DNA of 64,000 bases. Origin: Alphaproteobacteria bacterium. GTDB taxonomy: Bacteria > Pseudomonadota > Alphaproteobacteria > Rs-D84 > CACZYB01. This document shows, in pieces, positions 1 to 64,000 of this stretch. Below the pieces are notes generated by a model. It was not told the origin of the DNA and searched no databases. It saw only the letters and a list, made by a program, of their open reading frames with translations. The stretch spans positions 2,264 through 66,263 of the forward strand of contig JAGBBO010000027.1 in the NCBI GenBank assembly GCA_017938435.1, written 5' to 3'. Position numbers and translations under genes: made by a program. Position 1 is the first letter of the stretch, and each line of letters begins with the position of its first letter.

Positions 1-237
1 TTTTGTATTCGCTAACCATATAAAAATTCCAATAAATGAAAGATGGAAATTCAAAAAATATTATGAAAAAGATTTGGAAAAACATAAACCTGATATGTTT
101 ATTTTAGTAATGAATGATTATGATTTATCGCTTTTAAACCAATTTAATCCATTTTTAACATTAAATTAGGAATATCATATTATTGGCAGAACATCTTTAT
201 TTTACTACAATAACTATATAAAAATATAGGAGGTAAA

Positions 238-795
238 ATGAAAGTTTCAAAAGAAATTATATCTGCACTTGAAAAAGATAAAGTTGCACCAATCATTGGA
301 AATCCAAACGGAAAAACTATTATTTACGAATTTTTCGATTACAACTGTGGACATTGCAAAAATCAAAATATAATTATGAACGAACTTATCCAAGCAAACA
401 AAGATATCAAAATAATTCTTAAAAATTTTCCAATATTCCCCGTATCTCATCTTCCTGCAAAAGCGACCGTTGCCGCACAAAAACAGGGTAAAACTTTTCT
501 ACTCCATAAATCCCTTTTTGAAAATCACCTTCTTCCATTCAATTATTCAGAAATAGGCGTAGAAACATTAAACAAAAAGATATTAGATAAAGTTTTATCC
601 ATAGCAAAAAAAATCGGACTTAACATCAAAAAACTCGAAAACGATATGTGTTCCGAAGAAGTCGAAAAAGAAATTGACATAACAAAAAAAATTGCACATC
701 AACTAAATATCCACGGAACACCTGCAATAATTATAAAAGACAAAGTATTCCCTGGTTTTATGGATATTGCCGAAATAAAAGAAGCTATAAAATAA
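238..795 (+). CDS. DsbA-like thioredoxin-fold protein (CGHC active-site motif)
   Basis: FDYNCGHCKN motif typical of DsbA/thioredoxin-fold oxidoreductases. Strong RBS aggaggt 6 nt upstream of the ATG. No obvious signal peptide. Confidence 0.55.
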   Translation: MKVSKEIISALEKDKVAPIIGNPNGKTIIYEFFDYNCGHCKNQNIIMNELIQANKDIKIILKNFPIFPVSHLPAKATVAAQKQGKTFLLHKSLFENHLLPFNYSEIGVETLNKKILDKVLSIAKKIGLNIKKLENDMCSEEVEKEIDITKKIAHQLNIHGTPAIIIKDKVFPGFMDIAEIKEAIK

Positions 796-1043
796 TATTG
801 GCTTTAATATTTTATCTGTCTATAATCTCCCAAAATAAAATATTTTGAGGCATATTATGAATTATAGCAAAGATGTTGTTTTACCTGCCCCCATAACACT
901 ATAGTAAAAATGAAGTTTTGCCATTTTACAACTCCTATATTTTTCGAAAAGTATATAACAAAGAAATTTAAAAGACAATAATCTTTTAATGCTTGATTTT
1001 CTTCCCATAATTATATATAATATAGCCAAGAGAAATTAAAGGG

Positions 1044-3137
1044 TTGAAAATGAAAAAGTTACTTACATATTGCTCATTATTTATTTTAACTGGTTGCCTT
1101 ACCGATAGTGGTACAACTGTATCTCGTGTTAATACATCAACAACAACTGGAACAAATTCTGAACACGAAAAAAATGAAACAACCTCTACATCGACTTTGG
1201 GGGCTCTTTCAAATATAAAATCTATTGAAAACCTTATCACAACAGAAAATAACAATCGTATCATTAATGCATTCAAAACATATAACGAGGAACAATCAGC
1301 TGAAGATAAGAAAGTTTCTGCTGATAAAACAAATATTGCACAGGCAACAGAATATCTTAAACAAGCAAAAACCGGCAATATAAATATTTCAGAAATGATA
1401 ACCGCCATTGATACATTAGTTGCAAAATATTATGATTATTCACCTAAAAAACTTTCATATGATACTTTATCAAAATATTCTCTTGAACTACAAGGGGATA
1501 AGGATGAAACTGCATACGCTGAATACCTTGTTAATAATGTTAATCAAAGTATTATCACAAAAAAGAAAGATGATTTTACAGGAACCGATACGCAAAGTGC
1601 AACTGCACAATATATTGCATATGTTCAAAAGACTTATTTTGATAAAATAAAAACTGATGCAACATTCACTTCATCTGTCACATCTGATTATGCAGGAAAG
1701 GATTATACTGCTGATAATTATATCGGGCTTATGACTGCATTAAATACAAAAAAGGGAGAATTAAAAACTAACACTTCCGCTCTTGAAAGTGAAATTAAAA
1801 CTAATTTAAAAAAACTTGATCCAACAGTAAATGAAATTCCTCTTACAATAGAAAGTGTTATTTCATATTGGCAAAAACAATTAAAAATCCTTAATGTTAT
1901 AAAGGATGTATCCTACCTTTCATCATCGACTATTGATTCCAATGATATGAAAACAAATATATTGGGAAATGATATAACTGTGGGTTATACTTATAACAAA
2001 GCATTAAATGACTACACATTGGATTTGAAAAAGAATGAATATACAGTTTCATTCAAAGCTGCCGATTTCAAAAAAGATGCAAATCATCTTTCATACACTG
2101 CAACAAATAAAAGAGATGATGAAGTAGTTGAAAATAATCCTGTATTTATGACTAATTTAAAGAAATATTTATCTGATGGTGGAAAAACCTCCGATGAAAT
2201 AAAAGCTCGTGCCGAATACGCAATAAAGTTATTCAAGGCTATAAAATCCGAAGCAGATAGAAAAGATGGTGATACAACTGTCTATGCAAATGATGCACAA
2301 AAAACTGAATTTTTAAACTTAACAGATGGCTATGTATCAAACATCAATAATTTAACGGACAGTTCAAGCGAAGATTATAAAAACTTTAATATCGCATTGA
2401 TAATTCTTCAAAGCAAAGGTATGACCCCCGAAGATTTCGAATTGAAAAAGACTGTTTCAACAACAGATACTGTTTACCTTGGTGGAAATTATGCCGGTCT
2501 ATCATTCTCTGATTTTGGTGTTTGGAATATTTCATCAAGTAATACTTATACTGGAAATAAAACTTTGCTTAATTATCTAAAAAATACTGTTGCAAAAGAC
2601 ACTAGTTCATCAGAAAATTATTCATTCTATAGTGGTCTTGATAGTCTAAAACAAAAGACTTTAAAGGATGAATCTATGGGTGATAAAGAAATAGTATTCA
2701 CAGGAAACACTATTGGTTACGGAACATTAACTGGAAAAGCAGAAGCTGATACTCAAAAGGTAAATCTTAATGGAACCGCAAAACTTAATGTCACAGCAAG
2801 GGATGCAAATGCTTATTTAACATTAACATTTCCTAAATGGTATGGTTTCCGAATTAACAGTATTAACCTACAAAACAAAGACGGTTTTTCCAAAGAATTT
2901 ACAGGAAACACTTCCGAAGCATACATAAATAGTTCTTGCACATCATGTGGTTGGTTTAAGTCTGATGAAAATGGCAGTATCAAACTTACTGGTTCAGTAA
3001 ATGGTGCACAATATGGACTAGAAGAAAATACTCCAACCGAAGCAGTTGGTGTTTATAAAATAACTTCTTCTGATGTCGATACGGAAAAATATACTGATAT
3101 AAAAATCGAAGGTGCATTTGGTGTAAAAAAGCAATAA
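1044..3137 (+). CDS. large surface lipoprotein, possibly TbpB-like handle/barrel family
   Basis: Signal peptide with lipobox LTGC. Long Thr/Ser/Asn-rich body. C-terminus GAFGVKKQ resembles the C-terminal strand of TbpB-like surface lipoprotein barrels, but this rests on recollection only. Confidence 0.45.
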   Translation: MKMKKLLTYCSLFILTGCLTDSGTTVSRVNTSTTTGTNSEHEKNETTSTSTLGALSNIKSIENLITTENNNRIINAFKTYNEEQSAEDKKVSADKTNIAQATEYLKQAKTGNINISEMITAIDTLVAKYYDYSPKKLSYDTLSKYSLELQGDKDETAYAEYLVNNVNQSIITKKKDDFTGTDTQSATAQYIAYVQKTYFDKIKTDATFTSSVTSDYAGKDYTADNYIGLMTALNTKKGELKTNTSALESEIKTNLKKLDPTVNEIPLTIESVISYWQKQLKILNVIKDVSYLSSSTIDSNDMKTNILGNDITVGYTYNKALNDYTLDLKKNEYTVSFKAADFKKDANHLSYTATNKRDDEVVENNPVFMTNLKKYLSDGGKTSDEIKARAEYAIKLFKAIKSEADRKDGDTTVYANDAQKTEFLNLTDGYVSNINNLTDSSSEDYKNFNIALIILQSKGMTPEDFELKKTVSTTDTVYLGGNYAGLSFSDFGVWNISSSNTYTGNKTLLNYLKNTVAKDTSSSENYSFYSGLDSLKQKTLKDESMGDKEIVFTGNTIGYGTLTGKAEADTQKVNLNGTAKLNVTARDANAYLTLTFPKWYGFRINSINLQNKDGFSKEFTGNTSEAYINSSCTSCGWFKSDENGSIKLTGSVNGAQYGLEENTPTEAVGVYKITSSDVDTEKYTDIKIEGAFGVKKQ

Positions 3138-3220
3138 CACTACTTGATTTTTAAATTTTAAATTATATAATCCAGTGTCATAGATTCAAAAATTTATGAC
3201 ACTTTTTTACGGAGTTTTAA

Positions 3221-4606
3221 ATGGAAAACAAAAACGAATTGGCTGTAAAGCCGATACACTCTTTAATTATTAAATTTGCCCTACCATCAATCATCGCATT
3301 TTTGGTAAGTTCACTTTATAATATAGTCGATCAAATTTTTGTTGGAAATTATTCCGGATATTTGGGTAATGCCGCAACATCTATCGTATTTCCAATTTTC
3401 ATTTTTGGTATGGCTATTGCAAGTTGCATTTCCGATGGTGGTGTTGCATACTTCTCACTTCAACTTGGTGCTGGGCATAAAAAAATTGCAGAAAAAATTT
3501 TTGGTAATGTAATAAGTCTGCTTATCATTTTTCCTTTACTTATCACATTGGGTTCCTACATTTTTCTTGATGATATATTGGATTTTTTGGGGGCTACAAA
3601 AGAAATTTTTCCATTGGCAAAAAGCTATGCTCAAATTATGTTTATTGGAATACCAGTTTTTCTTCTTGGTATGGGATTAAACGCATTTATCCGTGCTGAT
3701 GGAAGTCCAAAATATGCAATGATTTCAATGCTTATTGGTGCAATTTTAAATCTTATTTTAGATCCAATTTTCATATTTACATTTGATTGGGGAATTGCCG
3801 GTGCTGCATGGGCAACCGTTATCTCAGAAATATTTTCATTTATTTGGGCTATTTCCTACCTTCCTAAATTTAAGGCAATGAAAGTAAAAATCAAAAGTTT
3901 AAAACTAAGTTTTCCTATCATAAGAAAAATTGTAACTTATGGAATTTCAAATTTCCTTATTTCATCCGCAATGACATTTGTTGTAATTGCATTTAATAAC
4001 AGCCTTAAAAAATATGGTGCAGAAAGTATTTATGGAAGCAACATTCCCCTTTCTGCCTACGCCCTAACTGCAAAGGTCAACCAAATATTTATGTCATTTA
4101 TGATTGGTTTAGGTATCGGTCTTCAACCTATTGTTGGTTTCAACTATGGCGCACGCAATTACAAAAGGGTAAAAGACACATTCAAAACCACTTTAAAAAT
4201 AGCAATATTTATAGGTCTAATATTTTCAATTTTACTTCAATCATTCCCATATATTTTCATAAGGATGTTTGGTTCAGGATCCAAACTTTACTATGACTTT
4301 GCAAGTATGTCATTTAGAATAATTTTCATAGGACAAATTTTCATTGCAACTTGTATAATCACAAGCAATTTTTTCCGTGCCATTGGTCGTCCATGGATGG
4401 CAGTCCTTTCCGCAGGTTCGCGTTTTACTGCATTTTTCATTCCTGCAATCTATTTTCTACCAAAAATTTTTGGTATAAATGGTGTCCTTTGGGTAACACC
4501 AACCACCGAATTTTTATCAGCCACATTCTCCCTATGGCTTATATCACTTGAAATGAAAAAGTTAAATAAATTGATAAAAAACGAAGAACGAAGGAAATCG
4601 ATTTAA
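3221..4606 (+). CDS. MATE family multidrug efflux transporter
   Basis: 461 aa with 12 predicted TM segments. The two-lobed hydrophobic repeat architecture and length are typical of MATE (NorM/DinF) transporters. Confidence 0.75.
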   Translation: MENKNELAVKPIHSLIIKFALPSIIAFLVSSLYNIVDQIFVGNYSGYLGNAATSIVFPIFIFGMAIASCISDGGVAYFSLQLGAGHKKIAEKIFGNVISLLIIFPLLITLGSYIFLDDILDFLGATKEIFPLAKSYAQIMFIGIPVFLLGMGLNAFIRADGSPKYAMISMLIGAILNLILDPIFIFTFDWGIAGAAWATVISEIFSFIWAISYLPKFKAMKVKIKSLKLSFPIIRKIVTYGISNFLISSAMTFVVIAFNNSLKKYGAESIYGSNIPLSAYALTAKVNQIFMSFMIGLGIGLQPIVGFNYGARNYKRVKDTFKTTLKIAIFIGLIFSILLQSFPYIFIRMFGSGSKLYYDFASMSFRIIFIGQIFIATCIITSNFFRAIGRPWMAVLSAGSRFTAFFIPAIYFLPKIFGINGVLWVTPTTEFLSATFSLWLISLEMKKLNKLIKNEERRKSI

Positions 4607-4664
4607 TGTTGCAATGCCATAAAGTTTATGATAAAATTTAAACATATTTAAAGAGGGGAAAATT

Positions 4665-5402
4665 ATGTTTAAAAATTTAAAAATCATAAGTTTAATTTTA
4701 CTTTGCAGTTGCACCGTTGCAAATAATGAAAAAATCTATACCGACCTTATTCCAACAATCAGGAATAAAGGCGAAGGTTCAATTGCATCAATCCAAGAAA
4801 AAAATCTTTTTGTTTGCAACATTGATGAAAAGGAAGGTCCGCAAAATTATTGTGATAAAGATGGTAAACTTTTTAATGGAACTATTACACAAAATTATGA
4901 TGATATAAAAATTCAATATATTTTTAAAAACGGAAAACCGGTAAAGGAAAAAGATTTTGAAAATGGTAAACTTGTTTCTTCATCAAATATTAAAATGACT
5001 TTTCCTATTGACTTGCCACGCATTTATTCAACAAAATATTACGATGAAAATGGGAAAATTTCATCCGAATATAAATTTGATAATGGAGAGGCAAAATCTA
5101 CACTAAAAACATTCTGTCCTGACGGTTCAATAGAAAAAGAAATAAAAATAAGTCAAACTACAAATAATAGAAATATAGCTGTAACCAAACAAACAACATA
5201 TAAAAAATTTAAAGCAGATGGTTGGTCTCTACCAATAACTAAATTCGAACATTTAACATTAAAATTAAACCCAAAATATCCTTCGTTAAAAAAAGAAGAC
5301 TTCGGAATTATAGGTTTTTACACCGGCAAAGTTGACATACTCAACTGTAATAACGAAGTTGTTGAAACATACAATTTTGAAAACGGTAAGAAAATCGATT
5401 AA
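4665..5402 (+). CDS. lipoprotein with MORN/YwqK-like repeats, paralogue A
   Basis: Lipoprotein signal peptide (LLCSC). Repeated x-Y-x-NGK motifs. Start region and coding sequence are duplicated at 5490. Confidence 0.6.
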   Translation: MFKNLKIISLILLCSCTVANNEKIYTDLIPTIRNKGEGSIASIQEKNLFVCNIDEKEGPQNYCDKDGKLFNGTITQNYDDIKIQYIFKNGKPVKEKDFENGKLVSSSNIKMTFPIDLPRIYSTKYYDENGKISSEYKFDNGEAKSTLKTFCPDGSIEKEIKISQTTNNRNIAVTKQTTYKKFKADGWSLPITKFEHLTLKLNPKYPSLKKEDFGIIGFYTGKVDILNCNNEVVETYNFENGKKID

Positions 5403-5489
5403 AAACGAAGAACGAAGAAAATCGATTTAATGTTGCAATAACATAAAGTTTATGATAAAATTTAAACATATTATAAAGAGGGGATAAAA

Positions 5490-6284
5490 ATGTTTAAAAA
5501 TTTAAAATATGCAAGTTTCATCTTGCTTGTCGGCTGTGCTGCAATAAATAATCAAGAAAAAATTTACACTGACCTTATTCCAACAATCGTTGGTGAGGAA
5601 GAAGGCGATGTTTCATTCATTCAAGATGAAAATCTTTTCGTTTGCAATATCGATGATAAAAAGGGTCCTCAATCATTTTGTGATAAGGACGGAAAACTTT
5701 TCACCGGTCGTGTTGAAATGGATCTCGACGATGATAGCCTAAAAATATTTTATGTTTTCGAAAATGGTAATGTGGTAAAGGAAGAAAATTACGAAAACGA
5801 TAAACTTATCAGTTCATCAGATGTAAAATTGAATAACTTTCTTCCTGCTTTTCCAAAGGCATATTCAGAAACATTCTATAATGACAACGGTACCATAAAG
5901 GCAATATACAAATATGATAACGGTAACCGCTCTTCTGTTTTAACAGTATATTGCCCTGACGGTTCAAGGGAAAAAGAAGTAACCGTAATGCAGGATACAA
6001 CAACCGAACGAATTGATCCAACAAAGATATTAACAGTATATTGCCCTGATGGTTCAAGGGAAAAATAAGTAACTGTAATGCAGGATACAACAACCGAACG
6101 AATTAATCTAACAAAGATAACTCATTTCTTTAAAACAAATACAGAATATGGAATGTCAAAATTTGAATCATTCGTTTATCCTGCACAATACTTATCTGGT
6201 AACTATACCGGCATTGCCGAAATCAAAGATTGTAACGGAAATACTGTGGAAACAGTAAGACTTGAAAACGGTAAGAAAATCTGA
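5490..6284 (+). pseudogene. lipoprotein paralogue B, interrupted by a nonsense codon inside a 90-bp in-frame tandem duplication
   Basis: Lipobox LVGC and homology to paralogue A along its length. ORF 5490..6068 ends at a TAA (GAA to TAA) inside the second copy of the 90-bp repeat. ORF 6078..6284 continues the homology, ending ...ENGKKI as paralogue A ends ...ENGKKID. Confidence 0.5.
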
Positions 6285-6287
6285 ATT

Positions 6288-7334
6288 TTAATCCCGTTCA
6301 AAAAGACAAACCAATTCTAAATGTTTGGTATTTGGAAACTGATCGACTGGTGTAATTTTCTTTAATTTATACCCACCATCACAAAGGATTTTTGCATCAG
6401 TTTTAAATGCCAATGGATTACACGAAACATACACAACAGTTTTAACTGAACTTTTCGCAATCTCCAAACATTGAGCCCTTGCCCCATCGCGTGGTGGATC
6501 CAAAACAATCACATCCATCTCAGAAATTTTATCCGCACGCAAAGGATGCTTAAATAAATCCATCGCCTTTGATTCAATATTAAAATGATAAGAATTTGCA
6601 ATCCTTTTTAATTGATGCACTGCCTCATCATCACAATCAATAGCCAATACTTCATCAGCAACATCCTTTAAATAAAATGAAAAAAGCCCAAGCCCACAAA
6701 AAATATCACCTGCTTTTTTAAAATGATTTTTTCCCAAATACGAAAGAACAATATCAACAATTTTTTGCTCTGTTTCCTTTGCCGGTTGTAAAAAAGTTTT
6801 TGCCGGATACGGAATTTTCACAGAATTAAATATAACAATAGGTTCTTCTTTTTTATAAAGTTCCTCCGCCCCACTTGTAATACGAAGCACATTATATTTC
6901 TCGGCAAATTCCTTTATCTTCTGCCTATCAAGAAGCATTATATTTATATTTTCGAAATGCAAAGTCAAACCATTATCAACCTTTGCAACAACAATGTTTC
7001 CATCACTTCGTTTCACAAAAGATTTAAAAAGTTTTTTAAGAGGTAAAAGAAGTGCATTTATTTCTGGCAACAAAAGAGGACATTTTTGAACTGATACAAC
7101 ATCATTTGACTTTGCTTTAAAAAAACCAATATTACAACCATAATCAATTTTAAATGTTGCCTTTCGCCTTATACCACTTTCAAAAGTAATAATAGGCTCC
7201 AACTTTTCAAATGAAACACCATCCAAAAGCGACTTCAGATGATTCATTTTTTGCATTTCATATTCTACCCTATCAATACCTTGAATCTGGCAACCACCAC
7301 AAACACCAAAATATATACACTTATTTTCTATCAT
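6288..7334 (-). CDS. RNA (uracil-5)-methyltransferase, TrmA/RumA family, RlmC/RumB-like (Fe-S Cys cluster, no TRAM domain)
   Basis: N-terminal CIYFGVCGGCQIQ cluster. C-terminal SAM-MTase region with DPPR and conserved Cys (VSCNP). About 350 aa. Confidence 0.65.
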   Translation of the reverse strand: MIENKCIYFGVCGGCQIQGIDRVEYEMQKMNHLKSLLDGVSFEKLEPIITFESGIRRKATFKIDYGCNIGFFKAKSNDVVSVQKCPLLLPEINALLLPLKKLFKSFVKRSDGNIVVAKVDNGLTLHFENINIMLLDRQKIKEFAEKYNVLRITSGAEELYKKEEPIVIFNSVKIPYPAKTFLQPAKETEQKIVDIVLSYLGKNHFKKAGDIFCGLGLFSFYLKDVADEVLAIDCDDEAVHQLKRIANSYHFNIESKAMDLFKHPLRADKISEMDVIVLDPPRDGARAQCLEIAKSSVKTVVYVSCNPLAFKTDAKILCDGGYKLKKITPVDQFPNTKHLELVCLFERD

Positions 7335-7552
7335 AATAAATACTATTATTGCTATTTTTTGCTAAATATCAAGTATAATCTGGAAAAACAGGAATTTGTT
7401 CTTTCAAATAATTCTTGAGTTATAGTATGAAAGATTTATAATTTATATCGTTAATATGGTTAAGGTATAAAGATTTTAAATTTATTTATGGCTTGTTTAT
7501 CTTTTACTTCCATCATATTTTCATATTATTAACTTTAATTATGAGGAAATTG

Positions 7553-7753
7553 ATGACAAAAGGAACAGTAAAATGGTTTAACGCCAAAAAAGGTTATGGT
7601 TTTATTCAACCAGATGATGGATCAAAAGATGTTTTTGTTCACATTACTGCAGTAAAAGCTGCCGGTATATTCTTGAACGAAGGCACCCGATTGGAATTTG
7701 AAATAATCTCTGATAATGGTAAACAAGCAGCCGGCAATCTTAAACAAATATAA
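7553..7753 (+). CDS. cold-shock protein, CspA family
   Basis: [21 protein letters not shown] motifs. The real start is ATG at 7553 with RBS aggaaa. The listed ORF from 7493 is a 5' over-extension. The 5' leader is long (about 220 nt). Confidence 0.9.
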
Positions 7754-7783
7754 AAAAACCTCCCATCTGGGAGGCTTTTTTTT
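7753..7783. terminator. bidirectional rho-independent terminator between the cold-shock gene and the 7797..8924 gene
   Basis: A7-cctccca-tc-tgggagg-cT9: a 7-bp GC-rich stem flanked by an A-run and a T-run. Confidence 0.7.
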
Positions 7784-7796
7784 CAATCAATAAAAT

Positions 7797-8924
7797 TTAT
7801 CTTTGTTCTGCAAAATTATTCAAAACAATACCTTCAATATTTTTAGTATTAGTATTTCTAACTAATTCATCGAATGCTTGTTTCTGTGTTTTTACATCTT
7901 TACCATCAAACACTTTTTGATAAACCGCATGATTTGATGGAACACTTAATTCCCATTTATATGGTTTAAATTTAGTTCTATCAGCACCAAGTTCTAATAC
8001 TTCTGGAATAAAATTCATTTGTTCAACAGTCGCAGTCAAATCCAATCCTTTCTTAACAACTTCGTTAAGCAAGTAATAATAATCAGCAGCAGGAAATGTT
8101 GAATCTTGAAGATTATAATCGTTAATAAAAACTATGCCATTTTCTTTTTGGAAAATTTTTGCAATAGATTTTCTTTTTCCATCTTCGGCTTCTTCTTTTG
8201 TAAGCATAACAACAGTTTGATTATTAAGCATCCCTTTTTTTAAAGCATCATAAAATGCATTAACTGGTTCAAAATCATTTGATTTATCACCCTTTGTAAA
8301 AGAACGAAGACCATGAAAAACTATTGCACCATTTTTACCATCTTTTACAAAATCAGAACCTGCCTTTGCAAAAATTTCTTTTGTATTTTCTTTAAAACTT
8401 CCATCAGGAAGAGAAACTCTTCCTCCCATAAAAAATGCCTTTGCATCCCCAGACAAAACATTTGAAATAATCTCTGTTATTGGATTAAGTCTTGCAAAAT
8501 CAGAAGCTCTTTCTTCTATATTTTTCTTTGATGACGAAGCAACCAAATCAGCAGGATAAGATGAAATTTTTACATCAGGATTTCTTTCTTTATATTGGCT
8601 AATTGCCTCCTCTGGCATAACAAGAGAAATATTTTTAATATTTTTCATTTCTATATCATAAAATTTATCACTAGAAAGAACCAAGTTTATATTTTTTGCG
8701 ACATCTTTGTTTTCTGCAACTTTTTCAAAAAACTTAATACCCATATCCGCAGCACTTACGACAGAAATTTTACCATCTTTTCCTGCTTCAAGAACTTTTT
8801 CTTCTGCATTATCCAATGATAAATCAATAATTTCCTTATCTTTTACATCTTCAAGCAAAGACTTTACAGTATTTGAATAACCTTTAAATGTTGCTTCATC
8901 AATAATTCCAAAATATTTAACCAT
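7797..8924 (-). CDS. hypothetical protein (375 aa, no signal peptide)
   Basis: Long ORF with an RBS. No family recognised. Confidence 0.45.
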   Translation of the reverse strand: MVKYFGIIDEATFKGYSNTVKSLLEDVKDKEIIDLSLDNAEEKVLEAGKDGKISVVSAADMGIKFFEKVAENKDVAKNINLVLSSDKFYDIEMKNIKNISLVMPEEAISQYKERNPDVKISSYPADLVASSSKKNIEERASDFARLNPITEIISNVLSGDAKAFFMGGRVSLPDGSFKENTKEIFAKAGSDFVKDGKNGAIVFHGLRSFTKGDKSNDFEPVNAFYDALKKGMLNNQTVVMLTKEEAEDGKRKSIAKIFQKENGIVFINDYNLQDSTFPAADYYYLLNEVVKKGLDLTATVEQMNFIPEVLELGADRTKFKPYKWELSVPSNHAVYQKVFDGKDVKTQKQAFDELVRNTNTKNIEGIVLNNFAEQR

Positions 8925-9044
8925 CTTTAACTCCTATTTTGTTAATATAGCATATCTTAGCAAACTTGTCCAATTTTTAAGATATATATATAATTTAACA
9001 TAAAGTTTTTTTGTCAAGCATTTTTTATATAAAAACAACACAAA

Positions 9045-9072
9045 TATAAAAAAGCCCCAATCACGGGGCTAA
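9045..9072 (-). terminator. rho-independent terminator downstream of the RND permease gene
   Basis: agcccc-aatcac-ggggct hairpin. On the minus-strand transcript it is followed by UUUUUA. Confidence 0.5.
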
Positions 9073-9075
9073 TTT

Positions 9076-12000
9076 TTAAACATTTTCTTCTTTATGGAAC
9101 TTTCTGTGCCACCATTCTTTGAACTTTTTTCTAATCTTCACACCATAAAGTATCATACATGGTGTAACAACCAAAGTAAGAATTGTCGCAAATCCAAGTC
9201 CAAAAATCATAGATTTTGAAAACGCAGACCACATATCCATTGATGGTGCACCAACTGTGATATCCGCATTGATAAAGTCAATATTAACCTTCATTGCCAT
9301 AGGAACAAGTCCCAAAATTGTTGTCACTGTTGTAAGGTAAACAGGACGCAATCTTTGAAGTCCAGTTCTTATAATTGCATCAAATGGATCACTAACTTTA
9401 TCCTTTATCTCATCATACGCATCAATAAGCACAATATTGTTATTAACAACCACACCCGCAAGTGAAACAATCGCAAGTCCAGTCATAACAATAGAGAACG
9501 GATCACGCGTAATTACAAGTCCTAAAATCACACCTATTGTCGAAAGCAAAATCGAAAACAAAATCATAAATGTGGAATAGAAACTATTAAATTGCAATAA
9601 AAGAACAAATCCCATCATAAATACGGCAGCCAAAAATGCTATTCCAATAAAAGATGAACTTTCCTTACTATCTTCATCTTCACCACGGAATTTTACCCTA
9701 ACGCCATTTGGTAATGGATTTTCTTGTATATACTTTTTAAGTTTAGCAACTTTATCAGCAGCAAAATGCCCTACTTCAACATCTGTTGAAACCCTTAACA
9801 CACGACGACCATCAATTCTTTGAACAAGGTTCACTTTGTGCGATGGAATAATATCAACAAATGTAGATATAGGAACTGATGAACCAGATGCAGTCACCAC
9901 ATAAAGATTGTCAATCATATCCAATGCTCTAAACTTCTTTGGGAAACGAACAACAATATCAAGTTCATCATCACTATCAGACGGACGATAAGTAGATACT
10001 GTCGCACCCCTTGTCATCATCTGAACAATACTTCCAATAGATGAAATACTTACACCAAACTTAGCAGCCTGAGCCTTATTGATTCGCATTTCCCATTGAA
10101 TACCAGGAAGAGGTAAAGTATTTTCAGTATTTGCAAAACCACCAATTTTTTCCATCGCAGTTTCAATATACTTATAGCCATCCTCCAAAAGTTTTTGACT
10201 ATCAGAATTTGAAGAAATTTCAATCTCAATAGGTTTTCCAGATTTTGGTCCCTTATCTTCCTTTGCAACTTCCAATACTACACCTGAAACATCAGAAAGT
10301 TTTTCTTCCATTTCTTTAATAATTTTAACAGCTCTTGGTCTATCTTGCCAATCTTTAAGTTCAACCTGAATATACCCAATAACATCCTCTGCAGAACTAT
10401 AAGATTTTGCACCAGTTCTTGAATATACATCCTTAAAATATGGCATAGTGAAAATTCTATTTTCAACCTGTCTAACAAACTCAGTTTTTTCATCAATAGA
10501 AAGATTTCCCCTAGCATGAACATTAACCTTTAAAAAGTCCGGTTCTGCATCTGGGAAAAATTCAACACCAACACCAAATGCACCATAAATAAAAAATGAT
10601 ACAAACAATGCTAACAATATTCCTAAAATAACCTTTCCCGGACGAAGAAGTGCCCAATGCAAAATATTGTAATATACTTTCATATACCCAGTTAACTTTT
10701 CATAATGTCCTGTTTCCGTAGCAATCAAAGCCTCTTTACTTTGTTCACTAACTGCACCTGCCTTACCAAACAATGCACCCAATACAGGAATGAATATCAA
10801 AGCAACAACAAGCGATGCTGAAAGAACACAAATCACAGTCAATGGTAAATATTTAATAAATTCACCAATAATACCAGGCCATAAAAGAAGTGGTGCAAAA
10901 GCAATCAATGTTGTCACAGTAGATGCAATAATAGACAACGCCATTCTACCTGATGCTTCAGAATACGCATCAACCCTATTTGCCCCTTCTTGCATTTTTT
11001 TATCAGCATATTCGGTAACAACAATCGCACCATCAACAAGCATACCAACGGCCAAAATAAGTCCGAACAAAACAACCATATTGATTGTAACGCCTAAACC
11101 ACCCAATAAAAGAATACCTATAAAGAATGATACAGGAATTGAAAAACCGACCAAAAGCCCAGTTCTAATACCCAACATTAACACAACACAAACAATAACC
11201 AAAAGCATTGATGAAATCACATTATTTTGAAGATCAACAAGGTTACTTTTAATCGTTTCTGCTGAATTATTTGTAAGTTTTACAACAACATTATTTGGCA
11301 AAGTTGACCTTGCCTCCTCCAATGCTTTTTGCACAGCAGCAACAGTATTTATCGTATTTCCACCAGAACGTTTTTTAATTTCCAATGAAAGAGATGGTTG
11401 TTTATTCATACGAACATACTGTGTAGCATTCGCAAAATTTCTTCTTACATCTGCAACATCAGAAAGTTTTATCACAGCATCATTTGAAACCTTAATTGGA
11501 AGATTAAGCACATCTTCCACATTTTCAATCAATCCTGGGACCTTTACAGGAAACGCACCGCGTTCTGTTTCAATATTACCTGCTGGAATAAGCATATTAG
11601 AGCCAGCAAAAAATGTTCCCAAATCACTTACTGATAATTTATAAGCATTAAGTTTCGCAGGATCAATAAGTATTTCAACTTGTTCATCGCGTTCACCACC
11701 TATTTCTGCCTCCAAAACTCCTGGTATTGACTCGAACACATCCTGAAGTTCTTCTGCAATATTCATCAAAGTTTTTTCTGGTGCAGAACCATAAATATTA
11801 ACAATAGCAATCGCAAATTCTGATGTATTTATTTCCTTAATAATAGGTTCATCAATACCACTTGGCATATTTGCTTTTGCATCATCAACAGCATCCTTTG
11901 TTTCACGAAGACCTTTTTCAATATCATATCCAGCAATAAAATCAAGTTTTACACGACAATATCCTTCGTAACATTTACTATCAATTTGCTTCAAGCCACT

Positions 12001-12222
12001 TATTGTTTTAAACTCCTTTTCCAAAGGTTTGGCAATAAGTCGTTCTCCATCTTCTGGAGAAATACCAGTATAATTAACAGTTGTAAAAATCATCGGAACT
12101 GCAACATCTGGAAATGATTCTTTTGACATTTTCAAATAAGTTCCAAGCCCAGATACAGTAAGCAATATAAGTGTAAAAATAAATATCCTTGATCTATTTA
12201 CCGCAGCCTTCATAAATGACAT
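9076..12222 (-). CDS. RND efflux permease, AcrB/HAE1 family
   Basis: 1048 aa with 12-TM plus two large periplasmic loops. The full-length fold matches AcrB/MexB. Confidence 0.9.
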   Translation of the reverse strand: MSFMKAAVNRSRIFIFTLILLTVSGLGTYLKMSKESFPDVAVPMIFTTVNYTGISPEDGERLIAKPLEKEFKTISGLKQIDSKCYEGYCRVKLDFIAGYDIEKGLRETKDAVDDAKANMPSGIDEPIIKEINTSEFAIAIVNIYGSAPEKTLMNIAEELQDVFESIPGVLEAEIGGERDEQVEILIDPAKLNAYKLSVSDLGTFFAGSNMLIPAGNIETERGAFPVKVPGLIENVEDVLNLPIKVSNDAVIKLSDVADVRRNFANATQYVRMNKQPSLSLEIKKRSGGNTINTVAAVQKALEEARSTLPNNVVVKLTNNSAETIKSNLVDLQNNVISSMLLVIVCVVLMLGIRTGLLVGFSIPVSFFIGILLLGGLGVTINMVVLFGLILAVGMLVDGAIVVTEYADKKMQEGANRVDAYSEASGRMALSIIASTVTTLIAFAPLLLWPGIIGEFIKYLPLTVICVLSASLVVALIFIPVLGALFGKAGAVSEQSKEALIATETGHYEKLTGYMKVYYNILHWALLRPGKVILGILLALFVSFFIYGAFGVGVEFFPDAEPDFLKVNVHARGNLSIDEKTEFVRQVENRIFTMPYFKDVYSRTGAKSYSSAEDVIGYIQVELKDWQDRPRAVKIIKEMEEKLSDVSGVVLEVAKEDKGPKSGKPIEIEISSNSDSQKLLEDGYKYIETAMEKIGGFANTENTLPLPGIQWEMRINKAQAAKFGVSISSIGSIVQMMTRGATVSTYRPSDSDDELDIVVRFPKKFRALDMIDNLYVVTASGSSVPISTFVDIIPSHKVNLVQRIDGRRVLRVSTDVEVGHFAADKVAKLKKYIQENPLPNGVRVKFRGEDEDSKESSSFIGIAFLAAVFMMGFVLLLQFNSFYSTFMILFSILLSTIGVILGLVITRDPFSIVMTGLAIVSLAGVVVNNNIVLIDAYDEIKDKVSDPFDAIIRTGLQRLRPVYLTTVTTILGLVPMAMKVNIDFINADITVGAPSMDMWSAFSKSMIFGLGFATILTLVVTPCMILYGVKIRKKFKEWWHRKFHKEENV

Positions 12223-12240
12223 AATAAATCTCCTATAAAA

Positions 12241-13362
12241 TTATTTTGTTTCCAATTTTTTTACATCATTAACAAAATGAGGAATAACTTTTTCTCCAGA
12301 TTTAACAAATTCACCACCAGCAACAATAACATTAACTTGCTCTGGCAATCCTGAAACCCAAAGTCCATCTTCCTCTTCCTTAATAATATCTATTGGATAA
12401 AAACCAACAACATTATCATCATTGATTGTTTTTACACCAACACTACCATCATCCCCAAATGTAAGACAAGATGAAGCTTTTAATTTAATAGCAGGAACTG
12501 TATCAAGAGGAAGTTTTATTTCCGCAGTTAAACCCTCAACAATTTTTTCATTTTTATTCGGAGCTTCTAATTCAATTCCAAAAGTTCTTGTTGATGTATT
12601 AGCAATAGATGCAACATAAGTAAGAAGTCCATCAACAACCATTTTATTTGAAAGTTCTACTTTTGCAACAACACCTTTCTTTACTCTGTTTATATACTTT
12701 TCAGGGAGTTGTGCTGAAATTTTAATTGGATTCAAATTAAGGAATACACCAACAGTTGATTCCTTCGAAACATAAGAACCTTTTTCAACATTAAGTTCAT
12801 TGATAACACCATCAAATGGAGCACGAAGTGATGCATATCCAATATCCAATGACATCTGTTGTAATGTAGCAGTTGCACTTCTGTAATTTGCTTCGTTTGC
12901 AACAAATTCAACCTTTGAAATCAAACCTTGTTCCAAAAGACTTACTGCTGTATTATATTCAATCTCAGCCTTATCTTTTGCAGCCTGTGCCGCAGCAAGT
13001 TTTGCAATTCTATCTTCCATCTTTATAGTAAGGATTACATCACCTTTTTTAACATATTCACCTTTTTTTCTAAATATTGTTTCAACAATACCCGCAGTCC
13101 TTACCTTCAAATTAACTTTTTCACTTGCCTCTGTATGCCCAAAAACAAGAATATCTGAAACAACATTTCTTTGTGAAAGTTTTTCTACATCAACTTTTAC
13201 AAGTTCCGGTTGCACTACAACATCAACCTTTTTTGTATTAAACGCTAATCCATACAAAAACCATACAACAATAAGAATTAAAATAATCCATAAAAATTGA
13301 TATGAACTTTTTTGTTTTCCAAACTTTGAATTAACATATCTATACTTTAATTGATTTATCAT
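12241..13362 (-). CDS. RND efflux periplasmic adaptor (membrane-fusion protein, AcrA/HlyD family)
   Basis: N-terminal membrane anchor, coiled-coil/lipoyl/beta-barrel architecture. Immediately upstream of the AcrB-like gene. Confidence 0.8.
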   Translation of the reverse strand: MINQLKYRYVNSKFGKQKSSYQFLWIILILIVVWFLYGLAFNTKKVDVVVQPELVKVDVEKLSQRNVVSDILVFGHTEASEKVNLKVRTAGIVETIFRKKGEYVKKGDVILTIKMEDRIAKLAAAQAAKDKAEIEYNTAVSLLEQGLISKVEFVANEANYRSATATLQQMSLDIGYASLRAPFDGVINELNVEKGSYVSKESTVGVFLNLNPIKISAQLPEKYINRVKKGVVAKVELSNKMVVDGLLTYVASIANTSTRTFGIELEAPNKNEKIVEGLTAEIKLPLDTVPAIKLKASSCLTFGDDGSVGVKTINDDNVVGFYPIDIIKEEEDGLWVSGLPEQVNVIVAGGEFVKSGEKVIPHFVNDVKKLETK

Positions 13363-13508
13363 TTTTTATCCTCTTTTTTATAAAAAAATTTCTTGCTAAT
13401 ATGAAATCCAGAGTATATGCTTTTAAATATCATTTGTAAATAGAAAAAAACTTTATTGGCTATAAGTTTTCTACTATCTGTCAACTATTGAAAAAAAGAG
13501 GATAAAAT

Positions 13509-15908
13509 ATGACAAAAGAATATAATTTCAAAGAAATTGAGAAAAAATGGCAACAAAAATGGGAAAATGAAAAAACATTCAAGGTTGAAATCGACAATTC
13601 AAAACCGAAATATTTCTCTCTCTTTGAATTTCCATATCCATCTGGTGCTGGTCTTCATGTTGGTCATCCTCGTTCATTCACTGCAATGGATGTGATTTCA
13701 AGAAAACGCCGTATGCAGGGATATAATGTTTTATTCCCTATTGGATTTGATGCCTTTGGTCTTCCAACAGAAAGATATGCGATTAAAAATCATATTCATC
13801 CTGCCGTTGCAACAAAACAAAATGTTGACAATTTTACAAAACAACTAAAAATGCTTGGATATTCATTTGATTGGGACAGAGTTATCAATACAACCGATCC
13901 CGAATATTATAAATGGACACAATGGATGTTTATACAATTTGTAAAAGCAGGACTTGCATACAAAGGTGAAGAAACTATTTGGTGGTGTCCAGAATGTAAA
14001 ATTGGTATTTCAAACGAAGAACTTGAAAATGGACATTGCGAAAGATGTGGAAGTGAAGTTGTAAAGAAAAAGAAATCTGCATGGATTTTAAAAATGCAAT
14101 CTTACTCTGATAAACTTCTTGAAGGTTTAAAAGAAGTTGATTTTCCAGACAGTGTTAAAAAAATGCAATCAGAATGGATTGGAAAATCTGTTGGTGCAGA
14201 AATTGATTTTTCACTTACCAATACAGATGAAAAATTAAAAGTATTCACAACAAGACCTGATACAATTTTTGGTGCGACATATATGGTAGTTGCACCTGAA
14301 CATCCATTGATTGAAAAACTTTCATCATCAATAAAAAATATGGAAGATATTAAAAATTATCAAAAACTTTCTGCACAAAAATCCGATATGGATAGAAGTA
14401 TGGCAAAGGATAAAACCGGCGTTCAAATTGATGGAATTTCTGCAATAAATCCATTCACAAACAAAGAAATGCCTATTTTTATTTCTGACTATGTTTTAAT
14501 GGGTTACGGAACTGGTGCAATTATGGCTGTTCCTGCACACGATGAACGCGACTATGATTTTGCAAAGGAATTCAAACTCCCTATCATCGAAGTTTTAAAA
14601 GGTGGTAATATTGAAACCGAAGCCTATACCGAAGATGGTGAGCATATAAATTCTGAATTCTTAAACGGTATGAATAAACAAGATGCAATCAATACTATAA
14701 TCAAAAAAGTTGAAGAAATGGGTATTGGTAAAGCATCAGTAAAATACCGTATGAAAGATTGGGTCTTCACTCGTCAAAGATATTGGGGCGAACCAATTCC
14801 AATGGTCCATTGTGAAAAATGTGGCTGGGTTCCATTGGATGAAAAGGATTTACCATTAACACTTCCAGAAGTTGATGATTATATGCCAACTGATGAAGGT
14901 TTATCCCCACTTGCAAAGGCAACCGATTGGATAAACACAACTTGCCCTCATTGTGGTGGGCATGCAACTCGTGAAACTGATACTATGCCAACATGGGCTG
15001 GTTCATCATGGTATTATTTAAGATATATGGACCCACATAATGACAAAGAATTTGCTTCAAAAGAAGCATTAAATTATTGGGGTCAAGTTGATTGGTACGA
15101 AGGCGGTGCCGAACATGTAACTCGCCATTTACTATACTCTCGTTTCTGGCACAAAGCATTATATGATATCGGACTTTTACCACACGACGAACCATACGCA
15201 AAACGTTCACTTCATGGAATGATTTTGGCTGAAAATGGCGAAAAAATGAGTAAGTCAAAAGGAAATGTTATAAACCCTGATGACATTGTTTCAAAATACG
15301 GTGCCGATACACTTCGTATGTATGAAATGTTCATTGGTCCATTTGATCAGGCAGCAATGTGGTCAACAAATTCTGTTGCTGGAATTTCAAGATTTTTGGC
15401 TAGGGTTTATGATTTAAGTGAAAAAGTTGGCAATGCAAAGATGAGTGAAAAGGATACCATCGCAATGCACCAAGCAATCAAGGATGTATCCGAACGCATC
15501 GAAGATATGAAATTCAATACTGCAGTTTCTGCACTTATGATTTTCTCAAATCACATGGGTTCATTGGAAATTATTCCGTCCGAAATGTTTGAAACATTCC
15601 TTAAACTCCTATCACCATTTGCACCACACATCGCAAACGAGTTATGGGAACAAATCGGTAAAAAATCAACACTTGATTTTGAACCATGGCCACAATTTGA
15701 TGAAAAAGCATTGGTTGCATCAAATGTAAATATTGTGATTTCAGTCAACGGTAAAAAACGCGCCGAAGCCGAAATCCCAGTTGACCTTCCAAATGCCGAA
15801 GTTGAAAAGTTTGTTCTTTCACTTGACGGAATAAAGAAATATTTTGGCGACAAAGAACCGAAGAAAATAATCATCGTTCCAAACAAACTTGTAAATATAG
15901 TGGTATAA
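13509..15908 (+). CDS. leuS: leucine--tRNA ligase
   Basis: HVGHP (HIGH) and KMSKSKGN motifs, 799 aa, leucyl-specific domain layout. Confidence 0.95.
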   Translation: MTKEYNFKEIEKKWQQKWENEKTFKVEIDNSKPKYFSLFEFPYPSGAGLHVGHPRSFTAMDVISRKRRMQGYNVLFPIGFDAFGLPTERYAIKNHIHPAVATKQNVDNFTKQLKMLGYSFDWDRVINTTDPEYYKWTQWMFIQFVKAGLAYKGEETIWWCPECKIGISNEELENGHCERCGSEVVKKKKSAWILKMQSYSDKLLEGLKEVDFPDSVKKMQSEWIGKSVGAEIDFSLTNTDEKLKVFTTRPDTIFGATYMVVAPEHPLIEKLSSSIKNMEDIKNYQKLSAQKSDMDRSMAKDKTGVQIDGISAINPFTNKEMPIFISDYVLMGYGTGAIMAVPAHDERDYDFAKEFKLPIIEVLKGGNIETEAYTEDGEHINSEFLNGMNKQDAINTIIKKVEEMGIGKASVKYRMKDWVFTRQRYWGEPIPMVHCEKCGWVPLDEKDLPLTLPEVDDYMPTDEGLSPLAKATDWINTTCPHCGGHATRETDTMPTWAGSSWYYLRYMDPHNDKEFASKEALNYWGQVDWYEGGAEHVTRHLLYSRFWHKALYDIGLLPHDEPYAKRSLHGMILAENGEKMSKSKGNVINPDDIVSKYGADTLRMYEMFIGPFDQAAMWSTNSVAGISRFLARVYDLSEKVGNAKMSEKDTIAMHQAIKDVSERIEDMKFNTAVSALMIFSNHMGSLEIIPSEMFETFLKLLSPFAPHIANELWEQIGKKSTLDFEPWPQFDEKALVASNVNIVISVNGKKRAEAEIPVDLPNAEVEKFVLSLDGIKKYFGDKEPKKIIIVPNKLVNIVV

Positions 15909-15931
15909 AAAATTCAAACAACCGCTTGAAT

Positions 15932-15969
15932 AAAAAAAACTCCCCACCGAAATGGTGGGGAAAATTTTT
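15932..15969. terminator. bidirectional rho-independent terminator after leuS
   Basis: A8-ctccccacc-gaaat-ggtgggg-aaaaTTTTT. Confidence 0.7.
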
Positions 15970-15986
15970 GGTTATCTTTTATTTTA

Positions 15987-16262
15987 TTACTCAGCACAAA
16001 CACAACTTTGGAACACTTGTATTTCTGTTATTCCCAGTTGATTATTATAATTAGATATAATATTTTTCAATGCACTTACATCACAACTTCCATTATAAGA
16101 ATCTAAAAAACGTTTCCACACATCTACACCGCCTTTATCAAACGAGTAAGGTAATTTAGAAGAAATAAACATATCACATACTATTTCTTCGGAAGATTTG
16201 GATGATGAAGCGTTTATAGTATTTTGAAAACCAGCCCTAGATGTTGAAGCACTAATACTCAA
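15987..16262 (-). other. in-frame continuation (91 codons, Cys-containing) of the 16266..18638 gene downstream of its TGA
   Basis: Same reading frame, one sense codon after the TGA. A 92-codon open frame is very unlikely by chance in roughly 30% GC DNA. Either a nonsense pseudogene or a recoded/readthrough gene. Confidence 0.5.
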
Positions 16263-16265
16263 AGA

Positions 16266-18638
16266 TCAATTATTGCTTTTAACAGCATTAACCGCACCAT
16301 AATTTGCATTTTGATTAAATGTTAAATTACCACAATTCGCAGCCCGTTTTCTATTCAATACTGTTTCCAAAGATTTATCCTCACTATCATCAGTCCAAAA
16401 ACTTCTGACACATTGTCTTCCACCAGGGGTATTAGCAACAAATTGAAGACAACCTTTTCCTAAAATTTTCTCTTTGTATCCATTCCTTGCATTATACTTA
16501 TCTTCACAAATTTTTGCAGACACTTCCCCAGCACAAATACAGTCTTTTGCCGCAACCATTGACTTTTGTAAAACAGCATTACTCATACCAATACAATTAT
16601 TTCCACGACAAGCACCAGATTCATAATCAGACAAAGTTTTTTCAACTTTATTTTTCAAGCATTTTGAATAAATTTCATCACTTTTATGATTTTGAATAAA
16701 CTCTTTCCAACCATTTCTACTTGTTTCCCCACCATTAGTACTTGGCACTTGAGAACACAAATCAGATGAATATTCTGTTTTTTGTTCTGATGATTGACTT
16801 GTTTTAGAATCAAGACAACAATCTCTTCCTCCATCACAAAGTTTGTATCCACTTTGACATTCAGCAGGAGCACAAGCATTCCTAGCCTCAACCCAATCCC
16901 ATCTTTTTACTGAGTCAGTTGCCTCTTTATTTGCACATTTATCATTCGAAGGAGTACTATCACTCTGACAAAGACAATTTCTATAATCTTTCATATTAGC
17001 AGATAAAGCACCATCCAATGTCCACCTTGTTTGATCATTCCATTTTCCAAGAGTATCTTTAACACTTTCATAACCACATCTACAATTTCCAGTAGAAACA
17101 TACTTTTCAACAAAACTTTTCCACCCAGAGATATTTCCGGTTTCCCCAGTTGGAACATCACTACACTTTGCTTCAAGTTTATCTCCTTTAGGAGCTTCAC
17201 CTTTGCATCTATCCAAACAGGTTTCCTTTATCAAAGCAGAAAGTTCCTCTTTATAATCATTTCCAAACCTTGAATACTTAGTTTTGAATATAGAATTCAA
17301 ATCCGTACCGTTATCGTTGTTTAACTTCATTTTATACCATTTATCGTAAACACCACGGCTTGGACCAGTGCAGAAAAACTCTTCACTATCAGTATTTCTG
17401 TAATAATATCTTGTCTTACAATTTGGGAAAAATACTTCACAAACGCCATCAATACCCTTTGATGGAGACCACATTGTATATGTAGTTTTTGCCTTTGAGC
17501 ACTCAGTATTTTCAACCTTTGGAGCTGGCTCTGGTTCTGTTTTTAAATCAGAAGTTGACTTTGAATCCGTAGGTGTTTCATCCTTTTTCTGTTGAACTTT
17601 CTTTTCCCCAATCCAATTATTTCCGATATTAAGCCCAATAAATGTTTCTTGCTTATCATCCTGAGCCTTTACACAAGTACTTGAATTTCTACCTACAAAA
17701 TAACCTTCCTTACAAACAATTCTACAATCAGGATTACCTCCTTTTTTATATGACCAATAAAGTCCCCCAACAGGAAGTGGCGAATTTACACAATCACTTT
17801 CCCTAAACCATTGATTAACAACCTTGTCTGCAGATTGTTCTCCAATAGCTTTTGCCTCGGCCTCTAATGCAATCATTTGAGAATTAGAATGACTATCTAA
17901 ATCATATTCATTTACTTTTGTGAGTTTATAATCCTCTGCACCACAAGCAAGTTCAGCCATTTCTGTATATCCAACCAATGTTGCATCCACAACTTGACGC
18001 CAATTTTCTCGTTTCTGAGTATTTTGACCAGTCAATCTTAAATCTTCCAATGCCCCAACATTTGAATCTCCATAATCCCCAGCTTGATAAAAACGATTAA
18101 GCATATAACTATCGCCACTTGCTTCAAATCCACAAAGTGAATCAAGTTCATTATAAAGTTCAACCGAAGATGAACCATCAGACGAAATCATTGCGGTATA
18201 ACATTTTTTCGCTGCCTGTAATGCCCTTGTTGCTTTAGCACATTCTGTCGAATTTTTCTTTAACCCAGTTTCAATAGTTCCCTTGCTATTAAGAAGAGAA
18301 ACAATTCTATTATAAGAATAAGTTTTACAACCATTTTGCAAATCAAGTTGTTTTATAACAGCCCTTGTTGCTAAACAATCTTCAACATTAACTAAAATTG
18401 TCGATGCAGGCTCAGCACCACATTTTGAATACACCCCCTCATTCAAAGTTTTTTTATCAAAACAATATCTTGAAAAACAATAATCAATATCTATATTACA
18501 TTGATCCTGTGTTGGTGTTGTATAAGTAACGGTTTTCGAAGCAGAAGAAATTCTTCTTGTTGAGCTTTTTCTTGTTGCAGAAATTGCATTTTCAGAAAAA
18601 CATAACAATACTAAAAACAATGGTAATAATTTTTTCAA
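16266..18638 (-). CDS. large secreted Cys-rich protein (N-terminal 790 codons of an interrupted frame)
   Basis: Signal peptide MKKLLPLFLVLLCFSENAISA. More than 40 Cys. Ends at a single TGA that is in frame with ORF 15987..16262. Confidence 0.6.
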   Translation of the reverse strand: MKKLLPLFLVLLCFSENAISATRKSSTRRISSASKTVTYTTPTQDQCNIDIDYCFSRYCFDKKTLNEGVYSKCGAEPASTILVNVEDCLATRAVIKQLDLQNGCKTYSYNRIVSLLNSKGTIETGLKKNSTECAKATRALQAAKKCYTAMISSDGSSSVELYNELDSLCGFEASGDSYMLNRFYQAGDYGDSNVGALEDLRLTGQNTQKRENWRQVVDATLVGYTEMAELACGAEDYKLTKVNEYDLDSHSNSQMIALEAEAKAIGEQSADKVVNQWFRESDCVNSPLPVGGLYWSYKKGGNPDCRIVCKEGYFVGRNSSTCVKAQDDKQETFIGLNIGNNWIGEKKVQQKKDETPTDSKSTSDLKTEPEPAPKVENTECSKAKTTYTMWSPSKGIDGVCEVFFPNCKTRYYYRNTDSEEFFCTGPSRGVYDKWYKMKLNNDNGTDLNSIFKTKYSRFGNDYKEELSALIKETCLDRCKGEAPKGDKLEAKCSDVPTGETGNISGWKSFVEKYVSTGNCRCGYESVKDTLGKWNDQTRWTLDGALSANMKDYRNCLCQSDSTPSNDKCANKEATDSVKRWDWVEARNACAPAECQSGYKLCDGGRDCCLDSKTSQSSEQKTEYSSDLCSQVPSTNGGETSRNGWKEFIQNHKSDEIYSKCLKNKVEKTLSDYESGACRGNNCIGMSNAVLQKSMVAAKDCICAGEVSAKICEDKYNARNGYKEKILGKGCLQFVANTPGGRQCVRSFWTDDSEDKSLETVLNRKRAANCGNLTFNQNANYGAVNAVKSNN

Positions 18639-18750
18639 TTTATCTCTCCTATATACTTATATAATAATATAACATAAAAACAACTTTCTCAATAAAAAAA
18701 TAGACATATCAAATTTAATTGCTATAATTTATTACAAAGGAGAAATTAAA

Positions 18751-19194
18751 ATGAAAAAAATACTAATTTTAGGTTTGGCATTAACACTTTGTGCATGTAT
18801 CACAAAAGAATACCGCGGTGGCGTTCCAATCCGTGAAAGCCAAAAAGAACAAATAAAAAATGCCAACACAAAACGCGATGTAATTGAAATTCTTGGTTCT
18901 CCTGCTGCAACAAATTTTGTTGGGCCTGAAAAATGGTACTATTACACATCCGAAGGTGAAGTTTGGGCTTTTCTTGACCCAAAATTTTCAAAATACGATA
19001 TTCTAACAATAAGTTTTGATGGTTCAGATAATATCAAAGAAGTAAAACTTTCAAATCTTGCGAACAAAGAAATTGCACAAAACGAAGACGAAAAAACCGA
19101 ACTTCCATCAGATATAAAGTTAGGTTTCTTTGCCGAACTCTTTGGCAATATCGGAAGATTTAATACTGCTGGAACATCAACACCAACAAATTAA
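18751..19194 (+). CDS. BamE/SmpA-OmlA-like outer-membrane lipoprotein
   Basis: Lipobox LCAC. The motif ILGSP...PEKWYYY resembles the BamE fold. Low-complexity C-terminal tail. Confidence 0.5.
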   Translation: MKKILILGLALTLCACITKEYRGGVPIRESQKEQIKNANTKRDVIEILGSPAATNFVGPEKWYYYTSEGEVWAFLDPKFSKYDILTISFDGSDNIKEVKLSNLANKEIAQNEDEKTELPSDIKLGFFAELFGNIGRFNTAGTSTPTN

Positions 19195-19821
19195 CTAAAG
19201 TTTTAAAATAGATTCCAAAACTCTACCATACTTATGGTAATGTGTTTCTGTTGGATTGCAAAGGAAATCCGAAAGTCCAAGTTGTTTTTCAGACATTTCA
19301 TATTTACCATCTTCCTTTACAAAAACACTTGCTGAAATTTTATCTATCTCCCCCTTAAATAAAGAAAGAGCTTCTTTTATATCAACCTCAACTATACCAT
19401 CCAATTCCTCTTCTTGTGGTTTATAAGAAGAAAGTGGCAAATCACAAAATGCAACAAACACATTACAAAAAACCCTGTCATGATAAGGCATTCCATTCTT
19501 TTTTATAAAATCAGTTGTATAAATTTGTTCAAAAAGTTTTTGAGGTTTTGGAACAGCAATTCCTAACTCCTCAGAAACTTCTCTTGCAAAAGCATCGTGC
19601 AAACTTTCACCAGCCTTTATATGTCCACTCGCAGTAGTATAAAGTTTATTAGGATTATCAAGTAAATTACTTGAACGCTTTTGAAATAAAATATGATTCC
19701 TATCCTTTACAATCCAGCAATGAATAGTTTTATGCCAAAGACCTTTTTGATGAACAATATTTCTATCTTCTATTCCTATATGATTTCCATTTTCATCATA
19801 AATATCTAACAGCTCACTCAT
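19195..19821 (-). CDS. NUDIX hydrolase
   Basis: Nudix box GHIKAGESLHDAFAREVSEELGI. Confidence 0.8.
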   Translation of the reverse strand: MSELLDIYDENGNHIGIEDRNIVHQKGLWHKTIHCWIVKDRNHILFQKRSSNLLDNPNKLYTTASGHIKAGESLHDAFAREVSEELGIAVPKPQKLFEQIYTTDFIKKNGMPYHDRVFCNVFVAFCDLPLSSYKPQEEELDGIVEVDIKEALSLFKGEIDKISASVFVKEDGKYEMSEKQLGLSDFLCNPTETHYHKYGRVLESILKL

Positions 19822-19824
19822 ATT

Positions 19825-22401
19825 TTATCCTCCAATAATTTCTGTTAATTGAGATTTTTTTGCCATCGCATCAGAAAGACTTTTTCTTCTATCTTCTATA
19901 ACCTGAGCAGGAGCCTTTCCTTCCATTTTTGCAATCTGAGCTTCAAGACTTAAAATCCTTTTTTCTACTTCTTGAAGTTCAATTTTTGCCTTACTAATTG
20001 CCTCATCTTTATTTGCTGATGGAAGAGCAATAAGAACAGTAGTCGCCTCATCCACAACAACACTTATCATATCACTACTTTCATCAGAAAGTTTTGTATT
20101 GGTATGATTTGCAATTATATCAATATATGATTTTGCACCTTCTGGCATAGATTTAAACGCAATATTAAGCAAAGTTTTAAATCCAATTTTATTTTCCGCC
20201 CTTACATTTCTAATTGCAGAAATAACACTCAACATCCAATCAATATCTGATGTATTCGATGTATCTATTTGAACTTTTTCAGCATAACTTTCATGAATAA
20301 AATCACATGCACGACCAAAGCCAAGTTCTTCGTAAAGTTCAGCTGATACAAATGGTATAACTGGTTGCAACATTTTCAAAATATTTTGAATAACAACCTT
20401 TGCAGTCGCAAGAATTATCGCACCATTTTCGCCATCTATTTCTGATTTTGAAAGTTCGATAAAATTATCACAAAAATCATCCCAAACAAAGTGATACAAT
20501 GTTTGAGCATATTCATCATAACGATAATTTTCAATTGCATTTTTTGCAACATCTATTGCACTATTCATCTTATCCAAAATCCAGTTTGTTGATGCAACAG
20601 ATTTTGTTTTATCAAATACGATTGCATCTTTCACACCTTTCTGTTCCCAGAAATTAACTGCATTTCGTAATTTTGTAATAAACTTTCTTCCATTTTCAAC
20701 AAGGCTTCGACCAAAGTTCATATCCCTACCCTGACCAGACAATGTGCAAATAGTCCAACGCACTGCATCAATTCCAAACTCGTCAATAAGTTCAAGTGGA
20801 TTTATAACATTTCCCTTTGTCTTACTCATTTTCTGACCATGTTCATCACGAACAAGACCATGAAGAACAACTGTATCAAATGGAGCTTTTCCTGTAAAAT
20901 AAATACTCATCATTATCATTCTTGCAACCCAGAAGAAGATAATATCAAACCCAGTAATAAGTGTTGATGTAGGGAAATAATGTTTATAATCTGGGGCCTC
21001 TACATTTGGCCAACCAAGTGTTGACATAGGCCAAAGTCCAGATGAAAACCAAGTATCAAGACTATCTTCATCTTGTGTCAAATGCACCCCATCGCCTGCC
21101 ATTTTTTGTGCCTCTTCCAATGACTTTGCAACAAAAATCTTTCCATCATCAGTATAGTATGCAGGTATCTGATGTCCCCACCAAAGTTGTCGAGAAATAC
21201 ACCATGGTTGAATATTTTCAAGCCAAGAAAAGAAAGTATTTTCCCACATTTTTGGCACAAATTTTATCTTACCAGTTTTCACAAATTCAATCGCCTTTTT
21301 TGCCATTTCGGAAACATCGCAATACCATTGTTCAGTAAGTCTTGGCTCAATCACAGCACCACCGCGTTCAGCATGTGGAACCTGATGTGTATATGGTTCA
21401 ATTTTTACAAGATTGCCAAGTTCTTGTAGTTTTTCAACAATAACTTTTCTTGCTTCAAACCTATCCATTCCATCCAAAGAACGAACAAAATCATTTGCAT
21501 CAGGAATATTTTTCACATCAATTTTTGCAGTTTCCGTAAAAATATTCATAACTGGAAGATTATGCCTTTTTCCAACTTCGAAATCATTAAAATCATGTGC
21601 CGGTGTAATTTTCACAGCCCCAGTTCCCTTTGTCATATCAGCATAATCATCCCCAACTATTTCAATCTTTCTACCAATAATTGGAAGTATAGCCTTTTTA
21701 CCAATAAGATGTTTGAAACGCTCATCATTCGGATTTACCGCAACACCACTATCCCCAAGCATAGTTTCCGGTCTTGTTGTCGCAACAATAATTGACTCAT
21801 CCGAACCATCAATATCATATCTAATATGCCACATAGAACCAGCAGTTTCCTTCATCAAAACTTCCAAATCAGAAACCGAAGTCAACATTACAGGATCCCA
21901 ATTTACAAGTCGTTTTGCCTTGTAAATAAGCCCATCATTATAAAGACGAACAAATGCTTCCTTAACGGCATCACTCATCCCATCATCCATTGTGAAACGC
22001 TCCCTTGACCAATCAGATGAATACCCAAGACGGCGAAGTTGTTTTGTAATATTTCCAGCACATTCAGCCTTCCATTGCCAAACATAATCAAGGAATTTTG
22101 CACGACCAATTTCGCGTCTGTAAATTCCCTTTTCCGCCAACTGTTTTTCAACAATCATCTGTGTTGCAATCGCAGCATGATCAGTTCCAGGAAGAAGCAA
22201 ACAGTCAAACCCAACCATCCTTTTATAACGAATGATAATATCCTGCATAGTCATAGTGAACGCATGCCCCAAATGCAACTGCCCCGTAATATTAGGAGGA
22301 GGTATCATAATTGTAAAAGTAGGTTTTCCGCTTTCACTATTTGGTTTAAAATATCCGTTGTCTTCTTGAAATTTATATAAATCATCTGGATTGATAGTCA
22401 T
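19825..22401 (-). CDS. valS: valine--tRNA ligase
   Basis: PNITGQLHLGHA (HIGH) and KMSKTKGN motifs. 858 aa with a C-terminal coiled coil. Confidence 0.95.
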   Translation of the reverse strand: MTINPDDLYKFQEDNGYFKPNSESGKPTFTIMIPPPNITGQLHLGHAFTMTMQDIIIRYKRMVGFDCLLLPGTDHAAIATQMIVEKQLAEKGIYRREIGRAKFLDYVWQWKAECAGNITKQLRRLGYSSDWSRERFTMDDGMSDAVKEAFVRLYNDGLIYKAKRLVNWDPVMLTSVSDLEVLMKETAGSMWHIRYDIDGSDESIIVATTRPETMLGDSGVAVNPNDERFKHLIGKKAILPIIGRKIEIVGDDYADMTKGTGAVKITPAHDFNDFEVGKRHNLPVMNIFTETAKIDVKNIPDANDFVRSLDGMDRFEARKVIVEKLQELGNLVKIEPYTHQVPHAERGGAVIEPRLTEQWYCDVSEMAKKAIEFVKTGKIKFVPKMWENTFFSWLENIQPWCISRQLWWGHQIPAYYTDDGKIFVAKSLEEAQKMAGDGVHLTQDEDSLDTWFSSGLWPMSTLGWPNVEAPDYKHYFPTSTLITGFDIIFFWVARMIMMSIYFTGKAPFDTVVLHGLVRDEHGQKMSKTKGNVINPLELIDEFGIDAVRWTICTLSGQGRDMNFGRSLVENGRKFITKLRNAVNFWEQKGVKDAIVFDKTKSVASTNWILDKMNSAIDVAKNAIENYRYDEYAQTLYHFVWDDFCDNFIELSKSEIDGENGAIILATAKVVIQNILKMLQPVIPFVSAELYEELGFGRACDFIHESYAEKVQIDTSNTSDIDWMLSVISAIRNVRAENKIGFKTLLNIAFKSMPEGAKSYIDIIANHTNTKLSDESSDMISVVVDEATTVLIALPSANKDEAISKAKIELQEVEKRILSLEAQIAKMEGKAPAQVIEDRRKSLSDAMAKKSQLTEIIGG

Positions 22402-22587
22402 TTTTACGCCTTTTTTATTCTTTGATTATATGTTTGCTATGATAGATTATTATATACAGAAAGTAAAGAGTTTTTATTCATTTTTCACCATCATTGCAAG
22501 CCGTAATTCACCCCCAGTCTGTCATTCCACACCAATCTGTCATTCCGTAATTGATCCGGAATCCATAATCAAACATCACATCATCGT

Positions 22588-22613
22588 AAAAAAAATCCCC
22601 TCGACAGAGGGGA
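22588..22613 (-). terminator. rho-independent terminator downstream of the 22619..24607 gene
   Basis: tcccctc-gaca-gagggga hairpin, followed by U8 on the minus-strand transcript. Confidence 0.7.
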
Positions 22614-22618
22614 ATATA

Positions 22619-24607
22619 TTAGTTAAACAATTTCCAGTTAAGTTTTTTAACTTCACCATCATTCATCAACATAGAGCCACCAGCATCCGGATCCCCAAGA
22701 TAACAAGCCCCAGTCATAATACCCTTATTAGCATCAGCCGAAATCTTACTTGTCACCAAAGTTGTTATGCCAGTAAGTGCAGTCTGAGTTCCCGAAGAAA
22801 TCGCACTTTGCAAAGCAGATGAACTTTGTTCTTTCAACTGTTCCATCTCCTTCTTCTTCTCGTTCACTGTATTATTTGCACTATTATAAGATGATACAGC
22901 AGAGTTGTAATCTTTTATAGATTTCTTATCATCCTCATCACCAGTCATAAGAAATTTCAACCCATCACGATAATCTTTTGCATTACTTTTCATCATCTTC
23001 AACTCTTCTTCTAAGGATGAAATACCAGTTCCATCGCTTTCTCCACCAGAGCTACTTCCTTGTTTATCTACAGTTTTCAACCAACCTTGCTTACTATCCC
23101 AATGACATTTGGAACGATCAGCACAAGAATAACCAGAACCAGAAATATCGTTATGGCATTCAAAATTTGAAGTAGCACCATTATCTAATATATATTTTTT
23201 ATTTGCATCATCTAAACTTCTTACATCTATTTTATTCTGACAAGTGCTACATGGATCTCCAACCAAATATCTCATAGCACTTGAACATACCGCATCAGCC
23301 ACACCAACATTTAATGTTGCTCCAGGAGTAAATAAAGTACTTGCCTGAGCAACATAAGTTGGAGCAATATAATTTCTTGCAAAATTAATATTATCCTGTG
23401 CTTCTGCAGCTTCTGCCTTCAACGCACTTAAATCTTTCAATTTTGAAATAAGTTCTTTTAACTTTTCTGCCTTTTTAAGTTCATTAGATTTTTCTATATA
23501 AACATAACATTTTTCTTTACCTTTAAAAGTTTCCGCAGTCAAAGTAGAACAATCTTCACCTTCAGATGATGTTTTACTCTTTGGAAGGCCATAATTATCT
23601 GCAAAAGAATCAGCGCTATACCTACAATATTTTGCGCCATTATCATCTACCCCTTTTTCACCATCACATTGATCTTCTTCCGCCCTTTTCAAGCCAACTC
23701 CACTTGCCCCATACCAATATTTATTATCAGGCTTACTATCTGTCAAATTTGTTCCATCGAATTTATACCACGCATCCTCGACAAATGCACCGGCACGTTT
23801 CAAATTTTTTTGTGCATTGATTGCGCCAACAACCTGTGCCCCAGTAGAAAGAAGTCCAGTTCCAAGTTGTATCATAGCCTGAATCCCAGCAATTTTATCC
23901 TCTGCACTTTGTTCAGCCTTATACTCCAAATTTTGTTGGCTTAAACCAAAATTATTGTATGAACAAGTAAATGTTGTTCCAACAGAAACGGTTTTATCCC
24001 TTTTAACCTTACTTTTACCATCCGGCGATTTTGCCAAATAGTAAATACTCAACTTACATGTTTCACCAGAAATCTTACCACCGGCATTGGCACAACTTTC
24101 CTTAAAATAATCCTTAACCTTTGAAACAACCTGTTGTTTAGCAAGCACACGCACAGTTTCCGATGACGCAGAATTCAAATAAGATTGACATGAAGGATTT
24201 CCTGCCAAGAAAACATCAATATTCGATGTTTTAAAACATTTTTCATACGAAACATCGCCGGCACATTGCCCACTTAAACAACTAAGCAAGTTTGACTTCA
24301 AATTTGAAATTTCGGTTGCCTCATCCACAACAGTTGCAGTAGTAGTAGTCGTTGTTGTTGTGGTAGTTCCACCCCTTCGTGAGGAAGATGAAGATGCACG
24401 AGCTTCGGAGGTATCTTCTGCTACATTTACAGTAACAGTTTCAGTCTTTTTCTTTGACTTATTTTTTTTCTTTTTCTTTGATGAACTTTTTCTTGCAGTA
24501 TTTGACTTTTTTGCATCAGCATAATCTGTTGGAAAAACAAGGATTCCAGCCAAAATCAAAGTTAAAATAGTAAGAAAACTACTTCTTCTCTTCATAATAT
24601 CCTCCAT
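22619..24607 (-). CDS. secreted Cys-rich protein with poly-Lys and poly-Thr low-complexity N-terminal region
   Basis: Signal peptide MKRRSSFLTILTLILAGILVF. K-rich and T11 tracts. Many Cys pairs. The likely start is the second Met, at 24593. Confidence 0.6.
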   Translation of the reverse strand: MEDIMKRRSSFLTILTLILAGILVFPTDYADAKKSNTARKSSSKKKKKNKSKKKTETVTVNVAEDTSEARASSSSSRRGGTTTTTTTTTTATVVDEATEISNLKSNLLSCLSGQCAGDVSYEKCFKTSNIDVFLAGNPSCQSYLNSASSETVRVLAKQQVVSKVKDYFKESCANAGGKISGETCKLSIYYLAKSPDGKSKVKRDKTVSVGTTFTCSYNNFGLSQQNLEYKAEQSAEDKIAGIQAMIQLGTGLLSTGAQVVGAINAQKNLKRAGAFVEDAWYKFDGTNLTDSKPDNKYWYGASGVGLKRAEEDQCDGEKGVDDNGAKYCRYSADSFADNYGLPKSKTSSEGEDCSTLTAETFKGKEKCYVYIEKSNELKKAEKLKELISKLKDLSALKAEAAEAQDNINFARNYIAPTYVAQASTLFTPGATLNVGVADAVCSSAMRYLVGDPCSTCQNKIDVRSLDDANKKYILDNGATSNFECHNDISGSGYSCADRSKCHWDSKQGWLKTVDKQGSSSGGESDGTGISSLEEELKMMKSNAKDYRDGLKFLMTGDEDDKKSIKDYNSAVSSYNSANNTVNEKKKEMEQLKEQSSSALQSAISSGTQTALTGITTLVTSKISADANKGIMTGACYLGDPDAGGSMLMNDGEVKKLNWKLFN

Positions 24608-24730
24608 ATACTCTTTATCATTTTAACACTTTTTTGCAGGATTATCAAGTATTTTATAGAGTTTTTTTATTATATTATTCCAAAGGATTTTATATTTGAT
24701 TGTGGATTCCAGTGAAATACAGAACCTATC

Positions 24731-24762
24731 AAAAAAAATCCGCCGAGGAAACCCCAGCGGAA
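24731..24762 (-). terminator. rho-independent terminator downstream of the pilin-like gene
   Basis: The minus-strand transcript forms tccgc...gcgga hairpin followed by U8. Confidence 0.6.
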
Positions 24763-24787
24763 CTTTTCTAAATATTTACAAATAATA

Positions 24788-25291
24788 CTATCTGAAGTAA
24801 ATCGAAATTGTATCAACTTCACCTTCAGGACAGCTATTACCTGCATACGCAGTATTTGTTGTATTTTCAATCTTATTATCCAATGTATCCATCCATGACA
24901 TAGTTGTAAAATACAAACAATCTTGTGTTGAAACATTTGGAATATCAATCTTGAAACCAGGATTAAGACCTGTTGAATTAACAGATGTAACTGTATATAC
25001 ACCACCATAAGGTGTTTCAAGTTTCAATCCCATTTTTTTCAAAATTTCACCACCGATATCATAACCACCGCTAGTATCAGTATCTGATTTATTATAAGAA
25101 GTTCTTCCAGCAAAAACACCACGTGTTTCCTGAGCAAGTTTTGTTACTTGTTCAACAACATTGTTTCTGTTAATTTTACTGATAGCCTGTGAATACCCAG
25201 AAATACCCATAACTGTAATAACTCCCATAATTGCCAAAACACCAAGCATTTCAACAATAGAACGGCCAGAATCATTTTTTCTTATTAACAT
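24788..25291 (-). CDS. type IV pilin-like protein (prepilin-type N-terminal cleavage/methylation motif)
   Basis: Short basic leader ending in Gly, then RSIVEMLGVLAIMGVI with Glu at +5, a hydrophobic N-terminal helix, and C-terminal Cys residues. Confidence 0.65.
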   Translation of the reverse strand: MLIRKNDSGRSIVEMLGVLAIMGVITVMGISGYSQAISKINRNNVVEQVTKLAQETRGVFAGRTSYNKSDTDTSGGYDIGGEILKKMGLKLETPYGGVYTVTSVNSTGLNPGFKIDIPNVSTQDCLYFTTMSWMDTLDNKIENTTNTAYAGNSCPEGEVDTISIYFR

Positions 25292-25385
25292 ATTTATTTT
25301 TCTCCCTTTATTTTTTTAAATTCTTGTATTAAATTAAATACTGATAACAATATATCACAAAAAAAGAACTTATGCAACAACAAAA

Positions 25386-27197
25386 ATGCAAAAAAATTTA
25401 ATTGGACTAGAGATAATTAGAAATTTTCACAAAAATACACCAAATTCACCTGGTGTATATAGGATGTTTGATGAAAATAAAAAAGTTCTTTATGTTGGAA
25501 AAGCCAAAAATTTACACAAAAGAATAAAAAATTATACTGACCTTGATGGACTTTCTGAACGAATTCAAAAAATGATTTTGGAAACTCGTTCTATGGAAAT
25601 TATTCAAACGCATACTGAAAACGAAGCCCTTCTTTTAGAGCAAGATTTGATAAAACAACTTCATCCGAAATACAATATCTTACTTCGTGATGATAAAACC
25701 TACCCTTACCTTACTATTACAAAGGAAGATATCCCAAAATTAGGAAAATTCCGTGGGGACAAAAACTCTTCGGCATATTTTTTTGGTCCTTTTCCATCTG
25801 GTCTTGCCGTAAATGAAAGCATAAAAATGATACAATCCGTTTTTGGATTAAGGACTTGTAAGGATACTATGTTCCACAATCGTCAAACCCCATGTCTTCT
25901 TTACCAAATTAAAAAATGCAGTGGTGTTTGTTGTGGAAAAATTACCCCAGCGGAATATAAACGAAATGTCGATGATGCAATAAGTTTTTTAAACGGTGAA
26001 AATCGCGATGTCATAGATAATCTTTCAAAAGAAATGCGAAAAGCCAGTGACGAACGCAATTATGAAAAAGCCATTATATATAGGGACAAAATAACATACC
26101 TTAATCAAATATTAAAAAGGAATACCCTTTCTGCAATAGATGGAAAAACTGATATAATAGCCCTTATTACAAAAGGAAACAGTTTTGAAATAGAAGTTTT
26201 ATTTTCCAGAAACTCTGTTACCTGTGGTCAATATTCATATTTCCCTGAACATACAAAAGATATGGAAAATGATGAAATACTTACTTCTTTCATCGAGCAA
26301 TTCTATTCCGATCATGAAATTCCTGATACTATAATAACTAATATAGATATAAAGGACAAAGAAGAATTAGAAGAAACTCTATCATCTTTGAAAAAAACAA
26401 AAGTTCAAATTGAAATTCCAAAAATTGGTGATAAAAAGAAAGTCCTTGATACCGTAATACAAAATGCAAACCTACACCTTGAACGAAAATTTTTAGAGGA
26501 ACGCGACAACAGACATTATATGGAAGAATTGGCAAAACTTTTTGAATTAAAGGCACCGCCAAAACGAATTGATGTTTTTGATAATTCCCACATTTTTGGA
26601 ACTGATAAAATCGGTGCAATGATTGTTGCCGGTCCGACTGGATTTCAAAAGGATAACTATCGTAAATATAACATAAGGGCAAATATTGCCGGTGATGATT
26701 ATAAAATGATGGACGAAGTCCTTACCCGCCGTTATACAAGAGCAAAGGCTGAACATACCCTCCCTGATCTTATACTTGTTGATGGTGGTCGTGGACAACT
26801 TGATATTGCATATAATGTAATAAGAAATCTTGAACTTGATACTCCTATTGTCGGTATCGCAAAAGGTGAAAATCGAAATGCCGGAGAGGAAACTCTTTAC
26901 CAAAAGGGACACAGACCTATAAACCTTGCTAAAAATGACCCTATTCTTTTCTATCTTCAACGAATTCGTGATGAAGCACACAGATTCGCTATTACTACCC
27001 ACAGAGCAAAACGTGCAAAATCGCATTTCCGTTCTGCTCTTGATGATATAGAAGGTATCGGTGCAACCAAAAAGAAAAATTTACTAAATTACTTTGGTAG
27101 CGTAAAAAACATTGTTAATTCAGATATTTCCGAACTTGTAAAAGTTGATGGCATAAATAAAAGCCTTGCCGAAAAAATTTATAAAACTTTTCACTAA
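25386..27197 (+). CDS. uvrC: excinuclease ABC subunit C
   Basis: GIY-YIG N-terminus (GVYRMFDENKKVLYVGKAKNL), UvrBC-interaction and C-terminal HhH. 603 aa. Confidence 0.95.
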   Translation: MQKNLIGLEIIRNFHKNTPNSPGVYRMFDENKKVLYVGKAKNLHKRIKNYTDLDGLSERIQKMILETRSMEIIQTHTENEALLLEQDLIKQLHPKYNILLRDDKTYPYLTITKEDIPKLGKFRGDKNSSAYFFGPFPSGLAVNESIKMIQSVFGLRTCKDTMFHNRQTPCLLYQIKKCSGVCCGKITPAEYKRNVDDAISFLNGENRDVIDNLSKEMRKASDERNYEKAIIYRDKITYLNQILKRNTLSAIDGKTDIIALITKGNSFEIEVLFSRNSVTCGQYSYFPEHTKDMENDEILTSFIEQFYSDHEIPDTIITNIDIKDKEELEETLSSLKKTKVQIEIPKIGDKKKVLDTVIQNANLHLERKFLEERDNRHYMEELAKLFELKAPPKRIDVFDNSHIFGTDKIGAMIVAGPTGFQKDNYRKYNIRANIAGDDYKMMDEVLTRRYTRAKAEHTLPDLILVDGGRGQLDIAYNVIRNLELDTPIVGIAKGENRNAGEETLYQKGHRPINLAKNDPILFYLQRIRDEAHRFAITTHRAKRAKSHFRSALDDIEGIGATKKKNLLNYFGSVKNIVNSDISELVKVDGINKSLAEKIYKTFH

Positions 27198-27263
27198 AAA
27201 TAATTGAATATTTTTTTTATACTGTTAATATAGTGTTCATTAGGAAATAAAGGACATTAAAAA

Positions 27264-27881
27264 ATGAAAAAAAATAAAAAAATCAATACACTTTGGGCAA
27301 TTCCAAACATTCTTACATACATAAGGATTCTTATTATTCCAGCAATTTTCTGTGTTCTTTATAGTAAAAAGGAAATTTATTCTAACTATGTTGCTTGCTT
27401 TTTATTCGGATTTGCAAGCCTTACTGACTATTTCGATGGTTACCTTTCCAGAAAGATGAAATTAACTTCTGAAATTGGAAGATTTTTGGACCCTATTGCT
27501 GATAAACTTTTGGTTGCAACTGTTTTAATAGTCTTAGTTCAAACAAAATTCGTGGGGATTATGGAAACTATTCTTGCATCAGTAATCATTTGCCGTGAAA
27601 TTTTTGTATCCGGTCTTCGTGAATACCTTGGTAATTTTCATACAAAAATGCCTGTATCAAAACTTGCAAAATGGAAAACAACAGCCCAACTTTTTGCAAT
27701 ATCATTCCTAATTTTTGGAAATCCTCATACAAACAAGTTTTATAACGATTTTTGGGATTACTTTACATTCAATGTATATGTTGCCGGTATATGTTTTCTT
27801 TTTATTGCAAGTATTCTTACAATATGGACTGGAAAACAATATATGACCATTGCATTTAAATATATGCAGGAAAAAAATTAG
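27264..27881 (+). CDS. CDP-alcohol phosphatidyltransferase (PgsA-like)
   Basis: DYFDGYLSRK...G(x)3D(x)3D motif. 205 aa membrane protein. Confidence 0.8.
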   Translation: MKKNKKINTLWAIPNILTYIRILIIPAIFCVLYSKKEIYSNYVACFLFGFASLTDYFDGYLSRKMKLTSEIGRFLDPIADKLLVATVLIVLVQTKFVGIMETILASVIICREIFVSGLREYLGNFHTKMPVSKLAKWKTTAQLFAISFLIFGNPHTNKFYNDFWDYFTFNVYVAGICFLFIASILTIWTGKQYMTIAFKYMQEKN

Positions 27882-28951
27882 TTATTTAAAAGATTTTTTC
27901 TTGAATTATATTTTTTAATCAACTCTTCAAATGTTTGAAGATATCCAGTTATGATTTTCTTATGCATATAATTTTTTGCAACTTCGAAACCAGCATCAGT
28001 AATTTTTTGTTTTTCCTCATCCGACAATGCCATAATTTCCTTTAATTTTTTCTTAATCAAATAATTATCATTCTTTGATACAAAAAATCCGGTCTTTCCA
28101 TCAACAATAAATTCCTCGGATTGAGAATTTTTAACTGTCACAACAAGTTTCTTTTGCATTAAAGATTCCAAAATATATTTCGAAAGTTCACTATCATCAA
28201 ATGGCAAAAATGCAAACTCCGCCACACTAGATGACACAAAACTTTTTTCAATTTCAGGAATAAACCTAGACCTTGCCTTTATATTAACCCTAGAAGCATA
28301 ATCCTTCACATACTCCTCCTCCGGTCCACTTCCCACAATAAAGAAATAAGTATCAGAAATAATACCTATTGAATCAAAGGCACGCTCGAACCCAATATTT
28401 TTCAAAAAAGTCCCCGCAATATAAATAATTTTTGCCTTTTCCGGAATGAAATATGTTTTCTTATCCACAGGCACATTATTATCATATAAATACATAAACG
28501 GAGGAAGCAAAAACGACCTTGCCCCACTATAACCATGGGATTTAACAAAAGACAAAACCTCCTCAACATTGGTCATAATATAATCAGTATTTTCAAATGT
28601 CGAAAGATTTTCCTTTTCATTCAAAAATGAAATTTGAACACCACCTGTTTCCCACACAATTTCACGCGCAGACTTTCCATATTTTATAATAACATCAGGA
28701 TGAAAAGATGAAAGAAATAGCCAAGTTCTAATCTTATTAGCGACAGTTCTCACCTTTCCAGATTTTGGCAATTTCCAATTTTTAATTTCACACAAAGTTT
28801 TTACCCAACCAAGTTCAGCACCTTCAACTGTATAAATCTTTTGTTCAACATTTTCATGTGACAATGCCAAAATAAATTCAGAGATAGTTTTTCTATGAGT
28901 TTCAAAATATGTATTATCTATAATGTGTAAAATTTTCATATTTAAAACCAA
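27878..28951 (-). CDS. glycosyltransferase, GT1/GT4-like
   Basis: C-terminal E-x7-E type motif region (ESLMQKKLVVT...GFFV). Size 357 aa. Confidence 0.6.
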   Translation of the reverse strand: MVLNMKILHIIDNTYFETHRKTISEFILALSHENVEQKIYTVEGAELGWVKTLCEIKNWKLPKSGKVRTVANKIRTWLFLSSFHPDVIIKYGKSAREIVWETGGVQISFLNEKENLSTFENTDYIMTNVEEVLSFVKSHGYSGARSFLLPPFMYLYDNNVPVDKKTYFIPEKAKIIYIAGTFLKNIGFERAFDSIGIISDTYFFIVGSGPEEEYVKDYASRVNIKARSRFIPEIEKSFVSSSVAEFAFLPFDDSELSKYILESLMQKKLVVTVKNSQSEEFIVDGKTGFFVSKNDNYLIKKKLKEIMALSDEEKQKITDAGFEVAKNYMHKKIITGYLQTFEELIKKYNSRKNLLNN

Positions 28952-29012
28952 TTTACTTTGTGTTAATATATGGTTATGATAACTTAAAAAATAAAACTAA
29001 TCAAGGATTAAA

Positions 29013-29633
29013 ATGATTTTAAAACCAACAAATGAAAATATAAGGTTAATAACAGAAAAACTCTTAAATGGAGATGTAATAATTTTTCCAACTGATACAG
29101 TTTTTGGCATTGGCTGTATAGCAACAAATACAAAAGCTATTGAAAAAATATATAAATTAAAAGGACGCGAAAAAACAAAATCTCTTTTACTCAATGTCGC
29201 AAATATAACCACCATAAAAAAATTTGCAAAAGTTTCAAAATTGGATAATTTGTTGATAAAAAAATTTATGCCCGGAGCACTAAGCCTTATTTTAAATGTA
29301 AAAAATCAAACTCCTCTTTCTCATTATGTTATAAAGGATAACAAAGTGGGAATTCGCATTCCAAACAATCAAACCCTACTTAAAATTTTAAAAAAGATAA
29401 AACTTCCGCTTATTTCTAGCAGTTGTAATTTAAGTGGTAAACCTGCCTGTATAAATGCAAAAGATGCCGAAAAAATTTTTGGTAAAGACATAATAATTTT
29501 GGATTCATACGAAAAACTTTCCGGACTATCATCAACAATAATCGATACAACAGAAAAAGAAATAAAATATATCCGAGAAGGAAAAATCAAATTCAAAGAA
29601 ATTAAAAAAATTATTTCTCAATCTTTTCAATAA
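29013..29633 (+). CDS. tsaC: L-threonylcarbamoyladenylate synthase (YrdC/TsaC)
   Basis: YrdC fold motifs (IIFPTDTVFGIGC...K..GREKTKSL). 206 aa, single-domain form. Confidence 0.8.
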   Translation: MILKPTNENIRLITEKLLNGDVIIFPTDTVFGIGCIATNTKAIEKIYKLKGREKTKSLLLNVANITTIKKFAKVSKLDNLLIKKFMPGALSLILNVKNQTPLSHYVIKDNKVGIRIPNNQTLLKILKKIKLPLISSSCNLSGKPACINAKDAEKIFGKDIIILDSYEKLSGLSSTIIDTTEKEIKYIREGKIKFKEIKKIISQSFQ

Positions 29634-30291
29634 TTTTCTTTATAAACGGAATTGTAATACGCCTTTTTTCTTCAAATGAAAGAAGGTCAGCTTGCTCTAC
29701 AATAAATGAAACAGACACCGTATCACGCGGGATATGTTTTATAATATATTCAATAACATCCGGAGCAACAATAATATCCCTTTCCAAAAATTGTTTAACC
29801 AACAAAGCCTTTAAAAATTCATCATCCGGGGAATAAATATTTGCAACCGGAAAACTTTGAAGTCTTGTTTTCAAATCTAAAATTTTAAAATCCAAAGATG
29901 AAAATACCTTTTCCGTAGTCAAAAGAAGTTTTGTATTACACTCCATTGCATAATTTATAATATGAAACAAAGTTTCCTCTAATTCAAAATTTCCAATAAT
30001 CTCATCAATATTTTCCACAACTAACGAAGAATTCATAGGCACAATATCTGAAAACAATTCATCAGCAATTTCTTTTGAATCATAAACTTTTGCACCAGTT
30101 TTCTCACTAAAAAGCCAAGACAAATGTGTTTTTCCAGAAGATTTTTCACCCAAAATAACAACTGCAAGATTATTATTCCAATCAGGATATAAATCAATCC
30201 ATTCCACCGCCTCCACATTACATGGAGAAACAAGAAAATCTTCTCGTCCCAAAAGGCGTCTATGCTCCAAAAGAAGTGGAAGTTGTTGCAT
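29611..30291 (-). CDS. hda: DnaA-paralogue regulatory protein Hda-like (AAA+)
   Basis: 226 aa. Walker A GEKSSGKTHL. DnaA domain III-like without the DNA-binding domain IV. Confidence 0.65.
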   Translation of the reverse strand: MQQLPLLLEHRRLLGREDFLVSPCNVEAVEWIDLYPDWNNNLAVVILGEKSSGKTHLSWLFSEKTGAKVYDSKEIADELFSDIVPMNSSLVVENIDEIIGNFELEETLFHIINYAMECNTKLLLTTEKVFSSLDFKILDLKTRLQSFPVANIYSPDDEFLKALLVKQFLERDIIVAPDVIEYIIKHIPRDTVSVSFIVEQADLLSFEEKRRITIPFIKKIIEKIEK

Positions 30292-30293
30292 TT

Positions 30294-31250
30294 TTACCTC
30301 TTAATAATTAAGTAACTACCCTTGTTTTCAACACTTAACCCCAAAGATGAAAGTGCAGAAATAACAGAACTCAAATCATAATTATATTTAATCTTTAACT
30401 GAACCCTATTGTATTTAAGAGCTTGGACCTCCATATCCTTGAACGAAGAAAGTTTTGAAAGTTTCCCTTGTAAATCAATCCAATCAGATAAAGAATAAAC
30501 TGGTATAAGTAATGAAATATATTCTCCATTATTATTTTGCATAGCAGATTTATACCCATCATTTATAACTTGCAAAACCGCATGCGGAACCGATGAATAA
30601 GAGTCAGCAATCACCTCTTCATCAATTCCAAATAATTTATCTTTCACAGAAATTGTATAATTACCATTTGAATTTGCCACGACATCAACTACAACAGCAT
30701 TATTTACACTTGGAATACTTGCCCTAAATTTAGAAAGATCCGCATCATCAACATCAAATGAAAAATTAGATGATAAATAAACCATAACAGGCACAATATT
30801 TTCTGCACCAATATTATCAGAAAATGTAAAATCATCTCCTCCTTTAAAAACAATAAGAGTCAACGGAGGAACATCTGCAACAATAGAAAATCCCTGATTT
30901 TTAAGATATTCTATCATAAGATTTTTATTTATTTGAATATCAACATCCGCACTATATGACGAAGAAGTAGTCTTTTCATTATTAAGTTTAATTGCTTGAA
31001 CAAATTTTTCCATATTATAATTATCAGGCATTATAACCTTTGGTAAATCTTCTGAAATAAGAAGTCGAGAAAGCACAATATTAAAAGCCTTTTCCCTAGC
31101 CTCCTCCAATGCCCGTTTTTTTGCCATACTCGAAGATGATGCAACAGCCGAAACTTTCATTCCATCAACCAAATAAAACCCTTGAACTCCTGCACAAAAA
31201 GCCTTAGCAGAAAACAAGAACAAAAACAATAATGCAAATATTTTTTTCAT
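30294..31250 (-). CDS. secreted DUF2066-like protein
   Basis: Signal peptide. Directly upstream of hda with a 2-nt gap (likely co-transcribed). DUF2066 assignment is from memory. Confidence 0.45.
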   Translation of the reverse strand: MKKIFALLFLFLFSAKAFCAGVQGFYLVDGMKVSAVASSSSMAKKRALEEAREKAFNIVLSRLLISEDLPKVIMPDNYNMEKFVQAIKLNNEKTTSSSYSADVDIQINKNLMIEYLKNQGFSIVADVPPLTLIVFKGGDDFTFSDNIGAENIVPVMVYLSSNFSFDVDDADLSKFRASIPSVNNAVVVDVVANSNGNYTISVKDKLFGIDEEVIADSYSSVPHAVLQVINDGYKSAMQNNNGEYISLLIPVYSLSDWIDLQGKLSKLSSFKDMEVQALKYNRVQLKIKYNYDLSSVISALSSLGLSVENKGSYLIIKR

Positions 31251-31532
31251 AAAACAACCTCTAGCTAAAAATCACAGCCACAAGTATATACCAAAAGACG
31301 CAAATTTCAACCTAAATTTTAAAGACAATCAACTATAGATTTTTCTACCTCTGAAATGTCATCTATAGGTTCAAATCTTGCAGAACAAAAAGATTTTGTA
31401 AATTTTCATACTGTGGAGTAAAACCACATTCTGTTGCAGTATTTACAATAAGTAAGACCTTTCCCTGTATTCAGAAAGACTTCTTTCCTGCCCATTCATA
31501 TCCAAAACTTTAAAATCACAAATAGAGATTTT

Positions 31533-33485
31533 TTAACCTCTTATTCTATTTTTTAAATTCCTTAAACTTCTTTTATATAATTTATCCGAATAAGATAACA
31601 AATTTTTTTGTAAAACATTATATTCTTTAGGAGTCATTTTTATACATTTTTCCATAGCTTTTACATAATCATCATTTGTATCATAAATAATAGAATTTTC
31701 CTTATCAAATCCATTTATTTTAGCAAACGGTTTTATTATTAAACAAGGTTTTCCAAAACCATACACTAATTGAAAATTACCACTAGTTCCAGATGTTCTA
31801 TAAAATGAATGTCTATCACCATCTTTGTCATAAGCTGTCAACATAAAATCTGACTTTTCCAATTCATCATACATTTTTGAAAAAGGCAACCTTCCTTTTA
31901 TATCAAAAAACGGTCTTATTTCCTTTGGAACACCATCCAATGAACCCTTACCAATAACAGTAACTTTAAAATTTTTATATCCTTTATCATACAATTTTTT
32001 TACTGTATCAATAATCAAAGAACTATTTTGCTTATATGCACGCAAAGCACCCACCATAACAAAATTAGTAATATCCTTATTTTTGCCTAAAATTTTTACA
32101 TCACCAAAATAATGTGGATTAACTACAACACCTTGCTTATTTTTATAATCTAAATCTCTAAGAAAGATTAAATCTTTTTTAAAAGTTCCTGCATCAATAG
32201 AAGGTTTTGCATCATGAACAACAAATAACAATTTTGATTTATCTATATTTTTATTAAAAACTTTATAAGCATCATCGAAATGAACATTATCACAAATTTT
32301 TCCAACAGTAGTAACCATTACGCCCATCACATCTGATAAATCAGAATATTTAAAATACCTATAAATTTGATGTTTATTCATCTTATTTAAAAACACTTTA
32401 GGATTTTTATATCTACAAAAAAGTCCTTCTTTTAATCTATCTGGATTAACCAAAACTGAAACATTATATCCCAAATCTGTTAAATATTTTACATATCCAG
32501 GGACCACTTCTGAATGAGATTTACTACATGGTTCCCATACAATAAATGTATTTCCTTTAATAATTGGCTTTTTAACAGAAAATAACGGTTTTATATAAGT
32601 TAAAAACAATGCTTTATAAAATCTTGGTCTTATAAAGAAAAATGGTCTATATTTCAAATATGAAAACAATGATAAAAGTTTATTATCCTTAGCCCAATAC
32701 TTATATTCTAAATCATATAAGGCCCAAGGTGTCATCTGTAAATATTTCAAAAACAAATTTTTGTGCCAACTAAACGAAATATAATGCCAAGGTTTTCTTT
32801 TTGAAACAAAATGAACTATTTTTGGATACAAAGTATAAGATGATCTATTTATAAAATTACTTGATTGAACATTCCATTCATCATCAAGTATTTTAATATT
32901 ATTTTTTAAAACAGCATTAAGAATCTCTTGATCACCCATTTTTATTGATTTGGAATTTTTCTTTGTATATTCATCAAATTTTTGCTCTAATTTTTGTTTT
33001 CTAAAATTTTCAAAATCCATCAAAAGAACACCGGCATTTACATAATGAAAATTCTTTTTTACCATTCCTTTATTTATATCTTTAACTCCTGCTATTGCAT
33101 AATTTTGCATATCTATTTCAAACAATTCATGCAAAGAAGTATCAACTACAACATCGCAATCTAAATAAATTGCCCTTTTTACATCAGGAAGTAATGTCGG
33201 AAATTTCAATTTATAATAACTTGGTAAAGAAACATATTTATGCGTTTTTATTTTTGAATATACATCAAATAAATTCGGATTAACTTTAACAAATTTCATA
33301 TCACAATTTTTAATTGATTTAAGGCTCAATAACAACTCTTTATTTCTATCAGAAATTTCACCATCAAATACATAAAAAGAAATTTCATCATCATTTCTCG
33401 CATTAAATAAAATACTAGCAATAACGACACCTGCATATTTTGCATAATTATCATCACAAGACAAACAAATATTTATTTTAGTCAT
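31533..33485 (-). CDS. two-domain glycosyltransferase: N-terminal GT8 (RfaJ/LgtC-like) plus a C-terminal unassigned domain
   Basis: N-terminus ICLSCDDNYAKYAGV...YLDCDVVV... (GT8 DxD). 650 aa. Confidence 0.65.
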   Translation of the reverse strand: MTKINICLSCDDNYAKYAGVVIASILFNARNDDEISFYVFDGEISDRNKELLLSLKSIKNCDMKFVKVNPNLFDVYSKIKTHKYVSLPSYYKLKFPTLLPDVKRAIYLDCDVVVDTSLHELFEIDMQNYAIAGVKDINKGMVKKNFHYVNAGVLLMDFENFRKQKLEQKFDEYTKKNSKSIKMGDQEILNAVLKNNIKILDDEWNVQSSNFINRSSYTLYPKIVHFVSKRKPWHYISFSWHKNLFLKYLQMTPWALYDLEYKYWAKDNKLLSLFSYLKYRPFFFIRPRFYKALFLTYIKPLFSVKKPIIKGNTFIVWEPCSKSHSEVVPGYVKYLTDLGYNVSVLVNPDRLKEGLFCRYKNPKVFLNKMNKHQIYRYFKYSDLSDVMGVMVTTVGKICDNVHFDDAYKVFNKNIDKSKLLFVVHDAKPSIDAGTFKKDLIFLRDLDYKNKQGVVVNPHYFGDVKILGKNKDITNFVMVGALRAYKQNSSLIIDTVKKLYDKGYKNFKVTVIGKGSLDGVPKEIRPFFDIKGRLPFSKMYDELEKSDFMLTAYDKDGDRHSFYRTSGTSGNFQLVYGFGKPCLIIKPFAKINGFDKENSIIYDTNDDYVKAMEKCIKMTPKEYNVLQKNLLSYSDKLYKRSLRNLKNRIRG

Positions 33486-33677
33486 TTTTCAACCTCATCA
33501 AAATGTATAAAAATAGGATATCATACATTATTCAAAAATACAAGTTTAAAGCATTTAATATCACTAATTACATAAAGTAATATCTTAAAAATATCTTGCA
33601 AATATAGGAAAAGATTCGTATAATTACAACGATTTTAAATAACTGCCCAAAAATGGCTATAATTTAAGGAAATTTTC

Positions 33678-34409
33678 ATGAAAAATACTGTTGTTAATAT
33701 TGTTTGTATGAAATGGGGAACAAAATTTGGTCCTCAGTATGTTAACCGTTTACATAAAATGGTTGAAAAGAACTTAACTCTTCCACACCGTTTTGTTTGT
33801 TTTACTGATGATGCAACAGGACTTGAAAAGGGTATTGAAACATTTCCTCTTCCAGAAGTAATATTCGAAGCTGGTCCTGAAAGAGGTTGGCGTAAACTTG
33901 GAATTTTTTCAAAAAAACTTGGCGATTTAAAAGGTGATGCATTATTTTTAGACCTTGATACTTTAATTTTAAGAAATATCGATGAATTTTTTAAAGTAAA
34001 AGGAGATTTCTTAATCATAAAAGACTGGGATTTTAAAAATTATATTGGTAATTCTTCTGTATTCAGATTCACCATTGGAAAACATAGTGATGTTTTAGAT
34101 TATTTCGAAGAAAATCGCTTTCAAATCAGAAAACAATTCAGAAATGAGCAAGCATATCTTTCATGGATGATGATGAAAAAGGGCATACTAAAATATTGGA
34201 ATAAAAAATGGTGTATCAGTTTCAAACGCCATTGTTTATGGCCATTTCCAATAAATTGGTTTAAAGAACCAAGACTTCCAGAAGAGGCAAAAATTTTAAT
34301 TTTTCATGGTCACCCAAATCCAGAGGAAGCATTTAAAGGCTATACCACCAAATATGGTTTTCGCCATATAAAACCAACCCTATGGCTTAACGATTTTTGG
34401 AAGGTATAA
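33678..34409 (+). CDS. putative glycosyltransferase (nucleotide-diphospho-sugar transferase-like)
   Basis: Conserved VCMKWGTKFG...FVCFTDD N-terminus. Sits inside a glycosyltransferase cluster. Family not firmly recognised. Confidence 0.35.
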   Translation: MKNTVVNIVCMKWGTKFGPQYVNRLHKMVEKNLTLPHRFVCFTDDATGLEKGIETFPLPEVIFEAGPERGWRKLGIFSKKLGDLKGDALFLDLDTLILRNIDEFFKVKGDFLIIKDWDFKNYIGNSSVFRFTIGKHSDVLDYFEENRFQIRKQFRNEQAYLSWMMMKKGILKYWNKKWCISFKRHCLWPFPINWFKEPRLPEEAKILIFHGHPNPEEAFKGYTTKYGFRHIKPTLWLNDFWKV

Positions 34410-34412
34410 TAT

Positions 34413-35402
34413 ATGATATCCTATCCTTTAATATCTGTATTACTACCAATTTACAATGCTGAACAATTTCTAACAAAATGTTTGAACAGTATAATTTCTC
34501 AAACATATACTAATATTGAAATAATATGTATTGATGACGGATCAACAGATAATTCTTTACAAATATTAAAAAATTTTGCAAATAATGACAAAAGAATTAT
34601 TGTTCATACAAGAACAAACAAGGGTGATCATATCACAAGGATGGAATTATTACAAAAAGTAAAAGGTAAATATTTTATCTTTATAGATAACGATGATTAT
34701 ATAGAACAAAATACAATTGAAACATTATATAATACTATGAATACACAAAATGTAGATATGGTTGAATGTAATGTAAATCATATACGACTTGGAAACAGAA
34801 ATACTAATTATGCGATAAAACATTTTGGGAAATTTAAAAATTTTGAATATATAAATTACTATAGTTATCCTTTATGGAATAAATTATTTAAAACAGAAAT
34901 AGTTAAAAATTTTAAAATAACATTTCCTAACAACCCTAATATAACTTGTGTATTTGATAAATGGTTTAATTTTGAATATATTTGTTGCTGTAAAAATATA
35001 TATGCTATCCCAGAAAAACTTTATAATTATTTAATTCATAACTCATCTACTTTAAGCAATATGGATTACAAAAAAAATATTTCTGATTTTTATTCTCTTA
35101 ATGAAACATATAACTTTTTAAAAAACAACAATTTATTTAAAACTTATCAAAATATATTCTTTAAAAAATTGATAAAATACTCATCAAAAATTATAAAAAA
35201 AGACATTTATTTTCAGGAAGCAAAAAAGGAAATTTTAACACTTGAAAAAAAATTGAAAAACGATTTTCCATTATCATTTTATTTATATAAACTAAAACAA
35301 ATATTTAATTTCAAAAATATTCTTTCAATAAAAAAATCTTTAGATGGAAAATCTAAAATAATAACATTATTTGGAATTAAATTTATCAAGGGAATAAAAT
35401 GA
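34413..35402 (+). CDS. glycosyltransferase family 2
   Basis: ISVLLPIYNAEQFL...IDDGSTDNS and DNDD (DxD). Confidence 0.8.
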   Translation: MISYPLISVLLPIYNAEQFLTKCLNSIISQTYTNIEIICIDDGSTDNSLQILKNFANNDKRIIVHTRTNKGDHITRMELLQKVKGKYFIFIDNDDYIEQNTIETLYNTMNTQNVDMVECNVNHIRLGNRNTNYAIKHFGKFKNFEYINYYSYPLWNKLFKTEIVKNFKITFPNNPNITCVFDKWFNFEYICCCKNIYAIPEKLYNYLIHNSSTLSNMDYKKNISDFYSLNETYNFLKNNNLFKTYQNIFFKKLIKYSSKIIKKDIYFQEAKKEILTLEKKLKNDFPLSFYLYKLKQIFNFKNILSIKKSLDGKSKIITLFGIKFIKGIK

Positions 35403-36259
35403 AACCAATTCTTGTTCATTGTCATATATACTACATAAATTTATACGAGGAATTAGAAACCTGCATAAAAAATATAACTGTTCCTTTTAAACTATATATA
35501 ACAATGGTTGAAAAAAATATTTCACTTATAAATAAAATAAACAAATCTTTTCCAAATGCAAAAATCGAAATAGTTGAAAACCGAGGATTCGATATTGCCC
35601 CATTTATTCATATTTTAAATAAAGTGAATTTGAACAATTATAGTTATATAATAAAATTACATACAAAAAGAGATATAAATGGATATGTATTTTATAACTA
35701 TCATAATCTAAGCAATAATCATTGGAGAAAATACCTACTATCATTCATATCTTCAAAGAAAAATTTTGAAAAAACAATCTCTATTCTTTCTAAAAATAAA
35801 AACATAGGTATGTGTTCAAATTATAAAGTTATCTGTTCCAAAACAAAATTTAAGAAAATAAAATCAAAAATTGATGAAATTTTTAAAAATCTAAATCTTA
35901 CATTAAAAACAAAAAAGTATGTTTGTGGCACAATGTTTATTGCAAAATCAGAATTATTTATCCCTATACAAAAACTTAATCTTTCAATATATGATTTTGA
36001 AAAACCACTAAATCACAATGATGGAACTCTTGCTCATATATTTGAAAGGATTTTTGGATACATAATATATGCACAAAATTACACAATAAAGGATGTTATC
36101 ACACCAAAACTAAAACAAATTATTGATTTTGAATTTATAACAATATTATTTAATTTAAAATTTTGGAAAGAACTTCTTTATCAAAAAAAAGATACCACCT
36201 CCGGAAAAACTATAATAAAAATACTTAAAATACCTGTATATAATAAGAAAAGGAGTTAA
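35399..36259 (+). CDS. RgpF-like (rhamnan-synthesis protein F family) glycosyltransferase candidate
   Basis: N-terminus ILVHCHIYYINLYEE resembles the RgpF family. Overlaps the neighbouring gene by 4 nt. Confidence 0.35.
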   Translation: MKPILVHCHIYYINLYEELETCIKNITVPFKLYITMVEKNISLINKINKSFPNAKIEIVENRGFDIAPFIHILNKVNLNNYSYIIKLHTKRDINGYVFYNYHNLSNNHWRKYLLSFISSKKNFEKTISILSKNKNIGMCSNYKVICSKTKFKKIKSKIDEIFKNLNLTLKTKKYVCGTMFIAKSELFIPIQKLNLSIYDFEKPLNHNDGTLAHIFERIFGYIIYAQNYTIKDVITPKLKQIIDFEFITILFNLKFWKELLYQKKDTTSGKTIIKILKIPVYNKKRS

Positions 36260-36262
36260 AAT

Positions 36263-37108
36263 ATGCCTAAAATATCTGCACTTATGCCTATATATAATAC
36301 ACCAAAAGAATATTTAACCAAAACAATAGAAAGTATTCTTTCTCAAACATTTACTGATTTTGAACTTATTATATTAAATGATTCTCCTAATAATAAAGAA
36401 TTGGAAAAAATCGTAAAATCTTATAAAGATAAAAGAATAAAATACCTATCAAATGAAAAAAATATAGGTATAACACCAAGCAGAAATAAACTTATAAATC
36501 TTGCAAAAGGTGAATATATTGCTATTATTGATCATGATGATATATCTATTCCTACACGTTTTTATGAAGAGGCTACTTATCTTGACAATAATCCTGATGT
36601 TGGTGTCGTAAGTGGGCAAATTCAATATTTTCAAAATAATCATGGGAAATCGAAACATAAAATTGAAGATGCGGATATAAAAATAAATTTACTAAATAGT
36701 ATTGCTGTTTCTCACCCTTGTGCCATGATAAGGAAATCTATACTGACAGAAAATAATATACAGTATGATGAAAAATTTACACCTGCAGAAGATTACAAAT
36801 TATGGATAGATCTTATTCCATACACAAAATTTCATAACATTGATAAAGTTCTTCTTTTATACAGAGATCACAAAGAAAACACTGCCAAAGTTCAAAATTA
36901 TAAAATAAATATGGCTACTGCAAAACTCCGTTCAATTTTAAAAGAAAAATACTCTTATTTATATGAGTATAAACTATTGACCATTGGGGGGGGTATCACC
37001 TTGAAATTACTAGGTTTTTTACCGATATTATCGATAAAAAAATACTCAAAAAAGGTAAAAGTATATTTATTTAATAAAATTTTAATACTAACAATAAAAT
37101 ACAAATAA
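36263..37108 (+). CDS. glycosyltransferase family 2 with internal poly-G(8) tract (likely phase-variable)
   Basis: ISALMPIYNTPKEYL...DHDD motifs. G8 run at 36986..36993 encodes GGG about 40 codons before the stop. Confidence 0.75.
   Translation: MPKISALMPIYNTPKEYLTKTIESILSQTFTDFELIILNDSPNNKELEKIVKSYKDKRIKYLSNEKNIGITPSRNKLINLAKGEYIAIIDHDDISIPTRFYEEATYLDNNPDVGVVSGQIQYFQNNHGKSKHKIEDADIKINLLNSIAVSHPCAMIRKSILTENNIQYDEKFTPAEDYKLWIDLIPYTKFHNIDKVLLLYRDHKENTAKVQNYKINMATAKLRSILKEKYSYLYEYKLLTIGGGITLKLLGFLPILSIKKYSKKVKVYLFNKILILTIKYK
36986..36993 (+). repeat. homopolymeric G8 tract inside the GT2 gene
   Basis: Direct read: ccattGGGGGGGGtatc. G/C homopolymers of 7 or more are very rare in this AT-rich window. 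Confidence 0.9.
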
Positions 37109-37111
37109 AAA

Positions 37112-38689
37112 ATGCAAAATAAAAAATTAGATTTCATTTCAAAAATTATGATTCAAGGATTACTTGTAACATTTATATTTATGTTACCAGATATAATTTT
37201 TAAACTATTCCAATCGTCCCCTATAAAATTTAGTGGTGGAATGGTTACTCAAATATTTTTATTTGCTATACTTTCTTCATCAACTCACTCAAAAAAATTC
37301 CGTTATTTTCTTTGGAGTTTTTGGGGCATCTTTATGACAATGGAATTATGTCATTTTGCATTTTTTGGATCTTTATCAACACCATACACATACATCTGGA
37401 TGATAAGTGAGTTAAAAGATACATTTGACGGTGCCTTACATTCGATACATTTATTTTATGCACCATTATCCGTAATAATACCTTTTGTTTTACTATTTTG
37501 GATTGATAAAAAATTTGATAAAAATATAAAACGAAGTAAAATTTCAACAATAATTTTATCTATTGCACTATTTTATATGGCTATAGATGTAAATCGCCAA
37601 AATCGTGCATTTTTCTATGCTTCTGAAAGAGAAAGTAATCCAACATTTATTGCGACAACACGAAAAACTAATTTTATAATTTTCAAAGCAATTCCTAAAT
37701 TATTATTTCGCGGATACAATACAAATTTCAAACCCTATGAAATAACAAAAATTACTTCACCTGAAAAAATCAACATAATTTATATATTCGGAGAAAGTGG
37801 TAACCCAAACTTTTTTTCCATTGACTCGGCAACGAAACAGACAAGACAAGACAGCACCACTCCACACCTTGATAATTTAAAAAATGATGCTACTTTTTGG
37901 TATAGTCGAGGTTTTTCATCAAGCGTTTCCACAATATATTCTGTGATGATGAATTTTTATATGCAACGAGAACCAGAAAATCACGATGTTCAAATAAATA
38001 AAAAATCAGATATTTTACAATTGGTCAAAAATGCAGGATTTAAATCATGGTTTATCGAAGCACAAAATACTTCTCCTGATTACAAAGATAAAATTGATTT
38101 CGTATATTTAATAGAAAACGAAGTAAATAAAAACGGCGAAGAAATTGCCCTTAATTATTTTCCAAAATTAACTGAACTTTCAAATAAAAATTTTATACTT
38201 TATCACCAAAATATTATGCACTTTGATTATAAAAACCACTACGAAAAATTTGGGGATAAATGGAAAAAATTTAAACCATCAGATAATTCATTAGCCGAAG
38301 AAAAAATCTCTGAATATAAAAATTCTGTTTTCTATTGGGATTATATAATTGGAAAAATTTTCAATTATGCAAAAAATGTCGCCGAAAAAACTAATGCTCC
38401 AACTTATGTTATATATATGAGTGACCACGGTGAACTTATCGGAGAAAATAAACGAGGTCATTCTATTTTATCAAAAGAAGTTGCTACCATTCCTATGTTT
38501 GTAAAATGTTTTAATTGTTCAAATGTAAATGAATTTAAAATAAAAAATCCAACTCATTATAGAATAAATGAAAAACTTTTACATCTTATAGGATACCACC
38601 TACACAACCCAAATGATGACGGAAAAACTTTCTACATAAATGGAAAAAGTTTATACGGCGATGACGGATTTATAACAATGACCGACTAA
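37112..38689 (+). CDS. phosphoethanolamine transferase / sulfatase-family membrane protein (EptA/Lpt3-like)
   Basis: N-terminal multi-TM region. C-terminal sulfatase-type motifs (IIYIFGESGNPNFF, YVIYMSDHGE). Confidence 0.6.
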   Translation: MQNKKLDFISKIMIQGLLVTFIFMLPDIIFKLFQSSPIKFSGGMVTQIFLFAILSSSTHSKKFRYFLWSFWGIFMTMELCHFAFFGSLSTPYTYIWMISELKDTFDGALHSIHLFYAPLSVIIPFVLLFWIDKKFDKNIKRSKISTIILSIALFYMAIDVNRQNRAFFYASERESNPTFIATTRKTNFIIFKAIPKLLFRGYNTNFKPYEITKITSPEKINIIYIFGESGNPNFFSIDSATKQTRQDSTTPHLDNLKNDATFWYSRGFSSSVSTIYSVMMNFYMQREPENHDVQINKKSDILQLVKNAGFKSWFIEAQNTSPDYKDKIDFVYLIENEVNKNGEEIALNYFPKLTELSNKNFILYHQNIMHFDYKNHYEKFGDKWKKFKPSDNSLAEEKISEYKNSVFYWDYIIGKIFNYAKNVAEKTNAPTYVIYMSDHGELIGENKRGHSILSKEVATIPMFVKCFNCSNVNEFKIKNPTHYRINEKLLHLIGYHLHNPNDDGKTFYINGKSLYGDDGFITMTD

Positions 38690-39048
38690 ACAGTAATATT
38701 GTAACTTGCATCAATAAGTTGAAAAATTTTTTCTGGCTCTACACTTTCATCCAAAACAACTGTTATCCAATTTTTTTTGTTCATATGATAGGCAGGATAA
38801 AATCCAGGTTGAGCCAATAAAAACTCAATAAAATCAGGACTTGCCTTTACATTTAAAATATCAATTTTCTTACCTTTTTCCAACCCAAGATATTTTGCAT
38901 CCACCTGACCAAACAAAGCATACCACTTTTTATTATGATTATGTCTTAATATTTCAAAAGTTGGATATTTCTTCGGCCACAATTTTTCAGGCACAGTTTT
39001 ATATTTTTCGCTAACATAATGTAAAATATCACTTCGCCCAAACATCAC
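38686..39048 (-). CDS. MmcQ/YjbR family DNA-binding protein
   Basis: 120 aa. The sequence pattern is consistent with the YjbR family. Confidence 0.55.
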   Translation of the reverse strand: MMFGRSDILHYVSEKYKTVPEKLWPKKYPTFEILRHNHNKKWYALFGQVDAKYLGLEKGKKIDILNVKASPDFIEFLLAQPGFYPAYHMNKKNWITVVLDESVEPEKIFQLIDASYNITV

Positions 39049-39303
39049 CTACTTTACCTCCACCTTCAAAGCATAATTATCCCATTCATTATTTTGCCCA
39101 GTCACCAAAGAAACCACCGAAGTTACAATCAAATGAGCATCCTCGAAATCCAAAATAATTTCATCGCCAACCCTTGGAACAACATTATCTGGTAAAGAAT
39201 TAGAAAAAAGAAAAACCGTATCAAGAGCAAGAGAAACCTTAACATCTAAAATTTTATCACCATACACAAATTTTGCATCAAAAATCATTTTTTCCCCTTT
39301 CAT
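39049..39303 (-). CDS. hypothetical small protein (84 aa)
   Basis: ORF directly upstream of, and contiguous with, the YjbR-like gene. Confidence 0.35.
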   Translation of the reverse strand: MKGEKMIFDAKFVYGDKILDVKVSLALDTVFLFSNSLPDNVVPRVGDEIILDFEDAHLIVTSVVSLVTGQNNEWDNYALKVEVK

Positions 39304-39523
39304 TATCCAAAAACAAGATAACTCAATTTTATAAAAAAGTCAAGAACAAAATGAAAACAAACATTAAAAATTAAACGGTCCTTAATTTTTTAATATTATT
39401 TAAATTTCCACCAAAAATCAAAAAATATAGACATTTCCTAGTTTTGAATAAATTCCTTGAAAAATCATATAACTTATTTTAATATTGCAAATTAAACCAC
39501 CGTTTTTATAAAAGGAATTATAA

Positions 39524-41182
39524 ATGAAAAAAAGTTGGGTCATAATTGTAAGTTTGTTTTTACTACTTTTAAGCATTGAATCTTTCGTAAAAAAAGAAGT
39601 TTCTGTTTCTTTTACACAAAAAACAACAAAAGATATTGAATACCAAATTTTTTACACTAAACAAAAAGACGAGCCTTTTTCTGAAAGATATTCTATCAGA
39701 AAAAAAGTTTCAAAAGACTGGGAAAACATACAAATATCCATTCCAACAAGAAAGATTTTTCGTTTCAGAATTGACCCAGGAACAGAAAAAGGAACAATTG
39801 AAATTTCTAACTTAAAAATCAATGGCAAAAAACTTGATTTAAGTAAATTTAATAAAAGCAAAGATGTTTCACAACTTTCATTTGATAAAAATAAAGATAC
39901 ACTTACAATAATATCTAATAATCATGATCCTTACATAACATACAAAGACAGTCTAAATATATCAAATAGTTTTACAATAAACTACACTATATTAATAATA
40001 TTATTATGTATTTACTTAACTATTTCATATATTATTGTAAAATTTATTCATTCAAAAAGAAACAAAATTGATGCTGTGTTTATTGTGTTGTTTGGAATCC
40101 TTTTATTCATACCTATGATGAAAATTTCAGACAAAGAAAAATCAGATAAAGAAAACAGAATGTTAGCAAAATATCAACCTTTGTTTTCGAACGGTAAATT
40201 AAATGAAAAATACGGATCTCAGTTTGATAGTTGGTTCAATGATAGATTCAATGGAAGAGATTTTCTTACTAATATTTTTTCAATCACTTCTTGTTATCTT
40301 ACAAAAGAATGCCAAAACAATTCTGCAATATATTTTAAAAAACAAAATATAATGTTTTATAAGGGCAATATTAACTCATTCACATATTCAAATCAATTAT
40401 TAGAAGATACTTTAAATGGAATAAAATTTTACAAGAAATTTTGTAAAGAAAATAATATCAAGTGTTATATAGAAGTTGTTCCTGAAAAAATTTTATTTGA
40501 AAATGACAATATCTTTGATAAATATAAAAAACAAATAGGAAATTTTTATACTTTAATCAACTTTATAAAAGAAAAATCCAATTTCAATATTATATATCCA
40601 TTTACTGAATTGGAAAAGGCGAATAAAAAATCATATATTTATTTCCGCACAGATCATCACTGGACTGATTGGGGAACATATAATGGTTATACAGTTTTAA
40701 TGAATGAAATTAAAAAAGATTTTCCTACTTTAAATATCCTACCATTAAATGATTTTAAAAAATTTTCTTCAAAAGAAGTTCGAGCAGAATATAATAGAAA
40801 TTTTATAAAAGGCTCAAATTGTAAAGCATTAAATCTACAAAAAAACATGTGTAATTTAAATATAGATTACGACTACTATGATTATAATGATACAGACCTA
40901 CAACTTATTAAAACAAAAGATAACGGCAAAGATTTTAAATATAAAAAATCAAAAAATAATCAAAAAGTAATGATTATTGGAAACTCATTTACAGAAAATT
41001 TTGTTACATTTTTAGCTCCTTCATTTAAAGAAGTAAAAAAAAGAAGATGTAACGCTGCTGGAATTAACAATTTGAATCTTTCAAGATGGAAAAATGAAAT
41101 TTATAAATACAAGCCTGACATTCTTATAATTTTAATTGAGGAAAATTATGCTCGTCAACATCTAAAAAATTTAAATTCTTGA
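39524..41182 (+). CDS. DHHW-motif (AlgX/AlgJ-like SGNH) protein, partner of the MBOAT acyltransferase
   Basis: N-terminal TM anchor. Literal FRTDHHWTDWG motif. Immediately upstream of the MBOAT gene. Confidence 0.6.
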   Translation: MKKSWVIIVSLFLLLLSIESFVKKEVSVSFTQKTTKDIEYQIFYTKQKDEPFSERYSIRKKVSKDWENIQISIPTRKIFRFRIDPGTEKGTIEISNLKINGKKLDLSKFNKSKDVSQLSFDKNKDTLTIISNNHDPYITYKDSLNISNSFTINYTILIILLCIYLTISYIIVKFIHSKRNKIDAVFIVLFGILLFIPMMKISDKEKSDKENRMLAKYQPLFSNGKLNEKYGSQFDSWFNDRFNGRDFLTNIFSITSCYLTKECQNNSAIYFKKQNIMFYKGNINSFTYSNQLLEDTLNGIKFYKKFCKENNIKCYIEVVPEKILFENDNIFDKYKKQIGNFYTLINFIKEKSNFNIIYPFTELEKANKKSYIYFRTDHHWTDWGTYNGYTVLMNEIKKDFPTLNILPLNDFKKFSSKEVRAEYNRNFIKGSNCKALNLQKNMCNLNIDYDYYDYNDTDLQLIKTKDNGKDFKYKKSKNNQKVMIIGNSFTENFVTFLAPSFKEVKKRRCNAAGINNLNLSRWKNEIYKYKPDILIILIEENYARQHLKNLNS

Positions 41183-41235
41183 AATGGATTACTGTAAGGG
41201 ATAATATATAATAAATTTTTATAAGGACTAAAAAA

Positions 41236-42627
41236 ATGTTATTTTCATCTATGACTTTTATATTTTTATTTTTACCAATCGTTTGTTCACTATACTTGTT
41301 GGTAAAGGATAAGTTTAAAAACCATATTTTATTGATTGCAAGTATTTTATTTTATGCTTGGGGTGAACCAAAATATTTATCAATAATGCTTTTAACCATA
41401 ATAATAAATTATTTTGGGGCTTTTTACCTTGATAAATTTCCAAAATATAAAAAGGCAATTTTAACCACAACTATCATTGCGGATTTAGCATTTCTTATTT
41501 ACTTCAAATACTTTAATTTCATAATGGAAAACCTTAACACCTTATTCACATCTGATTTTAATTTTATTGATGTAGTAATGCCTATTGGAATTTCATTTTA
41601 TACATTCCAAGCCATGTCATATTTGATTGATGTTTATCGCGGAGATACAAAAGTTCAAAAAGATATTTTAAAGCTCGCCCTTTACATTTGTTTATTTCCT
41701 CAACTTATTGCGGGACCTATTGTGCAATACAGCGATGTTGATAAGCAAATTGATAACCGCGAGGAAAATTTTGAAAAGGTTGTCTATGGTGTAAAAAGGT
41801 TTATCATTGGACTTGCAAAAAAGGTTTTAATTGCAAATACTTTGGGTGCAGTCGCAGATAAAATTTTTGACACATCTGTATTTGAAGTTCAAACCAGTAT
41901 TGCTTGGATTGGTGCTATCGCTTACAGTTTTCAACTATTTTATGATTTTAGTGGATATTCAGATATGGCCATAGGTCTTGGCTCTATATTTGGTTTCAAA
42001 TTTTTGGAAAATTTCAACTACCCATACATTTCAAAATCCATCACTGAATTTTGGAGAAGATGGCATATTTCTCTTTCATCATGGTTTAAAAATTACCTTT
42101 ATATTCCTCTTGGTGGAAATAGAAAAGGAAAAATTCGCACCTATATCAATTTGTTTATAGTCTTCCTTGCAACTGGAATTTGGCACGGGGCAAGTTGGAA
42201 TTTTATCGTATGGGGTTTGTGGCACGGTATGTTTAACATAATTGAAAAACTTACAGGTTTTAATAAAAAAGAGGGTAAAAAAATAGCCATAGTTCAACAT
42301 ATCTATACTCTATTTATAGTAGTAATTGGTTGGGTAATGTTCAGGGCAAAAAATCTTACAAATGCGATTGAATATATTGAAAATATGTTTGGACTTTTCA
42401 AAAACTATCCAGCTTTCAAAATATCATATTACATAGATAATATTGAAAAAATAATGTTTATTGCCGCAATCTTATGTGCAATGCCAATATTCAAACATTT
42501 TGCGGAAAAGCCAAAAAATAAATATATTCATATTTTGGTTAATATTTGGATTATGATTTTGTTCTTCCTATCGGTTACATCAATCGCAGCATCAACATAT
42601 AATCCATTTATATATTTCAGATTTTAA
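41236..42627 (+). CDS. MBOAT family membrane-bound O-acyltransferase (AlgI/DltB/PatA-like)
   Basis: 463 aa multi-TM. Conserved His region WHISLSSWFKNYLYIPLGGNRKG. Confidence 0.85.
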   Translation: MLFSSMTFIFLFLPIVCSLYLLVKDKFKNHILLIASILFYAWGEPKYLSIMLLTIIINYFGAFYLDKFPKYKKAILTTTIIADLAFLIYFKYFNFIMENLNTLFTSDFNFIDVVMPIGISFYTFQAMSYLIDVYRGDTKVQKDILKLALYICLFPQLIAGPIVQYSDVDKQIDNREENFEKVVYGVKRFIIGLAKKVLIANTLGAVADKIFDTSVFEVQTSIAWIGAIAYSFQLFYDFSGYSDMAIGLGSIFGFKFLENFNYPYISKSITEFWRRWHISLSSWFKNYLYIPLGGNRKGKIRTYINLFIVFLATGIWHGASWNFIVWGLWHGMFNIIEKLTGFNKKEGKKIAIVQHIYTLFIVVIGWVMFRAKNLTNAIEYIENMFGLFKNYPAFKISYYIDNIEKIMFIAAILCAMPIFKHFAEKPKNKYIHILVNIWIMILFFLSVTSIAASTYNPFIYFRF

Positions 42628-42693
42628 AGGAATAAAAAAGATATTACCAAGACAAACAAAGAGAACTTTAATCATTTTTTTATAAAAATCTAG

Positions 42694-43422
42694 TTATTTT
42701 AGATTTTTCGTCATATTGTGTAAATGAGCATTTGTCATTTCTTTTTTTTCACCATCAATATCATACATATAACCTGATACAGCTTTACCATCTTTAAAAT
42801 TTACTTCTTCTTTTAAATTTCCATTATTATAATAGGCTTTGGACAAACCTTCCAGCTTACCATCTTTATAATTTTCTTCTGCTTCTAAATTTCCGTTTTC
42901 ATAATAGGTTTTGGACAAACCTTCCTCCTTACCATCTTTATAATTTACTTCTACTTTTAAATTTCCATTATTATAATATCCTTTGCCTAAACCTTCCTCC
43001 TTATCATCTTTAAAATTTTCTTCTGCTTTTAAATTTCCGTTTTCATAATAGGCTTTGGACAAACCTTCCGGCTTACCATCTTTATAATTTCTTTCTGCTC
43101 TTAAATTACCATTATCATAATAGAATTTGCTTAAACCTTCTAGTTTATTATCTTTATAATTTACTTCTTCCTTCAAATTTCCATTATTATAATATACTTT
43201 GCCTAAACCTTCCAACTTACCATCTTTATAATTTACTTCTACCTTCAAATTTCCATTATCATAATAACGTTTTACAATTCCTGTAATTGGCTCTCCTTCC
43301 AAATCACAAAGCATAAGAATTGCATTTTGAGAACAATCTTTAGTTTCATTTACATTATATTCTTTTGCATTAGCTGTAAATGATGTAATTAAAGCAAATA
43401 GTGTAATTATAAGTTTCTTCAT
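42694..43422 (-). CDS. MORN/YwqK-type repeat lipoprotein (8 tandem 23-aa repeats)
   Basis: Signal peptide. Repeats of YY-NGNLK-E-NYKDGK-EGL. The underlying DNA is a 69-bp tandem repeat array. Confidence 0.8.
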   Translation of the reverse strand: MKKLIITLFALITSFTANAKEYNVNETKDCSQNAILMLCDLEGEPITGIVKRYYDNGNLKVEVNYKDGKLEGLGKVYYNNGNLKEEVNYKDNKLEGLSKFYYDNGNLRAERNYKDGKPEGLSKAYYENGNLKAEENFKDDKEEGLGKGYYNNGNLKVEVNYKDGKEEGLSKTYYENGNLEAEENYKDGKLEGLSKAYYNNGNLKEEVNFKDGKAVSGYMYDIDGEKKEMTNAHLHNMTKNLK

Positions 43423-43562
43423 TTTTATATCTCCTGTTTTTATTTATCTTCCTATATTCTAAATCCTCTTAAATATACTTTCAAGGAAAAATAAAACTCC
43501 CCATCAAATGATGAATAACAAATTCTCACAAAAAAACGAAATAATATATTATAAAAAATATA

Positions 43563-43599
43563 GTAAAATCAATGAGTTAAGTTGGTGCAGATGGCCGGA
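43563..43599. repeat. attL: 37-bp direct repeat copy of the tRNA-Leu 3' end plus flank
   Basis: agtaaaatcaatgagttaagttggtgcagatggccgga matches 54296..54332 with one mismatch. Confidence 0.85.
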
Positions 43600-43941
43600 T
43601 TTCCGACATACCCAAAATTTACCCTAAAAAGCTTAGTTATCTAACAACCTCACTTTTTTATTTTCATCTAATGCAATACATCTTGCATTACATTTATTAA
43701 TTATAAACTAAAACAATACAATCGTAAACGTTTTTTTAAATAATACACATTATATATATTATAAGGGGGAGTACCCTAGAAGGGGAACCCCGGGGATACC
43801 TAATGGGGAGAGGGAACCCCTGGTACCTAGTATCTCGGATGTGTGATGTGGACCTGGAGCCCTAACAAAAAAATACTCAATTTTAAAAAGGCCCTTATAC
43901 GCGCGGAAAGATTTTTTAAAAGTCAAAATTTCACTAGGATA

Positions 43942-45105
43942 TTATTTATATTGTTTCATTAACTTTTCATAGTTGCTTAATGAATTATCAACCGCTTCAA
44001 TCATTTCACAAACCTTTTGTTTATCAATATCAAACTCAGATGCAACGGTAATAAAATCATCATTGGTAATATCTTTACCCTTACCATTTACCATTGTTGT
44101 TTGCTCTCCATTTATTCCAAACGAAGGTGTTAAATCGTATGCAGGAGCTAGTTTCCAATTATTATTCCTATCAATCAAATATGAAAAATTCTTTGTATGG
44201 TCATCCTTATTACCTGCTTTAACATTAAATATCATAAGACGAACCATTTTTTCAACTTCCTTAATATCTTTTGTTAAGACAAAAGTAAGTTTTAAAAGGT
44301 TTGTATAATCCATACTTGAAACACGAAAATCAGCATTAAGTAAACCACATGCAGTATGAGTATGAACTTTTTGATTTCCTACTCGGTCAAATCTTTTTAC
44401 ACCAAAATATCCACTGGAAATTTGTGATGGAAATAAATAAGTTTCAGGCATTTCAATACCTGCATCCTTTGCAATAAGTGAATAAACATACTCTTGAACA
44501 CCAAGGTTTTTATCATCCTGAGTATTTGAAAATTTTATAAGCCAATGTGAAAAATTATCAGGAAAATCCTTTGATGGAGAAAGTATTGTTTTTTTATCAT
44601 TAGATACCAACGCAACAATTTTTGGTCTTGCACCACCAGATGAACCATTTAATTTCAAAAGTTCATCAAGACCATTATTTGATTTATCAAGTAATATTTT
44701 CTTTGCATCTTGTGCCAAAAAATCCAAATTTACATCAGGCATATCATCAATATCTTCAGATGGTTCATATTCCAATGCTCCCATAGGATTATTACCCACC
44801 ATTGAAAGCCTATGAAGTGGCCTTATTGAATTAAATGACAAACCTTGTTTTTGTAATTTCCTATCAAGAAGTAAACACCCCCAACCATCCGGAAGACTAT
44901 CATTAAATACACCAAATAAACCACCAAAAATACTATTATCACCTTCAAATACTCTTTCCTGTAAAGGTAGTTTAAAAGGTGAAATTTCAATACCTTCCTT
45001 TATAAATTCAGGTGCATATTGAAAATAAATTTTTGCACCTATATCTTCCAATACACCTACAAATTTTCTTGAACCATAAGTATTAAGGTATACATTTAAT
45101 TTCAT
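43942..45105 (-). CDS. hipA: type II toxin-antitoxin HipA-family serine/threonine kinase toxin
   Basis: 387 aa. HipA N-terminal and C-terminal kinase-like regions. Overlaps the upstream HTH gene by 4 nt. Confidence 0.8.
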   Translation of the reverse strand: MKLNVYLNTYGSRKFVGVLEDIGAKIYFQYAPEFIKEGIEISPFKLPLQERVFEGDNSIFGGLFGVFNDSLPDGWGCLLLDRKLQKQGLSFNSIRPLHRLSMVGNNPMGALEYEPSEDIDDMPDVNLDFLAQDAKKILLDKSNNGLDELLKLNGSSGGARPKIVALVSNDKKTILSPSKDFPDNFSHWLIKFSNTQDDKNLGVQEYVYSLIAKDAGIEMPETYLFPSQISSGYFGVKRFDRVGNQKVHTHTACGLLNADFRVSSMDYTNLLKLTFVLTKDIKEVEKMVRLMIFNVKAGNKDDHTKNFSYLIDRNNNWKLAPAYDLTPSFGINGEQTTMVNGKGKDITNDDFITVASEFDIDKQKVCEMIEAVDNSLSNYEKLMKQYK

Positions 45106-45422
45106 TTTAATTTACCTCTTTTACGTTGTTTTACTTTAACAGGATTGATTAACGATACAGGTTTATCATCAGGTTTAAGTAAATTATCAAACTCATCCAA
45201 TACATTTAATATCAAAGCAATTTTTAATAATGCTTGTAATGATATTTCTCCACTATTTTCAAAACGTTTTAATGTTCCAAGTGAAACACCCGAACGTTCG
45301 GATAAACCTTCTTGTGTAAGGTTTTTATCCAACCTTTTTTGTTTAAACCGAAATGCAATTTCCTTTTGCACCTCTTGATTTGTTTTTAATAAATATGCCA
45401 TAATAGTCAATATATTATCCAT
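45102..45422 (-). CDS. hipB: HipB-like XRE-family HTH antitoxin/repressor
   Basis: HTH LTQEGLSERSGVSLGTLKRFENSG. Alternative start at 45401 (MAYLL...). Confidence 0.7.
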   Translation of the reverse strand: MDNILTIMAYLLKTNQEVQKEIAFRFKQKRLDKNLTQEGLSERSGVSLGTLKRFENSGEISLQALLKIALILNVLDEFDNLLKPDDKPVSLINPVKVKQRKRGKLK

Positions 45423-45466
45423 TAAATTGATTATTTATATATAATATACAATATATTATCCATTAA
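45408..45466. promoter_or_regulatory. two perfect 18-bp direct repeats (caatatattatccattaa) at the hipB start, a candidate HipB operator/promoter
   Basis: Copies at 45408..45425 and 45449..45466. They contain the TATCC core typical of HipB operators. Confidence 0.45.
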
Positions 45467-45501
45467 GTAAAGTAAAAAATAAAATATTCATTATATAATA
45501 T

Positions 45502-45536
45502 TAACTTCGTTTCAACTCGAACGAAGTTATTTTTTA
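45502..45536 (+). terminator. 10-bp perfect stem-loop plus T-run (terminator-like hairpin) in the hipB/methyltransferase divergent region
   Basis: taacttcgtt-tcaactcg-aacgaagtta-TTTTTT. Confidence 0.45.
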
Positions 45537-45763
45537 TACTAATGAAAAAATATTAAAAAAAAATTTTACATAATTTCCCCGTAAAATCAACAGGTTAGCA
45601 TTTTATATATAAAACAACTAATTCGGAGCCGTATGTTTTTAAAATTTTTACCCATTCTTTATATATAGAGGGTGAATTTTACCCTACTACAACTTTTGTT
45701 GTTTTACATCGTGAATAAGCTCTCCCCCTAATTTTTAAACAAAATTTTAAGGAAACATTTAAA

Positions 45764-46696
45764 ATGATTTTTAAAGATGATTTTGATAGAAATATTGAAG
45801 CAATACGTCTCGAAAGAGAGACTTTAGATAAACAACTCAAAGAAGAAGAGTCTAATAGCTCTCGAAATTCTTATGTAAAATTTACAAATGAATTAATCGA
45901 AAAATCTATTTTACTCTTAAGACTTGAGTTTGAAAAAATCAAACCTCTTTTGAATGAGACACCAAGTGCCCAGGGAGCAAGAACCGATATTGACTCTAAG
46001 GTTATGACAAAACAATTTGTCGAACAAATACTCAACCTAAAACACAAACAGGCTTGGGAAATCCAACAACTAACCAAAGAGTCTGTCGACCTTGCAATCG
46101 ATTACGCAAAAGAAAATAATATCTTAGCCACTCGTTCCTTAGCACTCAGATTACTTCAAAAAAATAAAAAAGAAGAGTCAATTCATATCAATCCATCCGA
46201 AATTTATGATGATGAAGAAATTATTGAAGAAAAAAGTCAAATCAAAAATAATACCTTATATAATGTAATATACATTGATTTGACTAATTCATACAATAAA
46301 AATGATTTGACTCATCTCCCTATAGCAGATGATGCAATTTGTTTTGTCTGGACCAAACCAAATGACTTATCAAAAGCATTATCTACTATAAATGAACTTG
46401 GTTTTGTATATCAAAATAGCCTCGTCTGGGATAAAGATATTAAAAATACAAATACTTATATCCAAAACCACCACGAGCTACTTTTAATAGGTTTAAAAAA
46501 TAAATATAAAATTAATCAAAATAATAAATTTATATTTGATTCAATTTATTTTGAACACCAAACAAACAAAACCACTAAACCAGACTATTATTATTCTTCA
46601 ATCGAAAAAATATGTCCAAACCAAAAATATTTAGAAGTCTTTTCTGACAGAAAATATAGCGAAAAATGGACTGTTTTCGGAGGTAAAAATGAATAA
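45764..46696 (+). CDS. MT-A70-like (Dam-like N6-adenine methyltransferase fold) protein with degenerate DPPW motif (YIDLTN), N-terminal coiled-coil
   Basis: Motifs VIYIDLTNSY / AICFVWT / LVWDKD / HELLLIGLKN / C-terminal KWTVFGGKNE align with MT-A70 family blocks. The catalytic PPW is lost. Confidence 0.55.
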   Translation: MIFKDDFDRNIEAIRLERETLDKQLKEEESNSSRNSYVKFTNELIEKSILLLRLEFEKIKPLLNETPSAQGARTDIDSKVMTKQFVEQILNLKHKQAWEIQQLTKESVDLAIDYAKENNILATRSLALRLLQKNKKEESIHINPSEIYDDEEIIEEKSQIKNNTLYNVIYIDLTNSYNKNDLTHLPIADDAICFVWTKPNDLSKALSTINELGFVYQNSLVWDKDIKNTNTYIQNHHELLLIGLKNKYKINQNNKFIFDSIYFEHQTNKTTKPDYYYSSIEKICPNQKYLEVFSDRKYSEKWTVFGGKNE

Positions 46697-47813
46697 TAAT
46701 ACAAATATAGTAAAATACCTATCCCTCTTTTCTTGTGGGGGGATAGGTACTTATCTATTAAAAGATATTGGTTTTAAATGTGCTGTTTCAAATGAATTGG
46801 ATATAGTCCGAGCTACATATCACCAAGATTTATATAAAGATGATAAAATGATTATTGGTGATATAAGAGAAAAGAAAAAGGAAATAATCCAATCCTATAT
46901 TGAAACTGGTTGTTCGGGAATATTAGCATCCCCTATATGTCAACCTTTTTCATTAGCTGGTGGTCAACATCTTAACGACCCGGAAACATTACTATTTTTG
47001 GATGTTTTAGATATTACCCAAGCTACAAATCCTGATTTTTTATTGATTGAAAATGTTCCTTACTTCATATCAGATAAACAATCTCCAATTATTACAAATA
47101 AATTGGGTGGTAAAACTATCAAACAATACATCACAGATTTTTTAACAAATCTTGGTTATGAAGTAAACATTAACAAAATAAAAGCATGTGATTATGGAAC
47201 CGCACAAAAAAGGGAAAGAGGAATAATCCTTGCATGTAAAAAGGAATTTGGTAAATGGAATTTTCCAAAGAAAGATGATAAAATTTTAACATTAAAAGAT
47301 GTTATAGGTAATGGAAGATTTAAATCACTGGAACCTGGTGAACGTGATAAAAATAATCCACTACACTATGCAGAATATGTTAATCCAGACCAAGCGGAAT
47401 GTTTAAGACATACACCAACCGGTCAATCAGCTTTATTAAATATTGGTAAATGGAAAATAAAAAATATCAACGGAACTGAATCAAAAGCTCAACATAAAAG
47501 TGCTTTTGGTAGAGCTAAATGGGATGAACCATGCCCAACTATTGTTATGTCTAGTGATAGTATAAGTGGTGATTGGTCTGTTCATCCTGGTTATAAAAAA
47601 CCTGATGGTACTTATTCCGACCCAAGACCTTTTTCCATTGCAGAACTTTTCGCAATTACCGGTCTCCCAGACACTTATTATAATGATATACCTGACTGGG
47701 CAAAAGGTAATCACAAACTTTTACGACAATTAGTTGGTGAAAGTTTTTGTCCTCTGGTTGTAAAAAGACTTATGCAAGAGTTGAAAAAAGTTTTACCAGC
47801 TTTTAAATCTTAA
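46689..47813 (+). CDS. DNA (cytosine-5)-methyltransferase
   Basis: Motif I LFSCGGIG, motif IV SPICQPFSLAGG, motif VI IENVP, C-terminal GESFCPLV. Starts 8 nt before the upstream gene's stop. Confidence 0.9.
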   Translation: MNNNTNIVKYLSLFSCGGIGTYLLKDIGFKCAVSNELDIVRATYHQDLYKDDKMIIGDIREKKKEIIQSYIETGCSGILASPICQPFSLAGGQHLNDPETLLFLDVLDITQATNPDFLLIENVPYFISDKQSPIITNKLGGKTIKQYITDFLTNLGYEVNINKIKACDYGTAQKRERGIILACKKEFGKWNFPKKDDKILTLKDVIGNGRFKSLEPGERDKNNPLHYAEYVNPDQAECLRHTPTGQSALLNIGKWKIKNINGTESKAQHKSAFGRAKWDEPCPTIVMSSDSISGDWSVHPGYKKPDGTYSDPRPFSIAELFAITGLPDTYYNDIPDWAKGNHKLLRQLVGESFCPLVVKRLMQELKKVLPAFKS

Positions 47814-47820
47814 ACGAAAG

Positions 47821-47853
47821 ACACCTCATATTAAATTATGGGGTGTTTTTTTA
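47821..47853 (+). terminator. rho-independent terminator after the C5-methyltransferase gene
   Basis: 9-bp stem acacctcat/atggggtgt (one G.U pair), 8-nt loop, T7. Confidence 0.75.
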
Positions 47854-48061
47854 TACCTAAAAAATTCCCGAAAGTCTGAATCAAAATTGAAGTCGGTTCT
47901 ACAGATTGTGCACATACATAGGATTTTGGGATATTTAAGGCTGTTAATCGCTTAAAAGTTAACAAAATCCGTTTGATTATAACAATAGGATTTACAACAA
48001 AATCCTTTGTCACTTTTATACCCTAATTTTTTAAAAATAATTATTTAAGGATTGCATAAAA

Positions 48062-48532
48062 ATGACAAACTTAAAAACTGAATTAATAAAATGGATTGAT
48101 AACACTTACAAGCCGAAATATCTTATGACAATACAACTTCCGGAAAATTTGAAGAGTAATAATCTTGAACATTCCATAAATCATTTAAAAAGTATTATGA
48201 GAGATTTTGAAAAATTTTTACTTAAAAGACATTGGAATAAAAAACATTTACCATTTATAGCATTTGCAGAAAATGGAATATCAAAGGATTGGCATTTTCA
48301 CTTGTTACTAAATGGTGATAACTTTTCATATATTGATTTAAAAATTGCAATATATAGGATAATTTTAAAACAAAAAATACCAACATATTGTATACAACTT
48401 GATAAAATTGAAGATGGTATAGCCAAAGTTGAATCCTACACAATTAAGGAAATAAAAATAACGGATTTTAATAAATTTGATAGTGATAGGATGATACTTT
48501 CACAAGATTTATTTAATATTGAAAAGAAATAA
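48062..48532 (+). CDS. small HUH-motif protein (possible Rep/relaxase-like or Y1-transposase-like endonuclease)
   Basis: KDWHFHLLLNG (His-hydrophobic-His-3 hydrophobic) followed about 60 aa later by ESYTIKEIK (YxxK). Preceded by a 7-mer repeat array. Assignment is speculative. Confidence 0.3.
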   Translation: MTNLKTELIKWIDNTYKPKYLMTIQLPENLKSNNLEHSINHLKSIMRDFEKFLLKRHWNKKHLPFIAFAENGISKDWHFHLLLNGDNFSYIDLKIAIYRIILKQKIPTYCIQLDKIEDGIAKVESYTIKEIKITDFNKFDSDRMILSQDLFNIEKK

Positions 48533-48638
48533 TCAATCCCTTTCTACCCCATATCAACGAAACAACCTTAGATTATAAATTATAAGCCAGAACTGTAACT
48601 ACTCAATTCTGGCTTATTTATGTGAATTTATGGAATGT

Positions 48639-48953
48639 TTAGTATTCTTCTGCTAACATAACAGTCATTACTCTAATGGTCTTTGTTATATCTGCAGGAT
48701 TATCTGAGTAGTATTGTAAATTCCGGTCATAATAATCAATTTTCCACATTATCTTTTCACCATCATACTCAAAACTTCCGTAATCGTGTTCATTGTATGG
48801 GTCATTTTTGTGGTTGAAATCATTGAACATCTTCACACTATCCAAGATTTCATTTATTGCTTTTTGCCCCTTACTGAAAATGCCTCTGGTCAACATCACT
48901 TTTCCACCTAAAAGGCTTTTACGGAAGTTATCATTTAATGTTATAATATCCAT
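48639..48953 (-). CDS. hypothetical protein, possibly DUF3768-like (mobile-element associated)
   Basis: C-terminus ...TIRVMTVMLAEEY resembles the DUF3768 family. From memory only. Confidence 0.35.
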   Translation of the reverse strand: MDIITLNDNFRKSLLGGKVMLTRGIFSKGQKAINEILDSVKMFNDFNHKNDPYNEHDYGSFEYDGEKIMWKIDYYDRNLQYYSDNPADITKTIRVMTVMLAEEY

Positions 48954-48955
48954 TT

Positions 48956-49084
48956 TTATATCCTTACAATTTCAGTTACTACAACATGACCACGTTGTTT
49001 TTCTGCTCTACATGCATTCATTGCATCACGAAGTTTATAGTAAATCGTAGGCATTAAAATTCCGTTTACTTTTATTTGAAACAT
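48956..49084 (-). CDS. small ORF (42 aa), translationally coupled within a three-gene operon
   Basis: Its ATG lies 1 nt after the upstream stop and its stop lies 2 nt before the downstream start. Below the ORF-track size cutoff. Found by reading the sequence. Confidence 0.25.
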   Translation of the reverse strand: MFQIKVNGILMPTIYYKLRDAMNACRAEKQRGHVVVTEIVRI

Positions 49085-49085
49085 C

Positions 49086-49337
49086 TTATCTAACCTCCAC
49101 ACTCAAGAATTTATTAAATCTACGCAAAGCCTGTTTAACTGATGTATGGCTTCTATTACCATAAGCATATTTATCTCCAGTTTCATATTCAGGAAGTATA
49201 TTTGCAATATTTTGAATAAGCATATCCAAGGAGATGTTTTCCTTTTTGCAAAGTCTTTCAATTCTGCCTTCATAATCTTTAGCAGTGTTGATTTTATAGT
49301 TGTTTTCGATTAACCAATTTTTAAATTTTTTAAGCAT
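49086..49337 (-). CDS. hypothetical small protein (83 aa)
   Basis: First gene of the tightly coupled minus-strand operon. Divergent from the RM gene. Confidence 0.35.
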   Translation of the reverse strand: MLKKFKNWLIENNYKINTAKDYEGRIERLCKKENISLDMLIQNIANILPEYETGDKYAYGNRSHTSVKQALRRFNKFLSVEVR

Positions 49338-49679
49338 TTTTAAACCCTTTCATTTTTGTTTTTACATATATAATTATGTCGTGTTGTTTTGGGTTTGTAA
49401 GCGAAAAAATGCATAAAAACGCAAGAAAAATAGCCATTTTTGAGTAAAAATTAAGAATTTTATAGGTTTGTATTGCTGGGAACACAAACCTTATTACATC
49501 GATGTAACAAACTTTACATTAATTATTTGTAGTGTAAAACTACGGACAAATTATTTGTTACTCATTTTAGGTGACAATTAGTTAACGTGTTTTATCCCGA
49601 AACATATAACAAAAATTTTGATTTTATTCATAAACTATGATATAATTTTAAAAGATAAAATTATTATTGGAGTTATCAA

Positions 49680-51596
49680 ATGGCAAAAAAGGAAGCAAAA
49701 ACCGATTTGTGGGTATATAAATTATTAACTCAAGCAGATATTGAACTTGAACCTCAAGGAAGTTCCATTAAAGAAATTAATGAAGCATTAAAAACAGCCT
49801 CCAAAAAAGGAACAGGCAATGTCGGTTATCCTGAATATGTAGGTATTGTAAAAGATTTTATTTTAGTTATTGAAGATAAAGCTGATATTAATAAACATAT
49901 CAACAAAGAAAATGATATTATACTTCAAGACCCAAATTCATGTGTCGATTATGCAGTCAATGGAGCATTATTTTATGCAAAACATTTAATAAAAAATACA
50001 TCCTTTAAAAAAGTAATTGCATTTGGGATTTCAGGCAATCAAAAAATACATAAAATAAGCCCTATTTTCGTTGATACAACAGAATATTATAGGGAATTAC
50101 CAGATGTTGAATCCTTTATAAGTTTTAATGATAAAAACATTATGGAATATTACACCCATGAAATATTAAAGGAAGAGACAAACATTGAAAAGGAAACCGA
50201 GGAAATCCTAAAAGATGCAAGCCAACTTCATGAAGATTTAAGAAATTATGGAAATTTAACCGATACCGAAAAACCACTAGTAGTTTCAGGTATTTTACTT
50301 GCTTTGGATGAAGCTGAACAAGGAAATTTTTCCATTGATAATTTAACTGGGGATAGTATAAAAACTGATGGTCAAAAAATATACAATGCTATACAAGATA
50401 ATCTTAAGCGAGTTAGAGTTGCTCCTGATGTTAAAAGGGATAAAATATTATCACAATTTTCCGTAATAAAAGATGCTACGAAGTTAAATGAAAAGGATGA
50501 TACATTAGGTAAAACTCCTTTAAAATATTATGCAGAGTTTTTATATGAAAAAATTTATAAATCAATAAAATATAATAGTTCTGCAGAGGATTTTATCGGT
50601 CGTTTTTATGGCGAATTTATGAGTTATAGTGGTAATAATGGTCAAAGTTTAGGTATTGTTTTAACACCAAAACATATAACTCAATTATTCTGTGATTTAC
50701 TTGATTTACAATCTGACGATAAAATCCTTGACCCTTGTTGTGGAACTGGTGGTTTCCTTATTGCGGCAATGCATAACATGTTTGCAAAAGCAAAAAATCC
50801 TAATGAAAGGGAAAACATAAGACAAAATCAACTTTTTGGTTTTGAATTACAACCTTATATGTTTGCTATTGCAACAACAAATATGATTTTAAGGGGTGAT
50901 GGTAAGAGTAATTTACAATGTGAAGATTTCTTGAAACAACCAAGTAATAAACTTCAACTAAATGGTTGTAATGTTGGTATGATGAATCCTCCATACAGTC
51001 AAGGTTCAAAGAAAAATCCAAACCTTTATGAAATTGCATTTGTCGAACATTTGCTTGATTCACTTGTAAAAGGTGGAAAATGTGCTGTTATTGTCCCACA
51101 ATCATCTATGACCGGGAAATCAAAGGAAGAAGCAGCTATAAAACAAAATATATTAAAACATCATACATTGGAAGGTGTAATTACACTAAACAAAGATACA
51201 TTTTATGGTATCGGAACCATGCCTTGTATTGCTATATTTACAGCAGGGAAACCTCACGACAAAGACCATATTTGTAAATTTATCAATTTTGAAAATGATG
51301 GTTATAAAGTTGCTCCACATATTGGATTACTTGAAACCGAAAGTGCAAAAGATAAAAAACAACATTTACTTGATGTCTGGTTTGATAAAGTTAATGAAGT
51401 TCCAACAAAATTCTGTGTAAAAACGACAGTTGAAGATACTGACGAATGGTTGCACAGTTTTTATTATTTTAATGACGAAATCCCAACTGATGAAGATTTT
51501 GAAAAAACTGTTGGTGACTATTTATCATTTGAATTTTCAATGATTATGCAAGGCCGTAAATACCTTTTTGAAGAGGAGGATATTGAAAATGCTTAA
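49680..51596 (+). CDS. BcgI-A-like fused restriction endonuclease / N6-adenine methyltransferase subunit (Type IIB/IIG-like)
   Basis: N-terminal PEY-x13-IEDK (PD-(D/E)xK-like) region. Motif I LDPCCGTGGFL. Motif IV MMNPPYS. 638 aa (BcgIA is 637 aa). No separate HsdR nearby. Confidence 0.65.
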   Translation: MAKKEAKTDLWVYKLLTQADIELEPQGSSIKEINEALKTASKKGTGNVGYPEYVGIVKDFILVIEDKADINKHINKENDIILQDPNSCVDYAVNGALFYAKHLIKNTSFKKVIAFGISGNQKIHKISPIFVDTTEYYRELPDVESFISFNDKNIMEYYTHEILKEETNIEKETEEILKDASQLHEDLRNYGNLTDTEKPLVVSGILLALDEAEQGNFSIDNLTGDSIKTDGQKIYNAIQDNLKRVRVAPDVKRDKILSQFSVIKDATKLNEKDDTLGKTPLKYYAEFLYEKIYKSIKYNSSAEDFIGRFYGEFMSYSGNNGQSLGIVLTPKHITQLFCDLLDLQSDDKILDPCCGTGGFLIAAMHNMFAKAKNPNERENIRQNQLFGFELQPYMFAIATTNMILRGDGKSNLQCEDFLKQPSNKLQLNGCNVGMMNPPYSQGSKKNPNLYEIAFVEHLLDSLVKGGKCAVIVPQSSMTGKSKEEAAIKQNILKHHTLEGVITLNKDTFYGIGTMPCIAIFTAGKPHDKDHICKFINFENDGYKVAPHIGLLETESAKDKKQHLLDVWFDKVNEVPTKFCVKTTVEDTDEWLHSFYYFNDEIPTDEDFEKTVGDYLSFEFSMIMQGRKYLFEEEDIENA

Positions 51597-52116
51597 GTTA
51601 ACTGATAGGAAATGGAAAGAGTTTAAAGTTGGTGATTTATTTACTATTGAAAAATGTAAATGTTCAAATGCTTCATTATTTAATTCAGGTAATATTCCTT
51701 ATGTAGGAGCAACTAATAAAAATAATGGAACAATGAATTTTATAACAACTGATAAAAAGTATATAACAAAAGGAAATTGCTTAGTTTTTATTTGTGATGG
51801 TCAGGGGTCTGTTGGATATTCAATATATAAAAAGGAAAATTTTGTTGGTTCAACAACACTTAAAATAGGAAGGAATCCACTACTAAATGAACATAATGCA
51901 TTATTTTTCACAACATCACTTGATAAAAATAAAAATATATATAGTTATGGTTATAAAAGAAATGAAAACAGATTAAAAAATGAACATATTCTTCTTCCTG
52001 TAAATAACACAAATCTTCCCGATTATAAGTTTATGGAAGACTACATTAAGGAAGTTATGATAAGAAAACGTAAGGAATATATAAGCTATGCTGAATCCAA
52101 ACTAATGGGGGGGTAA
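51568..52116 (+). CDS. HsdS-like specificity subunit, N-terminal half (TRD1), truncated at a poly-G tract
   Basis: The HsdS target-recognition-domain-like sequence overlaps the upstream gene's end. Terminates at TAA immediately after G7. Confidence 0.7.
   Translation: MKRRILKMLKLTDRKWKEFKVGDLFTIEKCKCSNASLFNSGNIPYVGATNKNNGTMNFITTDKKYITKGNCLVFICDGQGSVGYSIYKKENFVGSTTLKIGRNPLLNEHNALFFTTSLDKNKNIYSYGYKRNENRLKNEHILLPVNNTNLPDYKFMEDYIKEVMIRKRKEYISYAESKLMGG
52107..52113 (+). repeat. homopolymeric G7 tract separating the two halves of the specificity gene
   Basis: Direct read: aatGGGGGGGtaa. A +1 G puts 51568..52649 in one frame with no intervening stop. Confidence 0.9.
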
Positions 52117-52232
52117 AATATCAGCAAATTCAAACACTTAGAGATAAAAAGTGGAAAGAATTTAGTATTATAAATTTATTTGATAGTATACAAAGAGGAA
52201 AACGTCTTATAAAGGATAATCAAACAAAAGGT

Positions 52233-52649
52233 ATGATACCTTATGTTTCATCAACTTCACTTAACAATGGTATTGATAATTTTATTTCCTATGAAAAATC
52301 ATCAATGAGGAAATTTAACAATTGTTTAAGCCTTGCAAACAGTGGTAGTGTTGGTTCAACTTTTTATGAACCATTTTCTTTTGTGGCAAGTGACCATATA
52401 ACTCATTTAAAAAATAAATCCTTTAATCAAAATACATATTTATTTTTAGCTTCCCTATGTAATCGTTTATCAAAAAAATATAATTTCAACAGAGAAATAA
52501 ATGATACAAGAATTTCAAGGGAAAAAATAATGCTTCCTGTAAATTCCGATGGAGAACCTGATTATAAATTCATGGAAGATTATATTTCAAATATAACATA
52601 TAATAAATATAATGATTATATAACCTATGCAAAATCACAAATTTGCTAA
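52233..52649 (+). CDS. HsdS-like specificity subunit, C-terminal half (TRD2); the frame is open upstream to about 52117
   Basis: Second TRD. It ends with the same DYKFMEDYI...YITYAKSQI conserved repeat as half 1. Confidence 0.65.
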   Translation: MIPYVSSTSLNNGIDNFISYEKSSMRKFNNCLSLANSGSVGSTFYEPFSFVASDHITHLKNKSFNQNTYLFLASLCNRLSKKYNFNREINDTRISREKIMLPVNSDGEPDYKFMEDYISNITYNKYNDYITYAKSQIC

Positions 52650-52675
52650 ACAACCTCATTCCAACAGGAATAAAG

Positions 52676-54187
52676 TTATTTCTTTGCCATAATCTTCTTC
52701 CACTTATCAAATTCAGGTTGAAGGAAGTCATAACTAAATTTTTCATACTCTTCTTTGATTTGTTTTAAACTAAAATTTGAGTAAGATTGTTCCATTGTAT
52801 CTTTACCTTCCCATCCAATGATTGCATTTATAATTGTTGGAATCAAACCTGCAGATTGCAAAGCCAAACTTGCATTTTTACGGAAAGAATGGAAATCATA
52901 ACCTTTGTCTTTTACACCTATTTCCTTAAAAAACTTAAATAAATATCTATCCAAATATTTATTATTATATTCACCACCACTAGTTAAAATTTTTGAAAGT
53001 ATAAAATCATCATTTTTCTTACTTTCCTTAATTTTTTTGAATTCAAAATATTCAACAAAACCAAGGTCTAGCAACTGTTTATGTATTGGAACAATTCGTT
53101 CCGATGCATCATTTTTCAAATGCTTTATAGCATGATTTTCTTTAAATTCAAAACAATACATACCATCTTTTACAATTATATCACCGTATTGCAAAGTTGT
53201 TGCTGCATTTGCACGGGCACCAGTAAATAAAGCAACTAAACAAATCCAAAATAATTCAGGATTATCCTTAAAAAATTCATGTTTTGGATTAAATATTTCC
53301 TTAAGTTGAACTTCACTATATGGCAAATGAGGTTGTCTTTCACTCTTTTTTGTTTTTTCAATTTTTGGCATAGATACAAGAATATTTTTCTTGTAAAAAT
53401 CAGGTTCAAGTTCACATGCAAAACAGACAAATTCCTTTATATATCTAAGTTTCTGACGCTTATTGTCGTTTTTTACATTAACATCATTAGCTATATCTTG
53501 TGAAATTTTATCAATAATATCTGTTTTATGAAAAGTTGAATAATCATCATCTGGAGATAAACCTAATTTTGTAAAAACTCCATTGAAAAAGTTAGTCTTA
53601 CGCTTAGTCTCAGCTTCACAATTATTTGCATTTTGAAGCATTTTTTCCAAAATGTACTTAAGTGTATGTTTAGGAGGTGTAATATTAGCATTACTTCCTG
53701 CAACAAATGGAATTCCACCTTGTTTTTCAATTAAATCTGCTAATTTCTTGAATTTTTCAAAATTTTCAACAACTTGCTTTTCTTGCCTATACTTTTCAAT
53801 ATTTGCATTTATATCAGAAAATACCTTCATAAACTCAATCAATGTTTCAGGCTTATTATTTTTTGATAAAACTAACTCATCAGGAATATTAAGCATAAAT
53901 CCATATCCCCCAAATACTGAAGATTGGTTTCGACGCCAATAAACATTAATTTGTGAATATAATTGACTGAGTTTATTAAACTTGTCATTAAAATCATTAA
54001 TTTCAACCATCTTAGCCAAAGCCTCATAATAATCATTTGTATATAAGGAATAGCACAAATAACGTCTTTTTCCTTCCACTCTTGGTAATTCCATTCTACA
54101 ATAAAAAAACCCATTCCTCAACCATAAATGTGGCTTAATTTTTGTTTTTGCCATACACTTTGCCATACAGTTGCTAAACATTTGCAA
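52676..54187 (-). CDS. tyrosine site-specific recombinase (phage-type integrase)
   Basis: C-terminal catalytic region with the R...HSFRKN...GW...Y pattern. 503 aa. Adjacent to the tRNA attachment site. Confidence 0.8.
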   Translation of the reverse strand: MQMFSNCMAKCMAKTKIKPHLWLRNGFFYCRMELPRVEGKRRYLCYSLYTNDYYEALAKMVEINDFNDKFNKLSQLYSQINVYWRRNQSSVFGGYGFMLNIPDELVLSKNNKPETLIEFMKVFSDINANIEKYRQEKQVVENFEKFKKLADLIEKQGGIPFVAGSNANITPPKHTLKYILEKMLQNANNCEAETKRKTNFFNGVFTKLGLSPDDDYSTFHKTDIIDKISQDIANDVNVKNDNKRQKLRYIKEFVCFACELEPDFYKKNILVSMPKIEKTKKSERQPHLPYSEVQLKEIFNPKHEFFKDNPELFWICLVALFTGARANAATTLQYGDIIVKDGMYCFEFKENHAIKHLKNDASERIVPIHKQLLDLGFVEYFEFKKIKESKKNDDFILSKILTSGGEYNNKYLDRYLFKFFKEIGVKDKGYDFHSFRKNASLALQSAGLIPTIINAIIGWEGKDTMEQSYSNFSLKQIKEEYEKFSYDFLQPEFDKWKKIMAKK

Positions 54188-54315
54188 AATCCCCTAACCT
54201 TTTTACAGCATCAAAAATGCTAAGTTATTGTTTTTACAAGTATTTTGCAAAAGATAAAAATTTAAACTTTATAAAAAGTTAAAATAAATAAGTGAGTAAA
54301 TTCAATGAGTTAAGT

Positions 54316-54406
54316 TGGTGCAGATGGCCGGAATCGAACCGGCACGGACGTTTAAATGTCCGAGGGATTTTAAGTCCCTTGCGTCTACCTGTTCCGCCAC
54401 ATCTGC
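54316..54406 (-). tRNA. tRNA-Leu (anticodon UAA), class II with long variable arm, encoded CCA
   Basis: Reverse complement folds as acceptor GCAGATG/CATCTGC, anticodon stem AGGGA/TCCCT with loop CTTAAAA (anticodon TAA), an 18-nt variable arm and T-loop GGTTCGATTCC. Confidence 0.85.
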
Positions 54407-54467
54407 ATAGGTAGAATTTCAAAACAAAATGTATTATAATACTTTCAAAGAATTTTTCAAGTAATTT

Positions 54468-55058
54468 TTAAACACATTTTACATTAGTAATATTTTTTGT
54501 TTCCGTATCATATTCAAACGAAAAACACGAACAATTTCCAATTCTTATTTGTTCGCCCAAAAATTTAAGTAATGCTATCTTTATAAATCCACCATGAGAA
54601 ACAAGTAAAATATTATCTTCATTATCAGGAATACTACTCATAAATTCCATAAACCTAGAAAAAACATCATCAAAACTTTCAGCATTAGGAAGTTTTCCTG
54701 AACCCACATCGTTTCCACCACTAAAAATAGCATCCAAAAGTTTCTTTGCATCTTGTGGTAATTCAGAATAAATTTGCCCTTCTGCATCACCAAAACAAAT
54801 TTCCCTTAACAACGGATGAACCTTTACACCAACACCAATATTTCTAGAAATAATGTCTGCTGTCATATTCGCCCGTTTAAGAGGACTTGAATAAATACAG
54901 TTCACCGGAATTTTCGATAAATGTTCAGATAATTTTTCTGCTTGTAAAATTCCCATTTCATTTAATGGAATATCTGTTGATCCCTGAATCTTACCAACCT
55001 TATTCCAATCTGTTTCACCATGGCGAACAAAATAAAAAGTCTTTAGCATAAAAAACAC
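54468..55058 (-). CDS. histidine phosphatase family protein (phosphoglycerate mutase-like)
   Basis: FYFVRHGETDWN (RHG motif). Confidence 0.75.
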   Translation of the reverse strand: MFFMLKTFYFVRHGETDWNKVGKIQGSTDIPLNEMGILQAEKLSEHLSKIPVNCIYSSPLKRANMTADIISRNIGVGVKVHPLLREICFGDAEGQIYSELPQDAKKLLDAIFSGGNDVGSGKLPNAESFDDVFSRFMEFMSSIPDNEDNILLVSHGGFIKIALLKFLGEQIRIGNCSCFSFEYDTETKNITNVKCV

Positions 55059-55059
55059 C

Positions 55060-56442
55060 CTATAACTTAAATTGACTTAAATCTGGCATATTTGCAAACT
55101 CACCACTATCTTGCATTTGCTTTGCCATAGCCATAAGTCCCTTTATACCACCCATACTATTCATCTGATCCATCATTGATTTTGTTTTTTGATATTGGCG
55201 AATAAGTTTTTCCACATCAGAAACAGAAACACCTGCACCCTTTGCAATACGCTTTTTTCGCCCCATCAAAATAATATCAGGATTGCGTCTTTCCTTTGAT
55301 GTCATAGAAAGAATTATTGCCTCCTGTCTTTTCATCATACCATCATTCATTCCCATAGATTGAAGTTTTTCAGCCAATCCACCAATACCAGGAAGAAATT
55401 TCATAATCCCAGCAATAGATCCCATTTTTTTCACTTGTTTAAACTGAGCAAGCATATCTTCAAAAGTAAATTGCCCAGCCATCATTCGTTCAGCAAGACG
55501 ACTTGCCTCCGCCTCATCAATTTTTTCTTGTGCCTTTTCAACCAACGAAACAATATCCCCCATACCAAGGATACGACTTGCAATTCTGTCTGGGAAAAAT
55601 AGTTCTAAATCATCAATTTTTTCACCACTTCCCAAAAACTTAACCGGCACACCGATACTTGCTTTCATAGAAAGTGCAGAACCACCCCTTGCATCACCAT
55701 CAACCCTTGTCATAACAATTCCAGTTAATGAAAGCACATCATTAAATGCCCTGGCGATATTTATACCGTCCTGACCTACCAAAGCATCAACACAAAGTAA
55801 AATTTCTGATGGCAAAATTTCTTTCTTTATTTTTGAAATTTCATCCATCATTTCATCATCAATACTTACACGACCAGCAGTATCAACCAAAACGACATCA
55901 TAATCATCAAAAACTTTCTTTGCGCGTTTTATAATATCAAAAGGAGTTTCATTTTGAATAATTGGTAAGGTATCAACCCCTATCCTTTCACCCCAAATGG
56001 AAAGTTGTTCCCTTGCCTGTGGTCGATAAACATCGGTCGAAAGCATAAGAACTTTTTTACCATATTTTTCAGTAATGAATTTCCCAAGTTTTGCCGTAGT
56101 TGTTGTCTTACCACTTCCATTAAGTCCAGCCATCAAAATGACATAAGGTTTTTTATCAAAAACAAAACCATCATTTTTTTCACCAAGCATTGAAACAAGT
56201 TCATCATTAACAATTTTCACAACTTGATTCGCAGGACTTACATCTTCAATAATTTTTTGCCCAACAGCTTTTTCTTCAATTCGTTTCAACAAATCTTTCA
56301 CGACCGAAAGGGAAACATCCGCTTCTAAAAGAGCAACCTTTATTTCCCTTAACGCATCCTTTACATCACCTTCTGAAAGTTTATCCTTTCCACGAATTGC
56401 ATCAAAAGTTTTAAGCAATTTTTTTGATAAAGATTCAAACAT
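55060..56442 (-). CDS. ffh: signal recognition particle protein Ffh
   Basis: N, G and M domains. GLNGSGKTTTTAKLG Walker A. Met-rich C-terminus. Confidence 0.95.
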   Translation of the reverse strand: MFESLSKKLLKTFDAIRGKDKLSEGDVKDALREIKVALLEADVSLSVVKDLLKRIEEKAVGQKIIEDVSPANQVVKIVNDELVSMLGEKNDGFVFDKKPYVILMAGLNGSGKTTTTAKLGKFITEKYGKKVLMLSTDVYRPQAREQLSIWGERIGVDTLPIIQNETPFDIIKRAKKVFDDYDVVLVDTAGRVSIDDEMMDEISKIKKEILPSEILLCVDALVGQDGINIARAFNDVLSLTGIVMTRVDGDARGGSALSMKASIGVPVKFLGSGEKIDDLELFFPDRIASRILGMGDIVSLVEKAQEKIDEAEASRLAERMMAGQFTFEDMLAQFKQVKKMGSIAGIMKFLPGIGGLAEKLQSMGMNDGMMKRQEAIILSMTSKERRNPDIILMGRKKRIAKGAGVSVSDVEKLIRQYQKTKSMMDQMNSMGGIKGLMAMAKQMQDSGEFANMPDLSQFKL

Positions 56443-56459
56443 AAACTACTCCAAAATTA

Positions 56460-58073
56460 CTAATTTATTGCACTTGGTTTTACATCAGCGCCAAATATTT
56501 CTTTTATACCCAAAATTTCATCAACAAGCACATAAATATCTTTTAAATATTCGCGTGCTGACATTGAAAATTTAGAACTATCACTTTCATATTTTTCAAT
56601 ATAAAGTCTGATTGTTGCACCAACAGTTCCAGTTCCAGAAAGTCTAAAGAAAATTCTAACATTATCTTTTGTTAAAATTTGAACACCCTGAGCCTTTGAA
56701 ACTTCACCATTTACTGGATCGGTATAATCAAAAACTTCCTTCTTTGCTATTTCAAAATTACCATATTTTTTGCCATCAAGATCAATAGCTTTCATATCTT
56801 CCCAAAGTTTTGTTGCCTTTTCTTTATCAACCCCTTCATAACTGTATTGAGAATAGAAAATACGACCATTTTCATTCCACATTTCACGAACTAATTCTTC
56901 AACAGATTTTCCAGTAATTGCCAAAATATTAAGCCAGAAAAGTATTGCAAAAATACCATCTTTTTCACGAATATAATCACCACCTTGACCAAAACTTTCT
57001 TCACCACAAAGATTTATTTTTCCAGCGTCAAGCAAACTTGCAAAAAACTTCCAACCAGTAGGTGTATTATAAACATCAAGCCCCATCTCTTTTGCAACTT
57101 TATCAACTGCACTTGATGTAGGAATTGACCGAGCCACACCCGAAAGTCCATTTTTATAATATGGAACAAGTTTATGATACTTTGTCATAATTGCTAAACA
57201 ATCAGATGGAATAACATAGAATTTATTTCCTAATATCATATTTCTGTCACCATCACCATCACATGCACAACCAAAATCAGCCTGACCTGCCATCATATCA
57301 TCAAAGAAATCCTTTGCATAAGTAGGATTTGGTTCAGGATGAACCCCACCAAAATCATCCATTGGCACAGAATTCAAAATCCATTCACGCTTTGCACCAA
57401 GTCTATTTACAAAAATTTCAATCGCTGCTGGACCAGTCGAAGCATTCATTGCATTAAATCTAAATGTATGACCAGCCTTAAACCAACCACGAATTGCATC
57501 AAAATCAAACATAGATTCCATTAAATCAGCATAATCTTTTATTGGATCAAGATATTCAACTTCACTCATATTCAAAGCATCATCATCTGAAATATCCAAA
57601 GTCAAATATTCTGATATAACTTTTGTTTCTTCATAAATTGCATCAGTGATAACCTCCGGAGCACCACCACCATTTGCCATTTCAACTTTTATACCAAAAT
57701 CGCCATTTATTCCACCAGGATTATGTGATGCAGAAAGAATAAAACCACCATCTGCATTGTATTTTTTTATAATGTTTGAAATTGCAGGGGTCGGAGAAAC
57801 CAAATCACGACCAACAACCAAAACCTTTTTAATTCCATTAGCAACAAGTATTTTTATTATTTTGCCAAGTATCAATTTTCCAGGATATCTTCCATCCCCA
57901 CCGACAACCCAACTTTCAAGTTTATCGCCATTATTTTTTCTAACAGTAATAGATGCTTGAACAAAATTTTCAAGATAGTTTGGTTCCATAAAAACTTTTG
58001 TTTGTTTTCTAAGTCCACCAGTTCCTGGTTTTTGATTTTCAAAAGGTTTTGTTTCAACTTTTACAATAGTCAT
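56460..58073 (-). CDS. phosphoglucomutase (alpha-D-phosphohexomutase family)
   Basis: Active-site SASHNPGG motif. 537 aa. Confidence 0.85.
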   Translation of the reverse strand: MTIVKVETKPFENQKPGTGGLRKQTKVFMEPNYLENFVQASITVRKNNGDKLESWVVGGDGRYPGKLILGKIIKILVANGIKKVLVVGRDLVSPTPAISNIIKKYNADGGFILSASHNPGGINGDFGIKVEMANGGGAPEVITDAIYEETKVISEYLTLDISDDDALNMSEVEYLDPIKDYADLMESMFDFDAIRGWFKAGHTFRFNAMNASTGPAAIEIFVNRLGAKREWILNSVPMDDFGGVHPEPNPTYAKDFFDDMMAGQADFGCACDGDGDRNMILGNKFYVIPSDCLAIMTKYHKLVPYYKNGLSGVARSIPTSSAVDKVAKEMGLDVYNTPTGWKFFASLLDAGKINLCGEESFGQGGDYIREKDGIFAILFWLNILAITGKSVEELVREMWNENGRIFYSQYSYEGVDKEKATKLWEDMKAIDLDGKKYGNFEIAKKEVFDYTDPVNGEVSKAQGVQILTKDNVRIFFRLSGTGTVGATIRLYIEKYESDSSKFSMSAREYLKDIYVLVDEILGIKEIFGADVKPSAIN

Positions 58074-58144
58074 AGTTATCTCCTTTATTATTTATAATAT
58101 AGGAAATAACATAACACCTTTTAAAATGATAAGCAAGAAAGTTT

Positions 58145-59200
58145 TTATCTTAGGATATTACACCAATCTTTATTTGCTTTCATTTGATTGCAAAGATTCT
58201 CAAGTTTTGCCTCATCCCCTGTAAGATAAAGTCTATAAAACATTCCCTTTTCCGGCACATTTTCGTATTTTATAGAATATTTCAAAAGTGTAATCAATGG
58301 ATATTTTTCTTTCCAAAAAGTTATTCCTTTTTCCGCACTATCCTTTGTCGAATACGATGCAATATGTGCAGTCAAAATATCCTTACTTTCCTCTAAAGGT
58401 TCTACTTTTTTCACCGCAATAGGTGTAGAAATAGTTCTAGGTAAATCTTCTTTACTTTCAACTTTTTCATTAACCAATAAATCCGAAGTTTTTATTTCCT
58501 CAGTTTTCTGTTTTTCTTCAACCTTTACCTCTTGTTTTTTAGGTTTATTAACAAGCAATGGATAATTTACAACATTATCAGCCTTTTCATCTATTACATT
58601 TGAAAATATAATATCTGTTCCATCATATTTTTTCTCTGGAACTTGTTTTAAAACAAACGGTTCATCAATTTTCTTTTCTTCACTCTGTTTAACTTCTTCA
58701 ATTTTTGGTGCAACATTGATATTCGATTTATTTTCTTCATCATCAGAAAGTAAATCATAACCTTCATCATCATTTACATCAGGAATAAACAAAGCCTGTT
58801 TTAATTCTTCCTTTGCTTCGTCCATGGCCTTTTTATCCTCTTCTGGAAAAGCCGGTTGAACTACGAAAACTGGTTTTACTGATTCTTTAACAATATTTTT
58901 TTGTTCGACATTTACAATTTTATCTTTTTCAATTCTTATTGGTTCACCTAATGATTCTTTTTTAGGTTCATCTGTTTTCACAATAAGATTTGTATCATCC
59001 GATTTTTTCTCATCAATAATAGTATTTTGTTCCTCATTTTTGCTAATTGATTTTAGAGACATCAAACTATGCCTTTGATCAAAATCAGATACCTGCTCTT
59101 TTATCTCATCAAACGGTTTATTATAATCAACCTTATCAGCAGAAAAAACATTCGATGAAACAAGCAACATTGAAAAAATAATAAGCAAACTTTTTTTCAT
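58145..59200 (-). CDS. SPOR-domain protein with Lys/Glu-rich periplasmic linker
   Basis: Signal/TM N-terminus. C-terminal SPOR-like fold (FYRLYLTG...C...C). Confidence 0.5.
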   Translation of the reverse strand: MKKSLLIIFSMLLVSSNVFSADKVDYNKPFDEIKEQVSDFDQRHSLMSLKSISKNEEQNTIIDEKKSDDTNLIVKTDEPKKESLGEPIRIEKDKIVNVEQKNIVKESVKPVFVVQPAFPEEDKKAMDEAKEELKQALFIPDVNDDEGYDLLSDDEENKSNINVAPKIEEVKQSEEKKIDEPFVLKQVPEKKYDGTDIIFSNVIDEKADNVVNYPLLVNKPKKQEVKVEEKQKTEEIKTSDLLVNEKVESKEDLPRTISTPIAVKKVEPLEESKDILTAHIASYSTKDSAEKGITFWKEKYPLITLLKYSIKYENVPEKGMFYRLYLTGDEAKLENLCNQMKANKDWCNILR

Positions 59201-59243
59201 ATTCCCTCCAAAAGAAACAAATTCTTGTGTTAATCATAAAAAT

Positions 59244-62015
59244 ATGATACAATATGAAAATCATAGGGGCAACAAAAAAATGAGTAAAAAATTTTTATCA
59301 CAAAACGAAGACACAAATACTAATGAATTATCATCATTAAAAACAAAATATGATGATTTTAACAAACAATATGGTTTCCGAAAGATAAATCCTGTTTATA
59401 TTTATCTTAGTGCTGGAATATTAAGTATTATTTGGGCTAGTCTAATTTGGTATTATGCAAGTAATAGTGTCTATAATTGGTCATCATTTTTCAAAATGCT
59501 TCCTCATGAGTTTGGAGGTTTTCTTGCTGGAACTATTATGCCTATTGGTTTTATTTGGATGGTCGCAATGTATATAGATAGAAATATAAACTCTAATTAT
59601 GAACATAAAGTTATTTACCCATTTTTACAAAGTATAATTGATCCTCATGGTGACACATCTGTTATAACAAAGGTTATTACAAAAAAAATTGAAACAGAAA
59701 CAAACGAACTTAAAAAAACAATAGATAAATTTGTTGATTACTCTGAAAAACTTGCAACTATACATAGTGATGTCGCAAACGAAGTAAAGACAACTATTTC
59801 AGCAATGAAAGAACACGAGGCATCACTAAAAACTATTACAACAGAATTGAATAATTCTACCGATAATGTCGATTTAAAAACAAAAAATATGCTCTCTGAT
59901 ATTGAAAAGCATATTGCAACACTTACTGATGCAACCGATATTGCAGAAAAAAAGACTAATACTATAACAGAAAGTCTTTTAACCGAAACAGATAGACTTG
60001 AAAATACTGTTACAAAAACTGCTGAAATAGTAGAGGCAATTTCAAAAACTATTGATACAAATTCTGATAATATTGATAATGCAACGACTGATGCTGTTCG
60101 CAGAATAAAAGAAGTCGAAGCCACATTCGATACAATTAACGAACGCATTTTATCATCTTCTGAAATCGCAGAAACCCGTGCAAATCAAATACTTGATACC
60201 GTATCAAATAAGTCATCTGAATTCGTAACAAAAGCAAACAGTTCTGCGGAACGAGTAAATGCTGTAATGAACAACATCACAAATTCTATTGATACTATTG
60301 AACGAATAACAAATGAAAACGAAGCAACATCAAAACAAACTCTTGCTATCATAACAAATCAATCAAATAGTATGATTGAAAACCTTCAAAAACAAGCATC
60401 TCGTTTTGAAAATAATTCTAACTCAATATTAAATATTGTTGCCCAAGTCGAAGATAAATTCACTAATATCGATAAAGGTATTGGTTTAATTTCTGAAAAC
60501 ATTATTGCTCATTTCAAAGACATTGCCCAAGAAATAAATAATCAAAAGGAAAACTTGTTTACAACATCTGCCGAAGTTGCAGAAAATATAAATAATGTAT
60601 CAGAAAAAATATTAAATGAAAAAAATAATTTCATCACATCAATTTCTGATATAAAAGATATTGCACAAAATACGACATCAGAAATGAAAGTTTCATCTGG
60701 TGAAATAATTTCTACATCTGATACTATTAAAAATGTGGCAAAAGAAATAAGTGATTTGATGACAAACTCAAGTCATAATTTAAGTAACCAAGCAACCCTT
60801 ACATTAAAAGTAGCAAGTGAAATTAAAGATACATTAAGAAACGAAATTGGCGAACTTGAAGAAGTTGCAAATGCCGTTGCCACCCAAAGTCGTCTTGGAG
60901 AAATGTCTATTGAAGCCGAAGGTAAAAAACTTTCCGATATAACCGAAGGATTGATGATAAAAATCAGTTCTATGAATGGAAAAATTTCATCAACCATCAA
61001 CAACATTTTAAATTTAAGTGGTCAAATAGATAATAAACTTAATGCAATCAATGAAACTATTTTACAAAAAAGTTCACAAGCTGCAAAAATCATCAATGAA
61101 TCTATTGAAAGAAGTTCTAATTCAACAGATTCTTTCAGAAACATTGCATCTACATTCTTGGAAAATTCAATGCGAACAAATACCGAAATTGCAAAACTTA
61201 TTTCTGAACTTAAACAGGAAACTTTGGCTCTCGATTCCACATCAAAATCGACAAAGGAATTGGTCGGAAATATTTCAACCGAACTTATCAGAGCATCACA
61301 ATCTTTACCTGAGTTAAATTCAAATATTTCAACCATTGATGCTAACTTACAAAATACTAATTCAAGTATTGCAAATTCAATAACTCTTACAAATAAAAAG
61401 ACTGCCGAACTCATTGAAAATCTATCTAATATAGAAAAACAATTTTCTAAATTTGTAAGTGAAAAATCATCTGAACTTGAATTTATTTCAAACTCTTCTA
61501 CCCAAGCAATTACAAAGGTTGCAAATTATACAAATAAACTTAGCGAAGAAGCACAAAAAGCTCTTTCTGAATTCAAACTTCAATACGAAGCAGTAGAAGA
61601 GTTGATGAAAAAATCACCTAACAAAACAGTTGAAACAAAAGCTACTATTCCAACAGAAAATTTTCTTAACGAAGCAGGATTTATAATTGAAAAATTAAAT
61701 TCTATTTCCATAGATATTTCTCAAATTTTAAGTCCAGATGTAAGTCAAGATTTATGGAACAGATATAATGCTGGACACAAGAATGTTTTCTCTCGTTACC
61801 TAGCAAAAATGCTTGATAAACGTCAAATTACAGCCCTACAAAACTTGATTACAAAAGATACTAATCTTGCAAACCATATAAAATCATTTGTCGGAGAATT
61901 TAATAATATAATTGTAAAGGCATCCACAACTGATAAAAGTGATATTTTGGTTTCAACCTTAACATCAACTGATATTGGTAAAATTTATATGATTTTAAGA
62001 GAAGTAATTGCCTAA
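59244..62015 (+). CDS. large membrane-anchored coiled-coil protein (hypothetical)
   Basis: Two TM helices near the N-terminus, then about 800 aa of predicted helical N/S/T/E/I-rich sequence. The start may be the internal Met at 59280. Confidence 0.45.
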   Translation: MIQYENHRGNKKMSKKFLSQNEDTNTNELSSLKTKYDDFNKQYGFRKINPVYIYLSAGILSIIWASLIWYYASNSVYNWSSFFKMLPHEFGGFLAGTIMPIGFIWMVAMYIDRNINSNYEHKVIYPFLQSIIDPHGDTSVITKVITKKIETETNELKKTIDKFVDYSEKLATIHSDVANEVKTTISAMKEHEASLKTITTELNNSTDNVDLKTKNMLSDIEKHIATLTDATDIAEKKTNTITESLLTETDRLENTVTKTAEIVEAISKTIDTNSDNIDNATTDAVRRIKEVEATFDTINERILSSSEIAETRANQILDTVSNKSSEFVTKANSSAERVNAVMNNITNSIDTIERITNENEATSKQTLAIITNQSNSMIENLQKQASRFENNSNSILNIVAQVEDKFTNIDKGIGLISENIIAHFKDIAQEINNQKENLFTTSAEVAENINNVSEKILNEKNNFITSISDIKDIAQNTTSEMKVSSGEIISTSDTIKNVAKEISDLMTNSSHNLSNQATLTLKVASEIKDTLRNEIGELEEVANAVATQSRLGEMSIEAEGKKLSDITEGLMIKISSMNGKISSTINNILNLSGQIDNKLNAINETILQKSSQAAKIINESIERSSNSTDSFRNIASTFLENSMRTNTEIAKLISELKQETLALDSTSKSTKELVGNISTELIRASQSLPELNSNISTIDANLQNTNSSIANSITLTNKKTAELIENLSNIEKQFSKFVSEKSSELEFISNSSTQAITKVANYTNKLSEEAQKALSEFKLQYEAVEELMKKSPNKTVETKATIPTENFLNEAGFIIEKLNSISIDISQILSPDVSQDLWNRYNAGHKNVFSRYLAKMLDKRQITALQNLITKDTNLANHIKSFVGEFNNIIVKASTTDKSDILVSTLTSTDIGKIYMILREVIA

Positions 62016-62455
62016 TCATCAAATGGTGTGTGCATAAAAAAATTCTCATCAAATTCAGCAATTTCAAGTTGAAATTTTGCCTCTTCTGACATCTTGGATA
62101 AATCCCATGCTGGATACCATACAACCTTGACTTCCACCTCGCCAACACCATCAACACTTTCCACACTCTCTGCCACCCAAATTGGAATTTCATCAGCCAT
62201 AGGACAAGTTGGAGAAGTCAATGTCATAACTATATTCACATTTCCAGTTTTTTTATCCAATTTTACATCATAAATAAGCCCTAAATTATAAACATCAACA
62301 CTTACTTCTGGATCAAAAACAAGTTGAAGTGCGGCAATCACTGCATCCTTTTTTTTCAAAGGTTTTTGCTTTGCACTTAATGGCTTACCACGACGAACAA
62401 TTATATCCTCAAGTTCTTTTACTTCACCATCCAATTTTATTTTTTCATCAACCAT
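62012..62455 (-). CDS. DUF59/SufT-like Fe-S assembly protein
   Basis: DPE..V....LGL and TSPTCP motifs. Directly downstream of sufS, overlapping by 4 nt. Confidence 0.75.
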   Translation of the reverse strand: MVDEKIKLDGEVKELEDIIVRRGKPLSAKQKPLKKKDAVIAALQLVFDPEVSVDVYNLGLIYDVKLDKKTGNVNIVMTLTSPTCPMADEIPIWVAESVESVDGVGEVEVKVVWYPAWDLSKMSEEAKFQLEIAEFDENFFMHTPFDD

Positions 62456-62458
62456 TTT

Positions 62459-63652
62459 CTACCTCAACATAGATAAAATCTTTTTCAAAGCATCAATAAA
62501 CTTATCAACATCACTTTCATCATTATAAAGTCCAAGAGAAACACGAATACTACTATCAACACCAAATCTTTGATGAAGAGGTTCTGCACAATGTTTTCCA
62601 ACACGCACACATACCCCCTTTTGCCCAAGCAAAAGTCCAATATCAAATGGCGAAATTTCATCAATCACAAATGAAACAATAGAATTTGAATTATTATGAC
62701 TAAGTAGTTTTACACCTTCAATTTTCAAAAGTTCCGATTGTAAATACCTAGTTAAATTTAAACTTTTTTCTTCAATTTTTTCCATCCCAATATTTTGCAA
62801 AAAATCAATCGCTGAACCAAGCCCTACAACTTCAGCAATAGGAGGAGTTCCCGCCTCAAATCTTAATGGAACAGATTTAAAAATCACCTTATCCAAAGAA
62901 ACACTTTCAACCATATCCCCACCAAATTGATAAGGAGGCAACTTATTTAACAAATCTTTTTTACCATACAAAATACCAATACCTGTTGGACCATAAATTT
63001 TATGCCCAGAAAAGGCATAAAAATCAATATCAAAATCGGAAACATCAACCTTTGAATGCACAGTAAGTTGCGCCCCATCAACCAAAACTTTTGCCCCAAC
63101 ATTATGTGCAATTTCAACAATTTTTTTAATATCAGTTTTCACACCCAATACATTTGATTGTCCAGTTACACAAACAAGTTTTGTTTTCCCACTTATATTT
63201 TTATATAGCCAATCATAATCCAACTCTTTATTATCAAGGACCGGTAAATATTTCACCTTAACCCCAATAACTTCTTCCAAATTTTTCCATGGAAGTAAAT
63301 TAGAATGATGCTCCACCTCGGAAACTATAATTTCATCATATTTATTTAAAAGTCGCCCAATCGAAGATGCAAGTAAATTGATTGAATCCGTAGTCCCCTT
63401 TGTAAAAATAATTTCCAAAGAATCTTTCGCTCCAATAAATTTTGCAACTTTTTCCCTTACATCATCATAAATCTGACTTGATTTTTCAGAAAACGCATAA
63501 AGTCCCCTATGAATATTAGAATAAGTATTTTCATAAAATTCAGACATAGCCTTAATCACACAGTCCGGTTTTTGTGCACTTGCGCCACTATCCAAATAAA
63601 CAATATTTGGATTTTGTTTAAAAATTGGAAAAAATTTTCTAAAATCACTCAT
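62459..63652 (-). CDS. sufS: cysteine desulfurase SufS
   Basis: PLP-lysine SGHKIYGP and RVGKHCAEP motifs. 397 aa. Confidence 0.9.
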   Translation of the reverse strand: MSDFRKFFPIFKQNPNIVYLDSGASAQKPDCVIKAMSEFYENTYSNIHRGLYAFSEKSSQIYDDVREKVAKFIGAKDSLEIIFTKGTTDSINLLASSIGRLLNKYDEIIVSEVEHHSNLLPWKNLEEVIGVKVKYLPVLDNKELDYDWLYKNISGKTKLVCVTGQSNVLGVKTDIKKIVEIAHNVGAKVLVDGAQLTVHSKVDVSDFDIDFYAFSGHKIYGPTGIGILYGKKDLLNKLPPYQFGGDMVESVSLDKVIFKSVPLRFEAGTPPIAEVVGLGSAIDFLQNIGMEKIEEKSLNLTRYLQSELLKIEGVKLLSHNNSNSIVSFVIDEISPFDIGLLLGQKGVCVRVGKHCAEPLHQRFGVDSSIRVSLGLYNDESDVDKFIDALKKILSMLR

Positions 63653-63734
63653 AAAAAAATATACCTATTGCTTTTTTAATAAAACTTACTATATAATATA
63701 ATATACTTAAAACAAATAAACAAGGAGAAAAAAT

Positions 63735-64000
63735 ATGGCATTCACAGCAGTAAATGATGTAAATTTCGAAGAAGAAGTTTTAAAATCAGACAAGGTTACA
63801 CTCGTTGACTTTTGGGCTCAATGGTGTGGTCCTTGCAGACAATTTTTACCAGTTGTAGAAGAAGTTTCAAACGAAATGGGCGACACTGTAAAATTCTGTA
63901 AAATGAATGTTGATGAAGGAAGGGAAACTCCTGCAAAATATGGCATTACTGGAATCCCAACAATCATTATGTTTAAAAATGGTGAAGTTATTGCAAGCAA
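63735..64000 (+). CDS. trxA: thioredoxin (partial; runs off the window end)
   Basis: WAQWCGPCRQ active site. RBS aaggag 8 nt upstream. Confidence 0.85.
   Translation, partial: MAFTAVNDVNFEEEVLKSDKVTLVDFWAQWCGPCRQFLPVVEEVSNEMGDTVKFCKMNVDEGRETPAKYGITGIPTIIMFKNGEVIAS

What the first reader, a model, noticed from the sequence alone, without database searches (positions are those of the whole stretch)
47915..48532. HUH-motif small ORF preceded by an array of AGGATTT/AAATCCT 7-mers (possible ori-like or operator module)
The 156-aa protein has WHFHLLL (a His-hydrophobic-His motif) and a downstream YTIK (YxxK). This is the motif order found in rolling-circle Rep proteins, relaxases and Y1 transposases. 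Upstream, five copies of the 7-mer AGGATTT or its complement occur at 47920, 47964, 47987, 47999 and 48048 in alternating orientation. They include an AGGATTT-N5-AAATCCT hairpin. This could be an origin or nick site, or an operator. It would give the island a means of replication or mobilisation after excision.
Basis: inference. Interest (0 to 1): 0.5.

Follow-up and report, generated by a model that had tools for sequence, protein, structure and literature searches.

The report
Small HUH nickase with hairpin origin
A 156-residue protein on a 10.7-kb island inserted in a tRNA gene is a genuine rolling-circle (HUH) DNA-nicking enzyme, and a conserved hairpin that looks like its origin lies just upstream, so the island probably copies or transfers itself after excision, a known type of mobile element in a new bacterial group.

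Summary
The ORF at 48062-48532 is real and is an HUH endonuclease of the Rep class. It passes Pfam REP_ORF2-G2P. Across 60 diverse relatives only eight positions are at least 90% conserved, and they include E70, H78, H80, Y126 and K129. A confident AlphaFold model puts Y126 on a helix, and the best solved-structure match is the AAV Rep nuclease domain.

The "7-mer array" is only partly right. Three copies are exact and two match 6 of 7 bases. They are not iterons. Four of them are the arms of two hairpins, and the fifth is the ribosome-binding site.

Hairpin A (47921-47970) is conserved upstream of the gene in distant relatives. Its stems covary and its apex GGCTGTWAATCGC is invariant, which is the layout of a Rep-type nick site. 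A second conserved block, CCTTTGTYAYT..TATAC, follows hairpin B.

The gene lies in a 10.7-kb island (43569-54332) in tRNA-Leu, bounded by 31-bp direct repeats and carrying a tyrosine integrase. Relatives at only 21-29% identity again sit beside an integrase in tRNA-inserted islands of 4-9 kb.

Best reading: this is the rolling-circle initiator or relaxase of an integrative, probably mobilizable, element of gut Alphaproteobacteria. It is a new member of a known kind. No activity has been shown.

The parts
48062..48532 (+). Gene for a 156-aa single-domain HUH (Rep-class) endonuclease. Motif I is LMTIQLP (residues 21-27). E70 is the putative third metal ligand. The HUH motif is H78-F-H80, and the catalytic motif is Y126-T-I-K129.
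   Evidence: ORF. Pfam PF23343 above the gathering score; 19 of 21 homologues also match. E70, H78, H80, Y126 and K129 are kept in 59 of 60 representatives. AF2 model with pLDDT 92.8, Y126 on helix 121-128. The AAV Rep nuclease domain is the best solved match.
47921..47970 (+). Hairpin A, the candidate nick or origin hairpin. Inner stem: 47934-47939 with 47951-47956.
   Evidence: ssDNA fold. The consensus structure has 7 of 14 pairs with compensatory changes. 91.4% of cells are paired against 77% in shuffles (0 of 500) and 40-60% when partners are slid. A covariance model finds it upstream of HUH genes in loci that were not used to build it (L058, E 3.6e-5; L052, E 0.02).
47939..47951 (+). Invariant apex of hairpin A, GGCTGTTAATCGC. 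The nonamer CTGTWAATC is at 47941-47949. This is the predicted nick region.
   Evidence: The apex is nearly invariant while the stems change. Of 30 occurrences of the nonamer in 1.56 Mb of loci, 14 lie in the 1 kb upstream of HUH genes on the same strand. It is kept in a hairpin loop 75 nt upstream of a homologue that is 29% identical (L048).
47987..48006 (+).
   Evidence: A short AGGA/TCCT or AGA/TCT stem recurs at this position in other loci, but it is thermodynamically weak in most of them (z about 0 to -1.3).
48004..48021 (+). Conserved block B, CCTTTGTCACTTTTATAC, directly 3' of hairpin B. It could be an alternative nick site (relaxase-type layout), a Rep-binding site or a promoter element.
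   Evidence: An nhmmer profile finds it upstream of the HUH gene, on the same strand, in about 30 loci including the group at about 50% identity. It does not match the sigma-70 consensus on the + strand.
48047..48051 (+). Shine-Dalgarno sequence AAGGA, 10 nt before the ATG.
   Evidence: Read from the sequence. Inference.
47822..47852 (+). Intrinsic terminator of the upstream Dcm gene (CACCTCAT...ATGGGGTG followed by a T run). It marks the left edge of the cis region.
   Evidence: Conserved in L001 and L005. Read from the sequence.
48582..48617 (.). Hairpin with a 14-bp stem between the convergent HUH and DUF3768 genes, probably a bidirectional terminator.
48639..49337 (-). Conserved companion operon: DUF3768 (48639-48953), a 48-aa ORF (48956-49102) and an 83-aa ORF (49086-49337).
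   Evidence: Pfam DUF3768, E 2e-32. Synteny with the HUH gene in about 35 loci. DUF3768 is found on 490 plasmids, mostly alphaproteobacterial, of which 71% are predicted conjugative or mobilizable. In plasmid p17 it lies between a recombinase gene and the T4CP gene, with MobA/MobL just beyond.
45764..47813 (+). Two DNA methyltransferase genes directly upstream of the cis region, with no nuclease partner identified: MT-A70 (45764-46696) and a C5 Dcm-type enzyme (46689-47813).
   Evidence: A methyltransferase occupies this position in many loci.
52676..54187 (-). Tyrosine integrase of the island (503 aa).
   Evidence: Pfam Phage_integrase and PHROG 1.
43569..43599 (+). Left copy of the island's 31-bp direct repeat (att), TCAATGAGTTAAGTTGGTGCAGATGGCCGGA.
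54302..54332 (+). Right copy of the same repeat. It overlaps the 3' end of tRNA-Leu(taa), which lies at 54316-54406 on the - strand.

Best explanation
The ORF encodes a minimal, single-domain HUH endonuclease of the Rep class. It is a core gene of a 10.7-kb integrative element inserted in tRNA-Leu (43569-54332).

Proposed mechanism:
1. The tyrosine integrase excises the island as a circle. This is inferred from the att repeats and the integrase gene.
2. The HUH protein binds the hairpin region directly upstream of its own gene. It uses a metal held by E70, H78 and H80.
3. Y126 cuts one strand and becomes covalently joined to the 5' end. The most likely site is the invariant apex CTGTTAATC of hairpin A, the Rep-type layout. 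The alternative is block B, just 3' of hairpin B, the relaxase-type layout.
4. The free 3'-OH then primes rolling-circle synthesis by host polymerase and helicase.

This would serve to maintain or amplify the excised circle, or to hand a single strand to the type IV secretion system of a helper element (mobilisation), or both. The two roles are combined in the relaxases of ICEBs1 and Tn916.

Shown here: family membership, conservation of the active-site residues, the fold, the conserved covarying hairpin, the island boundaries, and the recurrent partnership with an integrase.
Inferred: nicking, the exact nick site, and the choice between replication and transfer.
For: Protein:
- Pfam REP_ORF2-G2P scores above its gathering cut-off, and 19 of 21 homologues also match.
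- In 60 representatives at 21-51% identity, only W58, F65, E70, H78, H80, Y126, K129 and F151 are at least 90% conserved.
- The motif order I - HUH - YxxK is that of Reps, not of relaxases (PMC4814116).
- The AF2 model has pLDDT 92.8, a beta-alpha-beta-beta-alpha-beta-alpha core, and Y126 on a helix. HUH enzymes are described as always having this Tyr on a helix (PMC5714925).

Cis element:
- The stems of hairpin A covary around an invariant apex.
- The nonamer is about 30-fold enriched upstream of HUH genes and is retained in L048, whose protein is only 29% identical.
- The region folds as two hairpins in ssDNA, with z = -3.0.
- Rep nick sites lie in hairpin loops.

Context:
- The island has a 31-bp direct repeat at a tRNA gene and its own integrase.
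- The HUH gene is syntenic with DUF3768 and small ORFs in about 35 loci, and an integrase was found in eleven of them (nine distinct).
- Distant members sit in tRNA-inserted islands of 4.2-9 kb whose recognisable genes include an integrase and, in L047 and L048, a small HTH protein, beside the HUH gene. L049 has an unannotated 72-aa ORF in that position.
- Streptococcal integrative mobilizable elements pair an integrase with RCR-initiator-like proteins in the same way (PMC5704250).
Against: - No biochemical or read-level evidence of nicking, circular forms or replication was obtained. No attP junction was found in JGI metagenomes, and none of the 25 metagenome loci is a circular contig.
- The island has no helicase, primase, coupling protein or recognisable single-strand origin.
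- No relatives were found on sequenced plasmids or phages, so there is no independent replicon that shows Rep function for this family.
- The window-type hairpin A is found in only about 8 lineages. Other lineages have shorter variants. Hairpin B is weak.
- The hairpins lie between a terminator and the start codon, so a purely regulatory role is possible.
Confidence: 0.6

Rival explanations
1. The protein is an active HUH enzyme, but the upstream hairpins are only transcriptional or translational control elements: an operator for autorepression, or a 5'-UTR structure. On this reading the real nick site lies elsewhere, or the enzyme acts in trans on another element.
For: The element lies between the Dcm terminator and the start codon. 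Block B (48006-48019) is 93% complementary to the start-codon region at 48056-48069 (pair I3), which could hide the ribosome-binding site in an mRNA. Covarying stems with a conserved loop are also typical of regulatory RNAs.
Against: There is no Rfam match and no sigma-70 consensus over block B. In the group at about 50% identity the element lies 650-850 nt from the HUH core, which is far for an operator or 5' UTR. An invariant loop on variable stems directly upstream of a rep gene is the classic layout of a double-strand origin. No second copy of the element exists in the island that could serve as another target.
Confidence: 0.15
2. The gene is a remnant or satellite of an ssDNA phage (an inovirus, plectrovirus or microvirus Rep captured by an integrase island). 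It would be used for phage-type replication and for packaging by a helper phage, not for conjugation or plasmid-like maintenance.
For: The Pfam family is named after phage ORF2/G2P proteins. The viral fold hits include microvirus and ORF2/G2P Reps. There is a weak match to PHROG 3584, 'replication initiation protein' (E 0.05).
Against: No relatives were found in IMG/VR or in 50,697 phage records. No coat, Zot-like or morphogenesis genes appear in any of the loci inspected. The protein is unrelated to Ff gpII (hhalign probability 0.1%; M13 gpII belongs to Pfam Phage_CRI). The conserved neighbour DUF3768 is a plasmid gene, not a phage gene.
Confidence: 0.07
3. The protein is a domesticated HUH domain that no longer nicks DNA. 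It could be a DNA-binding regulator or an accessory factor of the integrase, for example one that sets recombination directionality.
For: It is very small (156 aa) and has no helicase or oligomerisation domain. It always sits with an integrase.
Against: Almost the only residues conserved across the family are the catalytic set E70, H78, H80, Y126 and K129. That is not expected once catalysis has been lost.
Confidence: 0.05
4. It is a Y1 transposase of the IS200/IS605 or RAYT type that moves a small unit bounded by subterminal hairpins.
For: The size is similar (about 150 aa), it has a single Tyr, and there are hairpins next to the gene.
Against: Pfam Y1_Tnp does not match even at E <= 10. The conserved hairpin element is on one side of the gene only. 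In 39 of the 44 loci compared the gene lies with at least one other island gene, so it does not look like a dispersed short repeat. The motif is YxxK, as in Reps.
Confidence: 0.03

Closest known systems
Integrative and mobilizable elements (IMEs) of streptococci that encode RCR-initiator-like putative relaxases (Rep_2/PF01719, PHA00330, Viral_Rep, MobT); PMC5704250 and PMC5357655
   Same: These are small chromosomal elements, often inserted in tRNA or ribosomal-protein genes. They carry their own integrase and a Rep-class HUH or Rep-like protein, have no mating-pore genes, and carry variable cargo. [quoted passage not shown]
   Different: The host here is uncultured gut Alphaproteobacteria or Rickettsiales-like bacteria, not Firmicutes. 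The HUH protein is a bare domain of about 156 aa from a different Pfam family. There is no TcpA-type coupling protein. The cargo is mainly defence genes (restriction-modification, toxin-antitoxin, Abi). Transfer is untested.
Pfam PF23343 REP_ORF2-G2P (replication-associated proteins ORF2/G2P of ssDNA phages)
   Same: The protein scores above the gathering threshold, aligned over residues 32-129 to profile positions 10-97 of 99, which covers the HUH and Tyr motifs.
   Different: The score is only 2 bits above the cut-off. The protein is chromosomal and island-borne, and no phage or plasmid relatives were detected.
AAV Rep / parvovirus NS1 N-terminal nuclease (origin-binding) domain (PDB 1m55, 1uut)
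   Same: This is the best solved structural match. It has the same motif order, with a Glu and two His as metal ligands and a Tyr on a helix, and it recognises a DNA stem-loop.
Relaxases that double as rolling-circle initiators in integrated elements (ICEBs1 NicK, Tn916 Orf20), as summarised in PMC5704250
   Same: One nicking enzyme, acting at one site of an excised integrative element, supports both autonomous rolling-circle replication and transfer.
   Different: [quoted passage not shown]
Double-strand origins of RCR plasmids and CRESS-DNA viruses (for example pMV158 and the geminivirus/circovirus nonanucleotide). This comparison rests on general knowledge and PMC4814116.
   Same: A conserved short sequence is displayed in the loop of a hairpin whose stem varies, located next to the rep gene.
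   Different: The apex sequence here, CTGTWAATC, is different. There is a second conserved block (B) 3' of a second hairpin. The nick site has not been mapped.

Membership tests
HUH endonuclease superfamily, Rep class | HUH motif: two His separated by a hydrophobic residue, on a beta-strand | tested here: met
   W-H78-F-H80-LLL. Both His are kept in 59 of 60 representatives and lie on strand 77-83 in the model.
HUH endonuclease superfamily, Rep class | Catalytic Tyr motif (YxxK) C-terminal to the HUH motif | tested here: met
   Y126-T-I-K129, kept in 59 of 60. This is the order found in Reps, not relaxases (PMC4814116).
HUH endonuclease superfamily, Rep class | Catalytic Tyr lies on an alpha-helix | tested here: met
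   Helix 121-128 in the model built with 60 sequences (pLDDT 92.8). The region was not helical in the shallower 21-sequence model. The criterion comes from PMC5714925.
HUH endonuclease superfamily, Rep class | Motif I (hydrophobic-hydrophobic-Thr-hydrophobic) on the first strand, and an acidic third metal ligand | tested here: met
   The consensus is FLTIQLP, on strand 20-25. E70 is kept in 59 of 60 and lies on strand 65-71, next to the HUH strand. The role as metal ligand is inferred.
HUH endonuclease superfamily, Rep class | Fold similar to solved HUH nuclease domains | tested here: met
HUH endonuclease superfamily, Rep class | Metal-dependent ssDNA cleavage with a covalent 5'-phosphotyrosine link | not testable with these tools
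   Needs biochemistry.
Pfam PF23343 REP_ORF2-G2P | Whole-protein score at or above the curated gathering threshold | tested here: met
   29.7 bits against 27.8. 19 of 21 homologues match at E <= 0.1.
Canonical conjugative relaxases (MOB F/P/Q/V families) | Catalytic Tyr N-terminal to the His motif, and a match to relaxase profiles | tested here: not met
   The Tyr is C-terminal to the HUH motif. No relaxase family appears in Pfam at E <= 10 or in NCBIfam.
RCR plasmid Rep families (Rep_1, Rep_2, Rep_trans) and Ff gpII (Phage_CRI) | Sequence-profile match | tested here: not met
   Only PF23343 is reported at E <= 10. hhalign against M13 gpII gives probability 0.1%, and M13 gpII belongs to PF05144/PF05155.
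Y1 transposases (IS200/IS605, RAYT) | Y1_Tnp profile match, hairpins at both ends of a short mobile unit, and dispersed copies | tested here: not met
   No PF01797 match. The conserved element is on one side only. In 39 of the 44 loci compared the gene lies with at least one other island gene.
Integrative and mobilizable element (IME) | Own integrase and att sites bounding the element | tested here: met
   31-bp direct repeats at 43569 and 54302, tRNA-Leu, and the integrase gene at 52676-54187. Direct repeats also bound the islands in L001, L047, L048 and L049.
Integrative and mobilizable element (IME) | No mating-pore (T4SS) genes of its own | tested here: met
   All island ORFs of at least 90 aa are assigned to HipAB, methyltransferases, HUH, DUF3768, HsdM/S or the integrase.
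Integrative and mobilizable element (IME) | A functional oriT and relaxase, and transfer with a helper element | not testable with these tools
   Only indirect hints. The HUH protein and hairpin are candidates. DUF3768 is shared with conjugative and mobilizable plasmids.

The most novel reading that the evidence does not exclude
The gene marks an undescribed and widespread family of minimal tRNA-targeting integrative elements in Alphaproteobacteria, from gut RF32-like lineages (my tentative label; the records say only uncultured Alphaproteobacteria) to Rickettsiales-like MAGs. The elements are 4-12 kb. Their only shared machinery is a tyrosine integrase and a stand-alone HUH nickase of about 150 aa with its own hairpin origin. 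This would be one of the smallest self-contained Rep/relaxase modules known, and it serves as a chassis that shuttles defence cargo (restriction-modification, toxin-antitoxin, Abi). Such elements would extend the 'Rep-like relaxase IME' idea from Firmicutes to Proteobacteria, and they would offer a very compact HUH tag with a defined hairpin substrate.
Probability: 0.35. Interest if true: 0.55.

Novelty: new member of a known kind. Interest (0 to 1): 0.4.

Why it matters
If the inference holds, genomic islands of poorly known gut Alphaproteobacteria carry their own rolling-circle initiator and origin. That would explain how these small defence-gene islands persist after excision and spread between cells.

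It also provides a precise hypothesis that can be tested at the bench: the protein, the hairpin at 47921-47970 and the apex CTGTTAATC. The protein would be a very small HUH domain that could be used for covalent protein-DNA tagging.

It does not overturn any concept. Integrase-plus-Rep-like elements are already known in Firmicutes.

Tried and rejected
1. Iteron or operator array of AGGATTT. Rejected. The 7-mer is not conserved upstream of homologues at 73-86% identity. Four copies are hairpin arms and the fifth is the Shine-Dalgarno sequence.
2. Canonical sigma-70 promoter over block B. No match on the + strand, and manual spacing checks do not fit.
3. Known RNA family. No Rfam hit in the island apart from the tRNA.
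4. Homology to Ff phage gpII and its origin. M13 has a similar layout, with a hairpin about 240 nt upstream of gene II. However, gpII is Pfam Phage_CRI and hhalign gives probability 0.1%. The name 'G2P' in PF23343 does not refer to M13 gpII.
5. Relatives on phages, viral contigs or plasmids. None found.
6. Evidence of an excised circle. There was no attP junction in JGI metagenomes and no terminal overlaps in 25 metagenome contigs. This is uninformative rather than negative.
7. Known defence system. PADLOC has nothing for HUH, DUF3768 or the two small ORFs.
8. Extra domains in longer family members. No Pfam domain was found in the N-terminal extensions.
9. Hairpin B as a stable conserved structure. 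It is weak in most loci.
10. Sequence search against solved structures. Nothing was found. The afdb50 fold library was unavailable.
11. Literature on DUF3768/PF12599 or PF23343. No papers in the library.
Full report
**1. Checking the observation**

The ORF at 48062..48532 (+) exists. It encodes 156 aa, with WHFHLLL at residues 77-83 and YTIK at 126-129.

Of the five reported 7-mers, three are exact: AGGATTT at 47920 and 47987, and AAATCCT at 48000. The other two match 6 of 7 bases: AAATCC-g at 47965 and AGGATT-g at 48048. The hairpin spacer is 6 nt, not 5.

The 7-mer is not enriched over the whole window (26 copies against 23.1 +/- 4.6 in shuffles). The shared core GGATT/AATCC, however, occurs five times in 140 nt against 0.39 expected. 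No other 140-nt stretch of the window reaches that count. The cluster is therefore real, although the statistic was computed after the k-mer had been chosen.

**2. The protein**

Family membership:
- Pfam gives one hit, PF23343 REP_ORF2-G2P. It has E 8e-7 and 29.7 bits against a gathering cut-off of 27.8, and aligns residues 32-129 to profile positions 10-97 of 99.
- NCBIfam gives nothing. PHROGs gives only a weak 'replication initiation protein' hit.
- No Rep_1, Rep_2, Rep_trans, Y1_Tnp or relaxase model appears, even at E <= 10.

Size of the family:
- A search of 5.8 billion proteins returned 20 homologues of 95-243 aa.
- An exhaustive profile search of 1.8 billion cluster representatives found 183 clusters (63 with E below 1e-30), most of them 150-360 aa long. 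This is a distinct family of modest size.

Conserved residues:
- In an alignment of 60 representatives at 21-51% identity, only eight columns are at least 90% conserved: W58, F65, E70, H78, H80, Y126, K129 and F151.
- 59 of the 60 keep FLT.Q.P (motif I), F..AE, WH.H.LL (HUH) and Y..K.
- The order motif I - HUH - YxxK is the Rep order. Relaxases have the Tyr N-terminal to the HUH motif (PMC4814116).

Structure:
- An AlphaFold model built with 21 sequences was acceptable (pLDDT 82).
- With 60 sequences it became confident (pLDDT 92.8, pTM 0.87). It shows strands at 20-25, 65-71 (E70), 77-83 (HUH) and 111-115, helices at 35-57 and 90-104, and Y126 on helix 121-128. HUH enzymes are described as always having this Tyr on a helix (PMC5714925).
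Foldseek against the PDB puts AAV Rep nuclease domains on top (1uut and 1m55, probability 0.99 and 0.97, TM about 0.46).
- In the viral library, all but one of the named hits are HUH replication proteins. The exception is an uncharacterised protein of an insect-associated ssDNA molecule.
- A sequence search against solved structures found nothing.

Conclusion: the protein is a bona fide Rep-class HUH endonuclease domain with no other domain attached.

**3. The upstream DNA**

An alignment with the two closest divergent loci (proteins 86% and 73% identical) shows that the 7-mer array is not conserved. Only the first copy persists. What is conserved is structure.

*Hairpin A.*
- The 7-mers at 47920 and 47965 are the outer arms of an imperfect hairpin of about 50 nt (47921-47970).
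- Its apex GGCTGTTAATCGC (47939-47951) recurs upstream of HUH genes in loci whose proteins are only 37-55% identical, while both stem segments change in a compensatory way. For example, the window has TTAAG/CTTAA and GGATTTTG/CAAAATCC; L008 has TTGGAG/CTCCAA and CAGACTTT/AAAGTCTG; L035 has TCAGAG/CTCTGA.
- On ten distinct sequences, RNAalifold predicts 14 pairs, 7 of them with double changes.
- 91.4% of cells are paired, against 77% in column shuffles (0 of 500 reach the observed value) and 40-60% when partners are slid. The covariation score is 0.58 against 0.28.
- The nonamer CTGTWAATC occurs 30 times in 1.56 Mb of collected loci. Fourteen of these lie within 1 kb upstream of an HUH gene on its strand, where about 0.5 would be expected. 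They represent roughly seven independent lineages.
- In L048, whose protein is 29% identical, CTGTAAATC again sits in a hairpin loop, 75 nt before the start codon.
- A covariance model of hairpin A found it in two loci that were not used to build it: L058 (E 3.6e-5) and L052 (E 0.02).
- Other lineages carry shorter variants, such as GCTG-TTAAAT-CAGC and ACCG-TTAAAT-CGGT, which again covary.

*Hairpin B and block B.*
- The 7-mers at 47987 and 48000 form hairpin B. It is followed directly by CCTTTGTCACTTTTATAC (48004-48021).
- This block is the most widely conserved non-coding sequence. An nhmmer profile finds it upstream of the HUH gene, on the same strand, in about 30 loci.
- The stem of hairpin B is short and weak in most loci.

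*Other points.*
- The fifth '7-mer' overlaps AAGGA, 10 nt before the ATG, which is the ribosome-binding site.
- As single-stranded DNA the region folds into exactly these two hairpins (-13.8 kcal/mol against -6.7 +/- 2.3 for shuffles, z = -3.0).
- There is no Rfam family and no sigma-70 consensus match over block B.
- According to PMC4814116, Rep nick sites lie in the loop of a hairpin and relaxase nick sites lie 3' of a hairpin. Hairpin A fits the first layout and block B the second. Because the protein has the Rep motif order, I favour the apex of hairpin A as the nick site, but this is inference.

**4. Context**

*The island.*
- A 31-bp direct repeat (43569-43599 and 54302-54332) overlaps the 3' end of tRNA-Leu(taa) and bounds a 10.7-kb island.
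- Its genes are HipA/HipB, two methyltransferases with no nuclease partner identified (MT-A70 and Dcm), the cis region, HUH, a convergent operon of DUF3768, a 48-aa ORF and an 83-aa ORF, HsdM with split HsdS, and a 503-aa tyrosine integrase.

*Related loci.*
- Thirty-eight genome loci, nearly all from uncultured gut Alphaproteobacteria MAGs, and 25 metagenome loci carry relatives.
- The order [methyltransferase] - cis region - HUH - (variable cargo) - DUF3768 - small ORFs is conserved. An integrase was found in eleven of the loci, nine of them distinct.
- The cargo differs between loci: type I and type II restriction-modification systems, HigBA, HipBA and AbiJ.

*Distant members.* Three distant members (21-29% identity) are the most informative. 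Each lies in a small island inserted in a tRNA gene and bounded by direct repeats.
- L047, from a Rickettsiales MAG, is about 4.5 kb. The repeat is only 13 bp, so this boundary is tentative.
- L049 is about 4.2 kb.
- L048 is about 9.1 kb.
- Their recognisable genes include a tyrosine integrase and, in L047 and L048, a small HTH protein, beside the HUH gene. L049 has an unannotated 72-aa ORF in that position.
- HUH is therefore core machinery of the element, not cargo.

*Links to other element types.*
- No relatives were found in IMG/VR, in 50,697 phage records or in 72,556 plasmids.
- DUF3768, in contrast, is on 490 plasmids, mainly alphaproteobacterial, of which 71% are predicted conjugative or mobilizable. 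In plasmid p17 it lies between a recombinase gene and the T4CP gene, with MobA/MobL just beyond. This is a weak hint of a link to conjugation.

**5. Mechanism**

The best-supported reading has four steps:
1. The integrase excises the island.
2. The HUH protein nicks the hairpin origin next to its gene, most probably at the apex of hairpin A.
3. The protein becomes linked to the 5' end through Y126.
4. Rolling-circle synthesis by host enzymes follows. It serves maintenance of the circle, delivery of a single strand to a helper's secretion system, or both.

Both uses are documented for one enzyme in ICEBs1 and Tn916, and are proposed for the Rep-like proteins of streptococcal IMEs (PMC5704250).

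Identity, active-site conservation, fold, the conserved hairpin and the island architecture are shown. Nicking, the nick site and the biological outcome are inferred.

I found no direct trace of circles: no attP junction and no circular contigs. These tests had little power.

**6. Comparison with known systems, and novelty**

The protein passes the tests for the HUH Rep class and for PF23343. It fails those for canonical relaxases, plasmid Rep_1/Rep_2/Rep_trans, Ff gpII and Y1 transposases.

The element behaves like the IMEs with Rep-like relaxases described in Firmicutes. It differs in three ways:
- it occurs in Alphaproteobacteria;
- its HUH protein is unusually small and stands alone;
- it has a defined hairpin with the apex CTGTWAATC.

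I found no paper on this family. I rate it a new member of a known kind. It is of moderate interest, mainly because it gives a precise, testable origin-plus-nickase pair and reveals a family of minimal integrase-plus-HUH islands.

Noticed in passing
window 43569-54332: The island boundaries are exact. A 31-bp direct repeat, TCAATGAGTTAAGTTGGTGCAGATGGCCGGA, occurs at 43569 and 54302, and the right copy overlaps the 3' end of tRNA-Leu(taa). The island is 10.7 kb. About 100 bp just inside the left end (43662-43761) is 77% identical to the matching position in L001 (7184-7282), so it may hold integrase arm sites.
   Followed up: partly
window 43760-43860: A G+C-rich patch with GGGG/CCCC runs (GGGGGAGTACCCTAGAAGGGGAACCCCGGGGATACC...) lies in an otherwise AT-rich non-coding stretch between the left att repeat and hipA. 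It is conserved at 93% in L046. It does not fold better than shuffled sequence (z = +0.9). Its function is unknown.
   Followed up: partly
window 48006-48019 and 48056-48069: The conserved block B (TTTGTCACTTTTAT) is 93% complementary over 14 nt to the stretch that covers the HUH start codon (ATAAAAATGACAAA) (pair I3). This could couple origin or promoter use to translation, or it could be chance in AT-rich DNA. It is only partly kept in close relatives.
   Followed up: partly
window 48533-48638; L045 4178-4990; L027 10695-11174: The short gap between the HUH gene and the DUF3768 operon is a hotspot for cargo insertion. Relatives carry an AbiJ-like gene, a 159-aa ORF that I did not annotate (L027), or several kilobases of other genes at this exact position.
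   Followed up: partly
window 48956-49337 (- strand): The 83-aa ORF is conserved with HUH in nearly all loci (34-85% identity) but has no significant Pfam match and no PHROG or PADLOC match. By eye it resembles the N-terminal SAM-like (core-binding) domain of phage integrases, so it could be a DNA-binding accessory or directionality factor. The 48-aa ORF next to it is also conserved.
   Followed up: no
window 49680-52649: The island's type I-like restriction-modification module looks incomplete. It has a 638-aa HsdM with a long N-terminal extension and an HsdS split into two ORFs (51568-52116 and 52233-52649), and no HsdR gene.
   Followed up: no
L008 and L011 (MAG JAFUSU01); L013 and L017 (MAG CALXWA01): Some genomes carry two islands of this family on different contigs, each with its own HUH gene, cis element and DUF3768 operon.
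   Followed up: no
window 32000-43000: About 10 kb just outside the island has the lowest G+C of the window (0.23-0.27, against 0.30-0.36 elsewhere). It may be a second horizontally acquired region. I did not examine it.
   Followed up: no
L018 6973-9087; L027 7463-9586: In the group at about 50% identity, the methyltransferase upstream of the cis region is a fusion protein of about 705 aa: a long N-terminal region of unknown function followed by a C5-methylase domain. The HUH genes in this group have N-terminal extensions of 40-200 aa with no Pfam domain.
   Followed up: partly
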